A stretch of DNA of 64,000 nucleotides from Candidatus Moraniibacteriota bacterium (GTDB lineage: Bacteria; Patescibacteriota; Minisyncoccia; Moranbacterales; UBA2206). Made by a program: the position numbers and the translations under genes. Positions 1-64,000 of this stretch are shown one piece after another. The notes beneath the pieces were generated by a model. That model ran no database searches, had not been told where the DNA came from, and saw nothing but the letters and a program-made list of their open reading frames with translations. The stretch is taken from assembly GCA_038203255.1 (NCBI GenBank), contig JBBREE010000001.1, positions 31,882 to 95,881 on the forward strand, read 5' to 3'. Position 1 is the first letter of the stretch. Each line of letters opens with the position of its first letter.

Positions 1-331
1 CAATGTGATATCTCACACCCGGAAGATCTTTCACTCTTCCTCCGCGCAGTACCACAATGGAATGTTCTTGCAAATTGTGTCCGACACCAGGGATATAAGC
101 AGTTACTTCCATTCCATTGGTGAGGCGTACACGGGCAATTTTTCGTAAAGCTGAGTTAGGTTTCTTTGGAGTAGTCGTAGAAACTTTCAAACACACTCCT
201 CGTTTAAAAGGGCTATTAGTATCAATCGGCTTATTCTGCAAGGTGTTAAAAACATATTTAAAAGCAGGAGTTTTTGATTTAGCGACTCCGCTTGTGCGTG
301 GTTTTCTTTTGAGTTGGTTAATTGTTGGCAT
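1..331 (-). CDS. rpsL: 30S ribosomal protein S12, partial (C-terminus runs off the window edge)
   Basis: Minus-strand translation from the ATG at 329-331 gives [24 protein letters not shown]...[49 protein letters not shown], a classic S12 sequence. It is absent from the ORF track because no stop lies inside the window. Confidence 0.85.
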
Positions 332-442
332 GGGTAAAGTTCTTTAAAGTTAAATAAAAATAAGCCAGTTGCCTAGCAAAATAATAATATAGGATATATT
401 ATAAGCTGTCAATACTTCACTAATAATTCCTTCAGCACCTCC

Positions 443-1132
443 CTACAACGTCACCCTCAAAAACAGATTCAAAACCGCGTTCAAAAAGACGCCCAGCGGA
501 GCGGAAAAAAACAAGATAAAAATCAAAAGAAAGAAAAAACCGAATTGCTCAAGCATAATCATTGTTTCAGTTTTTAATTGAAAAACGGAAAAAAGAATTT
601 TTGAGCCGTCCAAGGGAGGAATAGGGATTAGGTTGAAAAAAGCCAAGATGACATTGATAATAATGATCACTACTAAAAGTTCAAAAAAGATTGAACCAGC
701 CGAACCGGCGATAAGCTCTGCTGCCCCGGTCGGGTTCAAGGCATTGGCCACAATCCCTTGCTTCACTGCTAATGGCAGGAAAATAAAACTGGCTAAAATC
801 GCTGAAACGGTAGCGATTAAGATATTGGAAAGTGGTCCCGCCACAGACACCAAGGCTGGTCCCCATTTTTGATCTTTCAAATTATACGGATTATACGGCA
901 CCGGCTTAGCCCAACCAAAAGCAAACCCGAGAGAAAGAAACATCAAAAGTGGCACCAAAAAAGAGCCCCAAAAATCCAAATGCTTCAAAGGATTAAGATT
1001 AAGCCGATCAGCATATTTAGCGGTCGAGTCTCCTAAAAGAAGCGCCATGGCGCCATGGGACACTTCGTGAATGATGACCGAATACAGAAGGATTATGATA
1101 TAAAAGACAATTAAGACAATTTCATTAAGCAT
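443..1132 (-). CDS. M50 family metallopeptidase (site-2 protease-like membrane protease)
   Basis: HExxH motif (HEVSHG) in an N-terminal transmembrane helix, a C-terminal NLIPIPPLDG S2P signature, and a polytopic membrane profile. Confidence 0.7.
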   Translation of the reverse strand: MLNEIVLIVFYIIILLYSVIIHEVSHGAMALLLGDSTAKYADRLNLNPLKHLDFWGSFLVPLLMFLSLGFAFGWAKPVPYNPYNLKDQKWGPALVSVAGPLSNILIATVSAILASFIFLPLAVKQGIVANALNPTGAAELIAGSAGSIFFELLVVIIIINVILAFFNLIPIPPLDGSKILFSVFQLKTETMIMLEQFGFFFLLIFILFFSAPLGVFLNAVLNLFLRVTL

Positions 1133-1198
1133 AAATTTATATTAGGACTTGCTATTATTACTTTCTTATGCTAACTTATATTCTGTAATAAATCAACA

Positions 1199-1381
1199 AT
1201 GAAAATTATGAGTCGAGTATGTGATATCTGTGGACGCGGTCCCCAAACCGGAAACAAAGTCAGTCATTCCCAAGTTAAAACGCCTCGAAAATATCAAATC
1301 AATCTTCAGTCTAAAAAGATAGACGGCATGGGCAAAAAGGTTTGCACCAAATGCATAAAAACCATGAACAAGACTGATTAA
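1199..1381 (+). CDS. rpmB: 50S ribosomal protein L28
   Basis: 60-aa protein MSRVCDICGRGPQTGNKVSHSQVKTPR... matches the L28 family N-terminus (MSRVCxxxGKxPxxGNxxSH). Confidence 0.8.
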   Translation: MKIMSRVCDICGRGPQTGNKVSHSQVKTPRKYQINLQSKKIDGMGKKVCTKCIKTMNKTD

Positions 1382-1395
1382 GCCCACTTCAAACA

Positions 1396-1434
1396 AAAAA
1401 ATCCCTCGATTAATTCGGGGGATTTTTTGTTTTG
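1396..1434 (+). terminator. rho-independent terminator after rpmB
   Basis: Hairpin aatccctcg-attaatt-cgggggatt followed by a T-run. Confidence 0.6.
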
Positions 1435-1477
1435 AAAGTGTTACTGAACATGTTACTGAACAAATTCGATAACAGAA

Positions 1478-2086
1478 TTATTCCAAGATACCGTCTAAGT
1501 TTACGTCGTATAAAATTTCATCTTGCACCAAGCGGTAATCGATGATTTCTTCTTTTTTAAACCAATGATTAATTTCCATTTCGGCTTCTTCGACTGATCC
1601 GGAAGCGTGAATTAAATTTCGCACACTTCGGTTGTCATCATCTGACATCTGGTATGAATCCAGAACGTAGTCTCCGCGAATTGTCCCGGGATCTGAAGTT
1701 AGGGGTTCAGTTCCACCAGTGATTTTGCGGATGATTTTGACTGAGTGAGCCCCTTGCCAAATCATAGCGATAACCGGACCGCTCGTCATATATTTTTTCA
1801 GATTAGCTAAAATTTTAGCCGTAATTTCCAATGGATCTTCAGAAGGAGGAGTTAGCCCTTTTTTCTTGTAACTTTCAATGGTCTTTTCTCCGGTCACGCG
1901 TCTCCAGTTTGGATCAAGGGTATAATGTTTTTCGATAAAATCAGTATCAGTCACCAACATTTTCATCGCCACTAATTTAAGCCCCAATCTTTCATAACGA
2001 TTAATGATTTCTCCGACCAAGGTTCTTTGCAGACCGTCCGGTTTTACGACCACTAGCGTTCTTTCTTTGGAATGATGCTTTTGCAT
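1478..2086 (-). CDS. ndk: nucleoside-diphosphate kinase (long form)
   Basis: RTLVVVKPDG N-terminal motif and NLIHASGSVEEAEMEINHWF (the NxxHGSDS active-site His region). An extended insert is typical of long Ndk variants. Confidence 0.8.
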   Translation of the reverse strand: MQKHHSKERTLVVVKPDGLQRTLVGEIINRYERLGLKLVAMKMLVTDTDFIEKHYTLDPNWRRVTGEKTIESYKKKGLTPPSEDPLEITAKILANLKKYMTSGPVIAMIWQGAHSVKIIRKITGGTEPLTSDPGTIRGDYVLDSYQMSDDDNRSVRNLIHASGSVEEAEMEINHWFKKEEIIDYRLVQDEILYDVNLDGILE

Positions 2087-2175
2087 AAAATTTCTTTTCT
2101 TAAAATAATTTAATTAAAAACCTCTTGAGAAGGTTACAAAAAAAATTATACTCCCAAATTCCAACTCACGCAAGC

Positions 2176-2206
2176 AAAAGCCCGAAAAAAATTCCGGGCT
2201 TTTTTC
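2176..2206 (-). terminator. rho-independent terminator downstream of recA (hairpin gcccg/cgggc plus T-run)
   Basis: aaagcccgaaaaaaattccgggctttttt lies immediately 3' of the recA stop on the minus strand. Confidence 0.5.
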
Positions 2207-2224
2207 ATCTTCTTTTTTTGTCCT

Positions 2225-3271
2225 CTATTTTTTCTCGACTTCCTTTTCAACCTCTTTCGTAACTTCTTTTTCGCTTTCCTGTTCTTTTTCTTTTAATTTC
2301 TTATACACTTCTTTCGTTATTTCTTTAATCAATTTTTGATCAGCTTTTAAAGTGGCTTTGGCGGCTTCTCGTCCGACACCTAATTTAATTTCCCCGAAAG
2401 AATAGGAATTGCCCTTCTTATCAATTACTTCATATTTAGCTCCAGTGTCCAAAATATCCCCGGACGCACTGATGCCTTCATTATACATAATGTCAAATTC
2501 AGTGGTGCGGAAAGGTGGAGCTACTTTGTTTTTCACAATCTTTATTTTCGTGCGGTTCCCTACAATCTCATCACCTTTTTTAATTTGCGCAGAGCGACGC
2601 ACTTCGATTCTCACTGAGCAATAGAATTTCAAAGCATTACCACCGGTAGTGGTTTCTGGATTGCCAAACACCACTCCGATTTTCATTCTGATCTGATTAA
2701 TGAAAATAACCGTACAATTACTTTTGGCCACAATAGCCGTGAGCTTGCGGAGAGCCTGCGACATGAGTCTGGCTTGCCGTCCCATATGGGAATCACCCAT
2801 TTCTCCTTCAATTTCAGCTTTGGGCACCAGCGCCGCTACTGAGTCCACTACAATCACACTAATTTGGCCGGAATTAACCAAGGTCTCCACGATGTCCAGA
2901 GCCTGCTCACCATTATCCGGTTGAGAAATGAGCAGATCATTAATGTTCACTCCAATCTTTTTAGCATATTCCGGATCCAGGGCATGCTCTGCGTCAATGA
3001 AAGCCGCTGTGCCCCCGGCGCGTTGTGCATTAGCAATAATATGAAGCGTCAAGGTAGTTTTCCCGGAAGACTCCGGACCATACACTTCAATCACTCGTCC
3101 GCGCGGAATGCCTCCGATCCCAAGTGCAATGTCCAAAGAAATCGAGCCAGTCGGGATAGATTCTACGTCCACTCTTTTAATGTCCCCCAATTTCATGATA
3201 ATCCCTTCTCCGAATTTTTCTCTGATTTCGTCTACCACTCCATCTATCCCTTTGCTTTTTTCTTCTTTCAT
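2225..3271 (-). CDS. recA: recombinase RecA with a repetitive acidic/lysine C-terminal tail
   Basis: Walker [10 protein letters not shown]. RecA core IDAEHALDP...VDSVAAL...[24 protein letters not shown]-terminus [22 protein letters not shown]. Confidence 0.95.
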
Positions 3272-3426
3272 AATGTTTCCTCTTAGCCTATTAACCTATT
3301 TATCAGTTAATATTGTTAAGAATTTTAATATTATTTTTATTAGAATGTTAACATGCTAATATTGCAACATGCTACCACTAGTGATATTTTATCATTGGTT
3401 CAAAAATCACGCAAGCCCTTCTTTTG

Positions 3427-4515
3427 TTATTTCTTTTTATCCGTTTTTTTAGGGGGGTCTGCGACGACAGGAGCGTCAACTGCCTCGTTAGTATTAAGAT
3501 TATCACCACTTGCACTTTTAGTGTTTTTAGTGAAAGTCACTTCCCGTACGGCACCGGCGTCCGTGCTTAAAGCTCCGACTTCTTGACCATTAAGTTTAAT
3601 GAAAGTGGCTTTGCCATTACCAGAACTAATCACTATTTTTTCTTTAGCCGTAAAAGATTGCACCGTTCCACTGAGCATTGTGCCAGAAAACGCCGAGCTT
3701 CCATCCGTTTCCACATTAAGCCACACCGGCCCCGGATCAACTCGCAAATCCAATTGCACACCTTGTTCTTGCGACGCCACGTCGCTCCCAGAAACCTCTG
3801 CCCCGCTTGTGTCAGCACTCGCTCCAGCATTTTCAGTTGGATAATCCGCTCTAACCACCACAGTTTCAGAAATTTCTTTTTTAAATTTATTCACCGCTCG
3901 CACTGTGATATTATTGAGCCCTGATTGCAAAGTCAGATTTTCTCCAAATTTTCCATCATCTCCAACTAGGATTGGTTGACCATTAATAAACAAGGCTGCC
4001 TCCTTATCAGTTGAACCTTTCACATAAACCGAGTTGCCTTTGACCTCGCTGTTGTTGTCCGGGCTCAAGATAAGTAAGTTGGGTGCACTAGCAAAAGAAT
4101 CCACTTCGCGATAAAGAAAAAACAAACCTAAAATGACCACGACTACGACAGCCACAGCTACAATTTTTTGCGGGGTGAAAACGAAAGAAGAAATGTTAAT
4201 CGGCTTGATTTTTTCCGTTTTAGGTTTAAAGTCTTTCTCTAGGTTTCTCTTAATGCCCTTTTCCTTGTCATAAAGGCGGATAAGGATAGTTTCATCCACT
4301 CCTAAAAAATCAGCGTAGCTTCGTAAAAATCCTTTAGTGTAAACATCCGCCGGCAATTTATCATAATTTCCTTCTTCTAGGCATTCTAAATAACCCACCT
4401 GAATTTTTGTGGCTTTGGAAACTTCCCCTAAAGAAATACGCTTATCACTTCGAAGCTTTCTCAGCTTTTCACCCAAAGTCATCGTCCCGACACTTTTTTT
4501 AGTAAAACCATTCAT
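3427..4515 (-). CDS. rodZ: RodZ-like cytoskeleton protein (HTH_XRE + TM + DUF4115-like C-terminal domain)
   Basis: N-terminal HTH LGEKLRKLRSDKRISLGEVSKATKIQVGYLECLEEG...YTKGFLRSYADFLGVD (RodZ signature), a single TM (VAVAVVVVVILGLFFLY), and a beta-rich C-terminal domain. Confidence 0.7.
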   Translation of the reverse strand: MNGFTKKSVGTMTLGEKLRKLRSDKRISLGEVSKATKIQVGYLECLEEGNYDKLPADVYTKGFLRSYADFLGVDETILIRLYDKEKGIKRNLEKDFKPKTEKIKPINISSFVFTPQKIVAVAVVVVVILGLFFLYREVDSFASAPNLLILSPDNNSEVKGNSVYVKGSTDKEAALFINGQPILVGDDGKFGENLTLQSGLNNITVRAVNKFKKEISETVVVRADYPTENAGASADTSGAEVSGSDVASQEQGVQLDLRVDPGPVWLNVETDGSSAFSGTMLSGTVQSFTAKEKIVISSGNGKATFIKLNGQEVGALSTDAGAVREVTFTKNTKSASGDNLNTNEAVDAPVVADPPKKTDKKK

Positions 4516-4524
4516 AGATAGAAT

Positions 4525-6963
4525 TTATAACTCCCACTTATCCCTCTTCTCTTGATCTCCAATCTTATCAGTATAACCAATGTTTTTTTCATCATTACCA
4601 ATATAAATTTCCCGTGGCTTAGCCCCATCAGCCGGCCCGACAATCCCCTGCTCCTCCAAAATATCCAGAAGTCTGGCCGCGCGCGCATATCCGATGCGCA
4701 AACGTCTTTGCAAAAAAGAGGCCGAGGCTTTTCTAGATTTCATAATCTCCAGTTTGGCCGCTGCCACCAGGGCGTCGTCCGATCCTTCCGTGGCACTATC
4801 TTTAAATTCCAAAATTTCTTTTTTTGATTTTTCCGTAACTTCTGCTGTTTCCTCTTTTTCTTTTATCCTTTGTCCGCAGATAAATTTCACCACGCGCTTC
4901 ACTTCCGATTCTCCCACAAAAACACCTTGGACTCTTCTAGGTTTTGGAGAGCTAGCTGAAAGATACAGCATATCTCCCTTACCCAAAAGTTTCTCCGCTC
5001 CGCCCATATCCAAAATTGTACGTGAATCAATCTGACTACCCACCTGAAAAGCAATTCGGGTAGTGATGTTGGCCTTAATAAGACCGGTAATCACTTCTAC
5101 GCTTGGACGCTGAGTAGAAACAATTAAGTGAATACCCACAGCTCGCGCCATCTGTGCCAGCCTCACCACAGCTCCCTCTACTTCCTTACCATGTGTTCCC
5201 ATGAGGTCAGCTAACTCATCAATCACAATAACAATGTATGGCAAATTTTTCAATTCCTCCTCTGTTGTTTCATTAGTTTCCGGGTCGGTTCTTTTTATCG
5301 TCTCGCCCGCTTTCATTTTTTCCCGATATGACCCAATGTCTCGCGAACCAGTGTCTTGCAATAAACGATAGCGTCTCTCCATTTCGCTGACCGCCCATTT
5401 TAAAGCGTTAATCACTTTGGAGTTTTCCACCACCACCTCCGTCAAGAGATGTGGGATACCATTATATAGAGAAAGTTCCACACGTTTAGGATCAACCATA
5501 ATAAATTTCAGATCTTCCGGCGAATTCTGATAAAGCAAAGTGGTGATGATAGAGTTTATCCCCACTGATTTTCCAGTCCCGGTCGCTCCGGCAATCATAA
5601 GATGAGGCATCTTGCTGAGATCGGCAAAAATATTTTCTCCGCCCACATCCTCTCCTAGCGCCACCATCAGGTTAGAACTTCTTTTTCTAAATTGCGAATC
5701 CTCCACCATATCTCGCAGTCTCACTACCATAGAATCCTTATTAGGGATTTCAATCCCAATGAGAGATTGTCCCGGGATAGGTGCCTCGATTCTGATTGGA
5801 TGAGCCGCCAAGGCTAAAGCCAAATCATTTTGCAAGGAAAGTATCTTGGAAATCTTCACCCCGACCGCCGGACGAAAACTATATTGCGTCACAGCCGGAC
5901 CGGTTTTGGCTGTCCCTCTCTCCACTTGAATCCCAAAATCTTTTAAAGTTTTTTCAATAATGGCAAAATTCTTTTCGATGTCTCCGCCCTTGGCCACGCC
6001 AAAACTTTTTTCCAAAAGATCTGCCGGAGGCAAAACCCATTTTGAACCTTTTAACATTTTGGCATATCCAGTTTCCTCGTCTTTTTTGTCATGCCTCGTG
6101 TGATCATTAATGTCTAAAGATTTCCTTTCCATCACTATTCTATTCGCATCCTCCTCGGCATTATGCTCAAATTTATCCGACACTTCCGGCGAAACAAATT
6201 GATCGCGCCCTTCGACAAATTTGATGTGAGAAATGTTTTCCTCTACTTGCGCGTCTTCGGCCGATATACACTCCGCGACTGAAATTCCTTCTGTACCGCT
6301 AGTGACATCAGCCTGAATTTCAGTCTCGTCTTTCTCTTCTGGCATATCACCCCCTTCATTGGACTCTAGTAAATCTTCAGCCTCTTGCGTTTCATTTTTT
6401 CCCTTTTTAAGTTTCATAAAAAAATGCGCGATGGAAAAATCAAAAATCAAAATTATTCCTAAAAACATCATTGCTAAAATAATAACAAAACTCCCAGCAC
6501 TACCCAGATATTTCACCAACGGATAATCGATAGCATAACCCAAATATCCGCCACCTTGCCCGGAAGAAGCCGCTTTCAACATTTTAGACGGATCGAAAAA
6601 CCAATGAGTCAACCCAACAAAGCTAAAAAGAGTAATGAAAAGACCAGCGGATTTAGTTACATAAAAAAAAGTTTCTTTTCTAAAAAGAAGAATTATTCCG
6701 CCCCCAATCAGAAAAAACGGGAAGATGAATTTCACCAGCCCCACTGAGGTAGCAATCAGACTATTTAAAAGTGCGCCCAGAGTCCCCGCTTTACCAAAAA
6801 AACCCAGAACTAAAATCAAAGCCAGTGCAAAAAGAAGAACAGCTACGATACTGCGCTTGACGTCTCCGGCCAAACTTCTTTTCGGCCGGCTCTCCATTTC
6901 TTCTTCCTCAATTTCTATTGCCTCCTGCGGTTTTCTTTTTTTTGTATATTTTTTTCTAGCCAT
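4525..6963 (-). CDS. ftsK: DNA translocase FtsK/SpoIIIE
   Basis: N-terminal TM helices, an acidic linker, a motor domain with Walker A GATGTGKSVGINS and Walker B IVIVIDELADL, and a C-terminal gamma winged helix (SASFLQRRLRIGYARAARLLDILEE). The ORF-track start at 6969 is TTG; the first ATG is at 6963. Confidence 0.9.
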   Translation of the reverse strand: MARKKYTKKRKPQEAIEIEEEEMESRPKRSLAGDVKRSIVAVLLFALALILVLGFFGKAGTLGALLNSLIATSVGLVKFIFPFFLIGGGIILLFRKETFFYVTKSAGLFITLFSFVGLTHWFFDPSKMLKAASSGQGGGYLGYAIDYPLVKYLGSAGSFVIILAMMFLGIILIFDFSIAHFFMKLKKGKNETQEAEDLLESNEGGDMPEEKDETEIQADVTSGTEGISVAECISAEDAQVEENISHIKFVEGRDQFVSPEVSDKFEHNAEEDANRIVMERKSLDINDHTRHDKKDEETGYAKMLKGSKWVLPPADLLEKSFGVAKGGDIEKNFAIIEKTLKDFGIQVERGTAKTGPAVTQYSFRPAVGVKISKILSLQNDLALALAAHPIRIEAPIPGQSLIGIEIPNKDSMVVRLRDMVEDSQFRKRSSNLMVALGEDVGGENIFADLSKMPHLMIAGATGTGKSVGINSIITTLLYQNSPEDLKFIMVDPKRVELSLYNGIPHLLTEVVVENSKVINALKWAVSEMERRYRLLQDTGSRDIGSYREKMKAGETIKRTDPETNETTEEELKNLPYIVIVIDELADLMGTHGKEVEGAVVRLAQMARAVGIHLIVSTQRPSVEVITGLIKANITTRIAFQVGSQIDSRTILDMGGAEKLLGKGDMLYLSASSPKPRRVQGVFVGESEVKRVVKFICGQRIKEKEETAEVTEKSKKEILEFKDSATEGSDDALVAAAKLEIMKSRKASASFLQRRLRIGYARAARLLDILEEQGIVGPADGAKPREIYIGNDEKNIGYTDKIGDQEKRDKWEL

Positions 6964-7158
6964 ATGCAACTATATTATCATAAATAGACCAATCTTCCAA
7001 AAGATGCCTCTTCTTATGCCATCCTTTGAAAGCTGATACTTTTTAAATGCTGTTTTTTCTTTATTTATCAGGGCTTATCCACCCAGTCGGCGGATTTAAA
7101 AAGAGATCCCCTAGTGATCCCTTTTTATTGCCTATATTAATTTGTGTAGCTTATCGGA

Positions 7159-7380
7159 TTATAAAAGTCCGATATTACCAAAAAGTGTAAGAGTCATAAT
7201 TGGCATAAGAGCGATAAGGACTGCAAGTCCAAACTCTTCCGCCGCTTGATGCTCCGCCTCCCTTTTTTGACACTCAGGGCATTGGCACACGTCCTGTTTT
7301 TTTTCCAGTTCGTTTTCCATTTTGTTTTTGTTTTTATCAATTTTTTTCTTCTGTCTCACGACACAGGAAAAAAATGACAT
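7159..7380 (-). CDS. small membrane-anchored protein with CQCPEC motif (hypothetical)
   Basis: 73 aa. Lys-rich N-terminus, a CxCxxC motif, and a C-terminal hydrophobic helix (LAVLIALMPIMTLTLFGNIGLL). Confidence 0.35.
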   Translation of the reverse strand: MSFFSCVVRQKKKIDKNKNKMENELEKKQDVCQCPECQKREAEHQAAEEFGLAVLIALMPIMTLTLFGNIGLL

Positions 7381-7481
7381 TTTTTAATTAATTATTAACC
7401 TATTTAGCCCCCTAAAACACAAAAAACGGGACTCATCACCCGTTCTTTATAATATAAGTATAGCGCATTTCGAGAGAAAAG

Positions 7482-8870
7482 TCAAGGGGTGTTTTCTTCT
7501 CGGTTATCTATCTTTATCCCAGGAGGAACAAGGCCTGCCCTCTCCCATCTTTTAAATTGATCCCTAGAAACATATTTGATATTTTTTGACCTCGTCCTAA
7601 CTCGCAATAAAAAGTTATCCACAATATGCTTTTTTATTTCTCCTTTTTCCAGCCCGCTCGCCTCACTTGCTTCCTGACATATTAAATCCAAATATTTTTC
7701 ATTAAAAGAGCCAAACAGGCGGGTGTAGAGCGACAACTTTTGAATTCTTTTATAGATCTTGTTTTGCGCAAGACCAGTTTCATTCTTATTATTAGTCAAA
7801 ACAACTTGGACTTCAAAATTTCTCGTGATAGTCATTTTCCCTTCTTCTCCATTCTTTGGAACTTTAATCTCTCCAGAAAATTTAGCCACTTTAAAATTTT
7901 CATTGGATGATTCGTTTTTTTCAAACGGCACTGAATTAATTCCCTGTTCTCTAAGTTTACCTCGCAGTGATTCATCTTCTTCATTACCAAAAAGATTAAC
8001 ATTCTCAAAGACAATTTTACCAGTCTCAAAATTATCCCTTAACGTTTCAGCCATGAATAAAAATAATTTGCTTGCTTCTTTTCCATTAGCAACTTCAAAC
8101 TTAAATCCTATTCCATCCCGTATTCTCTCTTCCATTGAAAAATCGGGCTTTTTAGCCAGCTTAGCTGTTACGCTTTCTTGAGTTTTTCCACGAAAACTAA
8201 ATTTAGCATCAGTCCATGAATTTTCGCCTGTCATTATACCAACGCGATTCCAATCTTCATCTTCTTCCTTGACAGTATGAAACCTCACGATGCCATCCTT
8301 GTCTTCTTTAAAAAGCTGCTCTGATAAATATTTACTTTCATTGAATAAATCCCCGAATTCCTCTGCGTCATATTCACGCTCGGCTATCATTAGACTAAAA
8401 AGAGCGCAGTAGCTCGGGCTCAATCCCAGATTGTCTCCTTTCTTCAAGAGAGTGGCTTTGTCTAGATATTTTTCCAAATCATGTAGGTTGTTAAATCCAT
8501 CCAAGTTTTCAATTTCACGCGGGAAAGCAGCTTTAGGATCAGCGCCAGAAACCAAGAATTTTTTGTAAAAATCTTTAGCCTCTCGCCAATATCTAGAAAT
8601 ATCAGGCAATTTATTTTCTAAGTCCTTTTTATCAATCTGCATGTTTTTGGAAATAACTTCCATTTTTTCATCACTGGTCAAGCCCACCGGGATAGAAAAC
8701 AAATCAATCGGCGTTATATTTTCTCCTTCTACTGAAAGGCCCCTGTCGAAAAGCACCTCCTTAGCAACTTCCGGTTTTTGGACCTTGGTGTAAAATTCCT
8801 TTTTTAGTCCAGAAGACATATCCTTAAATCCAAATTCTCCCATAAATTTAAAATAATTTAACTTATACAT
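7482..8870 (-). CDS. hypothetical 462-aa protein; C-terminal half may carry a divergent RelA/SpoT-like nucleotidyltransferase fold (tentative)
   Basis: RGKTQESVTAKLAKK...ERIRDGIGFKFEV resembles the R.K..S...K / D.xG.R strands of synthetase-type nucleotidyltransferases. ITRNFEVQVVLTN...AQNKIYK resembles ExQIRT...YK. No GYxSxH motif was seen, so the assignment is weak. Confidence 0.4.
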   Translation of the reverse strand: MYKLNYFKFMGEFGFKDMSSGLKKEFYTKVQKPEVAKEVLFDRGLSVEGENITPIDLFSIPVGLTSDEKMEVISKNMQIDKKDLENKLPDISRYWREAKDFYKKFLVSGADPKAAFPREIENLDGFNNLHDLEKYLDKATLLKKGDNLGLSPSYCALFSLMIAEREYDAEEFGDLFNESKYLSEQLFKEDKDGIVRFHTVKEEDEDWNRVGIMTGENSWTDAKFSFRGKTQESVTAKLAKKPDFSMEERIRDGIGFKFEVANGKEASKLFLFMAETLRDNFETGKIVFENVNLFGNEEDESLRGKLREQGINSVPFEKNESSNENFKVAKFSGEIKVPKNGEEGKMTITRNFEVQVVLTNNKNETGLAQNKIYKRIQKLSLYTRLFGSFNEKYLDLICQEASEASGLEKGEIKKHIVDNFLLRVRTRSKNIKYVSRDQFKRWERAGLVPPGIKIDNREENTP

Positions 8871-8999
8871 TTATTATAGCACATAGAAAGACTGACTCTT
8901 GCCTTTTTTTATAGATTTGCTATAATCAATTTGTTTTGTAGATTCTAAATAGTCCTTGACCGGGCTATTTAAAAAACAACAAAATTAACAACTGAATAT

Positions 9000-9071
9000 T
9001 CCGCGATAGCTCAATGGTAGAGCAATTGACTGTTAATCAATTGGTTCCAGGTTCGAGTCCTGGTCGCGGAG
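9000..9071 (+). tRNA. tRNA-Asn (GTT)
   Basis: Cloverleaf: acceptor TCCGCGA/TCGCGGA, D-stem GCTC/GAGC, anticodon stem ATTGA/TCAAT with loop CTGTTAA (anticodon GTT), T-arm CCAGG-TTCGAGT-CCTGG, discriminator G. CCA is not encoded. Confidence 0.85.
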
Positions 9072-9081
9072 CTAGTGCAAT

Positions 9082-9108
9082 TTAAGGCTTTTTAAAGCCT
9101 TTTTTTGT
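9082..9108 (+). terminator. rho-independent terminator after tRNA-Asn
   Basis: aaggcttttt aaagcctt hairpin followed by TTTTTT. Confidence 0.6.
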
Positions 9109-9213
9109 TGACAATCCTTGACTAAAAATAAATAGTGCGTTAATCTATATTGTTGCATTTATAAATTGAATAAAGCAATTTTAAAGTACCTTTTCAACTA
9201 TTGGAGGCATGCC

Positions 9214-10257
9214 ATGGATTTTACTAATGAACTTGAAAAAGCCAGGAAGATGGGTTGCGGAGACATCCGCAAGATATACCTTAATTTTATAGAAGTGTTA
9301 AGAGATTATATCAAAATCAGAAGTGTGTCGCTTCCCTTTCCATCAAGCAACCTAGTTCTTATTGGTGGAGGCTCTGGAATATCAACGGTCGGGAGATCTC
9401 TTTATGAAGTAGGCATCTCAAATTTTACATCTATAGCAAGCGTCATGGATGTTGGTGGTGGGAGTGGGGTCATTCAAGATAGATTTTGCATTCCTCACAT
9501 GAATGATGTAATGCAACACCTCATAAATATGAATCCCAGAAAAAATAAGTTTTCTGAATTTATGTCGCTACGAACATCTGACGAATGGAAGCAGGATGGA
9601 TATATCATGATAGCGGCGGCAGTTAACCTATTTGGCGTAGAAAGAGGAATTGACCTTATCGGTTGTCTATTAGAAAATGACCACAGAGCGCTTCCTGTTA
9701 CAAGCCAGCCGTGTGAGCCGATTTTTACTTACCGTGGCAGAGAGTATAAAACGTATGAATTCGCCTTTCTTCCCGATAAAATTGGCGTGGCGGATCATGT
9801 CAAACTTAATGTTTCAGCGAGCCTTCTGCCATCTGTGAGTAAATCTATACAAAACGCGAATGTAGCTGTAATTGGTCCGGGAGATATTCATTTTTCTATT
9901 CTTCCTCCAATGCTCGTGCCAGGAATGTATGAGGCCTTATGTCATGTAAGAAAGATAATTCTTATTGCTAATTTGACGGCGCGTAGAATTGACATCCCTG
10001 GCTTTACGCTCAAGGACTATATTGCCTTTTGGAAGAAAAAGTTACCACAAAAACCGAAATGCAATATTTTGGTTAATTCATTTCAAAACATCAATCAAGA
10101 AGATCCTCCCCTGAAAGATGACATTCACGGCGACTACTACATGGATTGCCACATTCATCGAGCTAACATCGCTGGACACAGCTTAAGCAGAAATAAACAA
10201 CCCCTTCATGATAAACATGCACTGGGGAAATCGCTTAAGTATATTCTAAATATATAG
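9214..10257 (+). CDS. CofD/YvcK (UPF0052) family protein, divergent
   Basis: LIGGGSGISTVGRSL...IASVMDVGGGSGVIQDRF aligns with the YvcK/CofD motifs (GGGTGLS..R.L / DDGGSSG). A later VAVIGPGDIHFSILPPMLVPGM matches the (V/I)IGPGSLYTS(I/V)LPNLLVPG motif. The ORF-track start at 9166 is TTG; an ATG at 9214 follows a GGAGG ribosome-binding site. Confidence 0.65.
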   Translation: MDFTNELEKARKMGCGDIRKIYLNFIEVLRDYIKIRSVSLPFPSSNLVLIGGGSGISTVGRSLYEVGISNFTSIASVMDVGGGSGVIQDRFCIPHMNDVMQHLINMNPRKNKFSEFMSLRTSDEWKQDGYIMIAAAVNLFGVERGIDLIGCLLENDHRALPVTSQPCEPIFTYRGREYKTYEFAFLPDKIGVADHVKLNVSASLLPSVSKSIQNANVAVIGPGDIHFSILPPMLVPGMYEALCHVRKIILIANLTARRIDIPGFTLKDYIAFWKKKLPQKPKCNILVNSFQNINQEDPPLKDDIHGDYYMDCHIHRANIAGHSLSRNKQPLHDKHALGKSLKYILNI

Positions 10258-10374
10258 TCCAGAAATAAAATTATCTAAACCCCTTACGCTGCCAAAGGAC
10301 AGCATAGGGGTTTTCTTTTTTGTATAAAAAAAGCGAGCTGGTGATTCAGCTCGCTTACTCGAAATTAATTTCAC

Positions 10375-11415
10375 TTAACGCTCTCTAGGTATCCAATAAA
10401 AAGTATACGAGGTATCCTCTATTGGATATTTGGTGAAATGCTTAAACTCCAAAGCGTTTATCATGATCGGCAGATACTCTAGCGGCTGTTCCTCTATTCG
10501 ATATTCCGGAACGATTGCTATAGAATACTTCCCAGTCCCTTTGGGAGAAGTAAGAATTGAAGCGCCATGCTGAGGAAGTGTATTGTTCCACGGCTTTGGA
10601 CAAAAACGATCTTTTTCCGTGAATGCAGCATCGATGTATAGGGATGTCCCAAAGATGTTATCAAAAAACCCCAACTCTTTTCGCATACGCCCAATCTTAT
10701 TTGCTTTCGCAACTACCCGACACGCTTCATCCCAAATTTCTGATGAGATTTTATTTCTAATCCAACTCCAGTTTTTAGCTTGTCGCTTACTATAAAGCAA
10801 ATCGAAAACTTCGCGAGGTATTGAATCATATGGCAACGATGTAGCTATTGCCAGTATTTCATCCATAGAGGATGCAGAAATATCAGAGCTATCAACAATA
10901 ACATCATAATCAGGAATCGCAATGATTCTTATGAAGTCAAAATGTTGCTCGGCCAAATTTTTCATTATCTCATGTTTTCGGACAATATCTCTATATGCCC
11001 AGCCAAGAGCATGAAAATGAGGCACCTCATCCCCAATAATGAGATCTATTCCTGGTTCATAATGATGTTTGATTTTCCTGTTGAGAATATCAAACCACCA
11101 GATTCCCCATAGATCACCTTTTCGTGGATAATTCAGCCTCTCGCGTAATTTCATAGTTGAAAGAGCCCCTCCGGAACATCCCCACGTCAGTCCAATTGGG
11201 ATTCTTGTCTCACTACTAATGGCCGTTTCGATGGAATTACGAATCTTTTGCTCTTCGAGCTCAGATATCGCTGTACGTGAATGCCTTTTGAGAATTCTTA
11301 TAATGGAGCTAGTTATATCCTTATCCCTCTTGGGGTTGTACCCGTCCATTTTTGCATCAATTGCCTGATTCATATTGTCAATTTGATCACTCAATTTTGT
11401 TACTAAATGCTCCAT
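10375..11415 (-). CDS. hypothetical 346-aa protein (no recognisable family), convergent with the CofD-like gene
   Basis: Long ORF with a GGAG ribosome-binding site before the ATG at 11415 (the ORF-track start at 11427 is GTG). Motifs GLTWGCSGGALS and PHFHALGW; no match recognised. Confidence 0.5.
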   Translation of the reverse strand: MEHLVTKLSDQIDNMNQAIDAKMDGYNPKRDKDITSSIIRILKRHSRTAISELEEQKIRNSIETAISSETRIPIGLTWGCSGGALSTMKLRERLNYPRKGDLWGIWWFDILNRKIKHHYEPGIDLIIGDEVPHFHALGWAYRDIVRKHEIMKNLAEQHFDFIRIIAIPDYDVIVDSSDISASSMDEILAIATSLPYDSIPREVFDLLYSKRQAKNWSWIRNKISSEIWDEACRVVAKANKIGRMRKELGFFDNIFGTSLYIDAAFTEKDRFCPKPWNNTLPQHGASILTSPKGTGKYSIAIVPEYRIEEQPLEYLPIMINALEFKHFTKYPIEDTSYTFYWIPRER

Positions 11416-11630
11416 ATTTATCTCCACGGTTTAGGATTTAGATGCATTTATATATTTATTAAAGAACAAGACATCGTACAATTAATATCACTTTATGTCA
11501 ATTTTTTTAATTTCTGGGAAGCTCTTATGTATAGAATTCCCAGAGATGTTTTATTTCAGCATTCTTGAAGCTATAAACATTAAGTGTTATAGTTATAATA
11601 TTATTTATTATTTTTTTATCATTCACCCAT

Positions 11631-12473
11631 ATGCCAAACTTCAAATTATCTTTCGTTATTGAAAAAAAACTCTTTGCTTTTTTGGATACCCCGGAAGATT
11701 CACTGATTGATTCCGTCCATTTAATTACTGAAAAATATGCGGACAAATATATTGTTAAAAACATAGAACTTCGCAATGATTCCTGCCCCGAAGAAGCTTA
11801 CCAAAAAATTATAGACCGCTTCAAGCCAGAAATAGAACAATTGCAAAAAGATGGATTTGATTTCACCTTGCACGCCGCGCGAGCTATCCAAGACTCGGAC
11901 AATCTAGATTATAAAATTCTTACTGTTTTGAAAAAAGATGTCGCTCTGGCAGAAACTCTCGGGATAGCAACTATAGTCACCCATGCTTCATTTAGCGTAC
12001 GCTCTCCCGAAGGAAAAAACTACTATTCCATAATGCACCTTTTGCCAGAATTGGATACTCTTAGCAAAGAAACAGGAGTAACAATAGCCATAGAAAACAT
12101 TTCACTTAAAAACGGCATCCTCCAAAATACGAACGATCATTTTTTCGTCCTAGATTTTATTAATAAGAATAATCTCCAGAATCTTGGAATCGCAATTGAT
12201 TTTGGCCATGCTCTTTCCTGTGGATTCAGTACTGATTACATTCTCAATGTCATTGAAAAAGCTAAGGAAAAACTTTTTCACATTCATGCGCATGAAACTA
12301 CTTTCGGTGAAGACTTGCATGCACCTCTTGCTGGAAAACTTGACTGGGGAAAAATTCTTCAGTCTTTAGAAGGCATAACTTATTCCGGAGTTTTCGTGCT
12401 AGAAATGCGCTCCCCTAGCCTTCCTAGTAGCCTAGAATATTTGCAAAGCATTGACGCCACATTTAAAAACTAG
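11631..12473 (+). CDS. sugar phosphate isomerase/epimerase (xylose isomerase-like TIM barrel / AP endonuclease 2 family)
   Basis: Motifs IVTHAS, IAIEN, IDFGHA and HIHAHE, typical metal-ligand strands of this TIM-barrel family. Confidence 0.65.
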   Translation: MPNFKLSFVIEKKLFAFLDTPEDSLIDSVHLITEKYADKYIVKNIELRNDSCPEEAYQKIIDRFKPEIEQLQKDGFDFTLHAARAIQDSDNLDYKILTVLKKDVALAETLGIATIVTHASFSVRSPEGKNYYSIMHLLPELDTLSKETGVTIAIENISLKNGILQNTNDHFFVLDFINKNNLQNLGIAIDFGHALSCGFSTDYILNVIEKAKEKLFHIHAHETTFGEDLHAPLAGKLDWGKILQSLEGITYSGVFVLEMRSPSLPSSLEYLQSIDATFKN

Positions 12474-12758
12474 CCTTTCACTCCTACAGTAAAAGCTAAT
12501 AAATCTAACTCCAATTTCATCTCTGCTATATTCAAGTGGCGTAACATATCCGTTAGGGGGAGCCACGAAAAATTCAAAAAAGACTAACCTAAACGGTATG
12601 GTCTTTTTTTCGTCTCGTGGCGCCGCCATCACTGAAAGCCTTTTATGTTAATCTTTTTTGTAAGTTTTTCGTGGTCGCGCGACGAACGATAGTGAGTTTT
12701 GCGCGACAACATTTTTGAGTGTTGTATAATAAAAACATAACCCAAAAACAAAATCATT

Positions 12759-12887
12759 ATGTTTTATGTTTATCTATTGGAATGTCAGGAAGCTGATGCA
12801 GTTGTAAGAGAAAAATTTCTCAAGGGCGGATCTGGTCGGACGTATCTTAAAAAACAGTTGAAATATTATTTAGAAGAAAAAATTTGA
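12759..12887 (+). pseudogene. GIY-YIG nuclease-like remnant (42 aa)
   Basis: MFYVYLLECQEADAVVREKFLKGGSGRTYLKKQL: a YVYLLEC start and a GxxGRTYLKK segment resemble the short GIY-YIG (YhbQ-like) family, but the middle is missing. Confidence 0.3.
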
Positions 12888-12959
12888 TTTTTAATAAGCT
12901 TTGCACGATAATCAAGGTAAAGTGCCATGGTACGTTACTAAAAATTAAATTAATATAAA

Positions 12960-13127
12960 ATGGAAAACAAAAAAGAAACAAGAAAATTAACCAAGACTGG
13001 GCGTGGGAGTATGTATGTGATTTTACCCAAAGAATTGATTGCTCACTTTGGCTGGCGCGAAAAACAAAAACTGACGGTGGAAAAAGTGAAGGGTGGGATT
13101 TTGATTAAGGATTGGAGGAAGAGATAA
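12960..13127 (+). CDS. AbrB/MazE/SpoVT-like small DNA-binding protein (55 aa), paralog copy 1
   Basis: MENKKETRKLTKTGRGSMYVILPKELIAHFGWREKQKLTVEKVKGGILIKDWRKR shows the swapped-hairpin pattern (TRKxTKxGGSxxVxLPKExxxxLG). A second copy lies at 19384-19551. Confidence 0.55.
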   Translation: MENKKETRKLTKTGRGSMYVILPKELIAHFGWREKQKLTVEKVKGGILIKDWRKR

Positions 13128-13193
13128 AAAAAGCCTCCAGTCCGCATTGCGAACCTTTGGCTTCTTGTGAAAAGAAAAAATGTTTTGAAATTA

Positions 13194-14075
13194 TTAGAGG
13201 CTTCCACCGGATTCTCGGATTTGATTATTTAATTCCTGAGCTTTAACTGCGGCCGCTTCTGCATAGTCTTCTCCGGAACTGGCGAATATAATGCCCGAAG
13301 ATGAGTTGATTGCAATCGAACCTGGTCCACTAAGGGACGCATGCACTGTCTGTTCGATAAACCCTCCTTGAGTTCCAATACCCGGAATGAGAAACCACAA
13401 CTTATCTCCTACCAGCTCTCGAACTCTTTTAAGATGAAAAGAAAAAATATCGCCCGAACTCTTGGGATACTCATGAGCAGCTGCCATAACCAGTCCGGCA
13501 TCTTCGGCAACACCAAGCTCTTCCGCCCATTTAAGAGTTGTCTTGGCAATAAATTCCCAATAAAGATCGCCAGATTCCAGCCGCACATCTTGGACTTCTC
13601 TTGCTGAAGAGTTGCTCGTATAACAAAGACCAACAATGGCTCTGCCGGGATTTTTAGGATCGACGAGCGATTGCATGCAATCTTTGCCCATATAGGGGCT
13701 AAAGTTCATGCCATCCACACCATCTAGATCAAACTGAGCGATCCTATAGCATGCTTGGGTTCTTCCGATATCCCCTCGCTTACAATCAAGAAAAACAGGA
13801 ATGTCTTCATGTTGTTTGTGAATATGCTGGACGATTTTACGAAGAGCCTTTTCTCCATCTGAAATTGCTTCGTAATGCGCCCGCTGAGGCTTAAACAATG
13901 AAGCAAACGGCGCCGTTTCATCAACAATCCTACACATCCAATGAGCCACTTTTTCCCAATCATGTTCGAACCCAACAATTGATGATGGAAGTTTCTCGAG
14001 CAATGGGTCAAGTCCCACACAGACCAGTGAATTTACTTTCTGTTGCCTTTGCGAAAGTTTCTGCCTGAATCCCAT
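13194..14075 (-). CDS. pyrF: orotidine 5'-phosphate decarboxylase, type 2
   Basis: LVCVGLDP and FLDCKRGDIG active-site motifs. Start placed at the Met of MGFRQKL (14075) because the ORF-track start at 14180 overlaps the upstream gene. Confidence 0.7.
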   Translation of the reverse strand: MGFRQKLSQRQQKVNSLVCVGLDPLLEKLPSSIVGFEHDWEKVAHWMCRIVDETAPFASLFKPQRAHYEAISDGEKALRKIVQHIHKQHEDIPVFLDCKRGDIGRTQACYRIAQFDLDGVDGMNFSPYMGKDCMQSLVDPKNPGRAIVGLCYTSNSSAREVQDVRLESGDLYWEFIAKTTLKWAEELGVAEDAGLVMAAAHEYPKSSGDIFSFHLKRVRELVGDKLWFLIPGIGTQGGFIEQTVHASLSGPGSIAINSSSGIIFASSGEDYAEAAAVKAQELNNQIRESGGSL

Positions 14076-14106
14076 AATTCTTCTCCTCTTCTGATTATTA
14101 TTTTTT

Positions 14107-14838
14107 TCACATCGTTGCCACAAGTTCATCCCAGTTTTCTTTAGCTGGAAGAGCGCGTGATCCTTTTTTACAGAACTCACATTCTTCCTCAGCCGGATTG
14201 ACTACGTATGTATTGTAATGCAAACGCCAGATCAATCGGCTACCGTCGATTATTTCGGGCGCGTCTTTGTCAGGCCTATGCACCAGAAGCGGAATGAAGG
14301 GAATGAAATCAACCTGACTTGGATTCCCCTTTCTGATTCCATCTCGGACAGCTTGAGTGGTGAGGCTAGTGGTCAAAAGTTCCTCCACATGTAGCACTCG
14401 CTCGCCCGGAGAAATCACGGCTTTTCCCCAAACCTGCGACTTATTAGATCCTTTTTGCATCGGGTGCCATTTTGCTTTCAAAATATTGGCCACATCTTTC
14501 GAAAGTCCCAACGCGGAAGAATCCGAACCGGTTACCCAGTCTATCGGACCCTTATAGAAAGATTCTAATAAATATACCAGTTGCTGAGCCATGATCTGAC
14601 AAAGATTGCTCCGTTGCAAAACCTTGGGGCAGTTGATATAAATATTACTATGCTTGCCACTTGTGAGAATTACGTGAGGAGCGGTTGGATTTTCCTGACC
14701 CGGATGATGCCAAAAGGCACCGCAAGCTTTGAAAATCATTTCAAGCTCTTCCTTAAGCAATATCCTCTTACAATCACGAGGATCGAGTCGCAAAATATCT
14801 TCATTGGTCAATCCTTGAAGCATTACCGGTATTGGCAT
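14107..14838 (-). CDS. pyrE: orotate phosphoribosyltransferase-like type I PRTase with N- and C-terminal extensions
   Basis: VILTSGKHSNIYIN (compare FTLKSGRKSPYFFN) and the PRPP-binding VLHVEELLTTSLTTQAVRDGIR (compare VMLVDDVITAGTAIRE). Adjacent to pyrF. Confidence 0.55.
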   Translation of the reverse strand: MPIPVMLQGLTNEDILRLDPRDCKRILLKEELEMIFKACGAFWHHPGQENPTAPHVILTSGKHSNIYINCPKVLQRSNLCQIMAQQLVYLLESFYKGPIDWVTGSDSSALGLSKDVANILKAKWHPMQKGSNKSQVWGKAVISPGERVLHVEELLTTSLTTQAVRDGIRKGNPSQVDFIPFIPLLVHRPDKDAPEIIDGSRLIWRLHYNTYVVNPAEEECEFCKKGSRALPAKENWDELVATM

Positions 14839-15002
14839 AATAACCTCCTATCTATTTTATTGTAATAATGTACAAAAAAGTTAGACCCCAAGTCTAACCT
14901 TCCTCATCTGAGTTGATGGTAGTAAATTTATGGATAAAAAGCAAGTATTTTAGGCTGAATGACTATTCGCAATATTTTTAACTTAAATCATGCTGAGGCC
15001 TT

Positions 15003-15038
15003 CATCAAGGTTCGAACTTCTTCCATCGCGCGGAGCCA
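15003..15038. repeat. 36-nt repeat catcaaggttcgaacttcttccatcgcgcggagcca, copy 1
   Basis: Identical 36-mer at 17656-17691. It ends in GGAGCCA, resembling a tRNA 3' end. Confidence 0.7.
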
Positions 15039-15046
15039 GATTACAA

Positions 15047-15072
15047 AAGAGCCCTTTCAAGGCTCTTTTGTG
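15047..15072 (-). terminator. hairpin/T-run terminator downstream of ddl (bidirectional-looking)
   Basis: agagccctttcaaggctctttt. Confidence 0.45.
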
Positions 15073-15138
15073 CTATTATGTCGGTTCGAATATTTCATAC
15101 CCCGCATTAGACGTTCGAACCAGTAAACTGTAAATTTT

Positions 15139-16203
15139 TTAATTCTTTTTGATCCTTTGGCGTTTCAGCGCTCCTTCAATAATTTTATCCAAAAAAACCG
15201 GAAAGCTCATCCCGTACGCAGCAGCGGCTTGGGGCGCAAGGCTAGTAGCGGTCATCCCAGGAATAGTGTTAATTTCAAGAAAATATAATTTATCATCATC
15301 TGCACTCCAAATGAAATCAGCTCGGGCCAGATCAATACACCCGACAGCCTTGAAAATTTTGACTGCATAACGTTGAATTTTTCTTTTAACGTCATCCGAA
15401 ATTTCGGCTGGACAGACTTCTTCCGATCCGCCTGTTTCATATTTCGCCCGATAATCAAACCACCCAGAAACTTTAGGGATAATTTCAATAACCGGAAGCG
15501 CCTTCGGAGCTTTGTCTCCTATTACTGCCACTGTAAGTTCTCTGCCTTTCACAAATTGTTCCAAAAGAACTTCGTTGCCATATTTTAAAGCCTCCTCTAT
15601 TCCAGAAATTAATTTTTCCTTAGAGGTAACCAAGCTTATCCCAACTGAAGATCCAAGCTCTGTTGGTTTTATAACGATTGGAAAATTTAATTTAGCAATT
15701 ATACTCACCGCGCTATATTTTTTATCCCGAGAAATCACTTCATCTTTAGCAATTTTTAATCCCGATGCCTTAGCAATAATTTTAGTCTTGCGTTTATGCA
15801 TAGCCAAAGCGCTAGCCAACGTTCCTGAAAAAACATACGGCAATCCGAGCATTTCCAGTGCGCCTTGCAACTTTCCATCCTCCCCAAAAGTTCCGTGGAT
15901 AATTGGCAAAACCAAATCAATTGGTGGAAATTTTTCCGGAAATTTATTCCTGTCTTCAAAAGAACTCCCGTTCCCCACTCCGCCCTCTCGACTAGCTCCT
16001 TCCAAATTTTCATCTAAATATTTTTGTCCCTCCTCACCCACTAGCCAATGTCCGGACTTAGTAATGGCAATAGGGATAATCTCATACTTATTCTTATCAA
16101 GCGCACTCATGACTTGATTAGCTGATCTCAAAGAAACTTCGTGTTCACCGGATTGTCCGCCAAAGATAACCGCTAATTGTTTTTTTGCGATAGTTTTTTT
16201 CAT
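15139..16203 (-). CDS. ddl: D-alanine--D-alanine ligase
   Basis: N-terminus KKQLAVIFGGQSGEHEVSLRSA plus the ATP-grasp body (EQFVKGRELTVAVIG...). Canonical Ddl. Confidence 0.9.
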   Translation of the reverse strand: MKKTIAKKQLAVIFGGQSGEHEVSLRSANQVMSALDKNKYEIIPIAITKSGHWLVGEEGQKYLDENLEGASREGGVGNGSSFEDRNKFPEKFPPIDLVLPIIHGTFGEDGKLQGALEMLGLPYVFSGTLASALAMHKRKTKIIAKASGLKIAKDEVISRDKKYSAVSIIAKLNFPIVIKPTELGSSVGISLVTSKEKLISGIEEALKYGNEVLLEQFVKGRELTVAVIGDKAPKALPVIEIIPKVSGWFDYRAKYETGGSEEVCPAEISDDVKRKIQRYAVKIFKAVGCIDLARADFIWSADDDKLYFLEINTIPGMTATSLAPQAAAAYGMSFPVFLDKIIEGALKRQRIKKN

Positions 16204-16342
16204 AAAATTAAAGTTAATATTTATACAAATGGTAGCTTGAATTGTTAATTATTGCAACAATATAACAGATTTTACTAAAAAAATAAAGCGGCTATCGAAA
16301 AACGACAACCGCCTGCTTCTGCCTTTGATGGAAAATTTTCCA

Positions 16343-17125
16343 TCAAGGTTCTATGTATGAGTAACAAGCAATCCCTCCCTTAACCAAGGCGTCCATCTGA
16401 TTACCAAAATTAAAATGCCACACCTCCGGGCCATAACAGGTAAATCCAGCCTTTACCATAGACCTAAGAAGAATGTTCCGATTCCGACATATTTTGGCAT
16501 CATTACCAGGAAATCTTTTTCTCTTAATTTTGAGATGATAGAAGGCTCCAGCATCATCTTTCATCCAATCAAATGGCACTCCGAGATTCTCAGCTTCCCC
16601 TTCCCTATAAAGCCACACGTCCACCGATCCTCCTGTCAAATGAGGGCTAGGGGAAGAAATTTCTTTCGTAGGCCAACTTACGTATGTACGATTAGCTTCG
16701 AAAATAACCTTTCTCTTTTCTGGAGAAAGACCATCAAAACACTCCTTAATGTTTTCAACAGAGACTAGTTTATCAAACTGTTCCTTAAGGCCAAACTTTT
16801 CCACTGTAAACAGTTTCATGTAATACCAAAAAAGATTCTCTTGAAGTTCCACCGATCTCCACCCATCATAAACCCTGAGATCAAAGCCCTGATTTTTTAA
16901 GGTTTCACGAACCGCTAAAGTCTTATGCAAAACCTCTTCTCGCAGATACAGCTTCTCGTTTTTTGCTATTTTTAATACGTGATAATAAAAAGAAAAAACG
17001 ATTTCTTCAGGAACCTCAATGAGTGGTTGATTATTTTCCTCGATCGGAATCTTTCTCCAATCACCCCGCCTATACGCCATCAATGTGACATACCTGACCA
17101 TTTGCAACTTGAGATAATTCAACAT
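16343..17125 (-). CDS. D-alanyl-D-alanine dipeptidase (VanX/DdpX, peptidase M15D)-like
   Basis: SPHLTGGSVDV (SxHxxGxAxD zinc motif) and EVWHFNFG (ExxH). The ORF-track start at 17143 is TTG; an ATG at 17125 follows a GGAGG ribosome-binding site. Confidence 0.65.
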   Translation of the reverse strand: MLNYLKLQMVRYVTLMAYRRGDWRKIPIEENNQPLIEVPEEIVFSFYYHVLKIAKNEKLYLREEVLHKTLAVRETLKNQGFDLRVYDGWRSVELQENLFWYYMKLFTVEKFGLKEQFDKLVSVENIKECFDGLSPEKRKVIFEANRTYVSWPTKEISSPSPHLTGGSVDVWLYREGEAENLGVPFDWMKDDAGAFYHLKIKRKRFPGNDAKICRNRNILLRSMVKAGFTCYGPEVWHFNFGNQMDALVKGGIACYSYIEP

Positions 17126-17486
17126 TTTGACCTCCTGTCCCAATTTTGAAGAATTGTTCTTCCTTTATCTGCTCCACTATTCTTTTCTTATCCATATATC
17201 TTATAACATCGAATGCACGACATGTTGTGTTGCGGCAAATATTAGGACGGTTATCATAATCAGTACACAATCCCGTTTTTACATTGAAATTGGTACAGAT
17301 ATATTGTTTAAGTCTAACTGTATCCGGATTTGATTCAGGGGCTAATATTCCTTCCAACTCTACAAAAGGAAGATTATCTCTTTCCGGATCTATAAGCCTC
17401 CTGCTGTTTATTTTCACAGGATTGCAGCACATACTACATCCAAACAACAGACAAACATTCGTTTTTTCTCCAATACATCCTTTCAT
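17070..17486 (-). CDS. Cys-rich protein with CxxxxCxxCC motif (YkgJ/UPF0153-like putative Fe-S/Zn chelating domain)
   Basis: CLLFGCSMCC near the N-terminus plus further Cys residues (CTNF, CTDY, CRNTTC). Overlaps the dipeptidase gene 5' end in another frame. Confidence 0.45.
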   Translation of the reverse strand: MKGCIGEKTNVCLLFGCSMCCNPVKINSRRLIDPERDNLPFVELEGILAPESNPDTVRLKQYICTNFNVKTGLCTDYDNRPNICRNTTCRAFDVIRYMDKKRIVEQIKEEQFFKIGTGGQNVELSQVANGQVCHIDGV

Positions 17487-17655
17487 GGCTACTCCTCCTA
17501 TAATAATATTGAGTTATGGGTCTTAGCTATGCTTTTGTCAAAGGACTTATTTAACTGTTTTCTCTATCAATTCTGTTCATATCCTGAGCATATTAGTCTA
17601 TCATCTTTTTGCAAGAAGTCAAAATTTATAATCCGCACTCTACTTGCGGTTACAG

Positions 17656-17711
17656 CATCAAGGTTCGAACTTCTTCCATCGCGCGGAGCCACAAAAAACT
17701 CAAAAAAGATT
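17656..17711. repeat. 36-nt repeat copy 2 (17656-17691), followed by a 20-nt right arm caaaaaactcaaaaaagatt that also occurs near 12574-12593
   Basis: The left arm is identical to 15003-15038. The right arm ggagccac[a/g]aaaaa[c/t]tcaaaaaaga[t/c]t is shared with 12566-12595. Confidence 0.7.
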
Positions 17712-17812
17712 GGAGATTAGTTGTTTTTGTATCATTTTCTAAAAGCATACTTGACTTTTTGTATCATAAATGATACAATTAAATCATAATTTAGCTATAT
17801 AATGATACAATT

Positions 17813-18895
17813 ATGCTAACTTACTCTAATTTAAACGCCAGACAACAATCTATCATAGACTTCGCAAAAGAAAAGCCGTCATTTCAAACGAAGGATGTTT
17901 TTTTGGCTGTCAAAGGAAAATTCGATGTCTCCCGCCTAACGGTTGTTCGCGATCTTTCATTTTTGGAAAAAAATGATGTCTTGAAAAAGCAAGGAGCCGG
18001 AAGAGCCGTGACTTATGCAATAACAAAAAAATATCTATCTCTCGAAAAAATTGACGTAGAAAAATATTTCTCAATTCCTTCTTCAAAAAGAAAGGCCGAC
18101 CCGCTATTCAACAATGATGTTTTTTCCATCTTAAACGAAAATCTTTTTTCAGAAGAAGAAATGAAAAAACTAAATTTAGCCAACGAAAAATATCTAAAAG
18201 CAAAAAATAAATTAGAAAAAGAAAGCCCCACGATTCTCAGAAAAGAATGGCAACGCTTAGTGATAGAACTATCCTGGAAATCATCTGAAATCGAAGGAAA
18301 CACCTACTCTCTTTTGGAAACCGAAGCGCTTCTTCGTGAGATGCGTTTTGCAAAAGGGAAAGATAGAGCAGAGGCGCAAATGATACTCAATCACAAAAAT
18401 TCCCTTGATTTTATCTTGTCCGACAAAAATTATTTTAAAAATATCAACCTTGATAAAATCAAAAAAATTCATGAGCTACTGACGGAAAATATAGACATCA
18501 AAAAAGATTTCCGAGATCATCCGGTCGGGATTACCGGAACAATCTATCGGCCTCTTCCAAGAAAAAAAGACATTACTTCGGCTATGGAAAAATTGAACGA
18601 CACTTTCTCACAAATTTCAAATCCTTTTGTGAAAGCCTTTGTTTCTTTGATTATGATTGCCTACATACAACCGTTCGAGGACGGAAACAAACGCACTTCG
18701 CGAATCATTGCCAACGCCATTTTGCACTCCCATGATAAATCGATTTTGTCCTATCGTGATGTCGATTCTATTGAATACAAAAAGGCTATGATATTGTTTT
18801 ATGAGAAAAATAACATTTCCTATGTAAAAGAAATATTCATTGCTCAAGTTGAATTTGCAACAGATAATTATTTTTCACAAAGTCAAAGTGGATGA
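17813..18895 (+). CDS. Fic-family protein with N-terminal winged-helix/HTH and a degenerate Fic motif
   Basis: The Fic core motif reads IQPFEDGNKRTSR; the canonical form is HPFx(D/E)GNGRxxR. An S-S-E-I-E-G-N segment matches the (S/T)xxxE(G/N) inhibitory-helix motif, and an N-terminal HTH is present. Confidence 0.7.
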   Translation: MLTYSNLNARQQSIIDFAKEKPSFQTKDVFLAVKGKFDVSRLTVVRDLSFLEKNDVLKKQGAGRAVTYAITKKYLSLEKIDVEKYFSIPSSKRKADPLFNNDVFSILNENLFSEEEMKKLNLANEKYLKAKNKLEKESPTILRKEWQRLVIELSWKSSEIEGNTYSLLETEALLREMRFAKGKDRAEAQMILNHKNSLDFILSDKNYFKNINLDKIKKIHELLTENIDIKKDFRDHPVGITGTIYRPLPRKKDITSAMEKLNDTFSQISNPFVKAFVSLIMIAYIQPFEDGNKRTSRIIANAILHSHDKSILSYRDVDSIEYKKAMILFYEKNNISYVKEIFIAQVEFATDNYFSQSQSG

Positions 18896-19199
18896 GGCAG
18901 ATATTGCTAAACCGTTTTAGATAGTATTAAAAATGATTTCCAAAGCCTTTTTTTGCTTCTCATCATTGACATCCCCTTTTCAAAATGCTACGATACAAAA
19001 TCGAAAAACGTTTCGATTTTAAGAGAAAGAGCAATCAAGCACATGAACAATTTCATAAAATGTTAATTGAAACAGGCTGAAGTTTTAGCTGAAACCAAAG
19101 ACAGGAAGACTTTGAAGCTTTCATATGTCATGGTTCGTGCCCTTTCTCTCGTTGAGACATCGGGAATCGGAATAACTCCAGGCATCTAATTTTACACAC

Positions 19200-19244
19200 A
19201 GAGCCGCACTCACAGAAATATGTGAGTTGCGGTTCTTTTTTTAT
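19200..19244 (+). terminator. hairpin + T9 terminator in the Fic/AbrB-like intergenic region
   Basis: agccgcactcacagaaatatgtgagttgcggtt followed by cttttttttatt. Confidence 0.5.
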
Positions 19245-19383
19245 TATTAACTAACGACTTCCCCATTCGCCTCTTACCCCATCCTGATTGATAATAGAAC
19301 TGACCCCGTAAAGGCTTGCGCCAACGGGGTAAACGTTAGGGATAACTTTAGGCTAACGTTAGTAAGAAATAATTTTAAAACAT

Positions 19384-19551
19384 ATGCAAAAGCAAAAAGA
19401 AACTCGAAAACTTACTAGAAACGGCGGCGGAACGATGTATGTTTCTTTGCCGAAAGAATTTGTGAAAGATTTAGGATGGCGTGAACGGCAAAAATTAGTT
19501 GTTGAAAGAGTGAAGAGTGGGATTTTGATTAAGGATTGGAGGAAAAGATAA
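19384..19551 (+). CDS. AbrB/MazE/SpoVT-like small DNA-binding protein (55 aa), paralog copy 2
   Basis: MQKQKETRKLTRNGGGTMYVSLPKEFVKDLGWRERQKLVVERVKSGILIKDWRKR. About 65% identical to the copy at 12960 and shares the identical C-terminus ILIKDWRKR. Confidence 0.55.
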   Translation: MQKQKETRKLTRNGGGTMYVSLPKEFVKDLGWRERQKLVVERVKSGILIKDWRKR

Positions 19552-19666
19552 ATTTCACAACCTATTTTTCCATATTAGTAAAATGTTCGGTCGAGGACGG
19601 TCCTCGATCTTTCCTCAATCTTTCAAGTAGAACTAAAAAATGGCCTTTTTCTATACACAAGGCTCT

Positions 19667-19846
19667 TTAACAAATAGTGTGTTGAATTAATATAAAGAGT
19701 GGTACGAAAGCGAGCATAACTTTAGCTATATAGTTATCAATATTTCTGAATCCAAATGATATTCTTTTAATCATTTTAATCTTGGTGTGTACTCCTTCGG
19801 TAAAAGCATTGGTAGAATAGTTGTCGAAATAATTTAGAATATTTTC
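19667..19846 (-). mobile_element. ISL3-family transposase C-terminal remnant (about 59 aa, no N-terminus)
   Basis: Minus-strand frame ENILNYFDNYSTNAFTEGVHTKIKMIKRISFGFRNIDNYIAKVMLAFVPLFILIQHTIC* matches the conserved ISL3 C-terminus (TNAxxEGxNNKIKxIKRxxYGFRNFxNF...). It has no start codon and no upstream transposase body. Confidence 0.6.
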
Positions 19847-19849
19847 TTT

Positions 19850-19943
19850 CCATCACCTGATTGGATGATCTTAAGGAAACTTCATGCTCACCAGATTGTC
19901 CGCCAAAGATGACAGCCAGTTGTTTTTTATTATTATTTTTCAT
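19850..19943 (-). pseudogene. duplicated 5' fragment of ddl fused out of frame to the IS remnant
   Basis: atgaaaaataataataaaaaacaactggctgtcatctttggcggacaatctggtgagcatgaagtttcc encodes MKNNNKKQLAVIFGGQSGEHEVS, nearly identical to the N-terminus of ddl at 16203. It runs into the transposase fragment in a +1 frame. Confidence 0.65.
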
Positions 19944-19992
19944 AAATATTTTTTAGCCTTATTTATAACTACCTTAAGGATATCAACTTGTC

Positions 19993-20030
19993 GCCTTTTT
20001 GCAAGAAGTTAGAAGTTATATCCCGAATTC
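19993..20030. repeat. second repeat family ctttttgcaagaagt[c/t]a[a/g]aa[t/g]ttata (copies at 17604-17640 and 19993-20030)
   Basis: About 28 of 38 nt are shared; each copy sits beside one of the other repeat or fragment elements. Confidence 0.4.
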
Positions 20031-20124
20031 TATTAAGGCAATAAATCATTCCCGTACCCGTAGTAAGAAAGAAAAACCCATCGCTCAATTGAGCGATGGG
20101 TTTTTTGAGAATTTTTTATATTTT

Positions 20125-20883
20125 CTATTTACACGTATAGCCACCATCAATGACCAACTCACTTCCAGTGACAAATTTTGATTCATCTGATATTAGGTAG
20201 AGAATACCATAAGCAATATCTATTGGTTCGCCGACATGGCCGATTGGGTGCAAACTATCGAGATGTTCTCTGAAACCTGGAGTTTCTTCACCAAGTTTTT
20301 CAACAAGCGGAGTCCAGATGAAACCTGGATGTACAGAATTAACTCGTATGCCATCCTTGGCATAAATCAAAGCGTCATTTTTAGACATCAATCTAACTGC
20401 TCCTTTTGAAGCATGATAAGGTGGAATGTCACCCGCCCCAATCATTCCATAGATGGAGGAAAGATTCACGATACTTCCCTTGCCTGCTTTTTGCATATAC
20501 GGAATTGCGTGCTTTGTGCAAAAGAAAACTCCTTTCACATTCACGTTCATCACTGCGTCCCATTCTGCCTCTGTTAGTTCGTGCGTTGGCTTGTCAGCAC
20601 CTGCGATTCCTGCATTATTCACCGTAGCGTCAAGTTTCCCAAATGTTTCAACAACTTCAGCATAAATTTTTTTTACTTCATCTTCACTGGCTACATCAAG
20701 ATGCCAAAATTTTGCCACTCCGCCAAATTCTTCAATCTCCTGAACCAATGCCTGACCTTCTTGGTCTAAGATATCAGTCACGGCAACTTTTGCACCTTCT
20801 TTGGCTAAGAGGATACATGTTTCACGTCCAATGCCCAGTGCACCGCCAGTCACAACAACAACTTTTTCTTCTGCTCTTTTCAT
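20125..20883 (-). CDS. SDR-family oxidoreductase (3-oxoacyl-ACP reductase-like)
   Basis: TGGALGIGRE Rossmann motif, YHASKGAV catalytic YxxxK and an NNAG motif. Confidence 0.8.
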   Translation of the reverse strand: MKRAEEKVVVVTGGALGIGRETCILLAKEGAKVAVTDILDQEGQALVQEIEEFGGVAKFWHLDVASEDEVKKIYAEVVETFGKLDATVNNAGIAGADKPTHELTEAEWDAVMNVNVKGVFFCTKHAIPYMQKAGKGSIVNLSSIYGMIGAGDIPPYHASKGAVRLMSKNDALIYAKDGIRVNSVHPGFIWTPLVEKLGEETPGFREHLDSLHPIGHVGEPIDIAYGILYLISDESKFVTGSELVIDGGYTCK

Positions 20884-21072
20884 ATTTTTATTTTTTATTT
20901 CTTACTTATTCATTATAACAGAATATCATTTTTTATTAAATAGCAAAGCATTATACCCTGTCGCCTTTGGAGGGGTGCGCTACTAAAAAATAAAAAAACA
21001 AATTCAAGACGCTCCCATTGGGAGCGTCTCTACGATTGAAACTATTCAGTTGTAATTTCGGCTGATTGATAA

Positions 21073-21561
21073 TTATTTACCAAATCCTCCACCTTTTTGA
21101 CCACCTCGCATTCCACCTTGATGTCCTCCAAGGTATTGTTGGTCAATGCCATTTTCTGTTAACCATGCGGTCATCTCTTCTTGATGAGCTTTTCTGTCGA
21201 CTTGCTTCTCTTCTTGTGTTAGATCTTTAGAAGCTCCTCGATTCGCGTCTCTTTCGGTTTTAAGCTCCGCCATTTTATCAATGATTAATTGCTTCTGCTC
21301 TTGAGAAAGCTTCCCTTCGCTCACTGCTTGAGCTAGACGCTCTTCTTGTTTTTCTTGCATCTGAGTCTGACGCGCCTCTTGATTTTCCTTAAATACCGTT
21401 TGAACTTCATCAGTATTTAAATTAAATTTTTCGACAAGCTTTTGAATGATTGTGCTTTGGCCATTCCCACTCGCCGAAACAGAAGCTGAACTGACTCCAT
21501 AGAGTCCAGTAAAAGCGATTGCTCCGAGAATAAGTGACGGAATGATTACTTTTTTCTTCAT
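21073..21561 (-). CDS. secreted LTXXQ-motif protein (CpxP/Spy-like periplasmic stress protein), tentative
   Basis: Signal peptide, LSQEQKQ and LTQEEKQ repeats, and a Gly-rich tail. Lies beside the ECF sigma module. Confidence 0.35.
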   Translation of the reverse strand: MKKKVIIPSLILGAIAFTGLYGVSSASVSASGNGQSTIIQKLVEKFNLNTDEVQTVFKENQEARQTQMQEKQEERLAQAVSEGKLSQEQKQLIIDKMAELKTERDANRGASKDLTQEEKQVDRKAHQEEMTAWLTENGIDQQYLGGHQGGMRGGQKGGGFGK

Positions 21562-21666
21562 TATTTTTTTTAATTAATTATTAATGCCCTTTGAGCGCTA
21601 GCTTGATCATTGGGCTTCATAGTAGTTATACGTGAACCGACAGAAATGTTTGCAAAAAAAGCGTTG

Positions 21667-22383
21667 TTATTTTTGCATACCTCTGGCGCGAGGTCCACCC
21701 AAAGGTGCTTGTCTTATCGCAGAAGCCCCGAAAACATATTCACCTTTTTTCTCACCCACGATATCAACCATCTCCCCTTCTTTCATTTCTACCCTCCTTT
21801 TGATTTCAGTGTCCGCTGAATAAAAAACCTTCCAATTATCTCCCTTTTGTGTTTTTAGCAAGAATGACTGGGCTGATTCAATTTTGATAATTTCTCCTCC
21901 CAAAAGACCGTCTTCCGGTCTTTGCCAACGTCCCACTATTGGTCGAACTAAATTATTCGGGCCTGGAATATCCATCTCCAAGCGACTATTTATTTTTGAA
22001 AAATTAACCAAGACGCCAATAGCAAAAACAGACAACGCGATGATGCTTGCGATAAAAAGAAGGCTGTATCGATAGCCTCTTTTTGTTTTTCGAAAAACCA
22101 TAAAGCCGGAGAAAATTGCTACTGCCAAAAGGACCATCCACAAGTAAGGCATCGTAACAAAAAATAAAAAGAAAAAATTTCTCAATTTTAAACTTCTTAT
22201 AATTTCCGGGCTCAAGTCGGAAACATTTAAAATGATTAAGGAGAAAAACAAGGCTCCTAACAAAATAATCAAAGAAAATAAGACCCAGAAAGCATAATTT
22301 CTCCAATGAGTTTTCAATTTAGAATCAGGGAGAATATGCTCCTCCTTGATCTTTTCGGTAATTTTTTTTGAGAAATCTTCCAT
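21667..22383 (-). CDS. membrane protein, putative anti-sigma factor (by position)
   Basis: Multi-TM protein encoded 4 nt downstream of the ECF sigma gene. Confidence 0.35.
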   Translation of the reverse strand: MEDFSKKITEKIKEEHILPDSKLKTHWRNYAFWVLFSLIILLGALFFSLIILNVSDLSPEIIRSLKLRNFFFLFFVTMPYLWMVLLAVAIFSGFMVFRKTKRGYRYSLLFIASIIALSVFAIGVLVNFSKINSRLEMDIPGPNNLVRPIVGRWQRPEDGLLGGEIIKIESAQSFLLKTQKGDNWKVFYSADTEIKRRVEMKEGEMVDIVGEKKGEYVFGASAIRQAPLGGPRARGMQK

Positions 22384-22387
22384 ACAA

Positions 22388-22975
22388 TTATTTTGGATTA
22401 ATTAAAAAATGTTTGGCCTCTAGTTTTTCTAAAATCATTTTTCTTCCCCTGGCAATCAGAGCCGCCACTGTTCCCTTTGGTTTTTCAACGATGTCCATAA
22501 TTTCTTCATAAGTTTTTTCTTCTAGAAATCTCAAGACCATTATTTCTTTATATTTATAAGGTAATTCATTCATTATCGCTAAAATTTCATCCACATGTTC
22601 TTTAATTTCCAGCTCATTTTTGATATCCACGTTTGATCTGAAAATCTTGAGTGAATCATCTTCTTCGAGTTGCACTGATTGAGGACGAACTTGTTTTTTT
22701 CGAATGGCATCAATTGTCGTGTTTCTGGAAATTTGATATATCCAAGTTGAAAAAGCCAAATCACAATCAAAACCGTTTAGATTTTTATAAACTTTTATAA
22801 AAATTTCCTGGATAATATCTTCAATGTCCTCATTTCCAAAATATGAAATTCTTTTAATATAGTGAAAAAGGCGATTTTGATATCGCGACACAAGCTCCCC
22901 GAAAACATCTGAATCCGTCTTTGAAAGTTCCACCAACTGATTGTCGGTTAACTTGCCTTCAATAGATTTTTCCAT
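22388..22975 (-). CDS. RNA polymerase sigma-70 factor, ECF subfamily
   Basis: Region 2 (ELVSRYQNRLFHYIKRI...DIIQEIFIKVYKNLNGF) and region 4 HTH (TYEEIMDIVEKPKGTVAALIARGRKMILEKL). Confidence 0.8.
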   Translation of the reverse strand: MEKSIEGKLTDNQLVELSKTDSDVFGELVSRYQNRLFHYIKRISYFGNEDIEDIIQEIFIKVYKNLNGFDCDLAFSTWIYQISRNTTIDAIRKKQVRPQSVQLEEDDSLKIFRSNVDIKNELEIKEHVDEILAIMNELPYKYKEIMVLRFLEEKTYEEIMDIVEKPKGTVAALIARGRKMILEKLEAKHFLINPK

Positions 22976-23096
22976 CCCTAATTTGAATTTTTATTTATTA
23001 CCTATATTATACGTTATAATTTTAATTTGTTTGCATTCTCGAATAAATATCCGCCTGAGGTAATATATCTACTGGGATATTTTTTAATTTATTTTC

Positions 23097-26000
23097 TTAA
23101 AACCTTTCGTTCTTGTCTATAAATGTCATATAGAGTGCCGGAACGATAAAGAGAGTGAAAAATGACGAGATTGAAAGCCCGAAAATAACAGCGGATCCAA
23201 GTGCGGTCCAAGTAGCATTGGACAATGTTATGGGGATAATACCTGCAATAGTTACAACTGATGTGATAACGATGGCTTCCAGTCTGGATTTTCCTGCGTC
23301 CACGATAGCATTTTCAAAAGGTATCCCCACTTTGATATTGATATTAATTTTATCAATCAAAATAATGGCATTTTTAACCACAATACCAAAAAGCGCTAAA
23401 ATGCCGATGAGTCCGGGAAAGCTCAAGCTCACATGGAAAAGAGCCATACCAATGAATACTCCGATAAGCGCCAATGGCAATGTCACCAAAACTATGATGG
23501 CTTTTTTGAAAGAGTTAAATTGAATAACAAGAGTTGAAATGATAAGCAAAGCCGCAATCAGCATGGCGCGCACAATTGAAAGCACGGACTCGGTGTTTTG
23601 TTCATTTTCACCGCCATAAGTTATGTCATATCCATCAGGAAGGGAATAGCTACTTGCAACTTTGTCTTGAAATTCTTTGAGGACTTGGGAAGCATTAGTG
23701 GTTCCTGTGACATCGGAAGTAAGTAGGACGGTTCTTTTTTGGTTGATTCGTGAAATTGAATCAACTGACGGAACCAGCTTAACGGTTGCGACATCTCGCA
23801 TAAAAACGGGTTGATTTTTGGTGTTTAAAATTTGAAGATTTTGAATATCCTCCAAGGTTGGAATTTTTTCTTTGCCAAACCTGGCGATAACATCGATGTT
23901 TTTATTGTCACGGATAACCGTGGTTACTGTCGTGCCGGAAATAGCACTGCGCAAAGCTGATCCCACCAACAATCCATTCAAATTATAGAGTTCCATTTTG
24001 GCATTATCCAAAACGAAGGTATATTCTGCGGGAGCATCTTTCAGGGATATATCCGAATTAATAGTGCCTGGAACTGAATCTATGATGGGTTTTAATTCTT
24101 GGGCTATTTTATCAAGTGCTTGTAAGTTTTCTCCACTTATTTGAGCTTGAAAAGCGCTTCCCGATGGTGGTCCACCGCGCGGAGAAGACACCGTGATAGT
24201 GGCGTCTTGAATATCTGCGAGTGAGTTGCGAATTTCATCTGAAATATCATAGGCTTTTATATCCCGACTCTCTTGGGGGGTAAGCTTAACCGAAATCGAA
24301 GCTGAATTTGATTCAGAACCTCCAACTATGGTGGAAAAATTTACGATATTAGAGTTTTTAAGCAGTCGCTGTTCTACTTTCTGGACAATCTTGTCAGTTT
24401 GATTGAGAGTTAATCCTACTGGGCCACGCATAGCAATAGTGAGTGTATCAGAGTCAGCTGCCGGGAAAAACTCTGTCTTTACAACCCCTGCAATTGGTAA
24501 GGACATAGCCAACAGAAAAAGAACCAACGTAGAAATAAGCGTGACGAGTCTGCGTTTGCGAGTGCCGGTTACCATTCTAAGATATTTTTCATATACAGGC
24601 AGGATAAGATCAAAGTGGATTATGCCATGTAAAAGTTTTTGCCAGAATGTTGCATCCTTACGATTTCCTTGCGCAAGCAATTTTCGCTTAATTAGATCAT
24701 CATCAGTAGTTTCTTTTTCAGCCAAGATTTTATTTTCCTCAAGCTGATTTTTGCCCGTGCCAAAATACCAAATTGTCATCCATACAGTTACGGCCAAAGA
24801 AAGCGCCACCAAAAAGTATCCAAGTATCGAATGAAGTGTTGCGGAAAATAAACCCCCGCCCAGTACGGTAATGAGTATCATTAAGAAAAACTTTTTTGTC
24901 ATTCTGACTCTCTCCAGCACTGCGGCCAGTGGATGGTTGATCATCAGCGCCACAAGAAGCGAAGCAGTGAGAGTAACAGAAACAGTGATCGGAATTGATT
25001 TAATGAATTGTCCAATTATTCCTGAGGCCATTAGTAATGGAAGAAATGCCCAAACAGTGGCAAGCGTTGTGGAAACTAAGACCACCTTGAAATCATTCAA
25101 AACAAGGAGAACCGCTTCTTCCGGAGTATATTTGCCCGTTTTTAGATATTGCTTCGTGGCTGAAACAACCACAATAGCATCATCTACTAAAAGACCAAGC
25201 GAAAGCAGGAGCGCAAAAATAGAAAGGAAATTAAGCGAAATTCCGGTGAATTGCATAACTCCAAACGTGATAAAGAAAACTAATGGAATCGCTATGCCAG
25301 CCACAAAAGCTTCTTTGAGTCCAACGATAAGAAAAAGTAGGCCTACCACTAGTGCCAAAGTGAGTAGGAAATCATGAGTCAATTGATCAAAGTCCTTACG
25401 AATACGATCAGCTTGGTTAACCGTATCATCATAGGAGATGCCTTCCGGAAAAGTTTTTATGAGAGCGTCGATTTTGTTATGCGCACTATCCACAGTGTCA
25501 ACAACTGAGCCACCAGTGCTTTTAACCACTTGCAGTGTCACGGAATTTTGCGGATCTTGACCGCCTAAGGAAATACGCGAGTAGGTTGTTTTCTCTATCG
25601 CCTTTTCTTTCACTTCCGCAATATCTCTGAGGAAAACAACGGCGCCTTCAGTTGTGTGCATGATTGGAACATTTCCAAGAGCTTTTTCATCATAAAAACG
25701 TCCCTCAGTACGAACCGGGTAATTAAATTCAGCTCCTTCAAAATTTCCCGCAGGAGTCGCAATGTTGGTTGCAGAGATAGCCTGATTGGCTTGGTTGGCG
25801 GTGATGTTGTATAGCACAAGCTTATGAGGATCATAGGCTACTTCAAATTCCGTTTCATCTCCTCCGGAAATATTCACTTCACGAATTCCGGGAATTTTTT
25901 CCAGTTCGTCTTGAATTTTTTCTCCATATGTCCGCAGGGTAAAGCCGTCATATGGACCGGTGAGGGCAAAGGTTATTATAGGAGTATCATCCAAAGAAAT

Positions 26001-26468
26001 TTCTGAAACAATAGGATCTTTGGCCTCAGTAGGAATATCTTTTCTGATATTTTGAATTTTATCCCTAATCTTTCTTACCGAATCGTTCAAATCTTGGTTG
26101 GCATCAAATTCAACTATGAGGTTAGAAAATGAATTTGCTGAGGTGGAGGTGACTTTTTTTATTCCGGTTATTCCGGAAATATCCGTTTCGATTTTTTTAG
26201 TAACGAGCTCTTCCATATCAGAAGGAGATGCGCCCGGATAGGTGACGCTGATAGTGGCAATAGCAATTTTTACTTCCGGATTTGATTCCAGAGGCAATTG
26301 CAGGAATGAATAAATTCCCCACCCTGAAATTAGCATGATAAGTAGGATTACCACTCTAAAATTGGAAACAAAAAAGTTCAGCCAAGTCTTACGAAGCTCC
26401 GGAGAAAATTCAAGTTTATCCAAATACGCCGAATCACTGGATTTATGGTTGTTATTTTTTGGTTCCAT
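23097..26468 (-). CDS. RND efflux transporter permease (AcrB/HAE1-like)
   Basis: 1123 aa with 12 TM and two large periplasmic loops; typical RND architecture. Confidence 0.85.
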   Translation of the reverse strand: MEPKNNNHKSSDSAYLDKLEFSPELRKTWLNFFVSNFRVVILLIMLISGWGIYSFLQLPLESNPEVKIAIATISVTYPGASPSDMEELVTKKIETDISGITGIKKVTSTSANSFSNLIVEFDANQDLNDSVRKIRDKIQNIRKDIPTEAKDPIVSEISLDDTPIITFALTGPYDGFTLRTYGEKIQDELEKIPGIREVNISGGDETEFEVAYDPHKLVLYNITANQANQAISATNIATPAGNFEGAEFNYPVRTEGRFYDEKALGNVPIMHTTEGAVVFLRDIAEVKEKAIEKTTYSRISLGGQDPQNSVTLQVVKSTGGSVVDTVDSAHNKIDALIKTFPEGISYDDTVNQADRIRKDFDQLTHDFLLTLALVVGLLFLIVGLKEAFVAGIAIPLVFFITFGVMQFTGISLNFLSIFALLLSLGLLVDDAIVVVSATKQYLKTGKYTPEEAVLLVLNDFKVVLVSTTLATVWAFLPLLMASGIIGQFIKSIPITVSVTLTASLLVALMINHPLAAVLERVRMTKKFFLMILITVLGGGLFSATLHSILGYFLVALSLAVTVWMTIWYFGTGKNQLEENKILAEKETTDDDLIKRKLLAQGNRKDATFWQKLLHGIIHFDLILPVYEKYLRMVTGTRKRRLVTLISTLVLFLLAMSLPIAGVVKTEFFPAADSDTLTIAMRGPVGLTLNQTDKIVQKVEQRLLKNSNIVNFSTIVGGSESNSASISVKLTPQESRDIKAYDISDEIRNSLADIQDATITVSSPRGGPPSGSAFQAQISGENLQALDKIAQELKPIIDSVPGTINSDISLKDAPAEYTFVLDNAKMELYNLNGLLVGSALRSAISGTTVTTVIRDNKNIDVIARFGKEKIPTLEDIQNLQILNTKNQPVFMRDVATVKLVPSVDSISRINQKRTVLLTSDVTGTTNASQVLKEFQDKVASSYSLPDGYDITYGGENEQNTESVLSIVRAMLIAALLIISTLVIQFNSFKKAIIVLVTLPLALIGVFIGMALFHVSLSFPGLIGILALFGIVVKNAIILIDKININIKVGIPFENAIVDAGKSRLEAIVITSVVTIAGIIPITLSNATWTALGSAVIFGLSISSFFTLFIVPALYMTFIDKNERF

Positions 26469-26474
26469 AAGGTT

Positions 26475-27578
26475 TTAGTCTTGTATTAAAATGGCTTCAC
26501 CATCATGCACAAGTTTATTATTATCGGTGATAATGCGTGTTTCGGGAGAAATATCAGTGGAAATTTCAGCCACTTCTCCAGTTACCTTGATGACAGTCAC
26601 CTCTTTCTTTTTAGCTATATTATTTTCCACAACATAGATTGAACTATTATTCTGGCTAATACTTAAAGCTGACAGGGGCAAAAGAAAATTGGCGGAAGTT
26701 GTCGGCTCCAGAGTGCTTTCGATAAAAACAGTTGCGATTGTCCCCGACAAAAAAGCGGTTGTGTGTTTTTTCGGGCAAGCTTCAATCAAAAAACTTTTAG
26801 TTACCGGATCCGCTGCTGCCGATATGTTTTGGATATTAAGTTGCACCGTGTTGCCTTCGCTGTCAACGGTTGAGATTATCTGACCACGAGTCAAAGCAGC
26901 CCGCTGATCCTGATTGACGTAGAATTGAAATTCAATAAGGGAAGATTTACTGACAATGGCGATTAATTGTCCGACAGAAACAGAATCTCCGACAGAAACT
27001 GCTTTGTTTATGATTGCTCCGGAAATAGGACTGGTGATCGAATGGTTGTCAATTATGCCGTCGAGTCCAAGCATCGCACTTTCATATTGCAACTTCGCAA
27101 TATCGCGCTGAGTTTTTGCATTGTCTTTTTCAGCTCTCGTGGCAGTGTCGGATTTTTTTAAATTACTATAATTATCCTTTGCCAAACTGTACGCTTTTTT
27201 CGCTTGGTCAACCGAATTTTGAGCTTGCTGCACTTGAAGATTTCTCAGTCCATTGTCCCCCACATCCAAAGCTCCGGTATCATCTATCTTTGCCAATAGT
27301 GAACCCACACTCACCGGAGTACCTATGTTTCCGGGAGCAACCATAATCGTTCCGGCTGATTTTGCGGTTATCCTAACTTCTTGCTCACCAACAATACTGG
27401 CCGGGAATTGACTTTTTTCAATAAAAGATTTACTGTCGGAAGCTAATTTAACAGAAACTGCAATGGGTTGTTTTGCTAATTCTTGCATGACAGGAGCTTT
27501 TTTTTCAGGAAGCTTCATCGCAATCACAAAAAGTACCAAGATCACCCCGATTGATATACTAATTTTTTTTATATTCAT
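26475..27578 (-). CDS. RND efflux periplasmic adaptor (HlyD/MFP family)
   Basis: N-terminal TM anchor, coiled-coil, biotinyl-like and beta-barrel segments. Immediately upstream of the RND pump. Confidence 0.75.
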   Translation of the reverse strand: MNIKKISISIGVILVLFVIAMKLPEKKAPVMQELAKQPIAVSVKLASDSKSFIEKSQFPASIVGEQEVRITAKSAGTIMVAPGNIGTPVSVGSLLAKIDDTGALDVGDNGLRNLQVQQAQNSVDQAKKAYSLAKDNYSNLKKSDTATRAEKDNAKTQRDIAKLQYESAMLGLDGIIDNHSITSPISGAIINKAVSVGDSVSVGQLIAIVSKSSLIEFQFYVNQDQRAALTRGQIISTVDSEGNTVQLNIQNISAAADPVTKSFLIEACPKKHTTAFLSGTIATVFIESTLEPTTSANFLLPLSALSISQNNSSIYVVENNIAKKKEVTVIKVTGEVAEISTDISPETRIITDNNKLVHDGEAILIQD

Positions 27579-27601
27579 AAGCTTAATTATGCACTTAATT
27601 T

Positions 27602-28045
27602 TTAGACGATTAATTTATTCGGCAAGTTATCAATTATTTTTTTCTGAATCTTCTCTAAGTGTAAGAGCTCTGCATCAGTCAAAGAAGCAAAAAGTCGCGT
27701 CGTGATTTCCAGTTGTTGTTTTTTTGCAATGGTGATAATTTTTTTTCCTTCTGGGGTTATTTTAAGATAAATTTTGCGTCTGTCATTCACGTCTTCTATC
27801 CTTATTAACAAGGAATCTCTTACTAAGCTGTTAACCGATTGAGTAATGGCGCTGGAAGTTGCATGAATTCTCTCTGCTAATTCTTTTATACTTTGATGGT
27901 TATGATAAAAAACCATAAAAAGAATCCTTAGTTGAGCATGTGTAGGCATATTAACCCCGAGTGTCTCAATTTTGCAGTTAAGCATAGACTTACTCATCGT
28001 TTCCATATGCCCTAAAAATGCTCGGATTGTTTGTTGTCTATTCAT
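27602..28045 (-). CDS. MarR-family transcriptional regulator
   Basis: wHTH pattern ...ELAERIHATSSAITQSVNSLVRDSLLIRIEDVNDRRKIYLKITPEG. First gene of the efflux operon. Confidence 0.75.
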   Translation of the reverse strand: MNRQQTIRAFLGHMETMSKSMLNCKIETLGVNMPTHAQLRILFMVFYHNHQSIKELAERIHATSSAITQSVNSLVRDSLLIRIEDVNDRRKIYLKITPEGKKIITIAKKQQLEITTRLFASLTDAELLHLEKIQKKIIDNLPNKLIV

Positions 28046-28119
28046 AAATAATATATTAGAGTGTTAACAGTTTAGCACCTTACTTATATTTGTCAAGGCG
28101 CTATTCAGAAACCTACCCC

Positions 28120-28148
28120 TTGACTTTTAATTGAAAATATGCTAAAAT
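28120..28148 (+). promoter_or_regulatory. sigma70-like promoter with extended -10 (TTGACT-17-TGcTAAAAT) for the 28254 gene pair
   Basis: ttgacttttaattgaaaatatgctaaaat. Followed by the inverted repeat tattgtcaa(28153-28161)...ttgacaata(28185-28193) in the 5' UTR. Confidence 0.45.
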
Positions 28149-28253
28149 ACTATATTGTCAAGAAGATGGAAGAAACGGGCAAAGTTGACAATAACCGCCC
28201 TTTAAAAATTGAATAATTCAAACAATCCCACGACTGTGGGGAAAGGAGCTGTT

Positions 28254-28982
28254 ATGGCTGATAAAAATGATCACCGAACGGATAATAGGAATTCTACTGA
28301 TCAAACCGCCAAGAAAAGTAAAGGCGTGATCGGGAGAGTATTAGGAGAGGTTGGCGAGATGGTAGGAACGGGTGTTTCAGTGGCCACCTTCATGGCACTC
28401 TTTAAAAAGGGGGCGAGCTTCCTAATTGAAAATAAAGAGTTTAGGGAGGCGGCAAGTAATTATGCCGTCAAGACTCTTAAGGGAGGAAGGGGCAGGGAAG
28501 ATGAGTTACTTTGCTATGCATCCTTAATTGGAGTTTCCGGTATTGATGAAGATGCAAAAATACTCTTTATGGATAAGCATTTCGAAATGCTTAATCCAGA
28601 CCTTGCCGGGAAAACACCAGCCGAGCTAGATCGTCTCAAGATGTTACGGGAAAGAGCTAAGGGATTGGTGTTTTTGATTGCGACGGATAATGAAAACGCC
28701 AAGAGTCCCAAAAAGGCAGAGCGCTTCATTCTCGCGAATGAAATTTGGCATGGCATCTTCTTGGGAATAAACAACCCATTAATTTGTCCTGACAGAGCTG
28801 CCAAAATGAACCTCCTGGAAAAAAGAATCATCCATTATGGAAAGAATGAGCAGGAGGGTACGACCCTTATAGAGGCAGTGCAGCCTGCAAAAAAACTTTT
28901 TACAGGATTATTCAATCCTGCATCTGTCGATGCAGCCAAAGAAAATCTTCGGTTGGCCAAAATAGAAAGAAGGAGGAAGTGA
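28254..28982 (+). CDS. hypothetical soluble protein
   Basis: The ORF-track start at 28209 is TTG. An ATG at 28254 follows the ribosome-binding site GGAAAGGAG. No family recognised. Confidence 0.5.
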   Translation: MADKNDHRTDNRNSTDQTAKKSKGVIGRVLGEVGEMVGTGVSVATFMALFKKGASFLIENKEFREAASNYAVKTLKGGRGREDELLCYASLIGVSGIDEDAKILFMDKHFEMLNPDLAGKTPAELDRLKMLRERAKGLVFLIATDNENAKSPKKAERFILANEIWHGIFLGINNPLICPDRAAKMNLLEKRIIHYGKNEQEGTTLIEAVQPAKKLFTGLFNPASVDAAKENLRLAKIERRRK

Positions 28983-28983
28983 T

Positions 28984-29949
28984 ATGTTACCGATATTTAT
29001 TATTGTCGCAGTAGTTATTATTATGTTGTGCATACCGGGTATTCAAGCCGGGCTAATAAATGTGTGGGCGTTCCGCGTGAGATATTTACCAAGCACGCTG
29101 ACACTTATTCTCATTGCAGTTGCGATTATCGCCCTTCCGGCTGCCATAGTCTGGAGCATTTATGGCCTAGTGACACTGATAGTTTTATCCGTGTTGGCCG
29201 TAATATCGATCTGGTCACCTAAGGCCAGGGTGATTACTACTTTCATATTGATTGTTGGGGTACTGGTGGCATTTTTTTACCCGCCGGCTAAGAATTTTGT
29301 TGTTGAAAACTATTCTTCCATTCCTGGATGGATAGAAACCAACAAGGAATTAACCAATATCAAAATCGAGGAGAGTTCTCTCTCGATGAAAAGTACCATC
29401 AAAAAATCCCCAGTCACTCGAGGAATTTTCGGGAAGATTTCGGAAGACACAGCGTGTTATGACTATTTTGGGGAAATGATTAAAATCCTCAAAAAAGGTC
29501 AACCGGTCAAGACGATGGACGGTGTTAGACCCCAAAATCCCAAGACCGGAGATGAAGGGACAGAAAATGTTGTTCTCCCCAACAAGTATGGAAATTTTAT
29601 ATTTGTAGGAGAACCGGATGTTGTTCGGATCCCAATTGGAAAAGTATATTGGGAAAAACCCAAAAAAGAAGAGGTGGCAAAAAAAGAGCTACCTCCACCT
29701 CAAAAAACAATCGCTTCGACTTCAGCGAAGGTTGAACATCCTGCCCCGGTTTTCAATCAACCGGCGCCTGTGGTTCAGCCAGTGCAACAGTCGAACCTTG
29801 ATTATTCATCTTACCGGAACCTTCAACACACGCCCGATCAAGGAGGGATAATCTTCTATAACCCGGGTGAAGAACCCTTGGTAAAAGTAGAAGGTGTTGA
29901 TTATCGAGAATACGGGAAGTTTTACCCGGAGAGGAAATCCTATCCTTAA
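28984..29949 (+). CDS. hypothetical membrane protein (3 N-terminal TM, P/Q-rich C-terminal region)
   Basis: Start overlaps the upstream stop (GTGATATG). Hydrophobic N-terminus; PAPVFNQPAPVVQPVQQ low-complexity segment. Confidence 0.5.
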   Translation: MLPIFIIVAVVIIMLCIPGIQAGLINVWAFRVRYLPSTLTLILIAVAIIALPAAIVWSIYGLVTLIVLSVLAVISIWSPKARVITTFILIVGVLVAFFYPPAKNFVVENYSSIPGWIETNKELTNIKIEESSLSMKSTIKKSPVTRGIFGKISEDTACYDYFGEMIKILKKGQPVKTMDGVRPQNPKTGDEGTENVVLPNKYGNFIFVGEPDVVRIPIGKVYWEKPKKEEVAKKELPPPQKTIASTSAKVEHPAPVFNQPAPVVQPVQQSNLDYSSYRNLQHTPDQGGIIFYNPGEEPLVKVEGVDYREYGKFYPERKSYP

Positions 29950-30079
29950 GGACTGAGAAGAATGCTTCTTCAATAGCTCTGCTAGATACATTTATCTAGT
30001 AGAGCTTTTTTTTAATTTTAAATCTTAAAAATATCTGCTTTTGTGCTATAATTGGACTATAAATAAATTATAAAAAAAT

Positions 30080-30613
30080 ATGCATCCAATTAAAGATTTA
30101 GTCAAAGAACACGCCTTAGTCAAACTTGCACTTCGCGTCTTGGAAAAGGCCTGCGACCAAATCGAAGCAGGAAAAGATATGAACCAAGAGGATATGCGAA
30201 ATGTCGTTTTGTTTATTCGTGAATTTGCGGACAAGTGTCACCACGGCAAAGAAGAAGCCTTGCTCTTTCCAGCCATTAAAGAAAATAACATTCCTGAAGA
30301 AGTGGCGCTCGTTGATATCTTCATCGAAGAACATAAAATCAGTAGGGGTTTCGTGAAAAATATGGCAGATGCGATTGAAGCAAGCCTATCCCCTATTTTT
30401 ATCGAAAACGCCAGAAAATACATCCAACTACTCGACCAGCACATAGATCGAGAAAATCAATTCCTTTTCCCAATGGCTGAAAAATCTCTTTCAGAAGATA
30501 AGCTGAAAGAATTGGAAGTTGGGTTTGAAAATGTGGAAAAAAATATTATTGGAGAAAAAAGACATCAGGAATTATTTGGTCTTATCCAGAACCTAAAAGA
30601 AATCTACTTGTGA
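30080..30613 (+). CDS. hemerythrin HHE cation-binding domain protein
   Basis: Repeated H/E ligand patterns (KEHALVKLAL, CHHGKEE, EEHKISRG, DQHIDRENQFLFP). Confidence 0.6.
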   Translation: MHPIKDLVKEHALVKLALRVLEKACDQIEAGKDMNQEDMRNVVLFIREFADKCHHGKEEALLFPAIKENNIPEEVALVDIFIEEHKISRGFVKNMADAIEASLSPIFIENARKYIQLLDQHIDRENQFLFPMAEKSLSEDKLKELEVGFENVEKNIIGEKRHQELFGLIQNLKEIYL

Positions 30614-30638
30614 ACATGCCTAACTGAAAAGTAAACCC

Positions 30639-30687
30639 TTGACAGACCGAGACGCCTAGGATACTATTCTAATGTAAATTAGAATAG
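30639..30687 (+). promoter_or_regulatory. promoter (TTGACA-17-TACTAT) overlapped by a perfect 10-4-10 palindrome ctattctaat-gtaa-attagaatag; putative ArsR operator
   Basis: The palindrome at 30664-30687 lies immediately upstream of the arsR-like gene. Confidence 0.55.
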
Positions 30688-30694
30688 TTTTTTT

Positions 30695-31006
30695 ATGCAA
30701 TTTCAATGTTGCGCCAAAAATTCAAAAGAGCAAAAAGAAGTCGAAAAGACGTATGCCTTTTTACGGGCGGTCTCAGATCCCAATAGACTGAAAATTATTT
30801 GCGTCCTTCAGACTGGGCCCAAGTGTGTATGTGAAATTGTGCCAGTAGTAGGCATCTCGGACAAGCTCGCCTCTCATCATCTGAAGCAATTAAAAAATAT
30901 CGGAATCTTAGCTGAAAAGCGCGAAGGAAATTTCATTCGTTATAGCTTAAATAAAAAAATAATTAAAGAGTACAAGAAAATTTTTAACCAAGTAATCACC
31001 GCCTAA
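30695..31006 (+). CDS. arsR: ArsR/SmtB-family transcriptional repressor
   Basis: LRAVSDPNRLKIICVLQTGPKCVCEIVPVVGISDKLASHHLKQLKNIGIL: the wHTH of the ArsR family with a CVC metal(loid)-binding site. Confidence 0.8.
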   Translation: MQFQCCAKNSKEQKEVEKTYAFLRAVSDPNRLKIICVLQTGPKCVCEIVPVVGISDKLASHHLKQLKNIGILAEKREGNFIRYSLNKKIIKEYKKIFNQVITA

Positions 31007-31114
31007 AGCCGAGCTTTGGATGATGGTCTTTTCTATTTTTCAAAAAGCTTGGCTTTAGGGAAGGTGGTCTTAAAAAGGTTCTAAAAAAATTTTAATCAAC
31101 TAACAACAAAATAT

Positions 31115-31402
31115 ATGAAAATCAAAATTCTAGGCACAGGTTGCCCAAATTGTAAAAAATTAGAACAAAATACTAAAGATGCTATTTCAAGCTTAGGACA
31201 AGAAATTGAAATTGAGAAAATAACGGGGATAGAAGATATTATGAAATATAATGTGATGAGTATGCCGGCCCTAGTGATAGACGAAACAGTGGCCATTTCT
31301 GGGAGAGTGCCAAGCGCTGAAGAGATTAAGAAATTGTTATCAAAAAATGAAATTTCTTCTGCAAAAACCACCGGGTGTTCTTCTTGCGGAGATAAATACT
31401 AA
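31115..31402 (+). CDS. thioredoxin-fold small redox protein (thioredoxin_3 / redox-active disulfide protein 2-like)
   Basis: MKIKILGTGCPNCKKLE... with a CPNC dithiol and a C-terminal CSSCGDKY. Confidence 0.65.
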   Translation: MKIKILGTGCPNCKKLEQNTKDAISSLGQEIEIEKITGIEDIMKYNVMSMPALVIDETVAISGRVPSAEEIKKLLSKNEISSAKTTGCSSCGDKY

Positions 31403-31408
31403 AAACTT

Positions 31409-32383
31409 ATGGATAATCTTTTTTACCCTACAAAATTATTCGCCGATTGGTTTTCGTTTAGCCTACTAAAGCTAACTCCCAAAACATTAGCTGGCGAAGC
31501 GGTCAATTTTTTTGTCTTTGATACGGTCAAAGTTTTTCTTCTTTTGATTGTAATCATTTATGCAGTTTCACTCATACGCACCTATCTACCGGCGGAAAAA
31601 ATCAGAAGCATCTTGTCACATAAAAACAAATTTATGAGCCATATCCTAGCTTCAGTTTTTGGTATCATCACCCCTTTTTGCTCTTGTAGCGCCGTGCCAC
31701 TTTTTTTAGGATTCGTAGAAGCGGGAGTGCCACTCGGTGTGACCTTTTCTTTTTTGGTTTCTTCCCCGATGATTAATGAAGTGGCCTTGGTGCTTTTGCT
31801 TGGAATGTTCGGCTGGAAAATTGCCGGCATCTATATCTTCAGCGGACTTTTGATTGCCATTTTTTCCGGATTCATTATTGGCGCTTTGAAGGTGGAAAAT
31901 TTATTAGCAGATTTTATTAATGCCAATCGAATTGATCCAAATGCCACGCCCCTTTTGCAAATGACCGGCCAAGAGCGCCGCGCATACGCCTGGAATTATA
32001 CGAAAGATATCCTCAAAAAAGTTTGGCCGTATATTATTATCGGAATTGGCCTGGGCGCTTGGATCCATGGTTATGTGCCCACTGATTTACTCGCTAAATA
32101 TGCCGGCAACGGAAAATGGTACTCGGTTCCTCTAGCCGTTCTCATCGGCATCCCGCTCTATTCCAACGCGGCCGGAGTTATTCCCCTGGTCTCAGCCCTC
32201 ACCGAAAAAGGCGTCTCGATGGGCACCACCTTGGCTTTTATGATGGCGGTGACTGGCCTGTCTCTTCCGGAATTTATGATCCTTAAAAAAGTTATGAAAA
32301 CCAAACTCATCCTTATTTTTGCCGGAGTGGTGGGAGCGGGCATCATCTTCACTGGATATTTATTCAATTTTATTTTACAATAA
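31409..32383 (+). CDS. arsP: ArsP-like permease (DUF318 permease with TPFCSCS motif)
   Basis: ITPFCSCSAVPLF matches the ArsP organoarsenical permease signature. Eight or more TM. Co-operonic with arsR. Confidence 0.6.
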   Translation: MDNLFYPTKLFADWFSFSLLKLTPKTLAGEAVNFFVFDTVKVFLLLIVIIYAVSLIRTYLPAEKIRSILSHKNKFMSHILASVFGIITPFCSCSAVPLFLGFVEAGVPLGVTFSFLVSSPMINEVALVLLLGMFGWKIAGIYIFSGLLIAIFSGFIIGALKVENLLADFINANRIDPNATPLLQMTGQERRAYAWNYTKDILKKVWPYIIIGIGLGAWIHGYVPTDLLAKYAGNGKWYSVPLAVLIGIPLYSNAAGVIPLVSALTEKGVSMGTTLAFMMAVTGLSLPEFMILKKVMKTKLILIFAGVVGAGIIFTGYLFNFILQ

Positions 32384-32586
32384 CTTTTCGGGTAACATAC
32401 CCCCTCCAGAGGTGGGCGGGCATGGTACGTCTTGACTAAACAAGCCTTTTATGCTAAACTCCATCATTAGTTCTTTCTAAATTCAACTTCACACGAACTA
32501 ACCACTAAGTCATTAATTTTTTGATTGTTTGGTTGTTAGTTTGTGTATTAACCAATCAAAACCAAAAAAATTAGAGGAGAACGGGG

Positions 32587-33165
32587 ATGAAAATGCGGAA
32601 AACAATCGCGCTTGGACTTATTTTACTGGCACTTTTTATTACTTCTTGTGCAAAAAAACAACAGAATGATGTGGCGTTGGCTCCGAGAAAAGATTTGTCT
32701 GTTCAATTACAGACAAAAGATGAAGTCAAAAAAGAGAATCAAGATAAAGAGAGAATTAAGCTCGATGTTGGGCTCTATGCTTTCAGCATAGAAGACTATC
32801 ATAATGCGATCCTGTTACTTTCCCAAGTTGAAGGAATATATCAAGATCCTTCCGGCCTCTGCTTTATTGGAATCTCTTTTTTTCAAGTAGGAGAAACTGA
32901 CCTAGCCAGAGATGGGTTTGATGAGGTAATTAGCCAGGTTAAGTTACACCCATCCCTGCCTGGAAAAAATTTTATCCTCTCAATTACATACAGATACAAA
33001 GCCGAGATTGCTTTTCGAGAAGATAATTACCCGAAAGCGCTAGAGTATTGCAAGATAGGAATACCCTTAGCAAAAAAAGCAGTTGAGTTTAAGGAAGGAG
33101 CTAGCGCAGAACAAATGCTAGAGGATCTCGAAAATTTGAAATCTCGGATTGAGATTAAAATTTAG
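32587..33165 (+). CDS. lipoprotein with TPR-like repeats (hypothetical)
   Basis: Lipobox LFITSC after a signal peptide; helical repeat body. Confidence 0.45.
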   Translation: MKMRKTIALGLILLALFITSCAKKQQNDVALAPRKDLSVQLQTKDEVKKENQDKERIKLDVGLYAFSIEDYHNAILLLSQVEGIYQDPSGLCFIGISFFQVGETDLARDGFDEVISQVKLHPSLPGKNFILSITYRYKAEIAFREDNYPKALEYCKIGIPLAKKAVEFKEGASAEQMLEDLENLKSRIEIKI

Positions 33166-33212
33166 AGAAGGTCTTAATTTAAAGACTAACTCACTAATTT
33201 CACAAACTGTCC

Positions 33213-33270
33213 TTATGCAAACCCGAAAAATCGGGCCAAGCATGCGGACAGTTTTTTATTTGTAAAAATA
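33213..33270 (+). terminator. compound hairpin terminator
   Basis: aaactgtcc...cccgaaaaatcggg...ggacagtttttt. Confidence 0.5.
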
Positions 33271-33332
33271 ACCTGTGCTACAATAGACTAATCAACCACT
33301 TAAGCTAAGTACTTACTACTAAAACTTTTCCT

Positions 33333-34253
33333 ATGATTAAAATTTATTACAAATCCGTTAAAAGTTCCGGACTCACTGCTTTGGACAATTTCAAAATTGG
33401 CGCCTGGGTGGACGTTTGTGATCCAAACAAAGAAGAGTTGGAAAAACTGGAAAATATGCTAGGCGTAGAAAAAAGTCTTTTGCATGATGCCTTAGATCCC
33501 TATGAGGTGCCTCGAATGGAACAAGAAGATGGCATTACTTATGTTTTCACTCGCGTGCCACAATACCAAGAGAAAGAAGTCCTTACCCTGCCTATCCTCG
33601 TCGCCTTAGGGGAAAATTTTCTCCTGACAGTTTCCAAAGAAAAACTGAATTTTCTAGAAAAATTTTCCCGAGGACAAATTGCTTTTTCAACAACTCAAAA
33701 AACCAAATTACTCTTAGAGATATTTTTCCACATTAACAAACAATACGATTTCTTTTTGGTTGATATCGGGAAAAAAATTCGCGGTTTAAAAATTAAATTG
33801 GAAAAAATAAGTAACCGTGAACTTATTCAATTCGTGGACCTGGAAAGCGTGCTTAATGACTTTCTGTCTTCCCTTACTCCAACCAATGCAGTTTTACGAA
33901 AAATCTTGGACGGACGAAGCTTGCATCTCTATGAAGAAGATCGCGATCTCGTGGAAGATATCTTCCTGGGCAACGGTCAGATTATTGAGATGGCCAGTTC
34001 AACACTGAACCAGGTGGTCAACATCAGAAACACATCTTCCAGCATCATTACTCATGAATTGAATCGTGTGATGAAAATCCTCACCGTTTTAACAATTCTT
34101 CTCACTATTCCAACTATGGTTTTTAGTTTTTATGGTATGAATGTCGCCCTTCCCGCGATGAATAATCCCACTACCTACATCTCCATTCTTTTTTACACCT
34201 TCACTTTTTCCTTGCTCGCCATGGTTCTTTTTAAGAAAAATCGTTGGCTCTAA
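33333..34253 (+). CDS. corA: magnesium/cobalt transporter CorA
   Basis: C-terminal two TM helices with the YGMNVALPAMN (GMN) signature. Confidence 0.85.
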   Translation: MIKIYYKSVKSSGLTALDNFKIGAWVDVCDPNKEELEKLENMLGVEKSLLHDALDPYEVPRMEQEDGITYVFTRVPQYQEKEVLTLPILVALGENFLLTVSKEKLNFLEKFSRGQIAFSTTQKTKLLLEIFFHINKQYDFFLVDIGKKIRGLKIKLEKISNRELIQFVDLESVLNDFLSSLTPTNAVLRKILDGRSLHLYEEDRDLVEDIFLGNGQIIEMASSTLNQVVNIRNTSSSIITHELNRVMKILTVLTILLTIPTMVFSFYGMNVALPAMNNPTTYISILFYTFTFSLLAMVLFKKNRWL

Positions 34254-34317
34254 CCCACATTAGAAGATTGTTTTTTTCTGTGCTAGACTGAAAGCACTTA
34301 ATTTTAAAAAAATATTT

Positions 34318-35091
34318 ATGCTGAATCTATTTCACGCCATAATCTTAGGCATCGTCGAAGGAGTGACTGAATTTTTGCCCATTTCCTCCACAGCTCATCT
34401 CATCTTGACCGCTGATCTCTTAAAAATTCCTCAGACAGAATATATTAAATCTTTTGAAATCATTATCCAGCTCGGTGCTATTCTAGCAGTCGTAGTTTTA
34501 TATTGGAAGAAATTTCTGGATTTTGAATTTCTGAAAAAATTAATTATTGCCTTTATCCCGACCGGAATTTTAGGATTGCTTTTTTATAAAATTATTAAGA
34601 CTTATCTTTTAGGCAATATCAACGTGGTCTTATGGTCATTGGCCTTGGGCGGTCTCGCTCTTATTCTCTTTGAAAAATATTTTACCAAAAAAGATGAGGC
34701 GCGCGAACTGGATGTCAGAGATATCAGCTATAAGCATTGTATCTTTTTGGGACTTTTTCAAAGCATCGCTATGATTCCGGGAGTGTCACGCTCAGCCGCC
34801 ACCATCATTGGTGGGCTCACTCTTGGCATTCCTAAGCGTACCATCGTGGAATTTTCTTTCCTTCTGGCCGTGCCCACAATGGCAGCAGCCACCGGGTTAG
34901 ATCTCTTGAAAAATGCCAGCTCTTTCAGCGCCTCCCAAGCCAACTCCCTCGCCTTAGGTTTTATCGTCTCTTTTGTGATGGCTATCATTTCTATCCGTTG
35001 GCTTTTGGGTTACATTAAAAATCATACCTTTACGGCCTTTGGGGTGTATCGTATCGCCCTAGTCATTTTGTTTTTAATCTATCTATTCTAA
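34318..35091 (+). CDS. uppP: undecaprenyl-diphosphate phosphatase
   Basis: N-terminus LGIVEGVTEFLPISSTAHLIL and GxSRSAATI are BacA/UppP signatures. Confidence 0.85.
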   Translation: MLNLFHAIILGIVEGVTEFLPISSTAHLILTADLLKIPQTEYIKSFEIIIQLGAILAVVVLYWKKFLDFEFLKKLIIAFIPTGILGLLFYKIIKTYLLGNINVVLWSLALGGLALILFEKYFTKKDEARELDVRDISYKHCIFLGLFQSIAMIPGVSRSAATIIGGLTLGIPKRTIVEFSFLLAVPTMAAATGLDLLKNASSFSASQANSLALGFIVSFVMAIISIRWLLGYIKNHTFTAFGVYRIALVILFLIYLF

Positions 35092-35150
35092 AACAAAAAA
35101 ACTCCTTATCTTAAAGAGCTTTTAAAAAAAGAGAATACCCTTCTCTTTTT

Positions 35151-35903
35151 TTATCTCCTGGTCAAAGCTAACCTAAAACGATTAAAAAGAAGGGCGATGA
35201 AAATAAGCCCGGTGATGTAATAAATAACCAACATAAAAATACTACGCGAATCAGTCCCTATAAAAAGACCGTGTAAAAGCGCCAGGATAAAAAGTGGGTA
35301 AACTAAAAAATGCAATTTACGCCACCAAGAAGAGCGCTGAAAACGCGAGATGAGCGAACTCAACATAATAATCAAAACCAAATAGAAACCCACTCTGCCA
35401 AAAGCCAAGGCTACCGGTTGATAGCCGGAATTGAGAGGAAGAAAAATATCCCCTATACCAAACGGCAAAAAACTATCAAACGTCAAGGATATAATATGCA
35501 CCAAAAGAGCTAGCCCAAAAGAAACTCCTAAATACTTATGAATGAGCCAAGCGTGCGGAGGAGTGATGAATTGATAAGTTAAACCCGTAGCCATATTTTC
35601 TCCCATCACGATTAAAAAAAACAAAAGTATGTAGGCCGTAATAGCCGCCGAGCGTGTAATATACCACGGCATCGAGCTAGGTCTTGCCGAAGGGATATTA
35701 GTAACCACGTCACTATTAGTGGGGGTGGTGCTCAGAGCTATTGTCTTATTCTTATTGGCAGTTTCAGTAGATTGAATCAAGGGCGCGCTAGAAATTTCTT
35801 GAGATGCATCTTCTTCCGCCTTGGCAGAAAAAGAGAAAACTAAAAATAAAGCCACAACAAAAAGAAGAATTATTTTACGCTTATTTTTTTGATACTTTTT
35901 CAT
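35151..35903 (-). CDS. ferric-reductase-like transmembrane heme domain protein
   Basis: Signal/TM and a Ser/Thr-rich linker, then helices carrying paired His residues (AWLIHKYLG / LLVHIISL; KLHFLVYP / LLHGLF), consistent with bis-heme ligation in FRD/NOX/MsrQ-type domains. Confidence 0.5.
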   Translation of the reverse strand: MKKYQKNKRKIILLFVVALFLVFSFSAKAEEDASQEISSAPLIQSTETANKNKTIALSTTPTNSDVVTNIPSARPSSMPWYITRSAAITAYILLFFLIVMGENMATGLTYQFITPPHAWLIHKYLGVSFGLALLVHIISLTFDSFLPFGIGDIFLPLNSGYQPVALAFGRVGFYLVLIIMLSSLISRFQRSSWWRKLHFLVYPLFILALLHGLFIGTDSRSIFMLVIYYITGLIFIALLFNRFRLALTRR

Positions 35904-35939
35904 AAGTTATTAATTAACCTATATTTTTAGTATACCCCA

Positions 35940-36965
35940 TTAAGAAGTTCTCGTCTTGGCTGATGGAGTAGGCGCGGAAACTTTTTTCGAAGCAGTAGGA
36001 ATAGGAGCCACTGTCACAGCCGAGGAATCAGCCTTTACACTACTATCAACATTTTGGGAAGAAACACTTCCACTTGAAGTGGCCGTAGAAGAGGTTGCTT
36101 CAATCTCAGGGGATACAGTTCCTGTTATAATTGGCTTGATGGCTGATTTGTAAATAAAATAGAAAGGTAAAAGAAAAACAGCCATTGCAAAACTAAGGGC
36201 ATAAAAAGTATTGCGAATTTTGGGCCAGATTCCTTCATCCTCAATCATAGAAAAACCCTCAGTTTCGATTTGAAAATCTTGCACCCCAATCTTTTTGAGA
36301 TTTTCCTTCATCGCCTCCATAAATTTTTGCGGTCCGCAAAGAAAAAAAGTTTTTCCATGAGTATGCCCGATAAAGTTTTTTATAATCTCAGGACTCAAGC
36401 GTTTATTGATAAAACCCGTTGCCTTATATGGAAACTTTTCATCGGTCACACTGAGGAGTGTCCGCAAATTTTTATTTTTTTTCTCCAATTCTAAAATCTC
36501 CTCCAGAAACAACGCACTCTCGAATGTACGATTACTATAAAGTAGCGTCATTTTATTAGGCAATTGATGTAAAGTCGCATAGCGTAAGGCACTTATAAAA
36601 GGTGTGATGCCCACTCCCCCAGCCAAAAAAACCAAGTCGTGATGTTTTTCTTTTTTGAAAGTGAAATTACCATATGGTCCATCCACAAAAATCTCGTCCC
36701 CCTCTTTCATTTTTGAGAGACCCCTAGTAAAAGGGCCAGTCACCCTGATACCTAATTGAATAGAACCATTCTCCAAGGGGGAGCTGGCAATGGAAAAGGT
36801 GTGCTTTTGTTCGATTTCTCCTTTAGCATTTTTATAATAAATCATGACATATTGTCCGCTTTGAAAATCAAAAACCGGGATTCCTCTCAAATCTCCCAGC
36901 TCTAAAACAATTGTATCATCTCCCTTTTTGTTTATTTTTTTAATATAATACCTATATTCTTTCAT
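35940..36965 (-). CDS. FNR-like FAD/NAD(P)-binding oxidoreductase with C-terminal membrane anchor
   Basis: HTFSIASSP (RxYS-type FAD site), LAGGVGITPF NAD(P) site, a CGP motif, and a C-terminal TM plus Ser/Thr-rich tail. Confidence 0.65.
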   Translation of the reverse strand: MKEYRYYIKKINKKGDDTIVLELGDLRGIPVFDFQSGQYVMIYYKNAKGEIEQKHTFSIASSPLENGSIQLGIRVTGPFTRGLSKMKEGDEIFVDGPYGNFTFKKEKHHDLVFLAGGVGITPFISALRYATLHQLPNKMTLLYSNRTFESALFLEEILELEKKNKNLRTLLSVTDEKFPYKATGFINKRLSPEIIKNFIGHTHGKTFFLCGPQKFMEAMKENLKKIGVQDFQIETEGFSMIEDEGIWPKIRNTFYALSFAMAVFLLPFYFIYKSAIKPIITGTVSPEIEATSSTATSSGSVSSQNVDSSVKADSSAVTVAPIPTASKKVSAPTPSAKTRTS

Positions 36966-37254
36966 AAAATAGTTATTTTTTGTTATTTATACTCACACAT
37001 CACTATAATACACCCTATCACAAAAAAATAATTCATTCGAGTCGCCAAAATTATTCTTAAAAATGGGCAACCTCTCAAAAGGTCTAAAAACCGCCTAAAT
37101 CAACCATTTCTGCGTTTCTCGTTCCTCCTATTGACAAATCCCTGAAATAAGCATACAATTTAGACAAGTCCCAGAGAGCGTGCAGCCAAAGATTAGTCGA
37201 ACTTTTTTGCAAAGCTTCAAATGGTACTAATTTAAATTACTATCAACATCAATC

Positions 37255-37458
37255 ATGGAACAAGGAATTGTCAAGAAAAAAGTTGATGACCGAGGATTCG
37301 GATTCATTTCTCGTGAGGGAAATGACAAGGACCTTTTCTTCCACTCAAAAGAACTTCAAGGTGTAACCTTTGAAGAACTTAGAGAAGGAGACAAAGTTCA
37401 ATTCGAAGTTAGCGAAAGCCCGAAAGGACCTTGCGCTACCAACGTCTCAAAAATGTAA
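37255..37458 (+). CDS. cold-shock protein (CspA family)
   Basis: GIVKKKVDDRGFGFISREGNDKDLFFH shows the RNP1/RNP2 motifs. Confidence 0.9.
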   Translation: MEQGIVKKKVDDRGFGFISREGNDKDLFFHSKELQGVTFEELREGDKVQFEVSESPKGPCATNVSKM

Positions 37459-37482
37459 TACTTTAAAAAGTATTCGAATAAA

Positions 37483-37520
37483 AATCACTGGCTTAGCTAG
37501 TGATTTTTATTTGCCCCTTT
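37483..37520 (+). terminator. rho-independent terminator after csp
   Basis: aaatcactggcttagctagtgatttttattt. Confidence 0.5.
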
Positions 37521-37575
37521 CTTTTTTCCCGTTTTTCTGGTAGAATAAATTTTTATAATAACCCCAAAAAAAATT

Positions 37576-39027
37576 ATGTCCAGCGATAATCTAGCTATCA
37601 GATTTAATAAAGTTTCTTTTGAATACAACCGCGACAAGCCCATTTTAGATGAAACTTCTTTTGCCATCAGAGCCGGTTCCAAATTCACTATTATGGGTCA
37701 AAATGGTGCCGGTAAAAGTACTATTCTGGGTCTCATTATGGGAGAATTAAAGCCGACCGAAGGATCAATTTTTGTTGATCCAGATTTGACTGTGGCCATT
37801 GCCAAACAAGTCATCCCCCGAGAAGATATCAATCTCACCACACGCGAATTTTTTGCCAAATGTTTTTCAGAAAAAAAGTATGACATCGACCGCAAAATCG
37901 ACAAAGTAATGGAAATTGTGCACTTGAAAGCGGACTATGAAAAAAAGATTGAGAAATATTCCGGTGGTCAGCAGGCTAGATTGCTTTTAGCTTCAGCTCT
38001 CATCCAAGATCCAGACCTCTTGATTCTCGACGAGCCGACTAATAATCTTGACTCGGATGGCATCGGACACCTCATGACATACCTCATGGGATGCGAAAAA
38101 ACTTGCATCGTCATTTCCCATGACGCCGACTTTTTAAATTGCTTCACTGACGGAGTGCTCTATTTAGATGTTTTCACTAAAAAAATTCACCAGCACATCG
38201 GAGATTACTATACCGTATTAGAAGAAATCGCGGCGGAAATCAAAAGAGAGGAACGCAAAAATGCCCAGTACGAAAAAGAAATTTTGGCCAATAAAGAAAA
38301 AGCTAATTTTTTCGCTAATAAAGGTGGCAAGATGAGATTGGTGGCCAGAAAAATGAGAAACAAAGCGGAAGAAATGGAAGAAGCTAAAGTGGCCGTCCGA
38401 AAAGAAGACAAGGCCATTCGCGACTTTGAAATTCCAATGCAAGAGGGTCTTATTGGAGAAATAATCAATATCGCGTCTCTGACTGTGATGAAAAATTATG
38501 AACCCCAAGAGAAAAAAGTGCGCGTGTCACTCAAAAAAAATCAGCACCTGCTTTTAAAGGGACCTAACGGCATCGGTAAAACAACTCTCTTAGAATCTCT
38601 TGCTTCCGGAACGGCTAAAGGCGCTAAAATTATTGACGGCGTGAAAGTCGGATACTATCGCCAGGATTTTTCTAATCTCGATTTTGAAAAAACAGTTTTT
38701 GAAACTCTAGAATCCGCTATGCCCGGACCAGATGAAGAACGTCTGAGGAGTGTCGCCGCCGGATTTCTTCTCACTAAAGACACAGTCTATGCCAAAATCG
38801 GCTCTCTTTCCGAAGGACAAAAGGGTCTCGTGGCTTTTGCGCGTTTGATGCTAGAAGAGCCGGGACTTTTGATTCTGGACGAACCAACCAACCACATCAA
38901 CTTCCGCCATCTTCCCGTCATTGCGAAAACCTTGGACAATTATAAAGGCGCTATGATTCTCGTCTCCCACGTCCCGGAATTCGTTTCGCAAATTAGGATC
39001 GATGAGACTTTGGATTTAGAGAATTAA
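37576..39027 (+). CDS. ABC-F family ATPase (tandem nucleotide-binding domains, no transmembrane domain)
   Basis: Two Walker A sites (GQNGAGKST; GPNGIGKTT), two LSGGQ-type signatures (YSGGQQARL; LSEGQKGLV) and a charged inter-domain linker. Confidence 0.8.
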   Translation: MSSDNLAIRFNKVSFEYNRDKPILDETSFAIRAGSKFTIMGQNGAGKSTILGLIMGELKPTEGSIFVDPDLTVAIAKQVIPREDINLTTREFFAKCFSEKKYDIDRKIDKVMEIVHLKADYEKKIEKYSGGQQARLLLASALIQDPDLLILDEPTNNLDSDGIGHLMTYLMGCEKTCIVISHDADFLNCFTDGVLYLDVFTKKIHQHIGDYYTVLEEIAAEIKREERKNAQYEKEILANKEKANFFANKGGKMRLVARKMRNKAEEMEEAKVAVRKEDKAIRDFEIPMQEGLIGEIINIASLTVMKNYEPQEKKVRVSLKKNQHLLLKGPNGIGKTTLLESLASGTAKGAKIIDGVKVGYYRQDFSNLDFEKTVFETLESAMPGPDEERLRSVAAGFLLTKDTVYAKIGSLSEGQKGLVAFARLMLEEPGLLILDEPTNHINFRHLPVIAKTLDNYKGAMILVSHVPEFVSQIRIDETLDLEN

Positions 39028-39033
39028 AAAAAT

Positions 39034-40278
39034 ATGCCACAGCATTTTGATACAATCGTCGTTGGAGGCGGACCATCGGGTATGATGGCCGCCCTGACCG
39101 CCAGTGAGAATGGCCAAAAAGTGGCCATCATTGAAAAAAATTCCTCACTCGGAAAGAAGTTGCTTCTCACCGGGAACGGTAGATGTAATTTGACCAATAT
39201 TTCCAATACTAATACCGAGTTTATGGAAAAGATTGGAAAGAGCGGTCGCTTTCTTTTTTCGTCTCTTTCTGATTTTGGGCCGAAAGAAACGATGGATTTT
39301 TTTGAGCAATCCGGTGTGCCCTTGAAAATTGAAAATAATGGGCGAGTTTTCCCAGTGAGTGATAAATCTCAAGATATCCTTAACGCACTCACTAAACTTT
39401 TACGAAAAAATAATGTAAGTATCCTGACCGGTCAAAATGTCACCGGTTTCGAAATGGAAAAAAATCTCATCGAGTGCGTGAAAGTCGGCGACCAAAAATT
39501 CTCCGCGAAAAATTTCATCTTGACCACCGGCGGAAAATCATTTCCGATGACTGGTTCAGCCGGCGAAAGTTATTTCTGGCTGGAAAAATTAGGGCATACC
39601 ATTAACCCTCCAACGCCAGCTTTAGTGCCCATTAAAACAAAAGAAGCTTGGGTTAAAAATTTACAAGGTATCAGCCTGGAAAAGGCAGAACTAAATCTTA
39701 TCCAGAAGAAGAAAAAGATTAAACTAGGCACCGGAGACATTGTCTTCACACATTTTGGTCTTTCCGGACCTACTGCTATAAATGCCAGTAAAGTTGTCGG
39801 GGAGTATCTTAAAAAAGGAGAAGTTTTTTTAAGTCTCGATCTCTTCCCTACTCTTAGTAAAGATGAATTGGAAGAAAAAATGAAAAAAGATTTTGGAACA
39901 TATCAAAAACTCAATTTGAAAACTTATTTAACCAAAAGTCTTCCGCAAAAAATGGCAGAGGAAATTTTAAAATTAGCCAAAATAGCGCCTGACGCAAAAA
40001 TCCAAACTATAACCAAAATAGAAAGAAGAGCTCTCAGCGAAATTCTTAAGAACTTGCGCTTGGAAGTATTTTCTCTCTTGGATTTTAACTCCGCCATGGT
40101 CACTAGTGGTGGCGTAAGCCTTAAAGAAGTCGACCCGAAAACTATGTGTTCGAAAATAGTGCCGAATTTGTTTTTCGCCGGTGAAATACTTGACCTCGAC
40201 GGCCCGACTGGTGGATACAATTTGCAAATTGCTTGGAGCACCGGAAGATTGGCTGGCGCAAAAACTTTAGCAAAATAA
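39034..40278 (+). CDS. HI0933-like FAD-dependent oxidoreductase (aminoacetone oxidase family flavoprotein)
   Basis: Dinucleotide fold DTIVVGGGPSGMMAAL...VAIIEKN and a C-terminal GEILDLDGPTGGYNLQ. Confidence 0.7.
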   Translation: MPQHFDTIVVGGGPSGMMAALTASENGQKVAIIEKNSSLGKKLLLTGNGRCNLTNISNTNTEFMEKIGKSGRFLFSSLSDFGPKETMDFFEQSGVPLKIENNGRVFPVSDKSQDILNALTKLLRKNNVSILTGQNVTGFEMEKNLIECVKVGDQKFSAKNFILTTGGKSFPMTGSAGESYFWLEKLGHTINPPTPALVPIKTKEAWVKNLQGISLEKAELNLIQKKKKIKLGTGDIVFTHFGLSGPTAINASKVVGEYLKKGEVFLSLDLFPTLSKDELEEKMKKDFGTYQKLNLKTYLTKSLPQKMAEEILKLAKIAPDAKIQTITKIERRALSEILKNLRLEVFSLLDFNSAMVTSGGVSLKEVDPKTMCSKIVPNLFFAGEILDLDGPTGGYNLQIAWSTGRLAGAKTLAK

Positions 40279-40398
40279 ACTTTCAACTTTGCAAACAAAA
40301 AACACCTCCTTTCTGGATGTGTTTTTTATATAAAAGAATAATACCTCGCTTCAGAATGTTTATGCTATACTTAGAAAGTAATTTTTAGAAACTTTTTT

Positions 40399-41583
40399 AT
40401 GTCCGTACATCACAACAGCCACCACATGCATCATTTTCTAAAAAACAAGGAAATGAACGAGATGTATCTATCTTATGGTATTTTCAATTTCGCCCTTGGT
40501 CTCATTTCTGTTTTCATCCCAATCTATCTGTATAAAATTGGATATTCTATCCCGATGATTTTATTTTTCTTTTTCCTTAATTCCGTGGCTTTCGTAGCCT
40601 TTTCCTATGTGGGCGTGAAAATTGTTTCTCGCATCGGCGTGAAACACTCAATGCTTCTAGCCAGTCCAATGCTCATTCTCTTTCTTTTGGGCATGCAATT
40701 CATCGAAGCTTGGCCGATTTTATTTTATATTTTGCCAATCCTGCGCGCTTTCAAAATGATCCTTTATAATTATAGTTTTCATTTAAATTTTCTCCGCCAC
40801 TCAGATAAGAAAGATCGTGGCAAGGAAGTTTCTATGATCCAAGCCAGCGCAGTCATCGCCGGCATCTGCTCTCCTTTTATTGGCGGACTAATTTTGCACT
40901 TCGCCAATTTTTCTGCCCTTTTCATCGTTGGCGCCGTATGTATTTTTTTGGCTATGATTCCCCTTTTCCTGACCAAAGATATTTATGAACCGATTTCTTT
41001 TGGCAAAGGCAATCTTTTCTCCGGAATTTTCAAAAGAAAAAACCTACCCCTTATCGCCACCTTCTCCGGTTATGCTATTGAATCCTGGATCGGCATCATC
41101 ATCTGGCCAATTTTCCTTTATCTCCTTTTTTCAAATTTCGAAGCGGTCGGCAACATTACCTCACTGACTGCTTTTATCACGCTCCTTATATTCTACTTTG
41201 TTGGAAAAATAACAGACAAGAAAGACAGGCGCTCTCTTTTGCTCTTTGGAACAATACTCTATTTTTTCGGCTGGATAGGTAGAATTTTTATCACCGGACT
41301 AAGCTCGGTGCTCATTATAGATTCATATAAAAATGTTACCCAACAAATTCTTTTTGTTCCTTGGTCGGCCTATTCCTATGATCTGGCAGCTCAGCGCGAT
41401 TATTTCAAATTCATTGTGAGACGCGAAGTAGTTTTTAACTTAAGTCGAGTTTTAGTCTTGCCTATTTTATCCCTAATCTTCTATATAAATTTCCACGCCT
41501 TCACTCTCTCCTTTATTCTTGCCGCTCTCTCAAGCCTTTTCTACATCTCCCTAGGAGAAAAAAGTCTCATCCGAGAAACTTAA
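40399..41583 (+). CDS. MFS transporter
   Basis: About 12 predicted TM helices in a 6+6 arrangement. Confidence 0.6.
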   Translation: MSVHHNSHHMHHFLKNKEMNEMYLSYGIFNFALGLISVFIPIYLYKIGYSIPMILFFFFLNSVAFVAFSYVGVKIVSRIGVKHSMLLASPMLILFLLGMQFIEAWPILFYILPILRAFKMILYNYSFHLNFLRHSDKKDRGKEVSMIQASAVIAGICSPFIGGLILHFANFSALFIVGAVCIFLAMIPLFLTKDIYEPISFGKGNLFSGIFKRKNLPLIATFSGYAIESWIGIIIWPIFLYLLFSNFEAVGNITSLTAFITLLIFYFVGKITDKKDRRSLLLFGTILYFFGWIGRIFITGLSSVLIIDSYKNVTQQILFVPWSAYSYDLAAQRDYFKFIVRREVVFNLSRVLVLPILSLIFYINFHAFTLSFILAALSSLFYISLGEKSLIRET

Positions 41584-41606
41584 TTTTAAAATATCACTTG
41601 TTATTT

Positions 41607-42002
41607 TTACTTCTGACAAGCCTCACATCGACAGCCATAAGGTTTGATATATTCATCAAAATATTCTTTGCCATAATTATAATTCAATTCTTCCCCAGCT
41701 CGGATGCGTTTTTTAGCGTAGATAAAAATCCTTTGCCCTCCGATTCTCGCCTCGCAATTCGGTCGACAACTATGATTAATGTAACGACTTATATTTGTTC
41801 GCTTAGACCCGTCAATACTAAAACGAGAGTTAAGCGCAAAGATATATTTGCTATTCTTTTGATCGGCAATTGAGTTAGGTAATTTTTCTCCAGTATACTC
41901 AATTACTAAATCGCCCTTTTTAAAATCCACCGCAGAAAACAAACCTAACCCACTCCCCGACCTTTTCACTAAAAATTTTTTCTTCTCCATATTTTTTCTC
42001 AT
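41607..42002 (-). CDS. SET-domain protein (putative protein lysine methyltransferase)
   Basis: GLGLFS, the NHSCRPNC SET signature, ELNYNYG, and a post-SET Cys cluster CRCEAC. Confidence 0.75.
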   Translation of the reverse strand: MRKNMEKKKFLVKRSGSGLGLFSAVDFKKGDLVIEYTGEKLPNSIADQKNSKYIFALNSRFSIDGSKRTNISRYINHSCRPNCEARIGGQRIFIYAKKRIRAGEELNYNYGKEYFDEYIKPYGCRCEACQK

Positions 42003-42126
42003 TCTATGATTAAATAGCGTTTTTCTAGTCTATAGACCTTTTTGTCATCAGTCAAATCTGAATTTAACACATCTATTTTTTTGGACTATAATGTAGATAT
42101 AATAGAAAATTTTATTCCTCAATAAT

Positions 42127-44493
42127 ATGATCTACCCGGAACTAAGCTCCCAAGAAGCAAAAAAACGTTTGGAAAAATTCGGCTTCAATGAAATTAAGGA
42201 AAAAAAACCAAATGCTGCCCTTAAATTTTTTCGCTGGTTAATTTCACCCATCGCCCTGATGCTTCTAGCCGCGGCCCTCCTTTCACTTTTTATCGGAAAA
42301 GATTTTGATTTCTATTTCATTCTAACTCTGATGCTGATTAATTTTTTCGTAGGGTTTTGGCAAGAAAAAAAAGCTGACAATGCCATTAAAAAATTACGCG
42401 AGAAACTGGCCGTACAAGTAACAGTTTTGCGAGACGGTCATTGGCATTTCATCGCTTCACGCCTCATTGTTCCGGGCGACGTCATCGAACTCAATTTGGG
42501 TGACATCATCCCAGCCGACATCAAAATTCTGGAAGGGAAAAATCTCAGTATTAATGAAGCCGCCTTGACTGGAGAATCTCTGCCGAAAGATAAAAATGTC
42601 GGAGACGGATGTTATTCCGGATCTTTTATCGCTTCCGGCTGGGGACGCGCAAGTGTTGAAAAAACCGGCAGTGAAACGTATTTTGGACATATTCTCATTT
42701 CTATGGACACCAGTTATAAACGCAGTATCCTAGAACAAGATATCTTAAATATCTCTAAATTTCTTTCTATTTTAAGCTTTATTTCTGTCCTTCTTTTAAC
42801 TATTATTTTCCTTATCCAAGGGAAGCCCTTCTTAGAGCTTTTAACTCTTGACCTCAGCCTTATTATCGCCGGCATTCCGATTAGCCTTCCAACTATTATG
42901 ACTCTCATTATTAGTTTTGGCGTCCTTGGATTAGCTAAGAAAAAAACTGTCGTGCGCCGCCTTTCTGCCCTGGAAGATCTGGCCAACGTCACAATGTTGC
43001 TTTCAGATAAGACAGGTACGCTTACTAAAAATGAAATCGGCATTGAAAAAATAGTCTCTTACAATAATTATACTGAAAATGATATCGTAAATTTCTCTGC
43101 CTTAACCACCCGAAGGCACGACAAAAACGCCATTAGCCAAGCTATTTTGCAAAAAAGAAAGAGTCTCAAGTTGGAAAATGATTATACCGTCATTGATTTT
43201 CTGCCTTTCAACTCTAATCGTAAAAGAAGTACTACCTTGGCTGAAAATTCTTCCGGTAGAATACTCATCTCCGCCGGAGCCGCCCAAATCATTGAAAGTT
43301 TTTGCCAAATTGATGAGAACACTAAGAAAAAACTAGACCAGGATGTCCGTGATGCAGCGCAAGGAGGATACCGCACTATTATGGTCGCGGTCAAAAAAAC
43401 TGACAGAGAAAATGACGAGAGCGATATGACTTTGGCCGGGATGCTACTTTTCTCAGACACTTTGGAAAAAGGCGTCAAGAGCACTATAGAATTCATCAAA
43501 AAAAATGGCATCGAGGTAAAAATGCTCACTGGAGATAATCATGCTATCGCCGAAAGAGTAGCTCATGATTTAGGCCTCAATGGAAACGTGGTTAGTCGGG
43601 CGTCCGCTCCCGGTGGAGATTATAAACATTTAACCCCGGAGGAATTTAGACGTATTGGAGTGTTTTCTGAAATTTTGCCAGAGGACAAAGCCGATTTGGT
43701 TTTAGCCGCGAAAAATAGTGGCTACATCGTGGCAGTGACCGGCGACGGCGTTAATGACTTGCCGGCTCTCAAAACCGCCAACGTCGGTATTGCTGTTAAA
43801 AACGCCGTAGACACCTTGAAAAGTGCCGCAGATCTTACCCTCTTTTCCAGTGGAATTTCTGTCATTCAGGATGCTATTTTAGAATCGCGCAAAATCTTTG
43901 CCAGGCTCTATGCCTATTCAGTTTACCGTATCTCGGAAAGTTTCCGTGTCATTGTAACCATTACTCTTTTAGGCTTAGTATATAACACCTATCCCCTCAC
44001 CCCCATTCAACTCATCATTCTAGCTCTTCTTAATGATATTCCCATCATCTCTTTGGCTTTTAATCGCGTACGCGTCGCCACTAAACCGTCTGCCATCGAC
44101 GCTAAAGAACGAATAAAATATAGCCTTGCTTTCGGGATGGTCGGAGTGGTGAACAGTTTCCTCTTTTTCTTTTTAGCTAAAAATATTTTCCATTTGGATT
44201 GGGAAGTTTTGCAAACACTTTTCTTTTTAAAGCTAACCATCTCCGGCCATATGCTCATCTACGTCGCCCACACCAAAGAGCGCTGGTGGAAATTTTTGCC
44301 AAGCCGAGAAGTTATCTGGGCCACCTCCACCACTCAACTCGTCGGGACTGCTATGGCATATTTCGGACTACTTATGAACAAAGCTCCGCTCTCTTGGATA
44401 ATTTTTATCTGGATCTGGGCTTTAGCCTGGACGCAAGTCTCAGAACTGATGAAATTCATACTAGAGAAAAAATTCGCGCCAAAATCCAACTAA
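42127..44493 (+). CDS. cation-transporting P-type ATPase (P2/P3-type, H+/Mg2+-like)
   Basis: DKTGTLT phosphorylation motif, TGES actuator, VTGDGVNDLPALKTANVGIAV hinge, and 10 TM. Confidence 0.8.
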   Translation: MIYPELSSQEAKKRLEKFGFNEIKEKKPNAALKFFRWLISPIALMLLAAALLSLFIGKDFDFYFILTLMLINFFVGFWQEKKADNAIKKLREKLAVQVTVLRDGHWHFIASRLIVPGDVIELNLGDIIPADIKILEGKNLSINEAALTGESLPKDKNVGDGCYSGSFIASGWGRASVEKTGSETYFGHILISMDTSYKRSILEQDILNISKFLSILSFISVLLLTIIFLIQGKPFLELLTLDLSLIIAGIPISLPTIMTLIISFGVLGLAKKKTVVRRLSALEDLANVTMLLSDKTGTLTKNEIGIEKIVSYNNYTENDIVNFSALTTRRHDKNAISQAILQKRKSLKLENDYTVIDFLPFNSNRKRSTTLAENSSGRILISAGAAQIIESFCQIDENTKKKLDQDVRDAAQGGYRTIMVAVKKTDRENDESDMTLAGMLLFSDTLEKGVKSTIEFIKKNGIEVKMLTGDNHAIAERVAHDLGLNGNVVSRASAPGGDYKHLTPEEFRRIGVFSEILPEDKADLVLAAKNSGYIVAVTGDGVNDLPALKTANVGIAVKNAVDTLKSAADLTLFSSGISVIQDAILESRKIFARLYAYSVYRISESFRVIVTITLLGLVYNTYPLTPIQLIILALLNDIPIISLAFNRVRVATKPSAIDAKERIKYSLAFGMVGVVNSFLFFFLAKNIFHLDWEVLQTLFFLKLTISGHMLIYVAHTKERWWKFLPSREVIWATSTTQLVGTAMAYFGLLMNKAPLSWIIFIWIWALAWTQVSELMKFILEKKFAPKSN

Positions 44494-44556
44494 GCACTTG
44501 CATTTTAGCAAAAAATATGCTATAATGGATATATAGTAGAAATTAGAAAACGGGTG

Positions 44557-44588
44557 ATTTCCCGTTTTTTTGTTTTAATAAAAGGATA
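44557..44588 (+). terminator. rho-independent terminator
   Basis: aaaacgggtgatttcccgtttttttg. Confidence 0.6.
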
Positions 44589-44615
44589 ATAAGCCTATAA
44601 TTCAGGCTAAAAAGT

Positions 44616-45206
44616 ATGTTTTCTCTCACTTATATCAAAAATACTCGCTTTTCATTACATTCCAGAAAAATGTTCCTTTTGGGGCTTATCGCCTTTGTTT
44701 TTATGTTAGATCTTTCCGTGATGAATTCTGATATGAAATTTTCCAAAGATATGTCCCACTCCGTTATGGTTAAATACGCCCCTCAAGTTTCTTGGGTCAA
44801 AAAAGCGCGCGCGATGGTCAAAGACACCCCAATGGAAAAAATGGTGCCTTATCTTTCTTCTCAAAATGAAGATACGACAGCTTTCCTCGTGAGTGTCGCC
44901 AAAAAAGAAAGCAATTGGGGCAAACGTTCTCCCAAATTGGACGGACGCGACTGTTATAATTACTGGGGATATATGGGTCACACCGGAAGCGAAACTCCCA
45001 GTGGTTTCACTTGTTTTGACACACCTCAAGAGGCCATTAGGATAGTGGGGGCTCGTTTCGACAATTTAATTAATGAGCAAGAACTAGATACCCCGCAAAA
45101 AATGGTGGTTTGGAAATGTGGCTTCGATTGTTCCTGGGACAATCCGGTGGCCGTTAAAAAATGGATCAAAGACGTCAATCACTATTACCAAAAATTTTAC
45201 GAATAA
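44616..45206 (+). CDS. hypothetical secreted/membrane-anchored protein (possible lysozyme-like fold, weak)
   Basis: N-terminal TM/signal. SVAKKESNWGK is vaguely like the ESGWG segment of glucosaminidase-type domains; several conserved Cys and Trp residues. Confidence 0.3.
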   Translation: MFSLTYIKNTRFSLHSRKMFLLGLIAFVFMLDLSVMNSDMKFSKDMSHSVMVKYAPQVSWVKKARAMVKDTPMEKMVPYLSSQNEDTTAFLVSVAKKESNWGKRSPKLDGRDCYNYWGYMGHTGSETPSGFTCFDTPQEAIRIVGARFDNLINEQELDTPQKMVVWKCGFDCSWDNPVAVKKWIKDVNHYYQKFYE

Positions 45207-45221
45207 AAATAGATCATAAAA

Positions 45222-45264
45222 AAACTGTCCTGACAAAATCAGGACAGTTTTTTATTGAAAAAAT
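45222..45264. terminator. bidirectional terminator between convergent genes
   Basis: aaaaaaactgtcctgacaaaatcaggacagttttttatt. Confidence 0.6.
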
Positions 45265-45269
45265 AAAAA

Positions 45270-47486
45270 TCATCTCCAATTAATCCTGAGACTATTCAAA
45301 ACCACCGACACCGAGCTAAAGGCCATGGCTCCGGCGGCGATTTCCGGACTGAGGAGTCCGAAAGCGGCCAAGGGAATGGCGATGATGTTGTAGAAAAAAG
45401 CCCAGAATAAGTTTTGCCTAATAGTCTTAAAAGTAAGCTTGGAAAGCTTAATGGCTTCCAGAACTTTCTCCAAATTGTTTTGCATCAAAATTATTTGCCC
45501 GGCGTCTTTGGCGATATCCGCGGCGCTCCCCATAGCAATGCCGAGATCAGCTTGCACGAGAGACGGTGCGTCGTTGATTCCATCGCCCACAAAAACAATT
45601 TTTTCTCCTTCGTCCTGAAGTTTTTTAATCGCCTCCGCCTTTCCGCCAGGCAAAATTTCCGCCAAGACTTTTTCAATTCCCAATTCTTTCCCCACTGCTT
45701 CGGCCGTACGCATATTGTCTCCGCTAATCATAGCCACTTTTAGTCCCATTTTCTTAAGCCCTTGAATGACGGACACGGATTCCTTCCTGATTTGGTCGGC
45801 AATAATTAAAACACCCACTACCTCTTGACCATGAGAAACAAAGAGTCTGGTGCCACCTCGAAGGGATTCATCTTCCAAGATAGATTGAGCCCAGACAGTA
45901 TCTAGTTTATTCTTTTTTAACATTTTTATATTACCTACAACAATTCTGGTTTTATGTGTGGCGCAAACCGCTCGCATTCCCATCCCGCGTACTTCTTCAA
46001 AATCATTCAAACTAGCCAACTCTATTTTCTTATCTTTAGCACGTTTTCCAACTGCTTGAGAAAGTGGGTGTTCTGAATATATAGCTAAAGAAGCGGCTAA
46101 TTTAAGTATCTTCTCTTTCTTAAAATCAAACTTTGGGTTCACGATAATCTCCTCCACTTCCGGCTTCCCTTCGGTTAAAGTCCCGGTTTTATCAAAGGCA
46201 ACTAAGGTGATATTTTTCGCTCTTTCAAAACTCTCTCCGTTTTTAAACAAAATTCCATTTTTGGCGCCACGTCCGGTTCCTACCATAATAGCGGTAGGCG
46301 TAGCCAGACCCAGTGCGCAAGGGCAAGCAATTACCAAAACCGCCACTGCATTAATAATTGACACGGAAAAATTTTGCGAAAAAAGATAGGTCAAAACGAA
46401 AGTTACAAAAGCAATCGCAATAACAACCGGCACGAAAACTCCGGAAATCCTATCTGCCAATTTTTGAATAGGGGCTTTTGAACCTTGCGCCTCCTCTACG
46501 GCACGGATAATTTGAGCCAAAGCCGTCTCTTCTCCAACCTGCGTCACCTTAATTTTTATAATTCCATCAAGACTCAGCGTGGCACCATACGCTTTTGCAC
46601 CCACGCTCTTTTCTACTGGCATTGATTCGCCAGTAAGCATTGCTTCGTCCACCATCGATCGACCTTCAACCACTTCACCGTCTAAAGGAATTTTTTCACC
46701 AGGCTTCACTAGAAGAATATCCCCTACTCTTACCTTATCTAGCTCTATCTCTTTTTCTCCTTGTCCCGAAACCAAGCGCGCTTTTTTCACGGAAAGTTCC
46801 ATGAGTTTTTGCATCGCTTCTCCGGCGCGCCCGGTACTCAGCGCCTCAAAATATTTTCCCAGAAGAATGAGAGTTACAATCAGCGCCGAAGACTCAAAAT
46901 AGGACGCTTCACCGTGAAAAACGGCCCATAGACTGTAAAAATAGGCGATGAGAGTGCCCATTGAGACCAAAGTGTCCATATTGGCCCTTATTCTTTTAAG
47001 TTGCTTAAAAGCCATTTTGTGGAAGCGAGCACCAAAGTAGAAAACCACAATTGTGGCCAAAATAATATTCAGCCACGTGGACGATTCCAGCCCAAAAATC
47101 ATAAAGCCAAAGCTAAATTTAAAAAACATCCCCAGAAAAAGTGGCAAACTCAAAACCCCCGACCACACAAAATCTCTTAAGTTTTTACTCGCCTCTCCCG
47201 CTTCGTGATGATGATTATGCATTTCAGCATCATCAGTGTCATTTGAAATTTGTAATTTGGATTTTGAAATTTCTTCTTCTATATCATACCCATTATCCAC
47301 CACCACTTTTTTAACCTGCTCCTCGCTCAATTTTTCAGCATCATATTCCACATACGCTTTTTTAGACGCAAAATTAACCGTTGCCGAAACAATCCCTTCG
47401 GATTTTGTCAGAGCTTTTTCATTATTCAAGGCACAACTGGCACAAGTCATCCCGGTTATTTTGAAAATTATTTTTTGCTTATGCAT
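45270..47486 (-). CDS. copA: copper-translocating P1B-type ATPase
   Basis: N-terminal HMA domain GMTCASCA, His-rich stretch, CPC motif ([11 protein letters not shown]), DKTGTLT, and [10 protein letters not shown]. Confidence 0.9.
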
Positions 47487-47490
47487 AAAA

Positions 47491-47757
47491 TTATTTACTC
47501 AATTTATTTATTTCCAAAATTTCACCAATCATTTCTTTTTTTCGCCTTTCATTAGTGCCTCGCATTGCCGCCGCAAAGCAACTATTAAGATGACCTTCTA
47601 AAATCCTAGCGTTAGCCGCCTTTAAAAGTCCCATCACCGCCAAGTTTTGTTGCAAAATATCGATGCAATACTCCTGATTCGTAGCCATCCCAATCACCCG
47701 CCCCAAATGACTATGAGCTTTTTTTAACGCTATAATAGTCTTTTTATCCTCTCCCAT
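47491..47757 (-). CDS. csoR: CsoR/RcnR-family metal-sensing repressor
   Basis: 88 aa four-helix protein with conserved C...H...C positions (YCIDIL...GHLNSC). Immediately upstream of copA. Confidence 0.75.
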
Positions 47758-47821
47758 ATTTTTTTAAAATTTATTATTTATAATTTTTGACATTTGAAAT
47801 TTGGATTTTGATATTTATAAC

Positions 47822-47840
47822 ATACCTCCCCCCCAGGTAT
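47822..47840 (-). promoter_or_regulatory. CsoR-type operator ATACCT-C7-AGGTAT upstream of the csoR-copA operon
   Basis: A pseudo-palindrome with a central poly-C/G tract is the hallmark of CsoR operators. Located about 65 nt upstream of the csoR start. Confidence 0.5.
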
Positions 47841-47950
47841 ACCCATTTTACTCTCCCCTTAAAAAATTGTCAAACAAAAATAAAAAGCCTTCCGAAAAAG
47901 GCTTAGCGGGAACTTAAAATCTTAAGTTGCTACTTAAAATTTTAAATTTG

Positions 47951-47990
47951 GCAGAAGCAAAAATATAACGTGGCATATTTTTGCTTCTGC
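47951..47990 (-). terminator. 15-bp stem hairpin terminator (gcagaagcaaaaata/tatttttgcttctgc)
   Basis: Perfect inverted repeat, followed on the minus strand by an A/T-rich run, directly 3' of the small minus-strand ORF ending at 48013. Confidence 0.55.
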
Positions 47991-48012
47991 ATTTTCGAAA
48001 CCTATCGGGTAG

Positions 48013-48188
48013 CTAAAATCCTGAATCGCTCCTCCGTCTAGCCTCCGCTCTTTGTTTTTGTCCCTGTAATTCATACCATTCAGCCGTATATGGCCTAGGT
48101 GTCTTGTTCTGCGGAGTTACTATCACGGCTCTTGTTTCTCCATCAGCCATCTTGACGACGATAGTAGTTCCTTTCTTTCCAGCATTCA
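48013..48188 (-). CDS. hypothetical small protein (58 aa)
   Basis: MNAGKKGTTIVVKMADGETRAVIVTPQNKTPRPYTAEWYELQGQKQRAEARRRSDSGF. Ribosome-binding site GAGGTGA 5 nt before the ATG; terminator hairpin downstream. Below the ORF-track size cutoff. Confidence 0.35.
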
Positions 48189-48450
48189 TATCTCACCTCA
48201 TCTTGTTTGTGTTTTTAATTATTCATTTGAATAATCATTGAAAGAACAAAAAAAACCAGCCCCTTATGAGACCGGTTTATTTTTATCAAGAAGATTTACA
48301 TATTCTTAGCAAAAACAAAGCGACCTCGCTGGCTAAACCAGAAAGTAAAGCTATAATAGAATGTTTTTGTTACGTTTTTTATCATACATCCATTTTAAAC
48401 TACGAGTTGAAAAGTGTCAAATCATAGGCTAAAAAAATGTCTACACCAAG

Positions 48451-48486
48451 CTAAGGTTCAGCTTGGTGTAGGAAAAAATTTATCTT
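48451..48486 (-). terminator. 12-bp perfect hairpin + T-run terminator
   Basis: ctacaccaagct-aaggttc-agcttggtgtag. On the minus strand it is followed by attttttt. Confidence 0.55.
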
Positions 48487-48701
48487 TCAGACAATACGGT
48501 GTTAACATCGACAATATCACCTGGAAGATTCATTACAGAGAGAGCAGTAACGCCATTATCATTACAGCGAGTCTTAGCGGAGCTGGAAAATTCTCCCTCA
48601 AGAGGACATCTTCCGACTGCTTTTCTATTCCTGCATCTACGGCTTGATTCTACTCTATTACAATTATATCGGCTTCCTTTCATTTCTTTCCCTCTCGCTA
48701 T

Positions 48702-48962
48702 CTAAATATTTAGGTAAAGTTTTGCCTTCTCCTCTGTTACGGCATAAAATTCACAGAAGAAGACTCTTGCGCCAGATACCGCCACTACTTTGACAAGCCC
48801 GCTTTCAGATAAGCGAATATCCACATTTCTCGCAGATATTTCCTTATTCGTGATTTTTTCACGAAAAGAACTGACCCCAATTTCATTCCAGTTACAAAAT
48901 CTCTTTACGCATTGTTTAGAAATTTTCTCTAATAAATGCATAATTTTTTTCAAAAAAGACAC
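48702..48962 (-). CDS. hypothetical small protein (86 aa)
   Basis: ORF between the 49038 gene and the terminator at 48451; no family recognised. An overlapping plus-strand ORF, 48790-49092, cannot be excluded. Confidence 0.25.
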   Translation of the reverse strand: MSFLKKIMHLLEKISKQCVKRFCNWNEIGVSSFREKITNKEISARNVDIRLSESGLVKVVAVSGARVFFCEFYAVTEEKAKLYLNI

Positions 48963-49037
48963 TTTCCCCTCCTTTTATTTAGAGCTTTCTTCAAAAAATT
49001 ATTTATATGCTTACGACATCTTACCTTTTCTTTTATC

Positions 49038-49298
49038 CTATTTTGATTTTTTTCTGACAACTGTGTATCCGCAAGAACCGCACTTTTTGTGAAGTTCAAA
49101 GAACACTCTCGTCCTACCTATATAAGCTCCATAAATCCCGTCCTCAATTTTTATCGCTCCAGTCTTGAAAATACTAGTGTGTAATTCAATGATTGACGCG
49201 TAATAGGATATGGAAGTTTTTCCGTCATCAGTGACGAAAAAGGCTCTTCCGGCTTCTTTCTCTATGTCATGAGTTTTTCCAAATTCTATTTTTCTAGA
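49038..49298 (-). CDS. hypothetical small protein with C-terminal CGSCG zinc-ribbon-like motif (86 aa)
   Basis: ATG at 49298 preceded by AAAGAGG. MSRKIEFGKTHDIEKEAGRAFFVTDDGK...HKKCGSCGYTVVRKKSK. Confidence 0.4.
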   Translation of the reverse strand, partial: SRKIEFGKTHDIEKEAGRAFFVTDDGKTSISYYASIIELHTSIFKTGAIKIEDGIYGAYIGRTRVFFELHKKCGSCGYTVVRKKSK

Positions 49299-49607
49299 CA
49301 TAATCAACCTCTTTATTATAGTTGTTACCAAAATTAAGAGATAAGCACCGAATAAAATTGTTTTATAAAAGAACAAAAAACGATAAAAAAAGACCGGCTA
49401 CCCTGGGGTGACCGGCTCGTTGTTGTTGGTAATTTTTTCTCCTTAAGCCCTATTACCCGCAAAAACAAACTGGCCACCTTGACGCAAGGTCAAGACCAGC
49501 TTATTAATCAAAACGAAAGTTTTGCGAGTAACGTTATTATTCATAGCCTCATCCTAAGCCATTATCTGTTTTTTGTCAATAAGCCAAAATTTGAGCTGTG
49601 GATAACT

Positions 49608-50981
49608 CTAATAATCCCTCAGTTTTTTAATCGTAGCGTGATCACGAATTTTTTCCAAAGCCTTGGCTTCAATCTGACGGATGCGCTCGCGCGTCACGCC
49701 AAATTCCTGTCCCACTTCTTCCAAAGTATGCGTCACTCCATCTTCCAATCCAAAACGAATCTTTAAAATCTTTTGTTCGCGTGGAGTCAGATCTTTCAAA
49801 ATTTCGCTCACGTGTTCTTTAAGCATTTTGCGAGAAGCAATTTGATTGGGCATAATCGTTTCGGTGTCTTCGATGAAATCTCCCAAAACACTATCATCAT
49901 CAGAATCCCCCACTGAAGTTTCCAAAGAAACCGTTTCTTGAGAAATTTTTTGGATGTGTCTGATTTTTTCCACTTCCAAATCCATTTCTACCGCAATTTC
50001 TTCCGGCAATGGTTCGCGTCCAAGATCCTGAACCAGGCGACGAGTGATTTGAGTATATTTATTAATCGTTTCCACCATATGCACCGGGATTCTGATTGTT
50101 CTGGATTGATCAGCTAAGGCGCGCGTTACCGCTTGGCGAATCCACCAAGTGGCGTAGGTGGAAAATTTATAACCCTTGCGATAATCAAATTTTTCCACTG
50201 CGCGAAAAAGTCCAATGTTGCCTTCTTGGATAAGATCAAGGAGGGACAGGTTATGTGAACGTCCGACATATTTTTTAGCAATTGAAACTACCAAACGCAA
50301 ATTCGCCTCAGTCAATCTTTGCTTGGCTGCTAAATCTCCTTTTTCGATTCTTTTAGCCAGGCTCACCTCGTCTTCGGTTGTGAGCAAACTCACTCTTCCA
50401 ATTTCTCGCAAATACATTTGTACCAGATCAGAAGAAGAATCATCAGAAGAAGTCATCCCGGAAGTTTTTCGTTCCTTCTTTTTCTTGCTATCTTTTTCCT
50501 TATCCAAATCATCTGAAATCTTATCCGTTTCCATCTTAATGATTTCATCTGAACTGGCCACGCGAACGCTTTTTTGCTCGAGCGCGTCATAAAGCTCCTC
50601 CAGCATCTCAATGTCTTTTTCCGCATCCGGAATAATGTGTAAAATTTCATCCTCAGTCACAAAACCACGTTGTTTTCCTCGATAAACCAAATCCTTAATC
50701 TGGTCGGACTTCCGCTGATTTGCCTCCTCTTTTTTAGTTAATTTTTTTTCGATGACTTTTTTCTCTTTTTTAACTACAGCCTTCTTCGTATTTTTCGCGC
50801 CTTTTTTAATTTGTTTTTTACCCACTTTCTTAACTGTTTTTTTAATTATTTTTTTCAAAACATTTTTAGTTTTACTCTTGGACTTTTTTAAAATATTCTT
50901 ACCAACATTTTTTACTGCCTTTTTCAGCGCAGTTTTTTTTATTTGAGAATCTTTCTTTTTTTGACTTTTGTCTTTCGCCAT
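49608..50981 (-). CDS. rpoD: RNA polymerase primary sigma factor with a 100-aa lysine-rich N-terminal extension
   Basis: Regions 1.2-4 are conserved ([72 protein letters not shown]). N-terminus [22 protein letters not shown]... Confidence 0.95.
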
Positions 50982-51027
50982 AATAATATAATAATTTTCT
51001 ACGGAAAAATAAATTAAAGATAATTTT

Positions 51028-52827
51028 TTATTCCAATGGATTCGATACTTCTTTGGAAAGTTTATTAAACTCTTCCCGTAAGAAAATAATCGCCGCTTCG
51101 TCTTTTTTCTCTTCTGCTATTTTCAAATCCCCCGCCAAGCGGATCAGGTTATTTTTCCTATTTTCCTTTTTCATTTCATTAAAACAATTTTCTAAATCTT
51201 CAAATGGTTTTTCATCCGCAATTTCTTCCGGATTATTATTAAGTCCAATCCGATATTTTTTTTGAAAAAAAATTCTTTCAATCCGACCCTTCTCTTTGGA
51301 ATCATTTATCTCAGACAATAATTTATCAAAATCAAAAGCTAATTCAGTCCCCCTAAGTATCATTATGTTTAGAAGGCTATCTTTTGAAAAAGAAAGGATA
51401 AAATCCTCTTTCTTTTTGGCCTCCTCCCAAACATCTTTAAAAACAAGCATCAACCCGATAAGCTCCTCTTCTAGAATCTCCATCTTAGTCTTTAAAACGA
51501 TTGCTTCCGGTTCCTTTTCTGTTGGGTGATTATAGCTTACTCTATCTTTAAGACTAATCTTTTTGAAGCTATCCGTCAATGCCGACTCGGCTATTTTTAA
51601 ATCCTGGGAAATCTTTTTGATCCAATGACTTTTCTCCACCGAATTTTCAAAACTGGCAAGAATATCCACACATTCTTCGGCAATCTTTCTTTTATCTTCA
51701 ACTTTTTGACGGTCAAATTTGGCATAAAGTTTTTGCAAAAAATAATCCATCACATTTTGCGATTCATCCACCGCCTTTATCAATTTTTTTGGATCTTCTT
51801 GGACTGTGTCAGCTGCATCTTTTCCGCTAGGTAAAGTCACCACTTCCACCGCTACATCTTTTTCCAAGCAAAGTTTCACACTTTTTTTTGTAGCGGCCTC
51901 CCCAGCCGCATCCATATCAAAAAACATTTTTATCTTCGGCGCGTATCTTTTCACAATATCAATTTGTTCTCCTGTGAGTGCCGTCCCACTGACTGCCACA
52001 ACATTTTTGAGTCCCGCTTGGCTCGCGGCAATTACATCCATATTTCCCTCTACTAAAAGAGTAAAGTTGCTTTTCTTGATAGCCTCTTTCGCCCTATCGA
52101 TTCCATAGAGAATTTTGCTTTTATGATAGACTTGTGTTTCGGGAGTATTAACATATTTAGCTTGCGATTCGTCTCCTCCCGGCTCTACGCGAGCGCTATA
52201 GCCAACTACGCGCCCCATGTAGTCTCTGACTGGGAACATCACTCGTTCTCTGAAGCGATCGTAATAATCAGACGTATTTTCCTTTTTTATAATTAGCCCG
52301 GTAGCTAAAATTTCTTGATTGGAAAAGCCCCGTTCATTCAAAAAATCCACCATATTCCGCCAACCCTTCGGGGCATACCCCAGGCGGAATTCTTTACTTG
52401 TTTCATCTTTTATTCCGCGTTCCTGCAAGTATTTAACAATTTTATTTTTTCCCGCACCATTCCACAATTGATGTTCATACCATTTAGTCGCTAGTTCTAA
52501 AATCTCCAGCGTTCGATCTTTTTTCTTGGATGCTTCCGGATCATAATCGGCCAATTTTACTCCGGCTTTTTCGGCTAAAATCTTTAAAGCCTCCCGAAAA
52601 TCCAGCCCATCCATTTCCATCACAAAAGCAAAAATGTCTCCACTTTTTTGACAACCGAAACAATGCCACATCTGCCGTTCTTCGCTGACCATAAAAGACG
52701 GGCTTTTTTCATTGTGAAAAGGACAAAGCGCCCGGAAATTATTCCCGGCCTTTTCCAAGCGGATATAATCACCTAAAACATCGACAATGTTGAGGCGACT
52801 TTTTATCTCATGAGTGTCGTTATTCAA
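51028..52827 (-). CDS. dnaG: DNA primase
   Basis: Zinc finger [11 protein letters not shown]...CFGC, a TOPRIM domain (EGNMDV...DMDAAG), and a C-terminal helicase-interaction region. Confidence 0.9.
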
Positions 52828-52999
52828 ATTGGTATTGGGCTATTTTTGATTAATCTTTCTCACACCTTAATCGTACTATAATACAGAAAAACAAGCAAAA
52901 TATTGCAAAAAATGACTTTCCTCTCCCTGATTTTATCAAAAAACGCTCCTTGCAACCGCGAAGCGTTTTTTGTATCTCAGTTATAATCTGTCTAATAAA

Positions 53000-55900
53000 C
53001 TAGCCCTTATACCCAGTTCCCGCCGGGATAAGACGACCGATAATCACATTTTCTTTGAGACCTCGCAGTTTATCTTCCTTGCCTTTGACAGCGGCGTTAA
53101 TAAGTACGCGAGCTGTTTCTTGGAAAGACGCTGCAGAAAGGAAACTATCAGTTGAAAGAGCCACCTTAGTGATACCCAAAAGAAGAGTTTCCCCTTCGGC
53201 TGCTTCCTGACCGGCTTCTTTCATCTTAAGGTTACTTTCAAGGAAATCATCTTTTTCCACAATATCCCCCATCGAGAATAAACTGTCGCCTTCCGTCAGG
53301 ATTTGCACTCGGCTAAACATCTGGCGCACAATCACTTCAATGTGTTTATCATTGATAGCTTCACCTTGAGAGGCATACACTTCCTGAATTTCTCGAATGA
53401 TATAGCGGTAAACTGCTTCCCAACCCATAGTTTTGTAAAGTTTTCTTAAATCCACATGACCTTCTGAAAGCTGAGAACCCATTCCAACCAATTCTCCTTC
53501 CGCCACTTTCAAAGTACTGCCAGTAGGAATTTGATATTCTTTGATGGTCTTTTCTTTATCCTCCGCTTCAATTTTAACAATCACATTCTTATCTTGATTT
53601 TCAATCGCAAGCACTTTGCCGGAAACTTCCGTGATGATAGCTTCACCTTTCGGAGGACGTGCCTCAAAAATTTCTTCCACACGCGGGAGTCCCTGGGTAA
53701 TGTCAGAACCAGCGATTCCTCCAATATGGAAAGTACGCATAGTCAGCTGTGTTCCCGGCTCTCCAATAGCTTGAGCCGCCACAATTCCGACTGCCTGCCC
53801 GATTTCCACTAGGTTTCCTCGTCCAAGGTCTGCTCCATAGCATTTCTGGCAAACTCCACGCACAGTCTTACAAGTCACAACACTTCTAATCTTAGCTTTT
53901 TCCACGCCGGATTTTTCAATTATATCTCCCTGCTTCTTATTCACTAAGGTTCCCTTTTCTACAATCACTTCTCCGCTTTTTGGATCAATCAAATCCTCCA
54001 CCAAAACTCGGCCCACTACTCGAGAGGAAAAGATTTGTCCAATACGATCGGAGTCTTCTTTAAAAATATAAATTCCTTCCTTATCCTTACAGTCATTTTC
54101 TTTCACAATCACATCTTGAGAAACATCAACCAAACGACGAGTCAAATATCCGGCCGTCGCGGTTCGAAGAGCGGTGTCCGCCATACCTTTTCTGGCTCCA
54201 TGAGTAGAAATGAAATATTCCAAAACATTCAAACCTTCTTTGAAGGAACTCTTAATTGGCAGTTCAATGGTTTCTCCGGTTGGTCCGGCCATAAGACCTT
54301 TCATACCAGCCATCTGCACTACCACTGATTCCGATCCACGAGCTTTAGAATAGACCATAGAATAAACCGGGCCTTCCTTATCCATCGAAGCTCGCACTTC
54401 ATCTGTAATTTTATTTTTGGCATTATTCCAAATTTCAATCACTTTGCTTTTTCTTTCTTCTTCGGTCAAAAGTCCCATATTAAATTGTTTCTTGATCACT
54501 TCCACTTCTTCCTCAGCTTTGTCCATGATAGCTGGTTTATTTTTCGGCACTTCCAAGTCGCCCATTCCCCAACTAATTCCAGACTTAGTTACTGACTCAA
54601 AACCGAGGTCCTTTATTTTATCCACAAAAATAGCTGTTTCTTCGCGACCGCAAACTTCAAGCACAGTAGCTACTAATCCCTTCAATTCCTTTTTGGTCAT
54701 CTCCATATTAATGTATCCCAATTCATCAGGAATGATGAAATTCAATTTAATTCTACCGATAGAAGTTTCCAGTAACTCTCCCTTATACGAAACCTTAATT
54801 TTAGCTCGAATGTCAACATATCCCAATTCGCTAGCCAACACGGCTTCATCAAAGCTGGAAAAAATCTTTCCTTCTCCTTTTGCTCCGGGCAAGATATGGG
54901 AAATGTAATAGCATCCCAAAACCATGTCCAAAGTTGGAGTGGTAATCGGCTCTCCACTGGCCGGCTTCAAAAGATTTTTAGAACTTAACATTAAATTTTC
55001 AGATTCCCAACGAGCTTTATCAGTGAGTGGCACATGCACTGCCATCTGGTCACCATCGAAGTCAGCGTTAAAGGCGGAGCATACCATCGGGTGAACCTGA
55101 ATAGCTTTTCCTTCAATCAAAATCGGCTGGAAAGCCTGAATAGAAAGACGATGTAAGGTCGGAGCGCGATTCAAAAGGACATAGTGATGAGAAATAATTT
55201 CATCCAAAATATCATAAGCCTCTTCTGACTCAGCTTCTACCATTTTTCCGGCAGATCTCACATTATACGCCAATTCTCTTTCGATTAATTTATTGATAAT
55301 GAAAGGCTTGAAAAGCTCCAAAGCCATTCTTTTTGGCAAACCGCATTGATTGAGTTTCAATTTTGGTCCAACTACGATAACTGAACGTCCGGAATAGTCT
55401 ACGCGTTTTCCGAGCAAGTTCTGACGAAAGCGTCCTTGTTTACCTTTCAACGTATCAGCTAAAGACCTCAGAGCTCGACGTTGTCCGGTTGAAGCTGCTA
55501 CGCTCACCTGAGAGCGTCTAGCGCTATTGTCGAACAAGGCGTCCACTGCTTCTTGAAGCATACGCTTTTCATTTCGAGTAATCACTTCCGGTGCACCAAT
55601 TTCAATCAACTTTTTAAGACGATTATTGCGGTTGATGATTCGACGATACAGGTCATTAAGGTCACTTGTAGCATAACGGCCACCATCAAGCGCCACCATC
55701 GGACGAAGGTCCGGTGGGATAATCGGGATAATAGTGCAAAGCATCCACTCCATCTTCATTCCAGCTGATTGAAAACCTTGGAATAATTTTATCCGTTTAA
55801 AAACCTTTTTTCTGTCTTGAACCTCTTCGCTATCCAAAAGTTTTTTTAGTTTCTCGATTTCTTCTGCAAGATCCATTTTTTCCAAAATGTTCCGGATAGC

Positions 55901-56584
55901 TTCTGCTCCGATTCCAGCTGAAAAAACCTGCGCATATTTCATCGATAGATTAAAATATTCTATCTCGGAAATAATCTGCAATTTGTGAATACTTTTCAAT
56001 TCGTCTTTGGAAGTTTTATAAATACTTTTCAGCTCTTCTATCTTGTCTTTCGCTTCGCCATTACCATCCCCAAAATTCTTACTGATTTCTTTTTGTTTAC
56101 TTCTATATTCTTGTTCCAGACTAGCTAGGGCTTTTTCCCTCTCATTTTCATCCACACTTAAAACTATGTAGCTAGAAAAATATACTACCTTTTCCAAGCT
56201 TTGCACACCGATACCAAGCGCCAAGCCAATTTTAGAAGGCACACCACGTAAAAACCAAATATGAGAAACAGGTACAGCTAATTTAATGTGTCCCATTCTC
56301 TCTCGACGAACAATCGAGCGTGTCACTTCAACTCCGCATTTGTCGCAAACGATACCTTTATAGCGAATACGCTTATATTTTCCACAATAACATTCCCAGT
56401 CTTTGGAAGGACCAAAAATCTTCTCGTCGAAAAGCCCTTCGCGTTCATAACGCTGGGTGCGGTAATTTATTGTCTCCGGCTTCGTCACTTCACCATGAGA
56501 CCATTCCAATAAGTTCTCCGGACTAGCGATACTCAGTCTGACGCTACTGAAATCGCTTATTTTGGTTGTAGAAAAAGAATCCAT
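53000..56584 (-). CDS. rpoC: DNA-directed RNA polymerase subunit beta'
   Basis: Zinc-binding [29 protein letters not shown] catalytic motif, 1194 aa. Confidence 0.97.
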
Positions 56585-56621
56585 AGAAGTAGATATACTA
56601 AGTTATTTAAAAAATTTATAC

Positions 56622-59600
56622 TTATGCATTATTTTGCTCTTCTTTCTTCACATCCTCATCATCTTCTGTAATTTCTTTTTTCGCTCCTGTCAGTTCTACA
56701 TTAAGCCCGAGTCCTTTAAGTTCACTCACCAGTACATGGAAAGAAGCAGGGATATTGGGGCTCTTAATCACTTCACCTTTAATGATTGACTCATAAGCCT
56801 TACTTCGGCCCATTACATCATCGGATTTAATGGTCAACATTTCTTGCAAGGTATAGGCAGCTCCATAACCTTCCAAGGCCCACACTTCCATTTCTCCAAA
56901 CCGCTGCCCTCCAAATTGCGCTTTTCCTCCAAGAGGTTGCTGGGTAATTAAGGAATATGGTCCGATTGAACGCATATGAATCTTGTCGTCCACCAAATGA
57001 TGGAGCTTCATCACATACATCACACCCACAGTTGACTCGTTATCGAAAAATTCACCAGATCTACCGTTAATCAATTTGATCTTACCTTTTTCCGGTAGCC
57101 CAGCCTTTATCAGCTCTTCACGAATCTGAACTTCAGTCACTCCATCAAGTGGGGCTGTCGCCGCCTTATAACCAAGTTTTAAAGCTGCCCAACCAAGATG
57201 AGTTTCCAAAATCTGACCGATATTCATACGACTAGCCACACCCAACGGATTTAAAATCATATCCACTGGTGTACCGTCCGGCAAATATGGCATATCTTCC
57301 ACTGGAGCCACGCGAGAAATCACACCTTTGTTTCCATGTCGTCCAGCCAACTTGTCTCCCACGGAGATTTTCTTAAGTTGAGCCACACTAACTTGAATTT
57401 GTTGAATCACGCCGGTTGAAAGCTTGTCTCCCTGTTCTCTGGAAAAAATCTTAATATCCACCACTTTGCCATATTCTCCATGTGGTAAATATAGGGAACT
57501 GTCCTTCACGTCTCTAGATTTTTCTCCAAAAATAGCACGCAGTAATCGTTCTTCACTCGTCAAATCACCTTCGCCTTTCGGAGAAATTTTTCCCACCAAA
57601 ATATCACCACTCGCCACTTCCGCTCCAATGCGGATAATCCCTGTTTCATCCAGATTTTTTAGTCTATCTTCTCCGATATTTGGGATATCACGAGTCACAA
57701 CCTCCGGTCCAAGTTTAGTATCACGTACATCGATAGAAAAATCCTCAATATGAATGGAGCTATAACGATCATCTTGCACTAATTTTTCAGAAATGATGAT
57801 TGCATCTTCATAGTTGGATCCTTCCCATGGAATAAAAGCTACTAGAATATTTTGTCCTAAAGACAATTCTCCATTATCTGTCGAAGCACCATCCGCCAAA
57901 AGTTGACCTCTTTTCACCGTCTGTCCTTTGTCTACTCGCGGAATCTGATTCATTGAAGTGAAAGCATTGGATTTTACAAAAGTTTGCAAACGATATTCTC
58001 TTTTGATAAATGGTTTTTTTGCACCGACTGGAGCCGCTTCTTTGACAATAATATGATCAGCGTCCACTTCGATGACTTCTCCGTCTGCTTTAGAAATAAC
58101 CACTTGTCCGCTGTCAGCCGCTGCTTTGTCTTCAATACCTGTACCAACTAATGGGGCCTCAGGTTTGACACAAGACACTGCCTGGCGTTGCATATTTGAA
58201 CCCATAAGAGCACGGTTAGCATCATCATGTTCCAAAAATGGGATAAGAGCTGTGGCTACTGAGATACATTGTTTAGCACTCACATCAATATAATCAAGTT
58301 TAGAAGCCTCAATTTCTGTGGCCTGACTTTTCACTCTCGCTCCCAAAATTTCCGCCACAATGTTGCCGTCATCATCCACATCAATGCCGCTATGCGCGAT
58401 AGTTTTTCGGTCTTCTTTAGTCGCATTTAAATAATCAATTTCTTGGCTTATCCAAGGTTTGATTTGAATAGTTTTTTTACCTTTAATTTTGGAAATTTCT
58501 TTAGCCATTTCCTCTGTTATTTTCGTTCCAGCGGTATATTTTTCGACGTTTTCTTTAAGAATTTTTCCAACTAATAATTCCTCCTTGTTTTCCATTTCAT
58601 GGTAAATTTTAAGATAAGGAGTTTCTAAAAATCCATAATCATTCACTTTGGTATAAGTTGCCAAATGGCCGACCAGTCCAATATTTGGTCCTTCCGGAGT
58701 TTCTACCGGACAAATTCTACCATAGTGAGAAGGATGCACATCGCGCACTTCAAATCCGGCTCTCTCACGAGTCAGACCTCCTGGTCCCATAGCACTAATA
58801 CGACGCTTATGTTCCAACTCGGCCAAAGGATTAACCTGGTCCATAAATTGAGATAACTGTGAAGAGGAAAAAAATTCTTTAATGGAAGCTGCAATTGGAC
58901 GAGAATTGACCAATTGTCCCGGGACAACAGTGATAATGTCGCAAGTACTCATGCGATCTTTGATGTTTCTGGCAGTTCTGGCAAAACCCACTCTTAATTT
59001 ATTTTGAATAAGTTCACCAACTGAGCGGACACGGCGATTCCCCAAATGGTCAATATCATCCGCCACTGCTGTCGGATCATTGTTCAGACGAATAATTTCC
59101 TTAATGATAAGGATTAAATCTTCTCGAGTCAGAATTCGATGAGCTTCATCATCCGGGCTTTCCACTTCCAATCTCTGATTTAAGCGGTAACGTCCCACTC
59201 CACCAAAGTCGTATTTCTCAAAACCGAAAAACATCGAGTCCACCACTTGTTTAGCGTTCGATTCAGTCGCCAAGTCTCCTGGACGAATTCTCTTATATAC
59301 TTCTTTATACCCTTCTCCTTGATTTTTAGTGACGTCTTTTTCAATGGTCTTTTCAATATAGCTTATTTCACCATTATCCGTATCCTTAAAGAGGGCCAAA
59401 ATTTCCTTATCAGTTGAATAACCAAAAGCCCGCAAAAGAGAGGTAATGGCAATTTTTCTCTTACGGTCAATTTTCACAAAAATCGCTCCATCAAAATCGG
59501 TTTCAAGTTCCAGCCAAGCTCCGCGATTAGGAATGATTTTAGCTCCAAAAAGTTTTTTACTTTTCAGATAGTTCATCATGAAAAAAACGCCCGGGGATCG

Positions 59601-60044
59601 GATGATCTGGCTAACCACAACTCTTTCTACTCCATTTATAATAAAGGTTCCTCTTTCAGTCATCAAAGGAAAATCTCCCAAATAGACTTCTTGTTCCTTC
59701 ACTTCGCCGGTTTTTTTAATCGTCAATTTCACTTTGCATCGAAGCGGGGCTTCAAAGGAAATATTTTTGTTCTTAGCCATCACTTCGTCATATTTCGGTT
59801 CGTCTAAATAGTACTCTCCAAAAGTCAATTCCAAGTCTTTTTCGGTAAAGTCGGTGATTGGGTTAACTTCCTGCAAAAGATCCTTGAGTCCTTTTTCCAA
59901 GAACCAATCGTACGAATCTGTTTGCGATTCGATCAGATTTGGCAAAGAAACCATATTCATGGTTTTGAAAAACTTTCTTTTCGAGAGAGACGACCCAGAG
60001 CTGAAGACCTTTTTGACTTTTAACTGCTTTTCGATTTTAGTCAT
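56622..60044 (-). CDS. rpoB: DNA-directed RNA polymerase subunit beta
   Basis: Canonical beta-subunit blocks (GRHGNKGV, PFGGQRFGEMEVWALEGYGAA...). The ORF-track start at 60059 is GTG; the ATG of MTKIEKQ at 60044 is preferred. Confidence 0.97.
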   Translation of the reverse strand: MTKIEKQLKVKKVFSSGSSLSKRKFFKTMNMVSLPNLIESQTDSYDWFLEKGLKDLLQEVNPITDFTEKDLELTFGEYYLDEPKYDEVMAKNKNISFEAPLRCKVKLTIKKTGEVKEQEVYLGDFPLMTERGTFIINGVERVVVSQIIRSPGVFFMMNYLKSKKLFGAKIIPNRGAWLELETDFDGAIFVKIDRKRKIAITSLLRAFGYSTDKEILALFKDTDNGEISYIEKTIEKDVTKNQGEGYKEVYKRIRPGDLATESNAKQVVDSMFFGFEKYDFGGVGRYRLNQRLEVESPDDEAHRILTREDLILIIKEIIRLNNDPTAVADDIDHLGNRRVRSVGELIQNKLRVGFARTARNIKDRMSTCDIITVVPGQLVNSRPIAASIKEFFSSSQLSQFMDQVNPLAELEHKRRISAMGPGGLTRERAGFEVRDVHPSHYGRICPVETPEGPNIGLVGHLATYTKVNDYGFLETPYLKIYHEMENKEELLVGKILKENVEKYTAGTKITEEMAKEISKIKGKKTIQIKPWISQEIDYLNATKEDRKTIAHSGIDVDDDGNIVAEILGARVKSQATEIEASKLDYIDVSAKQCISVATALIPFLEHDDANRALMGSNMQRQAVSCVKPEAPLVGTGIEDKAAADSGQVVISKADGEVIEVDADHIIVKEAAPVGAKKPFIKREYRLQTFVKSNAFTSMNQIPRVDKGQTVKRGQLLADGASTDNGELSLGQNILVAFIPWEGSNYEDAIIISEKLVQDDRYSSIHIEDFSIDVRDTKLGPEVVTRDIPNIGEDRLKNLDETGIIRIGAEVASGDILVGKISPKGEGDLTSEERLLRAIFGEKSRDVKDSSLYLPHGEYGKVVDIKIFSREQGDKLSTGVIQQIQVSVAQLKKISVGDKLAGRHGNKGVISRVAPVEDMPYLPDGTPVDMILNPLGVASRMNIGQILETHLGWAALKLGYKAATAPLDGVTEVQIREELIKAGLPEKGKIKLINGRSGEFFDNESTVGVMYVMKLHHLVDDKIHMRSIGPYSLITQQPLGGKAQFGGQRFGEMEVWALEGYGAAYTLQEMLTIKSDDVMGRSKAYESIIKGEVIKSPNIPASFHVLVSELKGLGLNVELTGAKKEITEDDEDVKKEEQNNA

Positions 60045-60364
60045 AAAAATAACGCCCACTTTGCATGTCTTCGGTGAATTTTACCCTAAAGACAAAGCAA
60101 CGCGATTGGGATTATGAAAAAGTATTTAATTATTTGACTTTATTATTCAGAATTTTGCAATCCTAGGATTCACATCCCAAGACATAAAAAGCTATAATTT
60201 TGATGTATTGCCATTATACACGAACCGAAAAATAATGCAAGTGCCTTGCAGTCCAGATTCACCCGTTAAATTGTATTTACTGTTTTTATGAGAGTTTTTC
60301 GTCACTTTCTACTCTCTTATCCCTATTTTACCCCCCTCAAAAAAATCTGTCAAGCCGTTTTTTC

Positions 60365-60625
60365 TTAAAATTTAGCGTTCCACGCGTTAGCTACCGCTTT
60401 AGCCAATCGAGTGGTGGTAAAAGCATCACTCTCATCACTTTCAACCCGCACCTTTTTTGCATCCTGCGAGGCTAGTTTATTTCTTTTGAGCAACTTATCA
60501 ATTTCCGGCAAAAGTTTTTGGGACAAACTATGCTCTTCCACGATTTCCAGCGTGTCTTTTTCCATCTTCTTGTCCCAAAGCGCCACCTTCACCTTTTTTT
60601 CCTTAATTGTAATCAATATTTCCAT
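60365..60625 (-). CDS. short TsaB/YeaZ N-terminal-domain-like protein (86 aa), tentative
   Basis: MEILITIKEKKVKVALWDKK...EHSLSQKLLPEIDKLLKRNKL...DAFTTTRLAKAVANAWN parallels TsaB (MRILAIDTAT..VALL...HSERLLPMIDELL...GPGSFTGVRIGIAxAKGLA), but the GPGS loop is replaced by ESDES and the C-terminal half is missing. Confidence 0.35.
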   Translation of the reverse strand: MEILITIKEKKVKVALWDKKMEKDTLEIVEEHSLSQKLLPEIDKLLKRNKLASQDAKKVRVESDESDAFTTTRLAKAVANAWNAKF

Positions 60626-60650
60626 AGCCGAATCAAATTTACCCAATTAA

Positions 60651-61442
60651 CTAATCAACTTTTCCCCCGACTTTTCCCCAATCAAACCCCCAAGAATCTG
60701 TTTTTCTCCCCGGAGCAATGTCAGAGTGGCCCAGGACATATTTTATCTTATACTCACTCTTCAAATAATTCAAGAGACTTTTGAGAGCCGAGTATTGAGC
60801 GCTATTCGGACTTTCACTTTCTGTTTCCACAATTTCAATGCCCAGTGAAAAATCATTGACGTTCGTCCGACCGTCCGGCACTTTGGAAACTCCGGCGTGA
60901 TAGGCGATATTTTGATCTTTCACTAGGCGGCTTACTTTCCCGGCTCTATCAATGATATAGTGAGGAGAAACCCCGGCCGGTTTGTATTCTTTGTTAATGA
61001 TATCATCCAAATTATGCTCGTCACTCCCAACGGCATTATACGATGAATGAATGATAATTGTGTCAATCTTCCTCCCACTGGACGTCGCAAACCCCCAACT
61101 AACCAGGCGGTCGGTTATTTTTAATTTTGCAGGCTCTGTAGGTGCTGTAGATGTTGTAGGTGTTTTGAGTTGGGCGGATGTGCTACCTGCAATGCTTTGT
61201 GCTTTAGAGGTCTCTGTAGAGGACTCTATGGGGTCCTCTATTTTTTGCACATTATCAATTTTTTGTTCATTATTATTAGTATTATTGTTCATATCGTTCG
61301 CCTGTTCGTTCGCATTATTCACATCATTTCCGCTGTTAAGACTAATTTCAGTTTTTTTAGAAGCACCCCCTAAAGAACAGCCGGAAAAAAGCAGAGTGAT
61401 TAAAATAATGACCAGAAATTTAAGTTTAAAATATTTTTGCAT
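60651..61442 (-). CDS. N-acetylmuramoyl-L-alanine amidase (Amidase_2/PGRP domain) lipoprotein
   Basis: Lipobox LLFSGCS, low-complexity N/T-rich linker, then IIIHSS...IAYHAG...LGIEIV...YVLGHSDIAPGRKTD. Confidence 0.75.
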   Translation of the reverse strand: MQKYFKLKFLVIILITLLFSGCSLGGASKKTEISLNSGNDVNNANEQANDMNNNTNNNEQKIDNVQKIEDPIESSTETSKAQSIAGSTSAQLKTPTTSTAPTEPAKLKITDRLVSWGFATSSGRKIDTIIIHSSYNAVGSDEHNLDDIINKEYKPAGVSPHYIIDRAGKVSRLVKDQNIAYHAGVSKVPDGRTNVNDFSLGIEIVETESESPNSAQYSALKSLLNYLKSEYKIKYVLGHSDIAPGRKTDSWGFDWGKVGGKVD

Positions 61443-61492
61443 AGTTCTATTCTAGCATAAAAAATTATCCCCGACATTTTTAATCTTCCCAT

Positions 61493-61525
61493 AAGAAAAA
61501 GCTTCCAATTTGGAAGCTTTTTCTT
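61493..61525 (-). terminator. hairpin terminator 3' of tRNA-Gly
   Basis: aagcttccaa-at-ttggaagctt with flanking A/T runs. Confidence 0.5.
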
Positions 61526-61527
61526 TT

Positions 61528-61602
61528 TGGAGCGGGTAGGGGGAATCGAACCCCCCTCCTCAGCTTGGAAGGCTGATATAATAGCCACTATACGACACCC
61601 GC
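61528..61602 (-). tRNA. tRNA-Gly (TCC), CCA encoded
   Basis: Minus-strand cloverleaf: acceptor GCGGGTG/TACCCGC (G-U at 7), anticodon stem TCAGC/GCTGA with loop CTTCCAA (anticodon TCC), T-arm GGGGG-TTCGATT-CCCCC, discriminator T, then CCA. Confidence 0.85.
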
Positions 61603-61693
61603 ATATTTTCTTTACTTCTAGAATTCTAAACGAGAAACAAAAAATTGTCCAGCGCTGAAAAATCAGGACAACTTTTGGCTAAAATTTTATCCA

Positions 61694-62092
61694 CTATTCC
61701 TTTTCTTCAAACCTCAGCGCCACGCCGTTCATACAATATCTTTTGCCGGTCGGAGGCGGACCATCAGGGAAGACATGCCCGAGATGAGAGTCACAGCGAG
61801 CACAAAGAACTTCTGTCCTCAAAGTCCCGGCGCTCCAATCCTCTTTTTCCTCCAAATTTTCCTCGGCGTATGGTTCATTAAAACTCGGCCAGCCGGTGCC
61901 GGAATCAAATTTTTTGCCGAATTTGAAAAGTGGCAAATCGCACGCCGCGCAATGATACGTGCCTTCACCCTTATCTTGTTTCAGCTCGCAAGAAAAAGGA
62001 TGCTCCGTATTTTTCTCGCGCATAACGGAAAACTGCTCCGGCATCAAAATCTCTTCCCACTCTTTTTCAGTTTTTTTAATTTTCTTAATCAT
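61694..62092 (-). CDS. msrB: peptide-methionine (R)-S-oxide reductase
   Basis: CxxC...CxxC zinc site, HLGHVF, and the RYCMNG catalytic Cys motif. Confidence 0.9.
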   Translation of the reverse strand: MIKKIKKTEKEWEEILMPEQFSVMREKNTEHPFSCELKQDKGEGTYHCAACDLPLFKFGKKFDSGTGWPSFNEPYAEENLEEKEDWSAGTLRTEVLCARCDSHLGHVFPDGPPPTGKRYCMNGVALRFEEKE

Positions 62093-62146
62093 AAAATTAC
62101 CATTCTATACTCACAGTTTAGTAACAAAATTATATTTGATTTATTA

Positions 62147-62677
62147 TTACTTCAAAAAATTCTGAAAATTTTCGCGCAACTTTTTCAATTTTGGATCAAT
62201 GATAATCTGACAATATGGGGCACTCTGATTCTTTTCATAATATTTCTCATGATAATCTTCAGCCGGATAAAATTCGTCCAACTTTTCTATTTCAGTCACG
62301 ACATTAATCCCATCTTTTTCCATAAGACTAGCGATACTTTCTTCTGCGGTTTTCTTCTGCTCCGGCGAAGTGTAAAAAATCACTGATCGATATTGCGTCC
62401 CCACGTCATTGCCTTGACGGTTTCTGGTCGTCGGATCATGCGTTCCGAAAAAGACGGCTAGGAGATCTGAAAAATCAATCTCGTTAAGATTATATTCAAT
62501 TTCCACGGACTCGGCGTGTCCTGTTTTCCCGCCGGACACTTGTTCATAAGTCGGGTTTTTTACATTTCCCCCGGCGTATCCTGGACGAGCGGACAAAACA
62601 CCCCTTAAGCCTAGAAAGATTGCTTCAGTGCACCAAAAACATCCTCCAGCAAAAACTATTTTTTCATTCTTTTCCAT
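62147..62677 (-). CDS. msrA: peptide-methionine (S)-S-oxide reductase
   Basis: FAGGCFWCTEA active-site motif. Confidence 0.9.
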   Translation of the reverse strand: MEKNEKIVFAGGCFWCTEAIFLGLRGVLSARPGYAGGNVKNPTYEQVSGGKTGHAESVEIEYNLNEIDFSDLLAVFFGTHDPTTRNRQGNDVGTQYRSVIFYTSPEQKKTAEESIASLMEKDGINVVTEIEKLDEFYPAEDYHEKYYEKNQSAPYCQIIIDPKLKKLRENFQNFLK

Positions 62678-62742
62678 AATCTTTTTACAACTTAAGACTT
62701 ACACATAATATAATACAAGTATTTTTAGAATTTATTTGAATT

Positions 62743-63465
62743 TTATTCTTGGCCTATCAAGGCGCCGCCATCTATCCAATCTGAAAGTGCTGATTTTGCT
62801 TGGACATAGCCCAGGATATTAATACTCGTTCCTTTATGAACTCCCAAATGAAGATGCTTCCTTTCGCCGTCTGTTTCCGGGCTGTCATTAGCTCCCAAAA
62901 TTCCCAGCTCGTCCCCAGCTGAAATTTTTTCTCCGACTTTAAAATTAATACTAGCCAGTTTCAAATGTCCATAAATTATCGTAACGGACGCTCCGTCCAA
63001 AGAACAACTCTCCACTGCCACCCCACCATAGCCCGAGGCATATTTTTTCAACGCTAATTTTCCATCACAAATAGCTGAAACCGGAACGTCGACATTAAGT
63101 TCCTCCGGAAAAATTTCAAAATCCGTGCCAGTATGATAACCATAAAATTTTTCCGGGCTCACTGGAGAATTTTGCGACGTTATAAAAATCCCAAAAGGTT
63201 TTTTAGTCACCCGTTCGGAAGCACGATTTAGCGGTGGCAGAAAACCACTGGCATTTTTTACCCCTGGATTATTTTGAACCTCCGGGGAAATTTGGGAAGA
63301 ATTATTTTTATCCGCACCGGGATTATTATTTAAATCACTTTGTGGAGGTGCGGGAGTTTGATGAAGAGCCGGCGATGCAGAAAAAAAATAGGCTTTTAAA
63401 ATAACCACTATCGCTAAAACGATCAATGGTAAAAAAAGAAATAGGAATATTTTTCTTTTTGTCAT
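62743..63465 (-). CDS. M23 family metallopeptidase (LytM domain)
   Basis: N-terminal TM and a P/N-rich linker. HTGTDF...(D) and HLHLGVH zinc-ligand motifs. Confidence 0.75.
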   Translation of the reverse strand: MTKRKIFLFLFLPLIVLAIVVILKAYFFSASPALHQTPAPPQSDLNNNPGADKNNSSQISPEVQNNPGVKNASGFLPPLNRASERVTKKPFGIFITSQNSPVSPEKFYGYHTGTDFEIFPEELNVDVPVSAICDGKLALKKYASGYGGVAVESCSLDGASVTIIYGHLKLASINFKVGEKISAGDELGILGANDSPETDGERKHLHLGVHKGTSINILGYVQAKSALSDWIDGGALIGQE

Positions 63466-63527
63466 GACTTTAAAGTGTTACATCTATAATACACTCCTTT
63501 TTACAAATAATTCTAAAAAGAAGAAAT

Positions 63528-63558
63528 AAAAATCAGCTTTCGCTGATTTTTATACAAA
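63528..63558. terminator. bidirectional hairpin terminator
   Basis: aaaaatcagctttcgctgattttta. Confidence 0.55.
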
Positions 63559-63568
63559 GATGATTTCT

Positions 63569-63642
63569 TGGTCGGAGTGCTGGGAATCGAACCCAGTCAA
63601 TATGCTCCCAAAGCATACGTACTACCGGTATACGACACTCCG
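63569..63642 (-). tRNA. tRNA-Pro (TGG), CCA encoded
   Basis: Acceptor CGGAGTG/CACTCCG, D-stem GTAT/GTAC (G-U), anticodon stem TATGC/GCATA with loop TTTGGGA (anticodon TGG), T-arm CTGGG-TTCGATT-CCCAG, discriminator A, then CCA. Confidence 0.85.
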
Positions 63643-63761
63643 TAACTAACTTAAGTATAATATATGTATTCAGCTCTTAAGTCAATAACTAAATTATTTT
63701 AACGGTTTTTATTATAAGTAATGTTACATATATTACCACGTAACAAAAGAATAACAAAATC

Positions 63762-63790
63762 CCGCTTTTAAACGGGATTTTATTACTGTC
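63762..63790 (-). terminator. hairpin terminator 3' of hup
   Basis: aaatcccgcttttaaacgggatttt. Confidence 0.55.
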
Positions 63791-63817
63791 TTTTATCTTC
63801 AAAAACAAATCTGAAAA

Positions 63818-64000
63818 TTATTTGATGGCTTCTTTTAAAGCTTTACCTGCTGTAAACTTAGGAATATTCATTGCCGGGATGGTAATTTTTTCCATAGTCT
63901 GAGGGTTAATTCCTATGCGTGGTGCCCTTTTGGAAACACGAAAAGTTCCGAAGCCTGTTAAGGTGACTTTCTCATCATTTTTAAGCGCCTTAGTAACTTC
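63818..64000 (-). CDS. hup: DNA-binding protein HU, partial (N-terminus beyond the window)
   Basis: The minus-strand frame ends ...EVTKALKNDEKVTLTGFGTFRVSKRAPRIGINPQTMEKITIPAMNIPKFTAGKALKEAIK*, which carries the HU/IHF arm signature (GFGxFxVxxRxxRxGRNPxTGExIxIPA). Confidence 0.85.
   Translation of the reverse strand, partial: EVTKALKNDEKVTLTGFGTFRVSKRAPRIGINPQTMEKITIPAMNIPKFTAGKALKEAIK

Follow-up and report, generated by a model that had tools for sequence, protein, structure and literature searches.

A Divergent RSH Synthetase-Type Domain in a Protein Family Restricted to Patescibacteria

Genes and Features of the Locus

The locus lies within a 64-kb stretch of DNA, referred to here as the window. 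The two ORFs reported earlier, encoding proteins of 462 and 73 aa, are both present between ftsK and a gene for tRNA-Asn(GTT) (Table 1). Homologue alignment indicated that the larger protein probably starts at M10 (ATG at 8843), yielding a product of 453 aa, as the column of M10 holds the first residue in all 12 aligned homologues. For the smaller ORF, the start is likely M21 (ATG at 7320), where alignment conservation begins. Its product, the mini-protein, contains a CQCPEC motif within the invariant pattern C32-x-C34-P-E-C37..R40..E43-H44, and ends in a hydrophobic, transmembrane-type segment with a mean Kyte-Doolittle value of ~2.0-2.2 over residues 49-73. Six homologues share 64-72% identity with it.

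Table 1. Features of the locus, with positions in the window.
Feature	Coordinates	Strand	Remarks
ftsK	4525..6969	minus	neighbour of the 73-aa ORF
Mini-protein gene	ORF 7159..7380 (73 aa); probable gene 7159..7320 (53 aa)	minus
Hairpin and T-run	7451..7414	minus	dG -15.4 kcal/mol, z -4.0; follows the promoter-like element
Promoter-like TTGACT-17-TATACT	7485..7457	minus	promoter scan; -35 box overlaps the TGA stop of the 462-aa gene
462-aa protein ORF	7482..8870	minus	ORF list; coordinates include the stop codon
C-terminal basic domain, residues 389-462	7485..7706	minus	pI ~9.2; H-H-beta-beta-H topology
RSH SYNTH-like (Pol-beta-superfamily) catalytic core, residues ~196-388	7707..8285	minus
Motif 3, E353-x-Q355 ... 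Y373-K374	7749..7814	minus	equivalent of RSH E-x-Q-x-R-T ... Y-K
Degenerate G-loop equivalent, N319..S322...F326...K330	7881..7916	minus	in place of GYxSxH
Motif 2, D252-G-I-G255-F-K257	8100..8117	minus	equivalent of RSH D-x-x-G-x-R; Mg2+-coordinating Asp
Motif 1, R227-G-K229-x3-S233-x3-K237	8160..8192	minus	equivalent of RelQ R46-x-K48-x3-S52-x3-K56
N-terminal all-alpha domain, residues ~10-195	8286..8843	minus	T53, D56, C155 nearly invariant
Extended -10-like TGcTATAAT	8881..8873	minus	before the 462-aa gene; read from sequence
tRNA-Asn(GTT)	9000..9072	plus	divergent from the 462-aa gene

The 462-aa protein can be divided into three domains. The N-terminal all-alpha domain has no detectable relatives and is novel; it was also considered as a degenerate HD (hydrolase) domain of long RSHs, but this was rejected, as the HD fold with its His...His-Asp...Asp metal site was not found. 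The central domain is treated below, and the C-terminal basic domain is possibly winged-helix-like.

Fold and Homology of the Central Domain

Direct searches with the 462-aa protein were negative: no match was obtained in Pfam at E <= 1, nor in PADLOC, PHROGs or PDB sequences (phmmer), and a profile of 13 family sequences had no match in PDB either. Its predicted structure, in turn, pointed to the RSH synthetases. The AF2 model (pLDDT 80.9, pTM 0.81) was used in a Foldseek search, the kind of fold comparison proposed with the original prediction, and the top seven matches were all RelP or RelQ (E 3e-3 to 0.16); the core has the SYNTH-type alpha/beta fold of the Pol-beta nucleotidyltransferase superfamily.

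Sequence links from the family to RSH proteins are each marginal when taken directly (E 0.016-0.04), and become firmer through intermediates. The Pfam family RelA_SpoT (PF04607) was matched, colinearly with its profile, by three of 13 close homologues (E 0.016-0.04), and by 28 of the 104 wider-family members at E <= 0.1, with a best value of 1.1e-6, while no other Pfam family was matched by more than two of those 104. Two relatives reach the RelA_SpoT gathering threshold of 27 bits over the same region, namely P0211 (29.2 bits; E 6.9e-28 to the family profile) and P0269 (27.1 bits; E 4.2e-13 to the family profile). Judged by these matches, RelA_SpoT membership of the 462-aa protein would hold transitively, via P0211 and P0269, and not directly. 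Moreover, an hmmsearch of PDB with the family profile returned five RSH proteins among six matches (RelP at 0.038, Rel, and FaRel2 three times), aligned motif to motif. Profile-profile comparison by hhalign depended on profile depth: the shallow 13-sequence profile gave no meaningful alignment with a narrow RelQ profile (both Neff ~2), in local or global mode, with the full length or the core, whereas the 110-sequence profile placed R227/K229/S233/K237/D252/G255/K257 on R46/K48/S52/K56/D72/G75/R77 of RelQ (E 0.026).

Based on the fold, the homology via intermediates and the residue conservation described below, the central ~190 residues are a highly divergent RSH synthetase-type domain. The original prediction of a RelA/SpoT-type segment at residues ~230-400 is thus upheld by the fold and profile searches and by the conserved catalytic residues.

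Conservation of the Catalytic Motifs

The motifs noted in the original prediction are genuine and not a matter of chance, as they are conserved in the family and invariant in 13 close homologues. In RSH synthetases, RxKxxxSxxxK is the ATP-binding basic helix; this first motif had been recognized correctly, but with a spacing one residue off, the true arrangement being R227-x-K229-x3-S233-x3-K237. Among 110 diverse relatives, R227 is kept in 108, K229 in 109 and a Lys or Arg at position 237 in all 110, with S233 at 61%. For the second motif, with the family consensus DGIGxR, D252 is present in 109/110, and position 257 is Arg in 66 and Lys in 15 (R/K 74%). In the 13 close homologues, R227/K229/S233/K237 and D252/G255/K257 do not vary at all, and in the 110 relatives they are conserved at 97-100%, S233 and position 257 excepted.

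The third motif reads E353-V-Q355-V-V-L-T359 ... Y373-K374 and is likewise invariant in the 13 close homologues; the wider set retains E353 (109/110), Q355 (90/110) and Tyr or Phe at 373 (101/110). The distance from Glu to Tyr, 20 residues, equals that of RelQ (E139 to Y159). The Arg of EIQIRT/ExQxRT is replaced by Val357, a substitution found in 79 of the 110 relatives, and residue 370 is Asn in the 462-aa protein as opposed to His in 90/110. As had been observed earlier, the literal GYxSxH motif is absent, and a degenerate equivalent stands in its place, with the segment S322-N-E-N-F326-K-V-A-K330, in which, by HMMER alignment to RelP, F326 falls on the Tyr of GYRSLH and K330 on its His. Position 326 is aromatic in 103 of 110 relatives (Phe in 59, Tyr in 44); the Gly, Ser and His of GYxSxH are not conserved. 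In FaRel2, the SAS counterparts of the motif-2 Asp and the acceptor-stacking Tyr are D90 and Y128, whose roles are described in bioRxiv 10.1101/2021.04.30.441581.

When arranged by their role in RSH enzymes, the near-universally conserved residues comprise R227, K229, K237 and R/K257 for ATP, D252 for Mg2+, and E353 and Q355 for catalysis. Such near-complete conservation of ATP-binding and catalytic residues argues, at the level of sequence, for retained catalysis. Alternatively, the RSH scaffold may have been turned to another chemistry, such as nucleotidyl transfer or nucleotide sensing, or the protein may be a pseudo-enzyme that has lost catalysis and serves in structure or regulation; the pseudo-hydrolase domain of RelA offers a precedent. 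We regard this as quite unlikely, as proteins at only 18-25% identity keep, almost without exception, the basic residues that bind ATP and the two catalytic carboxylates; furthermore, the RxKxxxSxxxK helix is specific to enzymes of the RSH type and not of the G[GS]/DxD type, and the alignments revealed no conserved G[GS]...DxD signature in the family.

Family Extent and Relation to TIGR04552/TIGR04562

A deep profile search recovered 209 family representatives, corresponding to ~200 sequence clusters, and the named members sampled all belong to Patescibacteria and are all annotated as "hypothetical protein". The family is restricted to the ultra-small Patescibacteria/CPR, and the homologues point to Paceibacteria/Parcubacteria as the group from which the window comes. 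Neither Pfam nor NCBIfam has a model that captures it. Among curated models, consistent matches were limited to NCBIfam TIGR04552 and TIGR04562, which were matched by 12 of 13 close homologues (best 2.3e-10) and by 35-36 of 104 members of the wider family (best ~1e-12). The match joins residues 227-387 to profile positions 165-351, that is, the catalytic core. The curated cut-offs are 125 bits for TIGR04552 and 140 bits for TIGR04562, and the 462-aa protein itself, at 19.3 and 19.4 bits, falls far short of both; on these scores, its family is a distant sister of the two, and the protein is a member of neither. No literature on TIGR04552 function was found, and the family is listed as uncharacterised.

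Genomic Context of the 462-aa Gene and the Mini-Protein Gene

RSH enzymes are central to growth control and stress signalling in bacteria, and have recently also been recognized as toxins and anti-phage effectors. One reading weighed here is a toxin-antitoxin fusion encoded by a single gene, or an abortive-infection enzyme, like CapRel(SJ46): a toxic tRNA/RNA 3'-pyrophosphokinase core would be restrained by the N- or C-terminal domain of the same protein until a phage trigger frees it. The genomic context makes this improbable. Neighbours of the homologues are housekeeping genes (such as uvrB, smc, dnaJ, murG-like and ftsK), and the 28 loci inspected are free of flanking integrases and of genes for defence or mobile elements, in line with the lack of a PADLOC match. 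Gene position is stable within a clade across ~30% protein divergence: in the arrangement uvrB-X-uvrA, where X is the homologue of the 462-aa gene, X is 69-94% identical and UvrB 93-94%, and this synteny looks vertical. In addition, viral contigs yielded no relatives in a scan with two peptide patterns. None of the known antitoxin domains was matched by the flanking domains, which also resemble neither the pseudo-ZFD antitoxin domain of CapRel nor Panacea-type domains; neighbour clustering over the 28 loci revealed no conserved adjacent gene across the family that could act as an antitoxin.

The mini-protein gene, for its part, belongs elsewhere. In two relatives (L017 and L018), the order mini-gene, ftsK, rodZ-like gene and recA matches that of the window, and in relatives having the mini-gene before ftsK the 462-aa gene is absent at that position. 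DNA conservation with L017, L018 and a third relative (L019) starts exactly at CTTGACT, the sequence upstream being unrelated. Thus, the promoter and hairpin at 7414..7485 form the leader of the mini-gene/ftsK unit and do not belong to the system of the 462-aa gene, and the mini-protein is the product of a separate gene of the ftsK-rodZ-recA cluster, a tail-anchored CxCPEC..H protein.

These observations bear directly on the original proposal that the two genes form an inserted system of toxin-antitoxin or defence flavour next to a tRNA gene. The mini-protein was found beside none of the 27 other homologue loci fetched, and the pairing as an operon or toxin-antitoxin module was rejected on the absence of co-occurrence, the conserved promoter of the mini-gene and the ftsK synteny. 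An insertion is no better supported: the interval 6969-9166 holds no integrase ORF, the only repeats found are AT-rich, due to chance and not att-like, and it is the 5' side of the tRNA that faces the 462-aa gene, so that the layout of a downstream 3'-end attachment site is lacking. A tRNA-targeted genomic island, which would combine an integrase, a 3'-end repeat and a location at the tRNA 3' end, was likewise rejected, and adjacency to tRNA-Asn is common to one close relative only (L005). The two genes do lie side by side on one strand near the tRNA, and the 462-aa gene has a GC content ~1.9 sd under the average for genes of the window, but an inserted two-gene cassette is hardly credible when the promoter and terminator-like hairpin of the mini-gene unit separate its two supposed halves.

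Altogether, the 462-aa gene is a stand-alone, chromosomal, vertically maintained lineage gene and not half of a two-gene module. The possibility, raised at the outset, that it is a conserved core gene of its lineage holds in part: it is lineage-restricted and kept vertically within clades, but its distribution is patchy and not universal. Within the window, neither a second copy nor a canonical RelQ-like gene was found.

Proposed Function

Our preferred reading, to which we assign a probability of roughly 0.62, is that the 462-aa protein represents a Patescibacteria-restricted, stand-alone RSH-like family with predicted pyrophosphokinase activity, the mini-protein being separate. The protein would be an active, ATP-dependent pyrophosphokinase, moving pyrophosphate (the beta and gamma phosphates of ATP) onto the 3'-OH of a purine nucleotide or of the terminal adenosine of an RNA. 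A nucleotide product could be an alarmone-type messenger, e.g., (p)ppGpp or (pp)pApp, and regulation or the choice of substrate may fall to the flanking domains. The altered G-loop together with the lost Arg of ExQxRT suggests that the acceptor, or its binding mode, differs from that of RelQ/RelP.

A bolder extension, which we put forward tentatively and consider unlikely as it stands, is that the family is a Patescibacteria-specific stand-in for the stringent response. In these ultra-small symbiotic bacteria it would then act as a pyrophosphokinase of the RSH type that is under regulation, has a reshaped acceptor pocket and carries a novel N-terminal domain bearing Cys and Asp. By making a non-canonical nucleotide messenger or by adding pyrophosphate to the 3' end of a specific cellular RNA, it would serve housekeeping growth control and not act as a toxin. 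Text searches found no literature on alarmone signalling or RSH enzymes in CPR/Patescibacteria. If this extension were true, it would provide the first function, by homology, for TIGR04552/TIGR04562 of Myxococcales and Bdellovibrio.

Recognition of ~200 clusters as a divergent RSH-type family offers a concrete and testable enzymatic hypothesis for these proteins, in which the ATP, Mg and catalytic residues are intact, the acceptor loop is altered and the N-terminal domain is new. Moreover, the family widens the sequence space of the RSH superfamily and ties in the uncharacterised TIGR04552/62 families. In addition, the toxin-antitoxin annotation of the 462-aa/73-aa pair, plausible as it was, is shown to be wrong, and a conserved tail-anchored Cys/His micro-protein of 53 aa is recognized as an associate of ftsK.

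Comparison with Known Systems

TIGR04552/TIGR04562 (e.g., MXAN_4858) have the core in common with the 462-aa family but occur in other taxa, Myxococcales and Bdellovibrio, and their models of ~350 positions leave the N-terminal domain of the 462-aa family outside. The toxSAS toxins FaRel2, PhRel2 and CapRel pyrophosphorylate the tRNA CCA end. They share the RSH synthetase core with the family, FaRel2 and CapRel being among its sequence and structure matches, and the counterparts of FaRel2 D90 and Y128, an Asp and an aromatic residue, are kept; unlike toxSAS, however, the family has no conserved antitoxin gene, defence-island context or PADLOC match, and its flanking domains differ.

The best structural matches are RelQ and RelP (PF04607; PDB 5dec, 6fgk and 6ewz), even though identity to the 462-aa protein is only ~10-12%. 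The differences from RelQ/RelP lie in [ST]xxx[FY]xxxK for GYxSxH, in Val for the Arg of ExQxRT, in a ~34-residue insertion between motif 2 and the G-loop, and in extra N-terminal and C-terminal domains of 190 and 70 residues, which bring the proteins to 450-500 aa as compared to ~210 aa. In both, RxKxxxSxxxK, DxxGx[RK] and ExQ...(17)...YK follow in equal order and spacing, and the 462-aa family has kept the Asp that binds Mg and the Glu of catalysis, along with an aromatic side chain at the position that stacks on the acceptor.

A family of RSH-like proteins in Patescibacteria

When scanned directly, the 462-aa protein had no match in Pfam, PADLOC, PHROG or among PDB sequences, the sole signal being a sub-threshold one of 19 bits to the NCBIfam models TIGR04552/TIGR04562 over residues 227-387. 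A word-indexed search returned 12 homologues, and an exhaustive profile search 209 representatives (50% clustering), of which 145 had E <= 1e-10 and nearly all were 440-500 aa long and matched over their full length. The named members sampled were all "hypothetical proteins" of Patescibacteria/CPR (Paceibacteria, Minisyncoccia, Moranbacteria and Parcubacteria), and a Pfam scan of longer relatives detected no extra domains. The family was classified as unmodelled, CPR-restricted and RSH (RelA/SpoT homologue)-like, with a distinct architecture. In the alignment, the M10 column is the start in all homologues, which places the probable start at ATG 8843 and gives 453 aa.

Two clear homologues, on the contigs CAZWWQ010000115.1 (L005, 60% identity) and CAZTIC010000028.1 (L008, 42%), belong to MAGs labelled Bdellovibrionales and Gammaproteobacteria, respectively; these labels look like binning errors, as the distribution is otherwise exclusive to Patescibacteria and the contigs are short. 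Moreover, in a Moranbacteria MAG (L013, 3110..4428) the homologue lies in two ORFs of 292 and 143 aa, which points to a frameshifted pseudogene or to an error of assembly, and the short representatives of 143-166 aa (P0164, P0165 and P0177) may be splits of the same kind.

Features of the region, in window coordinates
Feature	Positions	Strand	Basis or remark
ftsK	4525..6969	minus	one flank of the two-ORF region
73-aa ORF	7159..7380	minus	ORF listing
sigma70-like promoter TTGACT-17-TATACT with hairpin/T-run	7414..7485	minus	DNA conservation
462-aa ORF	7482..8870	minus	ORF listing
tRNA-Asn(GTT)	9000..9072	plus	other flank of the two-ORF region
CofD/YvcK-like gene	9166..10257		neighbour of a 350-aa orphan ORF

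A further orphan, the 350-aa ORF at 10375..11427 (minus strand), adjoins the CofD/YvcK-like gene; Pfam and NCBIfam scans of it gave no match, with only noise at E <= 1.

Homology to the RSH synthetase domain

The AlphaFold2 model of the 462-aa protein, built on a 13-sequence alignment, was confident (pLDDT 80.9, pTM 0.81), and its best seven Foldseek matches were all RelP/RelQ. The fold scores were modest and do not cleanly set RSH synthetases apart from other Pol-beta-type nucleotidyltransferases, so that sequence and motif evidence is decisive. The motifs on which the original prediction had based a RelA/SpoT-like segment are real (R227-G-K229-T-Q-E-S233-V-T-A-K237, D252-G-I-G255-F-K257 and E353-V-Q355-V-V-L-T359 ... 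Y373-K374). In an alignment of 110 sequences, with members down to approximately 18% identity, the columns conserved at 90% or more were D56, C155, R227, K229, D252, E353 and R384. Position 237 is K/R in all 110 and position 257 R/K in 81, while Q355 is kept in 90 and position 373 is Y/F in 101. The resulting consensus, RxKxxxSxxxK ... DGIGxR ... FEIQ ... HxIY, is the RSH synthetase motif set, and the 462-aa protein spaces its motifs exactly as B. subtilis RelQ does (R46-x-K48-x3-S52-x3-K56, D72-x2-G75-x-R77, E139-x-Q141 ... Y159-K160; sequence checked against PDB 5ded), with a Glu-to-Tyr distance of 20 residues in each.

Profile comparisons pointed the same way. With hhalign, the deep family profile paired with that of RelQ one-to-one at the motif residues (E 0.026), and its hmmsearch against all PDB sequences gave six matches at E <= 10, five of them RSH synthetases (RelP at 0.038, M. 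tuberculosis Rel and three FaRel2-type chains) aligned motif-to-motif. Among 104 family members scanned singly, Pfam RelA_SpoT was matched by 28 and every other Pfam family by at most two. Two relatives, P0211 and P0269, exceed the RelA_SpoT gathering threshold of 27 bits (29.2 and 27.1 bits) and match the family profile of the window protein at E 6.9e-28 and 4.2e-13. At the level of sequence, these lines of evidence, from motif conservation and RelQ spacing to the profile matches, establish homology, by way of intermediates, of the 462-aa protein to the RSH synthetase domain; superfamily membership is supported transitively, the protein itself falling below the Pfam threshold. The proposed RelA/SpoT-like segment is thereby borne out.

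Predicted reaction and an altered acceptor site

The protein is predicted to work like an RSH synthetase. ATP would be the pyrophosphate donor, bound by R227, K229, K237 and R/K257, with D252 and Mg2+ together with E353/Q355 in catalysis; pyrophosphate would then pass to an acceptor 3'-OH, that of either a purine nucleotide or an RNA terminal adenosine, with the acceptor stacked on F/Y326. These ATP-binding, Mg-binding and catalytic residues and the aromatic platform are conserved in the family. In small alarmone synthetases, the equivalents of D252 and F/Y326 (FaRel2 D90, which coordinates Mg2+, and Y128, which stacks on the pyrophosphate acceptor) are both essential (bioRxiv 10.1101/2021.04.30.441581).

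Of the five canonical motifs, the 462-aa protein has two in degenerate form. The literal GYxSxH is absent, as had been noted, and a degenerate G-loop stands in its place: in a HMMER alignment with RelP, the Tyr of GYRSLH is matched by F326 and its His by K330. Position 326 is Phe/Tyr in 103 of the 110 sequences, whereas the canonical G-loop Gly, Ser and His are unconserved. In addition, the protein has Val where ExQxRT has Arg and Asn at position 370, where 90 of 110 relatives have His, and an insertion of approximately 34 residues separates its motif 2 from its G-loop. We consider changed chemistry or a pseudo-enzyme unlikely, given the conserved catalytic residues. Within an RSH-type reaction, acceptor choice or regulation may be set by the remodelled acceptor loop together with the two flanking domains, a novel N-terminal one and a basic C-terminal one.

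TIGR04552/TIGR04562 were matched by 12 of 13 close homologues and approximately one third of the wider family, always in the catalytic core, with best E-values of about 1e-10 to 1e-12 and every score far under the curated cut-offs; by these profile scores the family is a sister of these models and not a member. Both are uncharacterised Myxococcales/Bdellovibrio models, and MXAN_4858 adjoins the glt G1 gliding-motility cluster. In the literature searched, we found no function for TIGR04552 proteins. The model portion that matches (profile positions ~165-352) is the RSH-like catalytic core, and therefore TIGR04552 proteins such as MXAN_4858 may themselves be unrecognised RelA/SpoT-like enzymes.

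The small gene belongs to an ftsK module

That the 73-aa ORF is a genuine gene is shown by six homologues (53-70 aa, 64-72% identity); all conservation begins at M21, giving a likely start at ATG 7320 and 53 aa. Invariant in the alignment are M21, C32, C34, P35, E36, C37, R40, E43, H44 and a hydrophobic tail (FGLAVL.ALMP..TLTLFG). The three Cys and one His, a possible CCCH metal site, lie ahead of a membrane anchor at the C terminus, which suggests a micro-protein that is tail-anchored and binds metal; it has no family model.

Gene order in related Patescibacteria, mini-gene, ftsK, rodZ-like, recA (and ndk), is identical to that of the window, with FtsK approximately 74% and RecA 89% identical. 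The DNA alignment settles the matter: conservation between the window and the contigs L017, L018 and L019 starts exactly at CTTGACT, whose -35-like box at 7485 overlaps the TGA stop of the 462-aa gene, and runs via TATACT (7462..7457), a hairpin and a leader rich in A as far as the ATG. Sequences ahead of the -35 box bear no relation to one another. Promoter, leader, mini-gene and ftsK thus form a conserved module, which the 462-aa gene only abuts. The promoter-hairpin is kept near base-for-base in the four genomes (L017 ~60-200, L018 ~4880-5000), with stems kept and loops varying. The hairpin with T-run (7451..7414; dG -15.4 kcal/mol, z -4.0) lies at most ~10 nt past the promoter and had no Rfam match; as the promoter runs straight into this terminator-like structure, an attenuator, regulatory leader or tiny sRNA controlling mini-gene/ftsK expression is suggested. 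The mini-protein is a candidate small divisome- or FtsK-associated factor. For ftsK itself, the ORF finder chose TTG 6969 (M-H-M-A-R-K...); ATG 6963, two codons further down, is the more likely start.

In relatives with this order, no 462-aa homologue lies upstream of the mini-gene. Directly upstream of its promoter, L018 (2456..4841) and one ENA contig carry instead a large-serine-recombinase element (Resolvase/Recombinase/Zn_ribbon_recom domains), accompanied by small ORFs and also, in the case of L018, by a DEAD/ResIII helicase. In this lineage the junction therefore seems to be variable or prone to insertions.

Genomic context and likely role of the large gene

The original prediction had also envisaged a two-gene system inserted at the tRNA, with a toxin/antitoxin or defence flavour, and none of this was supported. 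Neighbour clustering across 28 loci (window, genome and metagenome contigs) revealed no family-wide partner for the 462-aa homologues; the neighbours are housekeeping genes, and synteny is found at clade level only (histidine kinase, X and a 184-aa protein in five loci, uvrB-X in four, and pairs of loci with an RRM protein or dnaJ beside X, X being the homologue). PADLOC gave no defence-system match, and a pattern-limited scan found no relatives on viral contigs. No integrase or att-like repeat surrounds the gene, and tRNA-Asn is divergent from it, with its 5' side towards the gene, an adjacency seen again only in the close relative L005. The GC content of 0.364, against 0.407 +/- 0.023 for window genes, is a weak anomaly (~1.9 sd lower). 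In three Moranbacteria genomes X stays between uvrB and uvrA at 69-70% identity, compared with 93% for UvrB; the gene is therefore vertically maintained and rather fast-evolving.

Given the lack of any partner for immunity or as antitoxin, and the housekeeping genes around it, we favour a regulatory, alarmone-type role over that of a toxin. A CapRel-like fused toxin-antitoxin is considered unlikely. ToxSAS (toxic small alarmone synthetase) modules are defined by a gene pair, a feature that the 462-aa gene lacks. The RSH superfamily is very diverse, and a CPR-specific branch of it with an altered acceptor site would be worth testing by RSH specialists.

Follow-up and report, generated by a model that had tools for sequence, protein, structure and literature searches.

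A rare candidate cassette of a divergent CofD-like gene, a remote isonitrile-synthase homologue and a TIM-barrel enzyme gene next to tRNA-Asn in a Candidatus Moraniibacteriota genome

Organization of the locus

The locus lies on contig JBBREE010000001.1 of a Candidatus Moraniibacteriota bacterium (assembly GCA_038203255.1), within an analysed stretch of 64,000 nucleotides, referred to below as the window. Through in silico analysis, three protein-coding genes and the following accompanying elements have been identified, in window coordinates:

9000-9072, plus strand: tRNA-Asn (GTT), detected by ARAGORN and by the Rfam tRNA model (75.4 bits); left landmark, outside the cassette
9084-9107, plus strand: terminator-like hairpin (9084-9101) and T-run 3' of the tRNA, AAGGCTTTTTAAAGCCTT then TTTTTGTT
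9108-9136, plus strand: promoter-like TTGACA-17-AATAGT, 5' of the CofD-like gene (consensus scan, 10 of 12 matches)
9214-10257, plus strand: divergent CofD/YvcK-superfamily gene, 347 aa, PF01933 match; ribosome-binding site GGAGG at 9203-9207
10331-10356, no strand assigned: G+C-rich 10-bp hairpin between the convergent genes, probable terminator, with a T-run called on the minus strand
10375-11415, minus strand: remote IsnA/PvcA/Dit1-superfamily (isonitrile-synthase-like) gene, 346 aa, recognised by profile and fold methods
11416-11630, no strand assigned: divergent intergenic region with promoter-like sites in both directions (consensus matches only)
11501-11473, minus strand: promoter-like site of the IsnA-like gene (consensus match only)
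11565-11593, plus strand: promoter-like site of the TIM-barrel gene (consensus match only)
11631-12473, plus strand: xylose-isomerase-like TIM-barrel (AP_endonuc_2) metal enzyme gene, 280 aa, PF01261 match; third member of the cassette

The first-pass annotation had described a CofD/YvcK-family gene convergent with a 346-aa gene directly 3' of tRNA-Asn, and both the arrangement and the position are confirmed, the maximal open reading frames being 9166-10257 (plus strand) and 10375-11427 (minus strand). The two genes are separated by 117 bp that contain the strong hairpin and T-run, and two related loci (L018 and L019) likewise have an inverted repeat at this point between the genes. For the CofD-like gene, ATG at 9214 is the likely start in preference to TTG at 9166, since it follows the GGAGG element, gives the 347 residues of public annotation P0081 and agrees with the 344-348 aa of the homologues. 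The IsnA-like gene starts at ATG 11415, which gives the 346 residues of public annotation P0001. With separate promoter-like sites and mixed orientation, the three genes do not form one single operon; the promoter-like sites are consensus matches only, and their count in the region is not above the shuffled expectation.

Features of the encoded proteins

The assignment of the first gene product to the CofD/YvcK fold, made previously from its motifs, is well founded. The motifs LIGGGSGISTVGRSL, MDVGGGSGV and VIGPGDIHFSILPPMLVPG can be read in the translation, and residues 64-304 match positions 2-250 of the 290-position PF01933 profile (81.4 bits against a cutoff of 30, E 9e-23; Pfam). CofD is the LPPG:Fo 2-phospho-L-lactate transferase and YvcK is a UDP-GlcNAc-binding UPF0052 protein. 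To our knowledge, the fold has a single firmly established catalytic reaction, that of F420 biosynthesis, and for the YvcK-type relatives UDP-sugar binding is known but transferase activity is not proven. The protein keeps three hallmarks of the superfamily: (i) the N-terminal GGGxG loop; (ii) the D-x-GG-x-G segment; (iii) the GPG(D/S) motif, and its length is similar to that of YvcK-type proteins. It differs from CofD and YvcK in an additional N-terminal segment of about 45 aa, in subgroup-specific motifs (GGGSGxxxVGRSL, GPGDVHFSxLP, ANLTARxIDIP and NxQLxHDE) and in the consistent linkage of its genes to IsnA-superfamily genes. The nucleotide-binding motifs of the subgroup are altered compared to ordinary YvcK-like sequences. 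The nearest solved structures are of the UPF0052/YvcK type (2hzb and 2o2z, E 1e-13), and the score is 82.1 bits under the YvcK subfamily model TIGR01826 (cutoff 196; NCBIfam) and 9.9 bits under the CofD equivalog of F420 biosynthesis, TIGR01819 (cutoff 257). No F420 genes (cofC/E/G/H) were noticed among the scanned genes of the window, and no rapZ- or whiA-type neighbours of the CofD-like gene were seen. The earlier view that this is not a housekeeping YvcK is upheld by the scores far under both curated cutoffs, by the subgroup motifs and N-terminal extension, and by the rarity of the clade, its constant linkage to an IsnA-like partner and its absence at the corresponding, syntenic tRNA-Asn locus in the nearest genome available.

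The 346-aa protein had been placed in no known family and described as lacking a recognisable domain; the motifs quoted for it, GLTWGCSGGALS and PHFHALGW, are present in the translation. The second statement stands for single-sequence scans against Pfam, NCBIfam, PADLOC and PHROGs, which returned nothing (in Pfam, no PF05141 match even at E <= 1), but fails under profile and fold methods, which reveal a very remote homology to the isonitrile synthases (IsnA/PvcA/Dit1), so that the label of unknown family has to be dropped. Comparison with canonical PF05141 gave an hhalign value of 98.6% (E 1.3e-15, 287 columns), the family profile matches IsnA and PvcA of the PDB at E 3e-8, and reciprocal HMM matches range from 1e-10 to 1e-17. 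The predicted structure has the PvcA fold; a usable model was obtained from a 49-sequence alignment, whereas five close homologues gave an unusable one (pLDDT 48.6). Identity to IsnA, PvcA and Dit1 is only 12-16%, and distant members of the IsnA-like family reach only 15-19.5 bits for PF05141, against a gathering threshold of 26.4. In long family members, the N-terminal extensions of about 200 aa gave no match to a CofD-like or TIM-like domain.

The core invariant residues shared by the IsnA-like and canonical proteins are K89, P97, G100, D/E101, Y119, G122, E130, K268, R270, P281, H283 and G284, equivalent to canonical K84, P90, G93, E94, Y112, G115, E123, K298, R301, P315, H317 and G318; canonical P75-F76-K77, T85, R87 and D91 are not kept (canonical invariants being those invariant among the canonical PF05141 proteins compared here). 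In place of the canonical GFPFK and KTxRxxPD, the IsnA-like protein has, in part, W-G-C-S-G-G and K-x3-N-x-P-R-x-G-D-W. The preservation of the core residues argues that the protein is a live enzyme with chemistry related to that of canonical PF05141 proteins. Because GFPFK and the T, R and D of KTxRxxPD are missing, its substrates or reaction may differ from isonitrile formation. In contrast to the genes of the IsnA/PvcA/Dit1 family (PF05141; PDB 3e59, 9dh4 and 9dhm), the IsnA-like gene is partnered by CofD-like and TIM-barrel genes and not by IsnB/PvcB: the adjacent Fe(II)/2-oxoglutarate dioxygenase of the classical isnA-isnB and pvcA-pvcB pairs was found neither in the window nor in L001-L008 and L017-L022.

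The third protein passes PF01261 (77 bits against 31.1; Pfam), and its nearest solved relative is MJ1311 (E 1.6e-10), with whose motifs its candidate metal ligands align. As in other PF01261 enzymes, Glu/Asp/His/Glu positions are conserved at the metal-ligand motifs; the candidate positions E155, D190, H193, H217/H219 and E258 do not vary among the four aligned lineages. Under the models for IolO, the ketose/D-psicose 3-epimerases, CbiR and the UlaE-type L-ribulose-5-P 3-epimerase, the protein scores 31-36 bits against cutoffs of 105-317, and since every equivalog model scores under its cutoff no specific function has been assigned.

Conservation and genomic context

The pair had been proposed as a two-gene module; the comparison replaces this with a conserved unit of three genes that includes 11631-12473. 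All three genes are adjacent in four of five diverged lineages with 54-74% protein identity (the window, L001-4/L017-22, L005 and L008); in the fifth, L006/7, the third gene is represented only by a 36-aa match at the contig edge (L006). The loci in which the TIM-barrel gene is found alongside the pair are L001-L005, L008 and L017-L021. The trio occurs in three gene orders, and its flanks differ between loci, the flanking genes having no homologue in the window. As to the co-occurrence of the two families, suggested earlier as a check, the CofD-like clade is always linked to the IsnA-like partner in the contigs examined for context (about a dozen, mostly short). HAD phosphatases recur in the neighbourhoods of L005, L009 and L025, in keeping with sugar-phosphate chemistry.

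The pairing also recurs at greater distance. The deep CofD-like relatives of L023 and L024, with 31-36% identity, adjoin canonical PF05141 genes (59-78 bits), and for this reason the CofD-like/IsnA-like pairing is judged to be old. In L025 and L026 the CofD-like gene adjoins a gene for a 420-aa protein with only two IsnA-like motifs, weak though correctly ordered, and this neighbour was not counted as evidence. A canonical PF05141 gene or a PhyH-type dioxygenase is the classic partner in isonitrile clusters; members of the IsnA-like family adjoin canonical PF05141 genes in L009, L011 and L016, and a distant relative in L010 adjoins a PhyH-type dioxygenase.

A profile scan of genome contigs with the close-family alignment found no relative, and the metagenome scan yielded three loci only, two of them too short for context. 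As to presence among relatives, likewise raised at first reading, window positions 8896-9109 are 83% identical to the equivalent locus of a relative (L012), compared to which the window carries an insertion of 8.7 kb, and the closest available genome keeps the FtsK-tRNA-Asn synteny without the trio. The 346-aa protein gave no confident match to a common housekeeping family and the pair is not syntenic in all relatives. The trio is probably a rare, accessory cassette.

Proposed function of the cassette

On the homology and fold of each protein, the linkage of the trio across lineages and the distant recurrence of the pairing, the region 9214-12473 is fairly likely to be a rare accessory cassette of three enzymes that make or modify a small metabolite. 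It is probably best read as combining IsnA-type amine/ketose-phosphate chemistry with a CofD-type phosphotransfer step. The TIM-barrel enzyme would act on a sugar phosphate as an isomerase or epimerase, so that a 2-ketose phosphate is provided or processed. The IsnA-like enzyme would condense an amine, probably an amino acid, with the keto-sugar phosphate to yield an isonitrile, a formamide or a related N-C product. The CofD-like protein, whose role is assigned by analogy, may use its conserved glycine-rich nucleotide/phosphate site to move a phospho-group from a nucleotide-activated donor to a hydroxyl of the substrate or product; alternatively, it may bind such a nucleotide-linked intermediate.

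A bolder form of this scheme, offered tentatively and rather doubtful in its entirety, is that the CofD-like/IsnA-like pair represents a previously unrecognised, anciently diverged pathway, in which IsnA-type amine/ketose-phosphate chemistry and a CofD-type phosphodiester-forming step would give an isonitrile or formamide with a phosphodiester or nucleotide linkage. This product, made by uncultured bacteria, might be a new molecule that resembles a cofactor or modifies the envelope. If so, F420 synthesis would no longer be the only defined enzymatic role of the YvcK/CofD-like UPF0052 fold. A literature search for a paper joining CofD and isonitrile found none.

Isonitrile synthases open the way to bioactive natural products that bind metals, and a deeply divergent IsnA branch that is invisible to Pfam widens the sequence space for genome mining. 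With its genes tied so closely to those of IsnA-type enzymes, the CofD-like subgroup provides a concrete, testable route to a second activity of the CofD/YvcK fold. The cassette comprises only three genes and spans 3.3 kb, a size that lends itself to direct expression in a foreign host with probes for isonitriles.

A narrower version of the favoured explanation, to which we give only a limited chance, is a bona fide isonitrile cluster, in which the IsnA-like enzyme would convert Tyr or Trp, with ribulose-5-phosphate, to an alpha-isocyano acid exactly as IsnA/PvcA do, the other two proteins serving only in precursor supply or tailoring. The fold and core residues common to the IsnA-like protein, PIsnA and PvcA are consistent with it, as are the clusters in which relatives occur beside canonical PF05141 genes or a PhyH dioxygenase, but the replacement of the canonical GFPFK, T/R and D and the lack of an Fe/2OG dioxygenase in the cassette speak against it. 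Moreover, the members in L009, L011 and L016 stand beside a canonical IsnA, which suggests that their function is non-redundant and therefore different. The substrates of canonical IsnA are ribulose-5-phosphate plus Tyr or Trp (PMC7949033; PMC7345447), and yeast Dit1, a member of the family, reportedly does not act as an isocyanide synthase (PMC7345447), so that the superfamily appears not to be limited to isonitrile formation.

It is unlikely that the CofD-like protein instead binds UDP-sugars and regulates cell-envelope synthesis in the manner of YvcK, with an amino-sugar or peptidoglycan precursor as the substrate of the trio and no secondary metabolite as its product. The YvcK subfamily is its best NCBIfam match, its nearest solved structures are YvcK-type, and ddl and an M15 D-Ala-D-Ala peptidase gene lie 3-5 kb away in the window. 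Against this, the YvcK score is less than half of the cutoff, the nucleotide-binding motifs are altered, the proximity of ddl/M15 is repeated in no other locus, and the trio is rare and missing at this locus in the nearest genome.

The first-pass annotation also regarded the site between the tRNA and a rearranged tract as a typical cargo position, and this is borne out only weakly. The cassette lies directly 3' of the tRNA and is absent from the closest genome, the flanks differ between blocks that are 99% identical, and an IS200/IS605 Y1 transposase adjoins the block in L002; repeats resembling the tRNA 3' end occur downstream in degenerate form only (12560-12583, 15003-15038 and 17656-17709). 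However, the annotated neighbours include no integrase, a clear att repeat and a GC shift are both lacking, and the extra segment relative to L012 also holds the housekeeping genes pyrF and ddl. Mobile-element cargo integrated at tRNA-Asn, with a defence or toxin role, is accordingly very improbable: PADLOC gave no match at E <= 1 for the three proteins and a 462-aa neighbour, the cassette proteins had no PHROGs match, and searches of viral contigs, phage records and plasmid records brought up no relatives.

Chance adjacency of a housekeeping YvcK gene and an unrelated orphan, to which the separate promoter-like sites and mixed orientation of the three genes might point, is scarcely credible, since five lineages keep the linkage although gene order has changed and the flanks are unrelated, and CofD-like proteins of 31-36% identity again have canonical PF05141 genes beside them.

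Organization and conservation of the cassette

The region downstream of tRNA-Asn carries a cassette of three genes. The first-pass annotation had suggested a possible module of two, and the TIM-barrel gene (11631-12473) is now added as it accompanies the pair in nearly all contigs with sufficient flank. The following features have been identified:

9000-9072, tRNA-Asn(GTT)
9084-9107, hairpin and T-run 3' of tRNA-Asn
9214-10257 (likely extent; maximal ORF from 9166), plus strand, CofD-like gene, 347 aa
10331-10356, G+C-rich hairpin (10 bp) between the convergent genes
10375-11415 (start ATG 11415; maximal ORF to 11427), minus strand, IsnA-like gene, 346 aa (public record P0001)
11631-12473, plus strand, TIM-barrel gene (PF01261)

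The two maximal ORFs first annotated (9166-10257, plus; 10375-11427, minus), their convergent orientation and their position right after tRNA-Asn are confirmed, and all the quoted motifs are readable in the two translations. ATG 9214 is the most probable start of the CofD-like protein, since GGAGG lies at 9203-9207, the identical public protein P0081 has 347 aa and homologues have 344-348 aa. The G+C content of the region (0.36-0.40) does not differ from that of the remaining window. An AT-rich TATATTGTTGCATTTATAAA-like motif is common to 9147-9175 (5' of the CofD-like gene), 11436-11464 (divergent region between the IsnA-like and TIM-barrel genes) and 16245-16264 (inverted; 5' of ddl), and the similar ATTGTTGCATT comes after tRNA-Asn in L012, the syntenic locus of the closest available genome; this motif is more probably a general promoter element than an operator specific to the cassette.

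Wherever a close relative of the 346-aa protein lies in a contig with sufficient flank, the CofD-like gene is there too, and the TIM-barrel gene is visible in nearly all of these contigs. Three arrangements occur (L-numbers denote loci in other contigs):

CofD> <Isn TIM>: window, L001-L004, L005, L017-L022
Isn> <CofD <TIM: L008
Isn> <CofD TIM>: L006 (TIM as a 36-aa match at the contig edge only); L007 stops before TIM

Taken together, these contigs represent five lineages, with protein identity of 54-74% and DNA identity of about 66-70%. The genes on either side of the trio show no relation from one lineage to the next and lack homologues in the window, and the flanks differ even where the block of a 199-aa gene plus trio is 98.8-99.98% identical between contigs. 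Loci L018 and L019 are 99.98% identical from within the 199-aa gene onward and unrelated upstream (breakpoint L018:2229), and in one contig an IS200/IS605 Y1 transposase (L002, 4223-4657) adjoins the block of 199-aa orphan and trio; these contexts reflect either rearrangement at the strain level or chimeric assembly around the cassette. Searches of viral contigs, phage records and plasmid records returned no relatives.

The cassette is real, conserved and rare, with a putative function that is testable. Each of its proteins can be placed in a known superfamily but reaches the cutoff of no specific functional model. The searchable literature yielded no report of a linkage between CofD-like and IsnA-like genes.

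The CofD-like protein

The CofD-like protein exceeds the Pfam PF01933 threshold (81.4 bits, E 9e-23), and its closest solved relatives are 2hzb and 2o2z, uncharacterised proteins of UPF0052/YvcK type (E ~1e-13). It scores far under the cutoffs of the YvcK model TIGR01826 (82 against a curated 196) and the CofD-proper model TIGR01819 (9.9 against 257). In the alignment it falls in a coherent subgroup that is extended at the N terminus by about 45 residues and has the motifs GGGSGxxxVGRSL, GPGDVHFSxLP, ANLTARxIDIP and NxQLxHDE, whereas ordinary YvcK-like sequences carry GGGSGxxxLLSGL, GPGDLYTS and NxMTKxGET instead. Because of these scores, the subgroup motifs and the extension, its initial description as a divergent CofD/YvcK protein, and not a housekeeping YvcK, is right.

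The 346-aa protein is a remote isonitrile synthase homologue

Single-sequence scans of the 346-aa protein give no match in Pfam, NCBIfam, PADLOC or PHROGs; to this extent the earlier statement that it has no recognisable domain holds, but profile and fold methods place this supposed member of an unknown family with the isonitrile synthases. The protein is rare: its close relatives form five clusters among 5.8 billion proteins, and a profile search of 1.84 billion representatives of 50%-identity clusters retrieved 76 of them (E <= 1e-3). Some distant members give sub-threshold matches to PF05141 (DIT1_PvcA). A family profile built from 49 sequences (A2) matches PIsnA (9dhm, 9dh4) and PvcA (3e59) among PDB sequences at E 3e-8 to 8e-8. 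When profiles are compared, five canonical PF05141 proteins that come from related loci align over 287 columns, nearly the full length, with 98.6% probability and E 1.3e-15. The HMM searches succeed in both directions, the family HMM recovering the canonical proteins at 1e-11 to 1e-17 and the canonical HMM recovering many members of the family at 1e-10 to 1e-17. The AlphaFold model from the 49-sequence alignment reaches pLDDT 95.5 and pTM 0.93 (pLDDT 48.6 with five sequences only), and Foldseek ranks PIsnA and PvcA at the top of the PDB (E 1e-10 to 3e-8, TM 0.5-0.65, 310-345 columns). The 346-aa protein therefore belongs, as a very distant member, to the IsnA/PvcA/Dit1 superfamily, in a clade that is invisible to Pfam.

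Positions K84, P90, G93, E94, Y112, G115, E123, K298, R301, P315, H317 and G318, which do not vary among the canonical proteins compared, are kept as K89, P97, G100, D101, Y119, G122, E130, K268, R270, P281, H283 and G284, whereas the GFPFK motif, T85, R87 and D91 are not retained. This residue pattern would suit an active enzyme that differs from the canonical ones in details of its substrates or reaction. About 20 long family members (among records P0029-P0073) and one canonical PF05141 protein (L024, 3123-4751) bear N-terminal extensions of about 200-250 aa; those of the family members have no Pfam match and do not resemble the CofD-like or TIM-barrel proteins.

Age of the pairing and proposed function

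The pairing of CofD-like and IsnA-superfamily genes is old, because more distant members of the CofD-like subgroup also adjoin such genes. Locus L023 (CofD-like protein with 31% identity) has the order PF05141–CofD-like–PF05141 (partial), and L024 (36%) has CofD-like–PF05141 followed by a convergent 542-aa PF05141 gene; Pfam confirms these neighbours at 59-78 bits. In L025 and L026 (29%) the neighbour is a 420-aa orphan with HAD phosphatases around; with just two weak IsnA-like motifs, it was discounted as evidence. Distant IsnA-like members adjoin canonical PF05141 genes in L009, L011 and L016. In L010 (1107-5286) another seems to share an operon with a PhyH-HEAT dioxygenase, two orphans and a sulfotransferase (PF03567); this group resembles an isonitrile-type cluster of another kind, possibly a sulfated one. 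The neighbours in these four loci constitute a secondary-metabolism context.

The TIM-barrel product is xylose-isomerase-like (PF01261, 77 bits) with conserved candidate metal-ligand positions; its resemblance to ketose 3-epimerase, IolO and CbiR models is weak and under all cutoffs. CofD takes a phospho-group from a guanosine-diphospho donor and places it on a hydroxyl acceptor, and the ligand of YvcK is UDP-GlcNAc; by analogy, the conserved glycine-rich loops of the CofD-like protein suggest that it may handle a nucleotide-linked ligand. Canonical IsnA and PvcA combine the amino nitrogen of Tyr or Trp with a carbon from ribulose-5-phosphate (PMC7949033; PMC7345447). A TIM barrel of sugar-phosphate isomerase/epimerase type and the recurrent HAD phosphatase neighbours fit a ketose-phosphate co-substrate. 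On these grounds, and because the 346-aa protein keeps the IsnA/PvcA fold and core residues in the predicted model and alignment, a three-step small-molecule pathway is proposed. Its steps, given here in no particular order, would be the supply of a ketose phosphate, a C-N condensation of IsnA type, and either a phosphotransfer of CofD type or the handling of a nucleotide-linked intermediate.

Genomic setting

The window is ordinary chromosome, with recA, ndk, rodZ-like, ftsK, pyrF, ddl, RND efflux and P-type ATPase genes. The closest genome among species representatives is the uncultured bacterium AlinenLipids_bin-5474 (contig CAIKZD010000014, locus L012; FtsK 72% identical), in which the order M50 peptidase–ndk–recA–rodZ-like–ftsK–small ORF–tRNA-Asn is as in the window and the tRNA-Asn region has 83% DNA identity. 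The trio is not syntenic there, since L012 runs from tRNA-Asn directly into a Fic-domain gene. The window carries an extra 8.7 kb (9110 to about 17800) with the trio, a MazE/AbrB-like small ORF, pyrF, a PRTase-like gene, ddl, an M15 peptidase and a CxxCxxCC protein. The Fic/DOC-domain gene (17813-18895, plus), 44% identical to L012 7565-8620, marks the far edge of this segment, because its homologue stands immediately after tRNA-Asn. The position had been called typical of cargo; the extra segment and variable flanks agree weakly with this, but no integrase or GC shift was found in the segment, housekeeping genes lie inside and the repeats are merely degenerate tRNA-3'-like, so it is not a clean island.

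Left of tRNA-Asn, a 462-aa gene (7482-8870, minus) has no counterpart in L012, where a 157-aa orphan stands instead, and is a second variable gene beside this tRNA; its product has no Pfam match and only weak ones to TIGR04552/TIGR04562 (19 bits).

A 36-nt exact direct repeat, CATCAAGGTTCGAACTTCTTCCATCGCGCGGAGCCA, at 15003-15038 and 17656-17691 resembles a degenerate tRNA 3' end (GGTTCGAA...GGAGCCA), and the rightward continuation of the second copy (17685-17709) recurs at 92% in 12559-12583, just 3' of the TIM-barrel gene. Neither ARAGORN nor Rfam calls a tRNA at these repeats, which may have been left behind by recombination at a tRNA. Two paralogous 55-aa MazE/AbrB-like ORFs (12962-13129 and 19384-19551, plus; 72% identical over 197 nt; PF04014 at 23.6 bits, just below cutoff) and, past the second, a truncated copy of the ddl 5' end (19776-19943, minus; 83% over 78 nt to 16108-16185) indicate local duplication or rearrangement.

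Follow-up and report, generated by a model that had tools for sequence, protein, structure and literature searches.

Layout of the tract downstream of tRNA-Asn

The window, which is the whole 64-kb stretch of DNA that was analysed, belongs to an uncultured Candidatus Moranbacteria (Patescibacteria/CPR) genome, and its best Ddl relatives are Moranbacteria. Within 8.7 kb, four tRNA-Asn 3′ junctions lie on a single strand with a working gene at only one of them, and three relics (sites A, B and C) split the region into four segments. The first carries a CofD-like gene, a 350-aa unknown and a TIM-barrel gene; the second, after site A, a GIY-YIG remnant, AbrB-like gene 1, pyrF and a pyrE-like gene; the third the native CxxC–vanX-like–ddl operon; and the fourth, after site C, a Fic gene, AbrB-like gene 2, an ISL3 stub and a ddl fragment. 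Three pseudogene fragments lie within the tract, whose features are as follows.

9000–9072, plus strand: intact tRNA-Asn(GUU), the putative hotspot anchor
9073–12558, genes on both strands: segment 1
9166–10257, plus strand: CofD/YvcK-like gene
10375–11427, minus strand: gene for a 350-aa protein of unknown function
11631–12473, plus strand: xylose-isomerase-like TIM-barrel gene
12559–12715, plus strand: site A, the last 5–7 nt of a tRNA-Asn (GGAGCCA, 12559–12565), then flank I
12759–12887, plus strand: GIY-YIG remnant that has lost ~45 internal codons in frame, and with them the catalytic core
12932–13128, plus strand: AbrB-like gene 1 (ORF 12960–13127, preceded by a conserved 28-nt region), small stand-alone DNA-binding protein
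13194–14838, minus strand: variable-slot cargo, pyrF (13194–14180) and a weakly OPRTase-like 243-aa gene (14107–14838)
15003–15130, plus strand: site B, a degenerate 36-nt tRNA-Asn 3′ half (15003–15038), then flank II
15139–17486, minus strand: native operon of CxxCxxCC (17070–17486), vanX-like M15 peptidase (16343–17143) and ddl (15139–16203)
17580–17642, minus strand: D3, probable operon promoter region, homologous to D3′
17656–17709, plus strand: site C, the 36-nt tRNA-Asn relic (17656–17691) followed by flank I up to its nucleotide 18 (17692–17709), where it is truncated
17813–18895, plus strand: Fic-domain protein with N-terminal HTH
19356–19552, plus strand: AbrB-like gene 2 (ORF 19384–19551 with upstream region), paralogue of gene 1
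19661–19849, minus strand: ISL3-family IS remnant, one terminal inverted-repeat end and the last ~60 transposase codons, remainder deleted
19850–19943, minus strand: ddl′, what is left of a second, diverged ddl (its first 31 codons), running into the IS remnant interior
19970–20032, minus strand: D3′, promoter-region homologue immediately upstream of ddl′

The intact tRNA-Asn, called by ARAGORN, scores 75 bits against the Rfam tRNA model, and its 3′ flank (TAGTGC and a terminator) is of the type seen in relative L027, with 94.6% identity over window positions 8968–9078. Sites A (12559), B (15003) and C (17656) share its strand and lack the tRNA 5′ half, and their 3′ flanks correspond to the DNA immediately past the intact tRNA-Asn in relatives, namely L004 and L025 for A and C and L012 for B. 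At site A, flank I is a terminator hairpin within a longer structured palindrome (fold z-score −4.4), and the site with its flank matches the tRNA-Asn 3′ DNA of L004/L025 at 77% over 159 nt (blastn, E 4e-24); the L004 match starts 5 nt within tRNA-Asn, and the 29 nt upstream of GGAGCCA bear no significant resemblance to the 36-nt repeat. Site B, whose flank II is a hairpin terminator, matches L012 positions 1714–1780 at 82% over 67 nt (blastn, E about 1e-12 to 2e-13), comprising the final 11 nt of tRNA-Asn, at the end of its 3′ exon, and 56 nt of flank, and sits exactly where, at the stop codon of ddl, the window ceases to be homologous to L094, its closest relative. Site C (window 17661–17709) matches the tRNA final 24 nt and 20 nt of flank in L004 (19767–19724; blastn 77.6%, E 0.001), and its flank agrees with that of site A at 23 of 25 nt, a score reached in 1 of 2000 shuffles. 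Collectively, these comparisons identify the 36-nt repeats and the site at 12559 as leftover tRNA-Asn 3′ ends with their downstream flanks, an identity that the original prediction had missed.

The 36-nt element has exactly the two exact copies that had been described (15003–15038 and 17656–17691; no matches in 100 shuffles), forming a direct repeat that flanks 2,653 bp, with both copies at or near the ends of homology to L094. The element is degenerate, with a broken T-stem and a 5-nt insertion, yet its copies are identical, which indicates either that the B/C duplication took place at the relic rather than at a working tRNA, or that gene conversion homogenised the copies. No copy was found in the genome, viral or metagenome collections searched, and hence no donor element or attP.

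Two diverged copies of one backbone

In the segments after sites A and C the tract repeats one backbone, single in relatives, as two partial copies that are collinear and diverged. This backbone runs from the tRNA-Asn end through flank I, GIY-YIG, an AbrB-like gene, a variable slot and ddl to the promoter, and site C/flank I, the AbrB gene, the ddl 5′ end and D3 have identical order and strand in both copies. Self-comparison of all 64 kb by BLAST bears out the claimed duplications, with four significant direct repeats of which three fall within the tract, and all six rearrangement signatures of the original prediction were found where it had placed them.

The two 55-aa AbrB/SpoVT-like ORFs are indeed paralogous, with 69% protein identity and 72% DNA identity over 197 nt (28 nt upstream included), and match Pfam MazE_antitoxin with E 4.9e-5 and 1.1e-5. 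Their orphaned state had been counted as a sign of rearrangement, a reading that fails: homologues are solitary, without a recognisable toxin, in 7 of 7 other contexts, and solitary genes are normal for this 55-aa AbrB-like family. In L004/L025 the pair of GIY-YIG then AbrB gene is kept, and the GIY-YIG gene there, intact and 96 aa long, is a homologue of the proposed remnant (tblastn E 1e-11 and 5.5e-12; blastn 80% over 91 nt); the L004 gene matches Pfam PF01541, and the remnant itself gives no Pfam hit.

Copy 1 retains the CxxC–vanX-like–ddl operon (assigned by Pfam and NCBIfam), which is collinear with that of L094 at 83–90% nucleotide identity and also occurs in L024, with vanX–ddl in L020. 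The description of the tract as cargo interleaved with rearranged core genes thus needs amending, as the ddl, vanX-like and Cys-rich genes constitute a native operon, not cargo. Region D3 probably serves as the promoter of this operon, with minus-strand elements TTGCAA/TTGACT, 16 nt, TATGCT/TAGACT. The second repeat family, likewise predicted, pairs D3 with D3′ at 71% identity (82% in a 38-nt core); measured against the whole window the match has E 2.9e-5, and 0 of 2000 shuffles attain its score.

Copy 2 retains only 31 ddl codons, joined to the ISL3 stub. As had been claimed, ddl′ is a ddl 5′ fragment (80–83% DNA identity to the ddl start; Pfam Dala_Dala_lig_N E 1.6e-7), the stub is a transposase C-terminus (Pfam DDE_Tnp_ISL3 E 8.3e-15, profile positions 198–240 of 240), and their junction is out of frame, offset by one base; the ISL3-type end at 19661 (GGCTCTTTAAC...) is the sole copy in the window. 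Over 26 aligned codons, ddl′ and ddl differ by 10 synonymous changes and 1 non-synonymous change, which indicates that both were working while diverging and that the truncation is comparatively recent. Moreover, ddl′ is about equally far from the resident ddl (80% nucleotide identity) and from the ddl of other lineages (77–81%), and its layout, with the promoter directly before ddl, is that of other lineages, whereas the resident order is promoter, CxxC, vanX, ddl.

Segment 1, annotated by Pfam and NCBIfam, is bounded exactly by the tRNA end (GGAGC) on one side and, on the other, by the flank adjoining the tRNA in L004/L025 (L004 alignment), and its three genes are all absent from the tRNA-Asn and ddl loci of relatives. 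In the variable slot, pyrF scores 157 bits against NCBIfam pyrF_sub2 (cut-off 110.6); its best relatives (60–72%) are Falkowbacteria and unclassified MAGs with no neighbours in common with the window, and it is in no Moranbacteria ddl locus examined. The adjoining 243-aa OPRTase-like gene matches pyrE models only below cut-off (E 4.5e-10) and has no PDB match. The Fic protein (Pfam Fic E 2e-15), which resembles the SoFic defence protein (PADLOC E 1.3e-21), has no orthologue in relatives' loci and is accessory cargo of copy 2. The gene identities first proposed stand for pyrF and ddl, above NCBIfam cut-offs, and for Fic and CxxCxxCC by Pfam, and are weak and below cut-off for the pyrE-like and vanX-like genes.

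The locus in related genomes

The nearest relatives compared are 78–84% identical in Ddl. In L025 and L095 the anchors (tRNA-Asn, GIY-YIG, AbrB, ddl, ArsR/ArsP, ABC-F, RpoD) keep their order and orientation: L025, reversed, reads tRNA-Asn, GIY-YIG, AbrB, ..., ddl (minus), ..., ABC-F, RpoD, and in L095 ddl adjoins ArsR/ArsP. Gene content between these anchors differs in every relative examined, and ddl is found both left and right of tRNA-Asn. The claim that the tract is not ordinary core synteny accordingly holds for the variable content and not for the order of the anchors, which indicates a common scaffold with many variable slots as background rather than a foreign block. The suggested GC or tetranucleotide shift was not detected, and the tyrosine or serine recombinase sought alongside it is not encoded among window ORFs of at least 110 aa; one similarity query was also without match.

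In L024, a decayed large serine recombinase gene abuts tRNA-Asn, and group I introns interrupt tRNA-Asn in L012 and L030, one with an HNH ORF. All GIY-YIG genes in the fetched loci are close to tRNA-Asn, at 6–301 nt in four lineages and 1.2 kb for an extra copy in L026, and the window's remnant likewise follows site A. The 41 other tRNAs of the set have no such gene nearby; the association is biased by sampling, since the loci were collected around ddl and AbrB, both linked to tRNA-Asn.

Origin of the tract

The tract is, by a modest balance of the evidence, a recombination and decay hotspot anchored on tRNA-Asn, into which Moranbacteria DNA was inserted more than once and in which redundant genes decayed. 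The original prediction of a hotspot beside a tRNA gene is borne out in that rearrangement and decay are tied to tRNA-Asn; for integration itself we infer the mechanism. DNA from related Moranbacteria would have entered repeatedly through recombination, most likely site-specific and of att type, within the 3′ portion of tRNA-Asn or of a relic, by an integrase now lost or encoded elsewhere, each insertion leaving a displaced tRNA 3′ fragment. Decay of redundant genes would have followed, of GIY-YIG by its in-frame deletion and of the second ddl by a deletion that ran into an ISL3 element inserted nearby. Tandem island arrays with tRNA-fragment boundaries are an established phenomenon (PMC9580842). 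The relics with their flanks, the exact 36-nt repeat near the ends of homology to L094, the collinear paralogous blocks, the anchor order shared with relatives, the features of ddl′ and the recombinase remnant at the same site in L024 speak for insertion; against it are the missing recombinase among window ORFs of at least 110 aa, the degeneracy of the identical 36-nt copies and the lack of a match to them in the collections searched, the 5–7 nt of tRNA kept at site A, the bracketing by B and C of a native operon in place of the usual island cargo, and the uniform composition.

The same structure could have had another driver, which we hold to be unlikely: double-strand breaks made by selfish endonucleases at or near tRNA-Asn, stimulating gene conversion, segmental duplication and illegitimate repair. 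Such endonucleases might be encoded by the small GIY-YIG genes that abut tRNA-Asn in this clade, possibly acting with the AbrB-like neighbour, and by the HNH ORF in the tRNA-Asn group I intron; tRNA fragments and diverged tandem copies would then arise without an integrase, consistent with its absence. The closeness of GIY-YIG genes to tRNA-Asn alone and the introns of L012 and L030 fit such a course, and a precedent exists in SegB of phages T4/T6, a GIY-YIG homing endonuclease of the tRNA region that drives that region's co-inheritance and segmental amplification (PMC2330249, PMC13096335). However, the GIY-YIG proteins of this clade are 82–96 aa and consist of the catalytic domain alone, whereas Seg and I-TevI enzymes have a DNA-binding domain; the match to a PHROG homing endonuclease extends over 31 residues and is weak (E 6e-5), the tRNA-Asn association carries the sampling bias noted above, the window's copy is dead, and tRNA 3′ fragments on one strand are more typical of att recombination.

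Improbable, too, is an ancient tandem duplication, in place, of the backbone between the tRNA-Asn end and the ddl promoter, whose copies would afterwards have diverged for a long time and lost different parts with no horizontal input. Such a duplication would explain why four collinear same-strand paralogous blocks abut, D3 ending at 17642 and site C starting at 17656, and differential loss could interconvert the relatives' arrangements with ddl left or right of tRNA-Asn. Yet AbrB1 resembles its homologues from other genomes (up to 85%) more closely than it does AbrB2 (69%), the ddl′ distances and operon layout disagree with it, the 36-nt copies at B and C are 100% identical against 17–31% divergence elsewhere, the lineage matched by flank II of site B is a third one, L012, and neither segment 1 nor pyrF is represented in the other copy. 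More doubtful again is a metagenome assembly artefact, in which locus variants of co-occurring populations were joined at common repeats such as the 36-nt element. The window does come from a metagenome-assembled contig, one backbone stands in tandem in two diverged versions, and relatives' contigs (L014, L016) often stop at tRNA-Asn, and an identical Ddl is recorded on one 119.7-kb NCBI contig; but the sole exact common sequence, at 36 nt, falls below the final k-mer length of current assemblers, neither the ddl′/ISL3 nor the D3/C junction has a repeat able to mislead an assembler, and the in-frame GIY-YIG deletion and IS stub are features of biological decay. Ordinary, conserved core synteny in which the repeats arose by chance, for which the anchor order shared with L025 and L095 and the unshifted composition might be cited, has only a negligible probability and is refuted by repeats far beyond chance, by variable between-anchor content in every relative and by the three pseudogene fragments.

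Read as a site of repeated insertion and decay at tRNA-Asn, the tract would represent a genomic-island hotspot of a familiar kind, here in a little-studied lineage and with the recombinase gene no longer present.

Relics of tRNA-Asn downstream of the intact gene

The tract at about 12500–20110, with the segment that precedes it, is bounded at one end by an intact tRNA-Asn gene (9000–9072), which together with its first six downstream bases is 94.6% identical to the corresponding sequence of L027 (L numbers denote loci fetched from related genomes). Every item that the original prediction listed for the tract is present in the window, and self-BLAST of the whole window places three of its four significant direct repeats there. 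Specifically, the 36-nt element occurs in exactly two copies where none is expected, and the second repeat (17580–17642 and 19970–20032) is also significant (E 2.9e-5), its score being reached in 0 of 2000 shuffles. The fourth repeat, a 31-nt pair of 90% identity at 47242–47272 and 47786–47816, lies near the 5′ end of a gene for a heavy-metal P-type ATPase. The principal features of the tract are as follows:

12559, tRNA strand: site A, tRNA-Asn 3′-like sequence
12960–13127: AbrB1, 55-aa AbrB-like gene
15003, tRNA strand: site B, tRNA-Asn 3′-like sequence with the 36-nt element
17580–17642: D3, probable promoter region before the ddl operon
17656, tRNA strand: site C, tRNA-Asn 3′-like sequence with the 36-nt element
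19384–19551: AbrB2, 55-aa AbrB-like gene
19667–19849: stub of an ISL3 transposase gene
19943–19850: ddl′, 31-codon second ddl
19970–20032: D3′, probable promoter region before ddl′

Comparison of the tract's intergenic DNA with the loci from relatives is decisive for the reading of these repeats. Site A (12559–12715) aligns at 77% over 159 nt (E 4e-24) to L004 DNA, the match beginning 5 nt within the intact tRNA-Asn and running on downstream, where a GIY-YIG gene and then an AbrB-like gene follow in the same order as after site A. At site C, positions 17661–17709, comprising most of the 36-nt copy and 18 nt beyond it, align to the last 24 nt of the L004 tRNA-Asn and 20 nt of flank I, the DNA directly 3′ of the L004 and L025 tRNA-Asn. 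At site B, positions 15029–15095, comprising the end of the other 36-nt copy and its hairpin, match L012 at 82% over 67 nt (E ~1e-12 to 2e-13), covering the last 11 nt of the tRNA-Asn and the DNA downstream of it (flank II). In a multiple alignment, the 36-nt element lines up with the T-loop, acceptor strand and CCA end of tRNA-Asn, in degenerate form and with 5 nt inserted. The tRNA-like sequence kept amounts to 24–31 nt at sites B and C and 5–7 nt at site A, which retains only GGAGCCA; all three relics lie on the same strand as the tRNA and are degenerate rather than identical to its present sequence. Judged by sequence, the repeats are thus relics of tRNA-Asn 3′ ends, which sharpens the original interpretation. 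With relics and flanks matched, the 8.7 kb after the tRNA gene holds four tRNA-Asn 3′ junctions on one strand, carrying three flank types, each of which adjoins an intact tRNA-Asn in a different lineage.

Sites A, B and C all lack a preceding tRNA 5′ half, ARAGORN reports no pseudo-tRNA at these sites, and Rfam searches at gathering and relaxed thresholds return no known RNA at the repeats. A full diverged 36-nt element at site A is rejected, its score being reached in 1502 of 2000 shuffles. Searches of the loci by blastn-short with seven tRNA-Asn sequences yield no further tRNA fragments, and a pseudo-tRNA suspected by eye downstream of the L026 tRNA is unsupported and was dropped. An exact search for the 36-nt core gives no match in GTDB species genomes, IMG/VR or JGI metagenomes, collections that evidently lack the window's own genome. 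Additionally, the DNA between the tRNA end and the GIY-YIG gene is strongly structured, with z-scores of −4.4 (window 12559–12715) and −4.9 (L004 19455–19752); a long hairpin there encloses a terminator, and where its arms differ between the two genomes the changes compensate each other (CCACG/CGTGG in the window against CTGCG/CGCAG in L004). L004 holds two tandem copies of a ~115-nt unit in this interval, which matches no Rfam family.

The doubled backbone, its two ddl genes and its surroundings

Four homologous blocks are found both in 12559–17642 and in 17656–20032, their order and strand unchanged, and the two copies are separated by a gap of 13 nt:

Block 1: tRNA relic with flank I
Block 2: AbrB-like gene with its upstream region
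Block 3: ddl 5′ end
Block 4: D3 promoter region

In L025 and L004, read in reverse, this backbone occurs once, as tRNA-Asn, flank I, GIY-YIG, AbrB, a variable slot (holding a dipeptidase and restriction-modification genes) and ddl, with ddl on the opposite strand and ABC-F and RpoD further on, the order and orientation being those of the window. The tRNA-Asn lies 3–9 kb from ddl in L024, L025, L026, L027 and L030. Because relatives keep the anchor order and the proximity of tRNA-Asn, ddl and ArsR–ArsP, the scaffold, as far as sequence comparison goes, is common to the clade, consisting of shared anchor genes with variable slots in between. In this comparison, which covers relatives only 65–84% identical in Ddl, slot contents differ in all of them, and segment 1 (9073–12558) is missing between tRNA-Asn and flank I in L004 and L025.

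The ddl, vanX-like and Cys-rich genes, previously listed among interleaved cargo and rearranged core genes, are not cargo and form a native operon that is collinear with L094, the closest relative, and recurs in others. The CxxC–vanX-like–ddl operon is 83–90% identical in nucleotides to L094 from 17550 to 15158 and is also found in L024, with vanX–ddl in L020. Homology to L094 runs out at the stop codon of ddl, immediately ahead of site B with its flank II; at the other end it stops ~100 nt short of site C, so that two identical relics bracket the operon at or near synteny breakpoints. A vancomycin-resistance (vanH–vanA–vanX) reading is rejected by NCBIfam scores: the best models for the window ddl are D-Ala-D-Ala ligases, above their cut-offs, all Van models fall far below theirs, and the M15 peptidase (vanX-like) reaches 24.9 bits where the VanX cut-off is 320; no vanH or vanRS occurs in the tract. 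In L094 the vanX-like gene is called as a 136-aa fragment and carries an in-frame TAG at ~910–925 where the window has TGG (Trp, in FDWMKDD), which could reflect a pseudogene, a sequencing error or recoding. Ddl homologues number in the thousands, the nearest at 71–84% identity and, where the source gives a name, from Candidatus Moranbacteria, Patescibacteria or Parcubacteria.

Genes without a counterpart in the relatives' tRNA-Asn/ddl neighbourhoods are pyrF, a weakly OPRTase-like gene, Fic and the three segment 1 genes. The best pyrF relatives (60–72%) come from other CPR groups or unclassified MAGs, and the pyrF-anchored loci in GTDB genomes (L006–L011) have no neighbours in common with the window. 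The Fic protein (17813–18895) matches the PADLOC model for SoFic, a single-gene defence protein (E 1.3e-21), as the sole match of the PADLOC scan; it also matches two phage protein families of unknown function, and PHROGs matches comprise Fic and, weakly, the L004 GIY-YIG protein. Exact-protein look-ups for the window Ddl and Fic return no match. Between Fic and AbrB2, the interval 18966–19242 contains a sequence that matches a promoter well (TTGACA and TACGAT spaced by 17 nt, plus an upstream TG) and a strong terminator hairpin ~200 nt past it, making a candidate small RNA or small-protein gene, conserved in no fetched locus and matching no Rfam family.

The ddl fragment comprises 31 codons of the ddl N-terminus and, as predicted, lies one base out of frame with the ISL3 stub. 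The stub corresponds to the last 43 positions of the transposase profile (E 8e-15; positions 198–240 of the 240 in DDE_Tnp_ISL3), with no full gene left, and terminates at 19661 in a repeat of the GGCTCTT type that occurs nowhere else in the window. No second ISL3 end is found in the window at up to three mismatches or in IMG/VR, and the two terminal inverted repeats with target-site duplication of a full ISL3 element are not present. The junction falls within ddl as well as within the ISL3 element, so a deletion took away the rest of both. Over 26 aligned codons, ddl′ differs from ddl by 10 synonymous changes and 1 non-synonymous change, and this mostly synonymous pattern indicates that ddl′ diverged while functional. 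Its nucleotide identity is 80% to the resident ddl versus 77–81% to ddl of other lineages, and its layout, with the promoter directly upstream, is that of other lineages. On this evidence ddl′ is what is left of a second ddl locus, probably acquired horizontally, that then became redundant and decayed, and a ddl of a related lineage seems to have taken the place of the other. This resembles xenologous gene displacement with IS-associated pseudogenisation in that two ddl genes diverged under purifying selection and just 31 codons of one persist, fused to what remains of an ISL3 transposase gene; it differs in that the junction inside ddl and the IS is not a simple insertion or IS-adjacent deletion, and, with 31 codons to go by, either window ddl may have been the original resident.

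The two 55-aa ORFs are paralogues as proposed (69% identical in protein, 72% in DNA over 197 nt), both borderline against Pfam MazE_antitoxin/AbrB PF04014 (23.6 and 25.7 bits; cut-off 24.7), and homologues outside the window resemble AbrB1 more closely (up to 85%) than AbrB2 does. Their orphaned state, however, is not a sign of rearrangement, because standing alone is normal for the family. Homologues of 53–57 aa occur in several Moranbacteria, more than one within a few kb in L014, and their contexts vary (before ddl, hrcA or a kinase gene, or after GIY-YIG). No recognisable toxin lies beside either window copy, the homologues in L001, L004, L012 and L013, the two copies in L014 or the homologue on a 212-kb JGI contig. 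A toxin–antitoxin reading is therefore rejected for want of a partner gene: the protein matches the AbrB/SpoVT DNA-binding domain (Pfam MazE_antitoxin) of MazE/AbrB type II antitoxins, but an adjacent toxin is found in 0 of 9 contexts, and a C-terminal tail for toxin binding is missing. In Moranbacteria these proteins behave as a family of small regulators that stand alone and occur in several copies.

The left 9 kb of the window is occupied by housekeeping genes (M50 peptidase, NDK, RecA, RodZ-like protein, FtsK), and a 462-aa clade-specific protein precedes the tRNA-Asn. Relatives of its gene are distant (63% or less) and on short contigs; one of these, L016, ends inside a tRNA-Asn, so the adjacency is conserved there. 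To the right lie SDR, an ECF-type sigma factor, RND efflux genes, MarR, hemerythrin, ArsP, CorA and BacA, followed by an ABC-F protein, P-type ATPases, RpoD, DnaG and RpoB/C. In L095, ArsR and ArsP directly adjoin the 5′ side of ddl, whereas in the window they lie 10.7–14.5 kb away (30666–32383). Window 20111–30665, containing the SDR, sigma factor, efflux pump, MarR and hemerythrin genes, thus also looks inserted or variable, and the variable region may extend well past 20.1 kb.

Endonuclease genes, recombinases and the origin of the tract

The GIY-YIG remnant aligns to both ends of the intact 96-aa GIY-YIG gene of L004 and L025, with an in-frame gap of ~45 codons, and is missed by Pfam; the catalytic domain (PF01541) is deleted in the window copy and present in the relatives' genes, whose 82–96-aa proteins consist of that domain only, with no attached DNA-binding domain. 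Small GIY-YIG genes lie 6–301 nt from tRNA-Asn, on the same strand and upstream or downstream of it, in four other lineages. These genes and the window's remnant are:

L014, 66–317: GIY-YIG gene
L026, 6429–6677: GIY-YIG gene
L030, 4947–5183: GIY-YIG gene
L025, 19150–19437: GIY-YIG gene
Window, 12759–12887: GIY-YIG remnant

None of the 41 other tRNAs in the fetched loci has a GIY-YIG gene near it, and the pattern may represent an endonuclease–tRNA association in a sample biased by how the loci were collected. Furthermore, the tRNA-Asn(GUU) genes of L012 (1105–1724) and L030 (4590–4903) each contain a group I intron (Rfam RF00028, 72 and 77 bits) inserted in the anticodon loop behind nucleotide 34, of ~545 nt with a 107-aa HNH-type ORF in L012 and of 241 nt with no ORF in L030; the window tRNA-Asn has no intron. 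A literature search for bacterial group I introns in connection with tRNA-Asn yielded papers on mitochondrial and chloroplast genomes only.

The rearrangement signatures next to a tRNA gene thus stand as an observation, the repeats being tRNA-Asn 3′ relics, and their predicted interpretation as an integration hotspot is partly supported. The evidence favours repeated att-type recombination at tRNA-Asn and its relics, by a recombinase that would now be lost or encoded elsewhere; the structure of the tract is observed directly, while the process is deduced from it. This reading draws on the same-strand tRNA 3′ fragments, on the exact 36-bp repeat bracketing 2.65 kb and on a decayed large serine recombinase abutting the L024 tRNA-Asn. 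That gene, a 386-aa ORF at L024 1836–2996, has two domains typical of large serine recombinases, Recombinase and zinc-ribbon; it has no N-terminal catalytic domain and runs into the 3′ end of tRNA-Asn, and is thus a decayed integrative element at the same tRNA. Against att-type recombination, the relic present in two copies is degenerate, the operon between these copies is native, and neither a recombinase gene nor a compositional shift is found: Pfam detects no tyrosine or serine recombinase among window ORFs of at least 110 aa and small ORFs of the tract, tblastn with the L024 recombinase gives no match in the window, and every 4-kb window across the tract stays within ~1.4 sd of the mean in GC and tetranucleotide composition.

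Such recombination is the known pattern of tandem island arrays at tRNA and tmRNA genes, which are bounded by displaced tRNA 3′ fragments, a pattern exploited by Islander and TIGER (PMC9580842). As in such arrays, an intact tRNA lies at one end, same-strand 3′ fragments each mark a segment boundary, segments differ between relatives, and the cargo includes a defence-like SoFic-like Fic, metabolic genes and an IS remnant. Unlike them, the window's 64 kb yields no integrase gene within the ORFs searched, the fragments are degenerate (those of 36 nt are unable to restore a functional tRNA), one of the "islands" consists of a native operon for the cell wall, the tract bears no compositional signature, and the flanks right of the fragments match tRNA-adjacent DNA of three different related lineages.

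The main alternative to att-type recombination is break-driven exchange at tRNA-Asn, consistent with the small GIY-YIG genes adjoining it in four other lineages and with the group I introns, one bearing an HNH gene. By analogy, this would recall SegB, a free-standing GIY-YIG homing endonuclease of the tRNA gene region of T4/T6 phages (PMC2330249; PMC13096335). The Moranbacteria gene likewise adjoins a tRNA gene, in a region with non-reciprocal exchange and segmental duplication between related genomes; in contrast to SegB, its proteins are 82–96 aa long, have no DNA-binding domain and are not known to cleave DNA, and the window copy is internally deleted and resides in a cellular rather than a phage genome. 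It seems improbable that the GIY-YIG gene adjoining tRNA-Asn and the 55-aa AbrB-like DNA-binding gene often beside it form a two-part, free-standing, homing-endonuclease-like module that targets tRNA-Asn and, with the HNH intron in the same tRNA, makes it a break-driven hotspot. If so, chromosomal genes nearby, ddl among them, would be duplicated there and passed between related CPR genomes with no integrase involved, a parallel in cells to the way SegB amplifies tRNA regions in phages. The repeated blocks might also stem from in-place duplication of the backbone or from assembly chimerism, both less likely.

Significance for CPR bacteria

Bacteria of the CPR (Patescibacteria) have tiny genomes with few recognised mobile elements, and to our knowledge their gene exchange is poorly documented. 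In other bacteria, island arrays anchored at tRNA genes and decay linked to IS elements are textbook matter, which keeps the broader significance modest: the locus is a fresh CPR example of a well-known kind. Methodologically, tRNA 3′ relics too degenerate for tRNA finders are still recognisable through flanks shared with intact tRNAs of relatives. For the CPR, the locus provides a concrete example of exchange and turnover focused on one tRNA gene, the genes moved including ddl for the cell wall, others for pyrimidine synthesis and the defence-like Fic.
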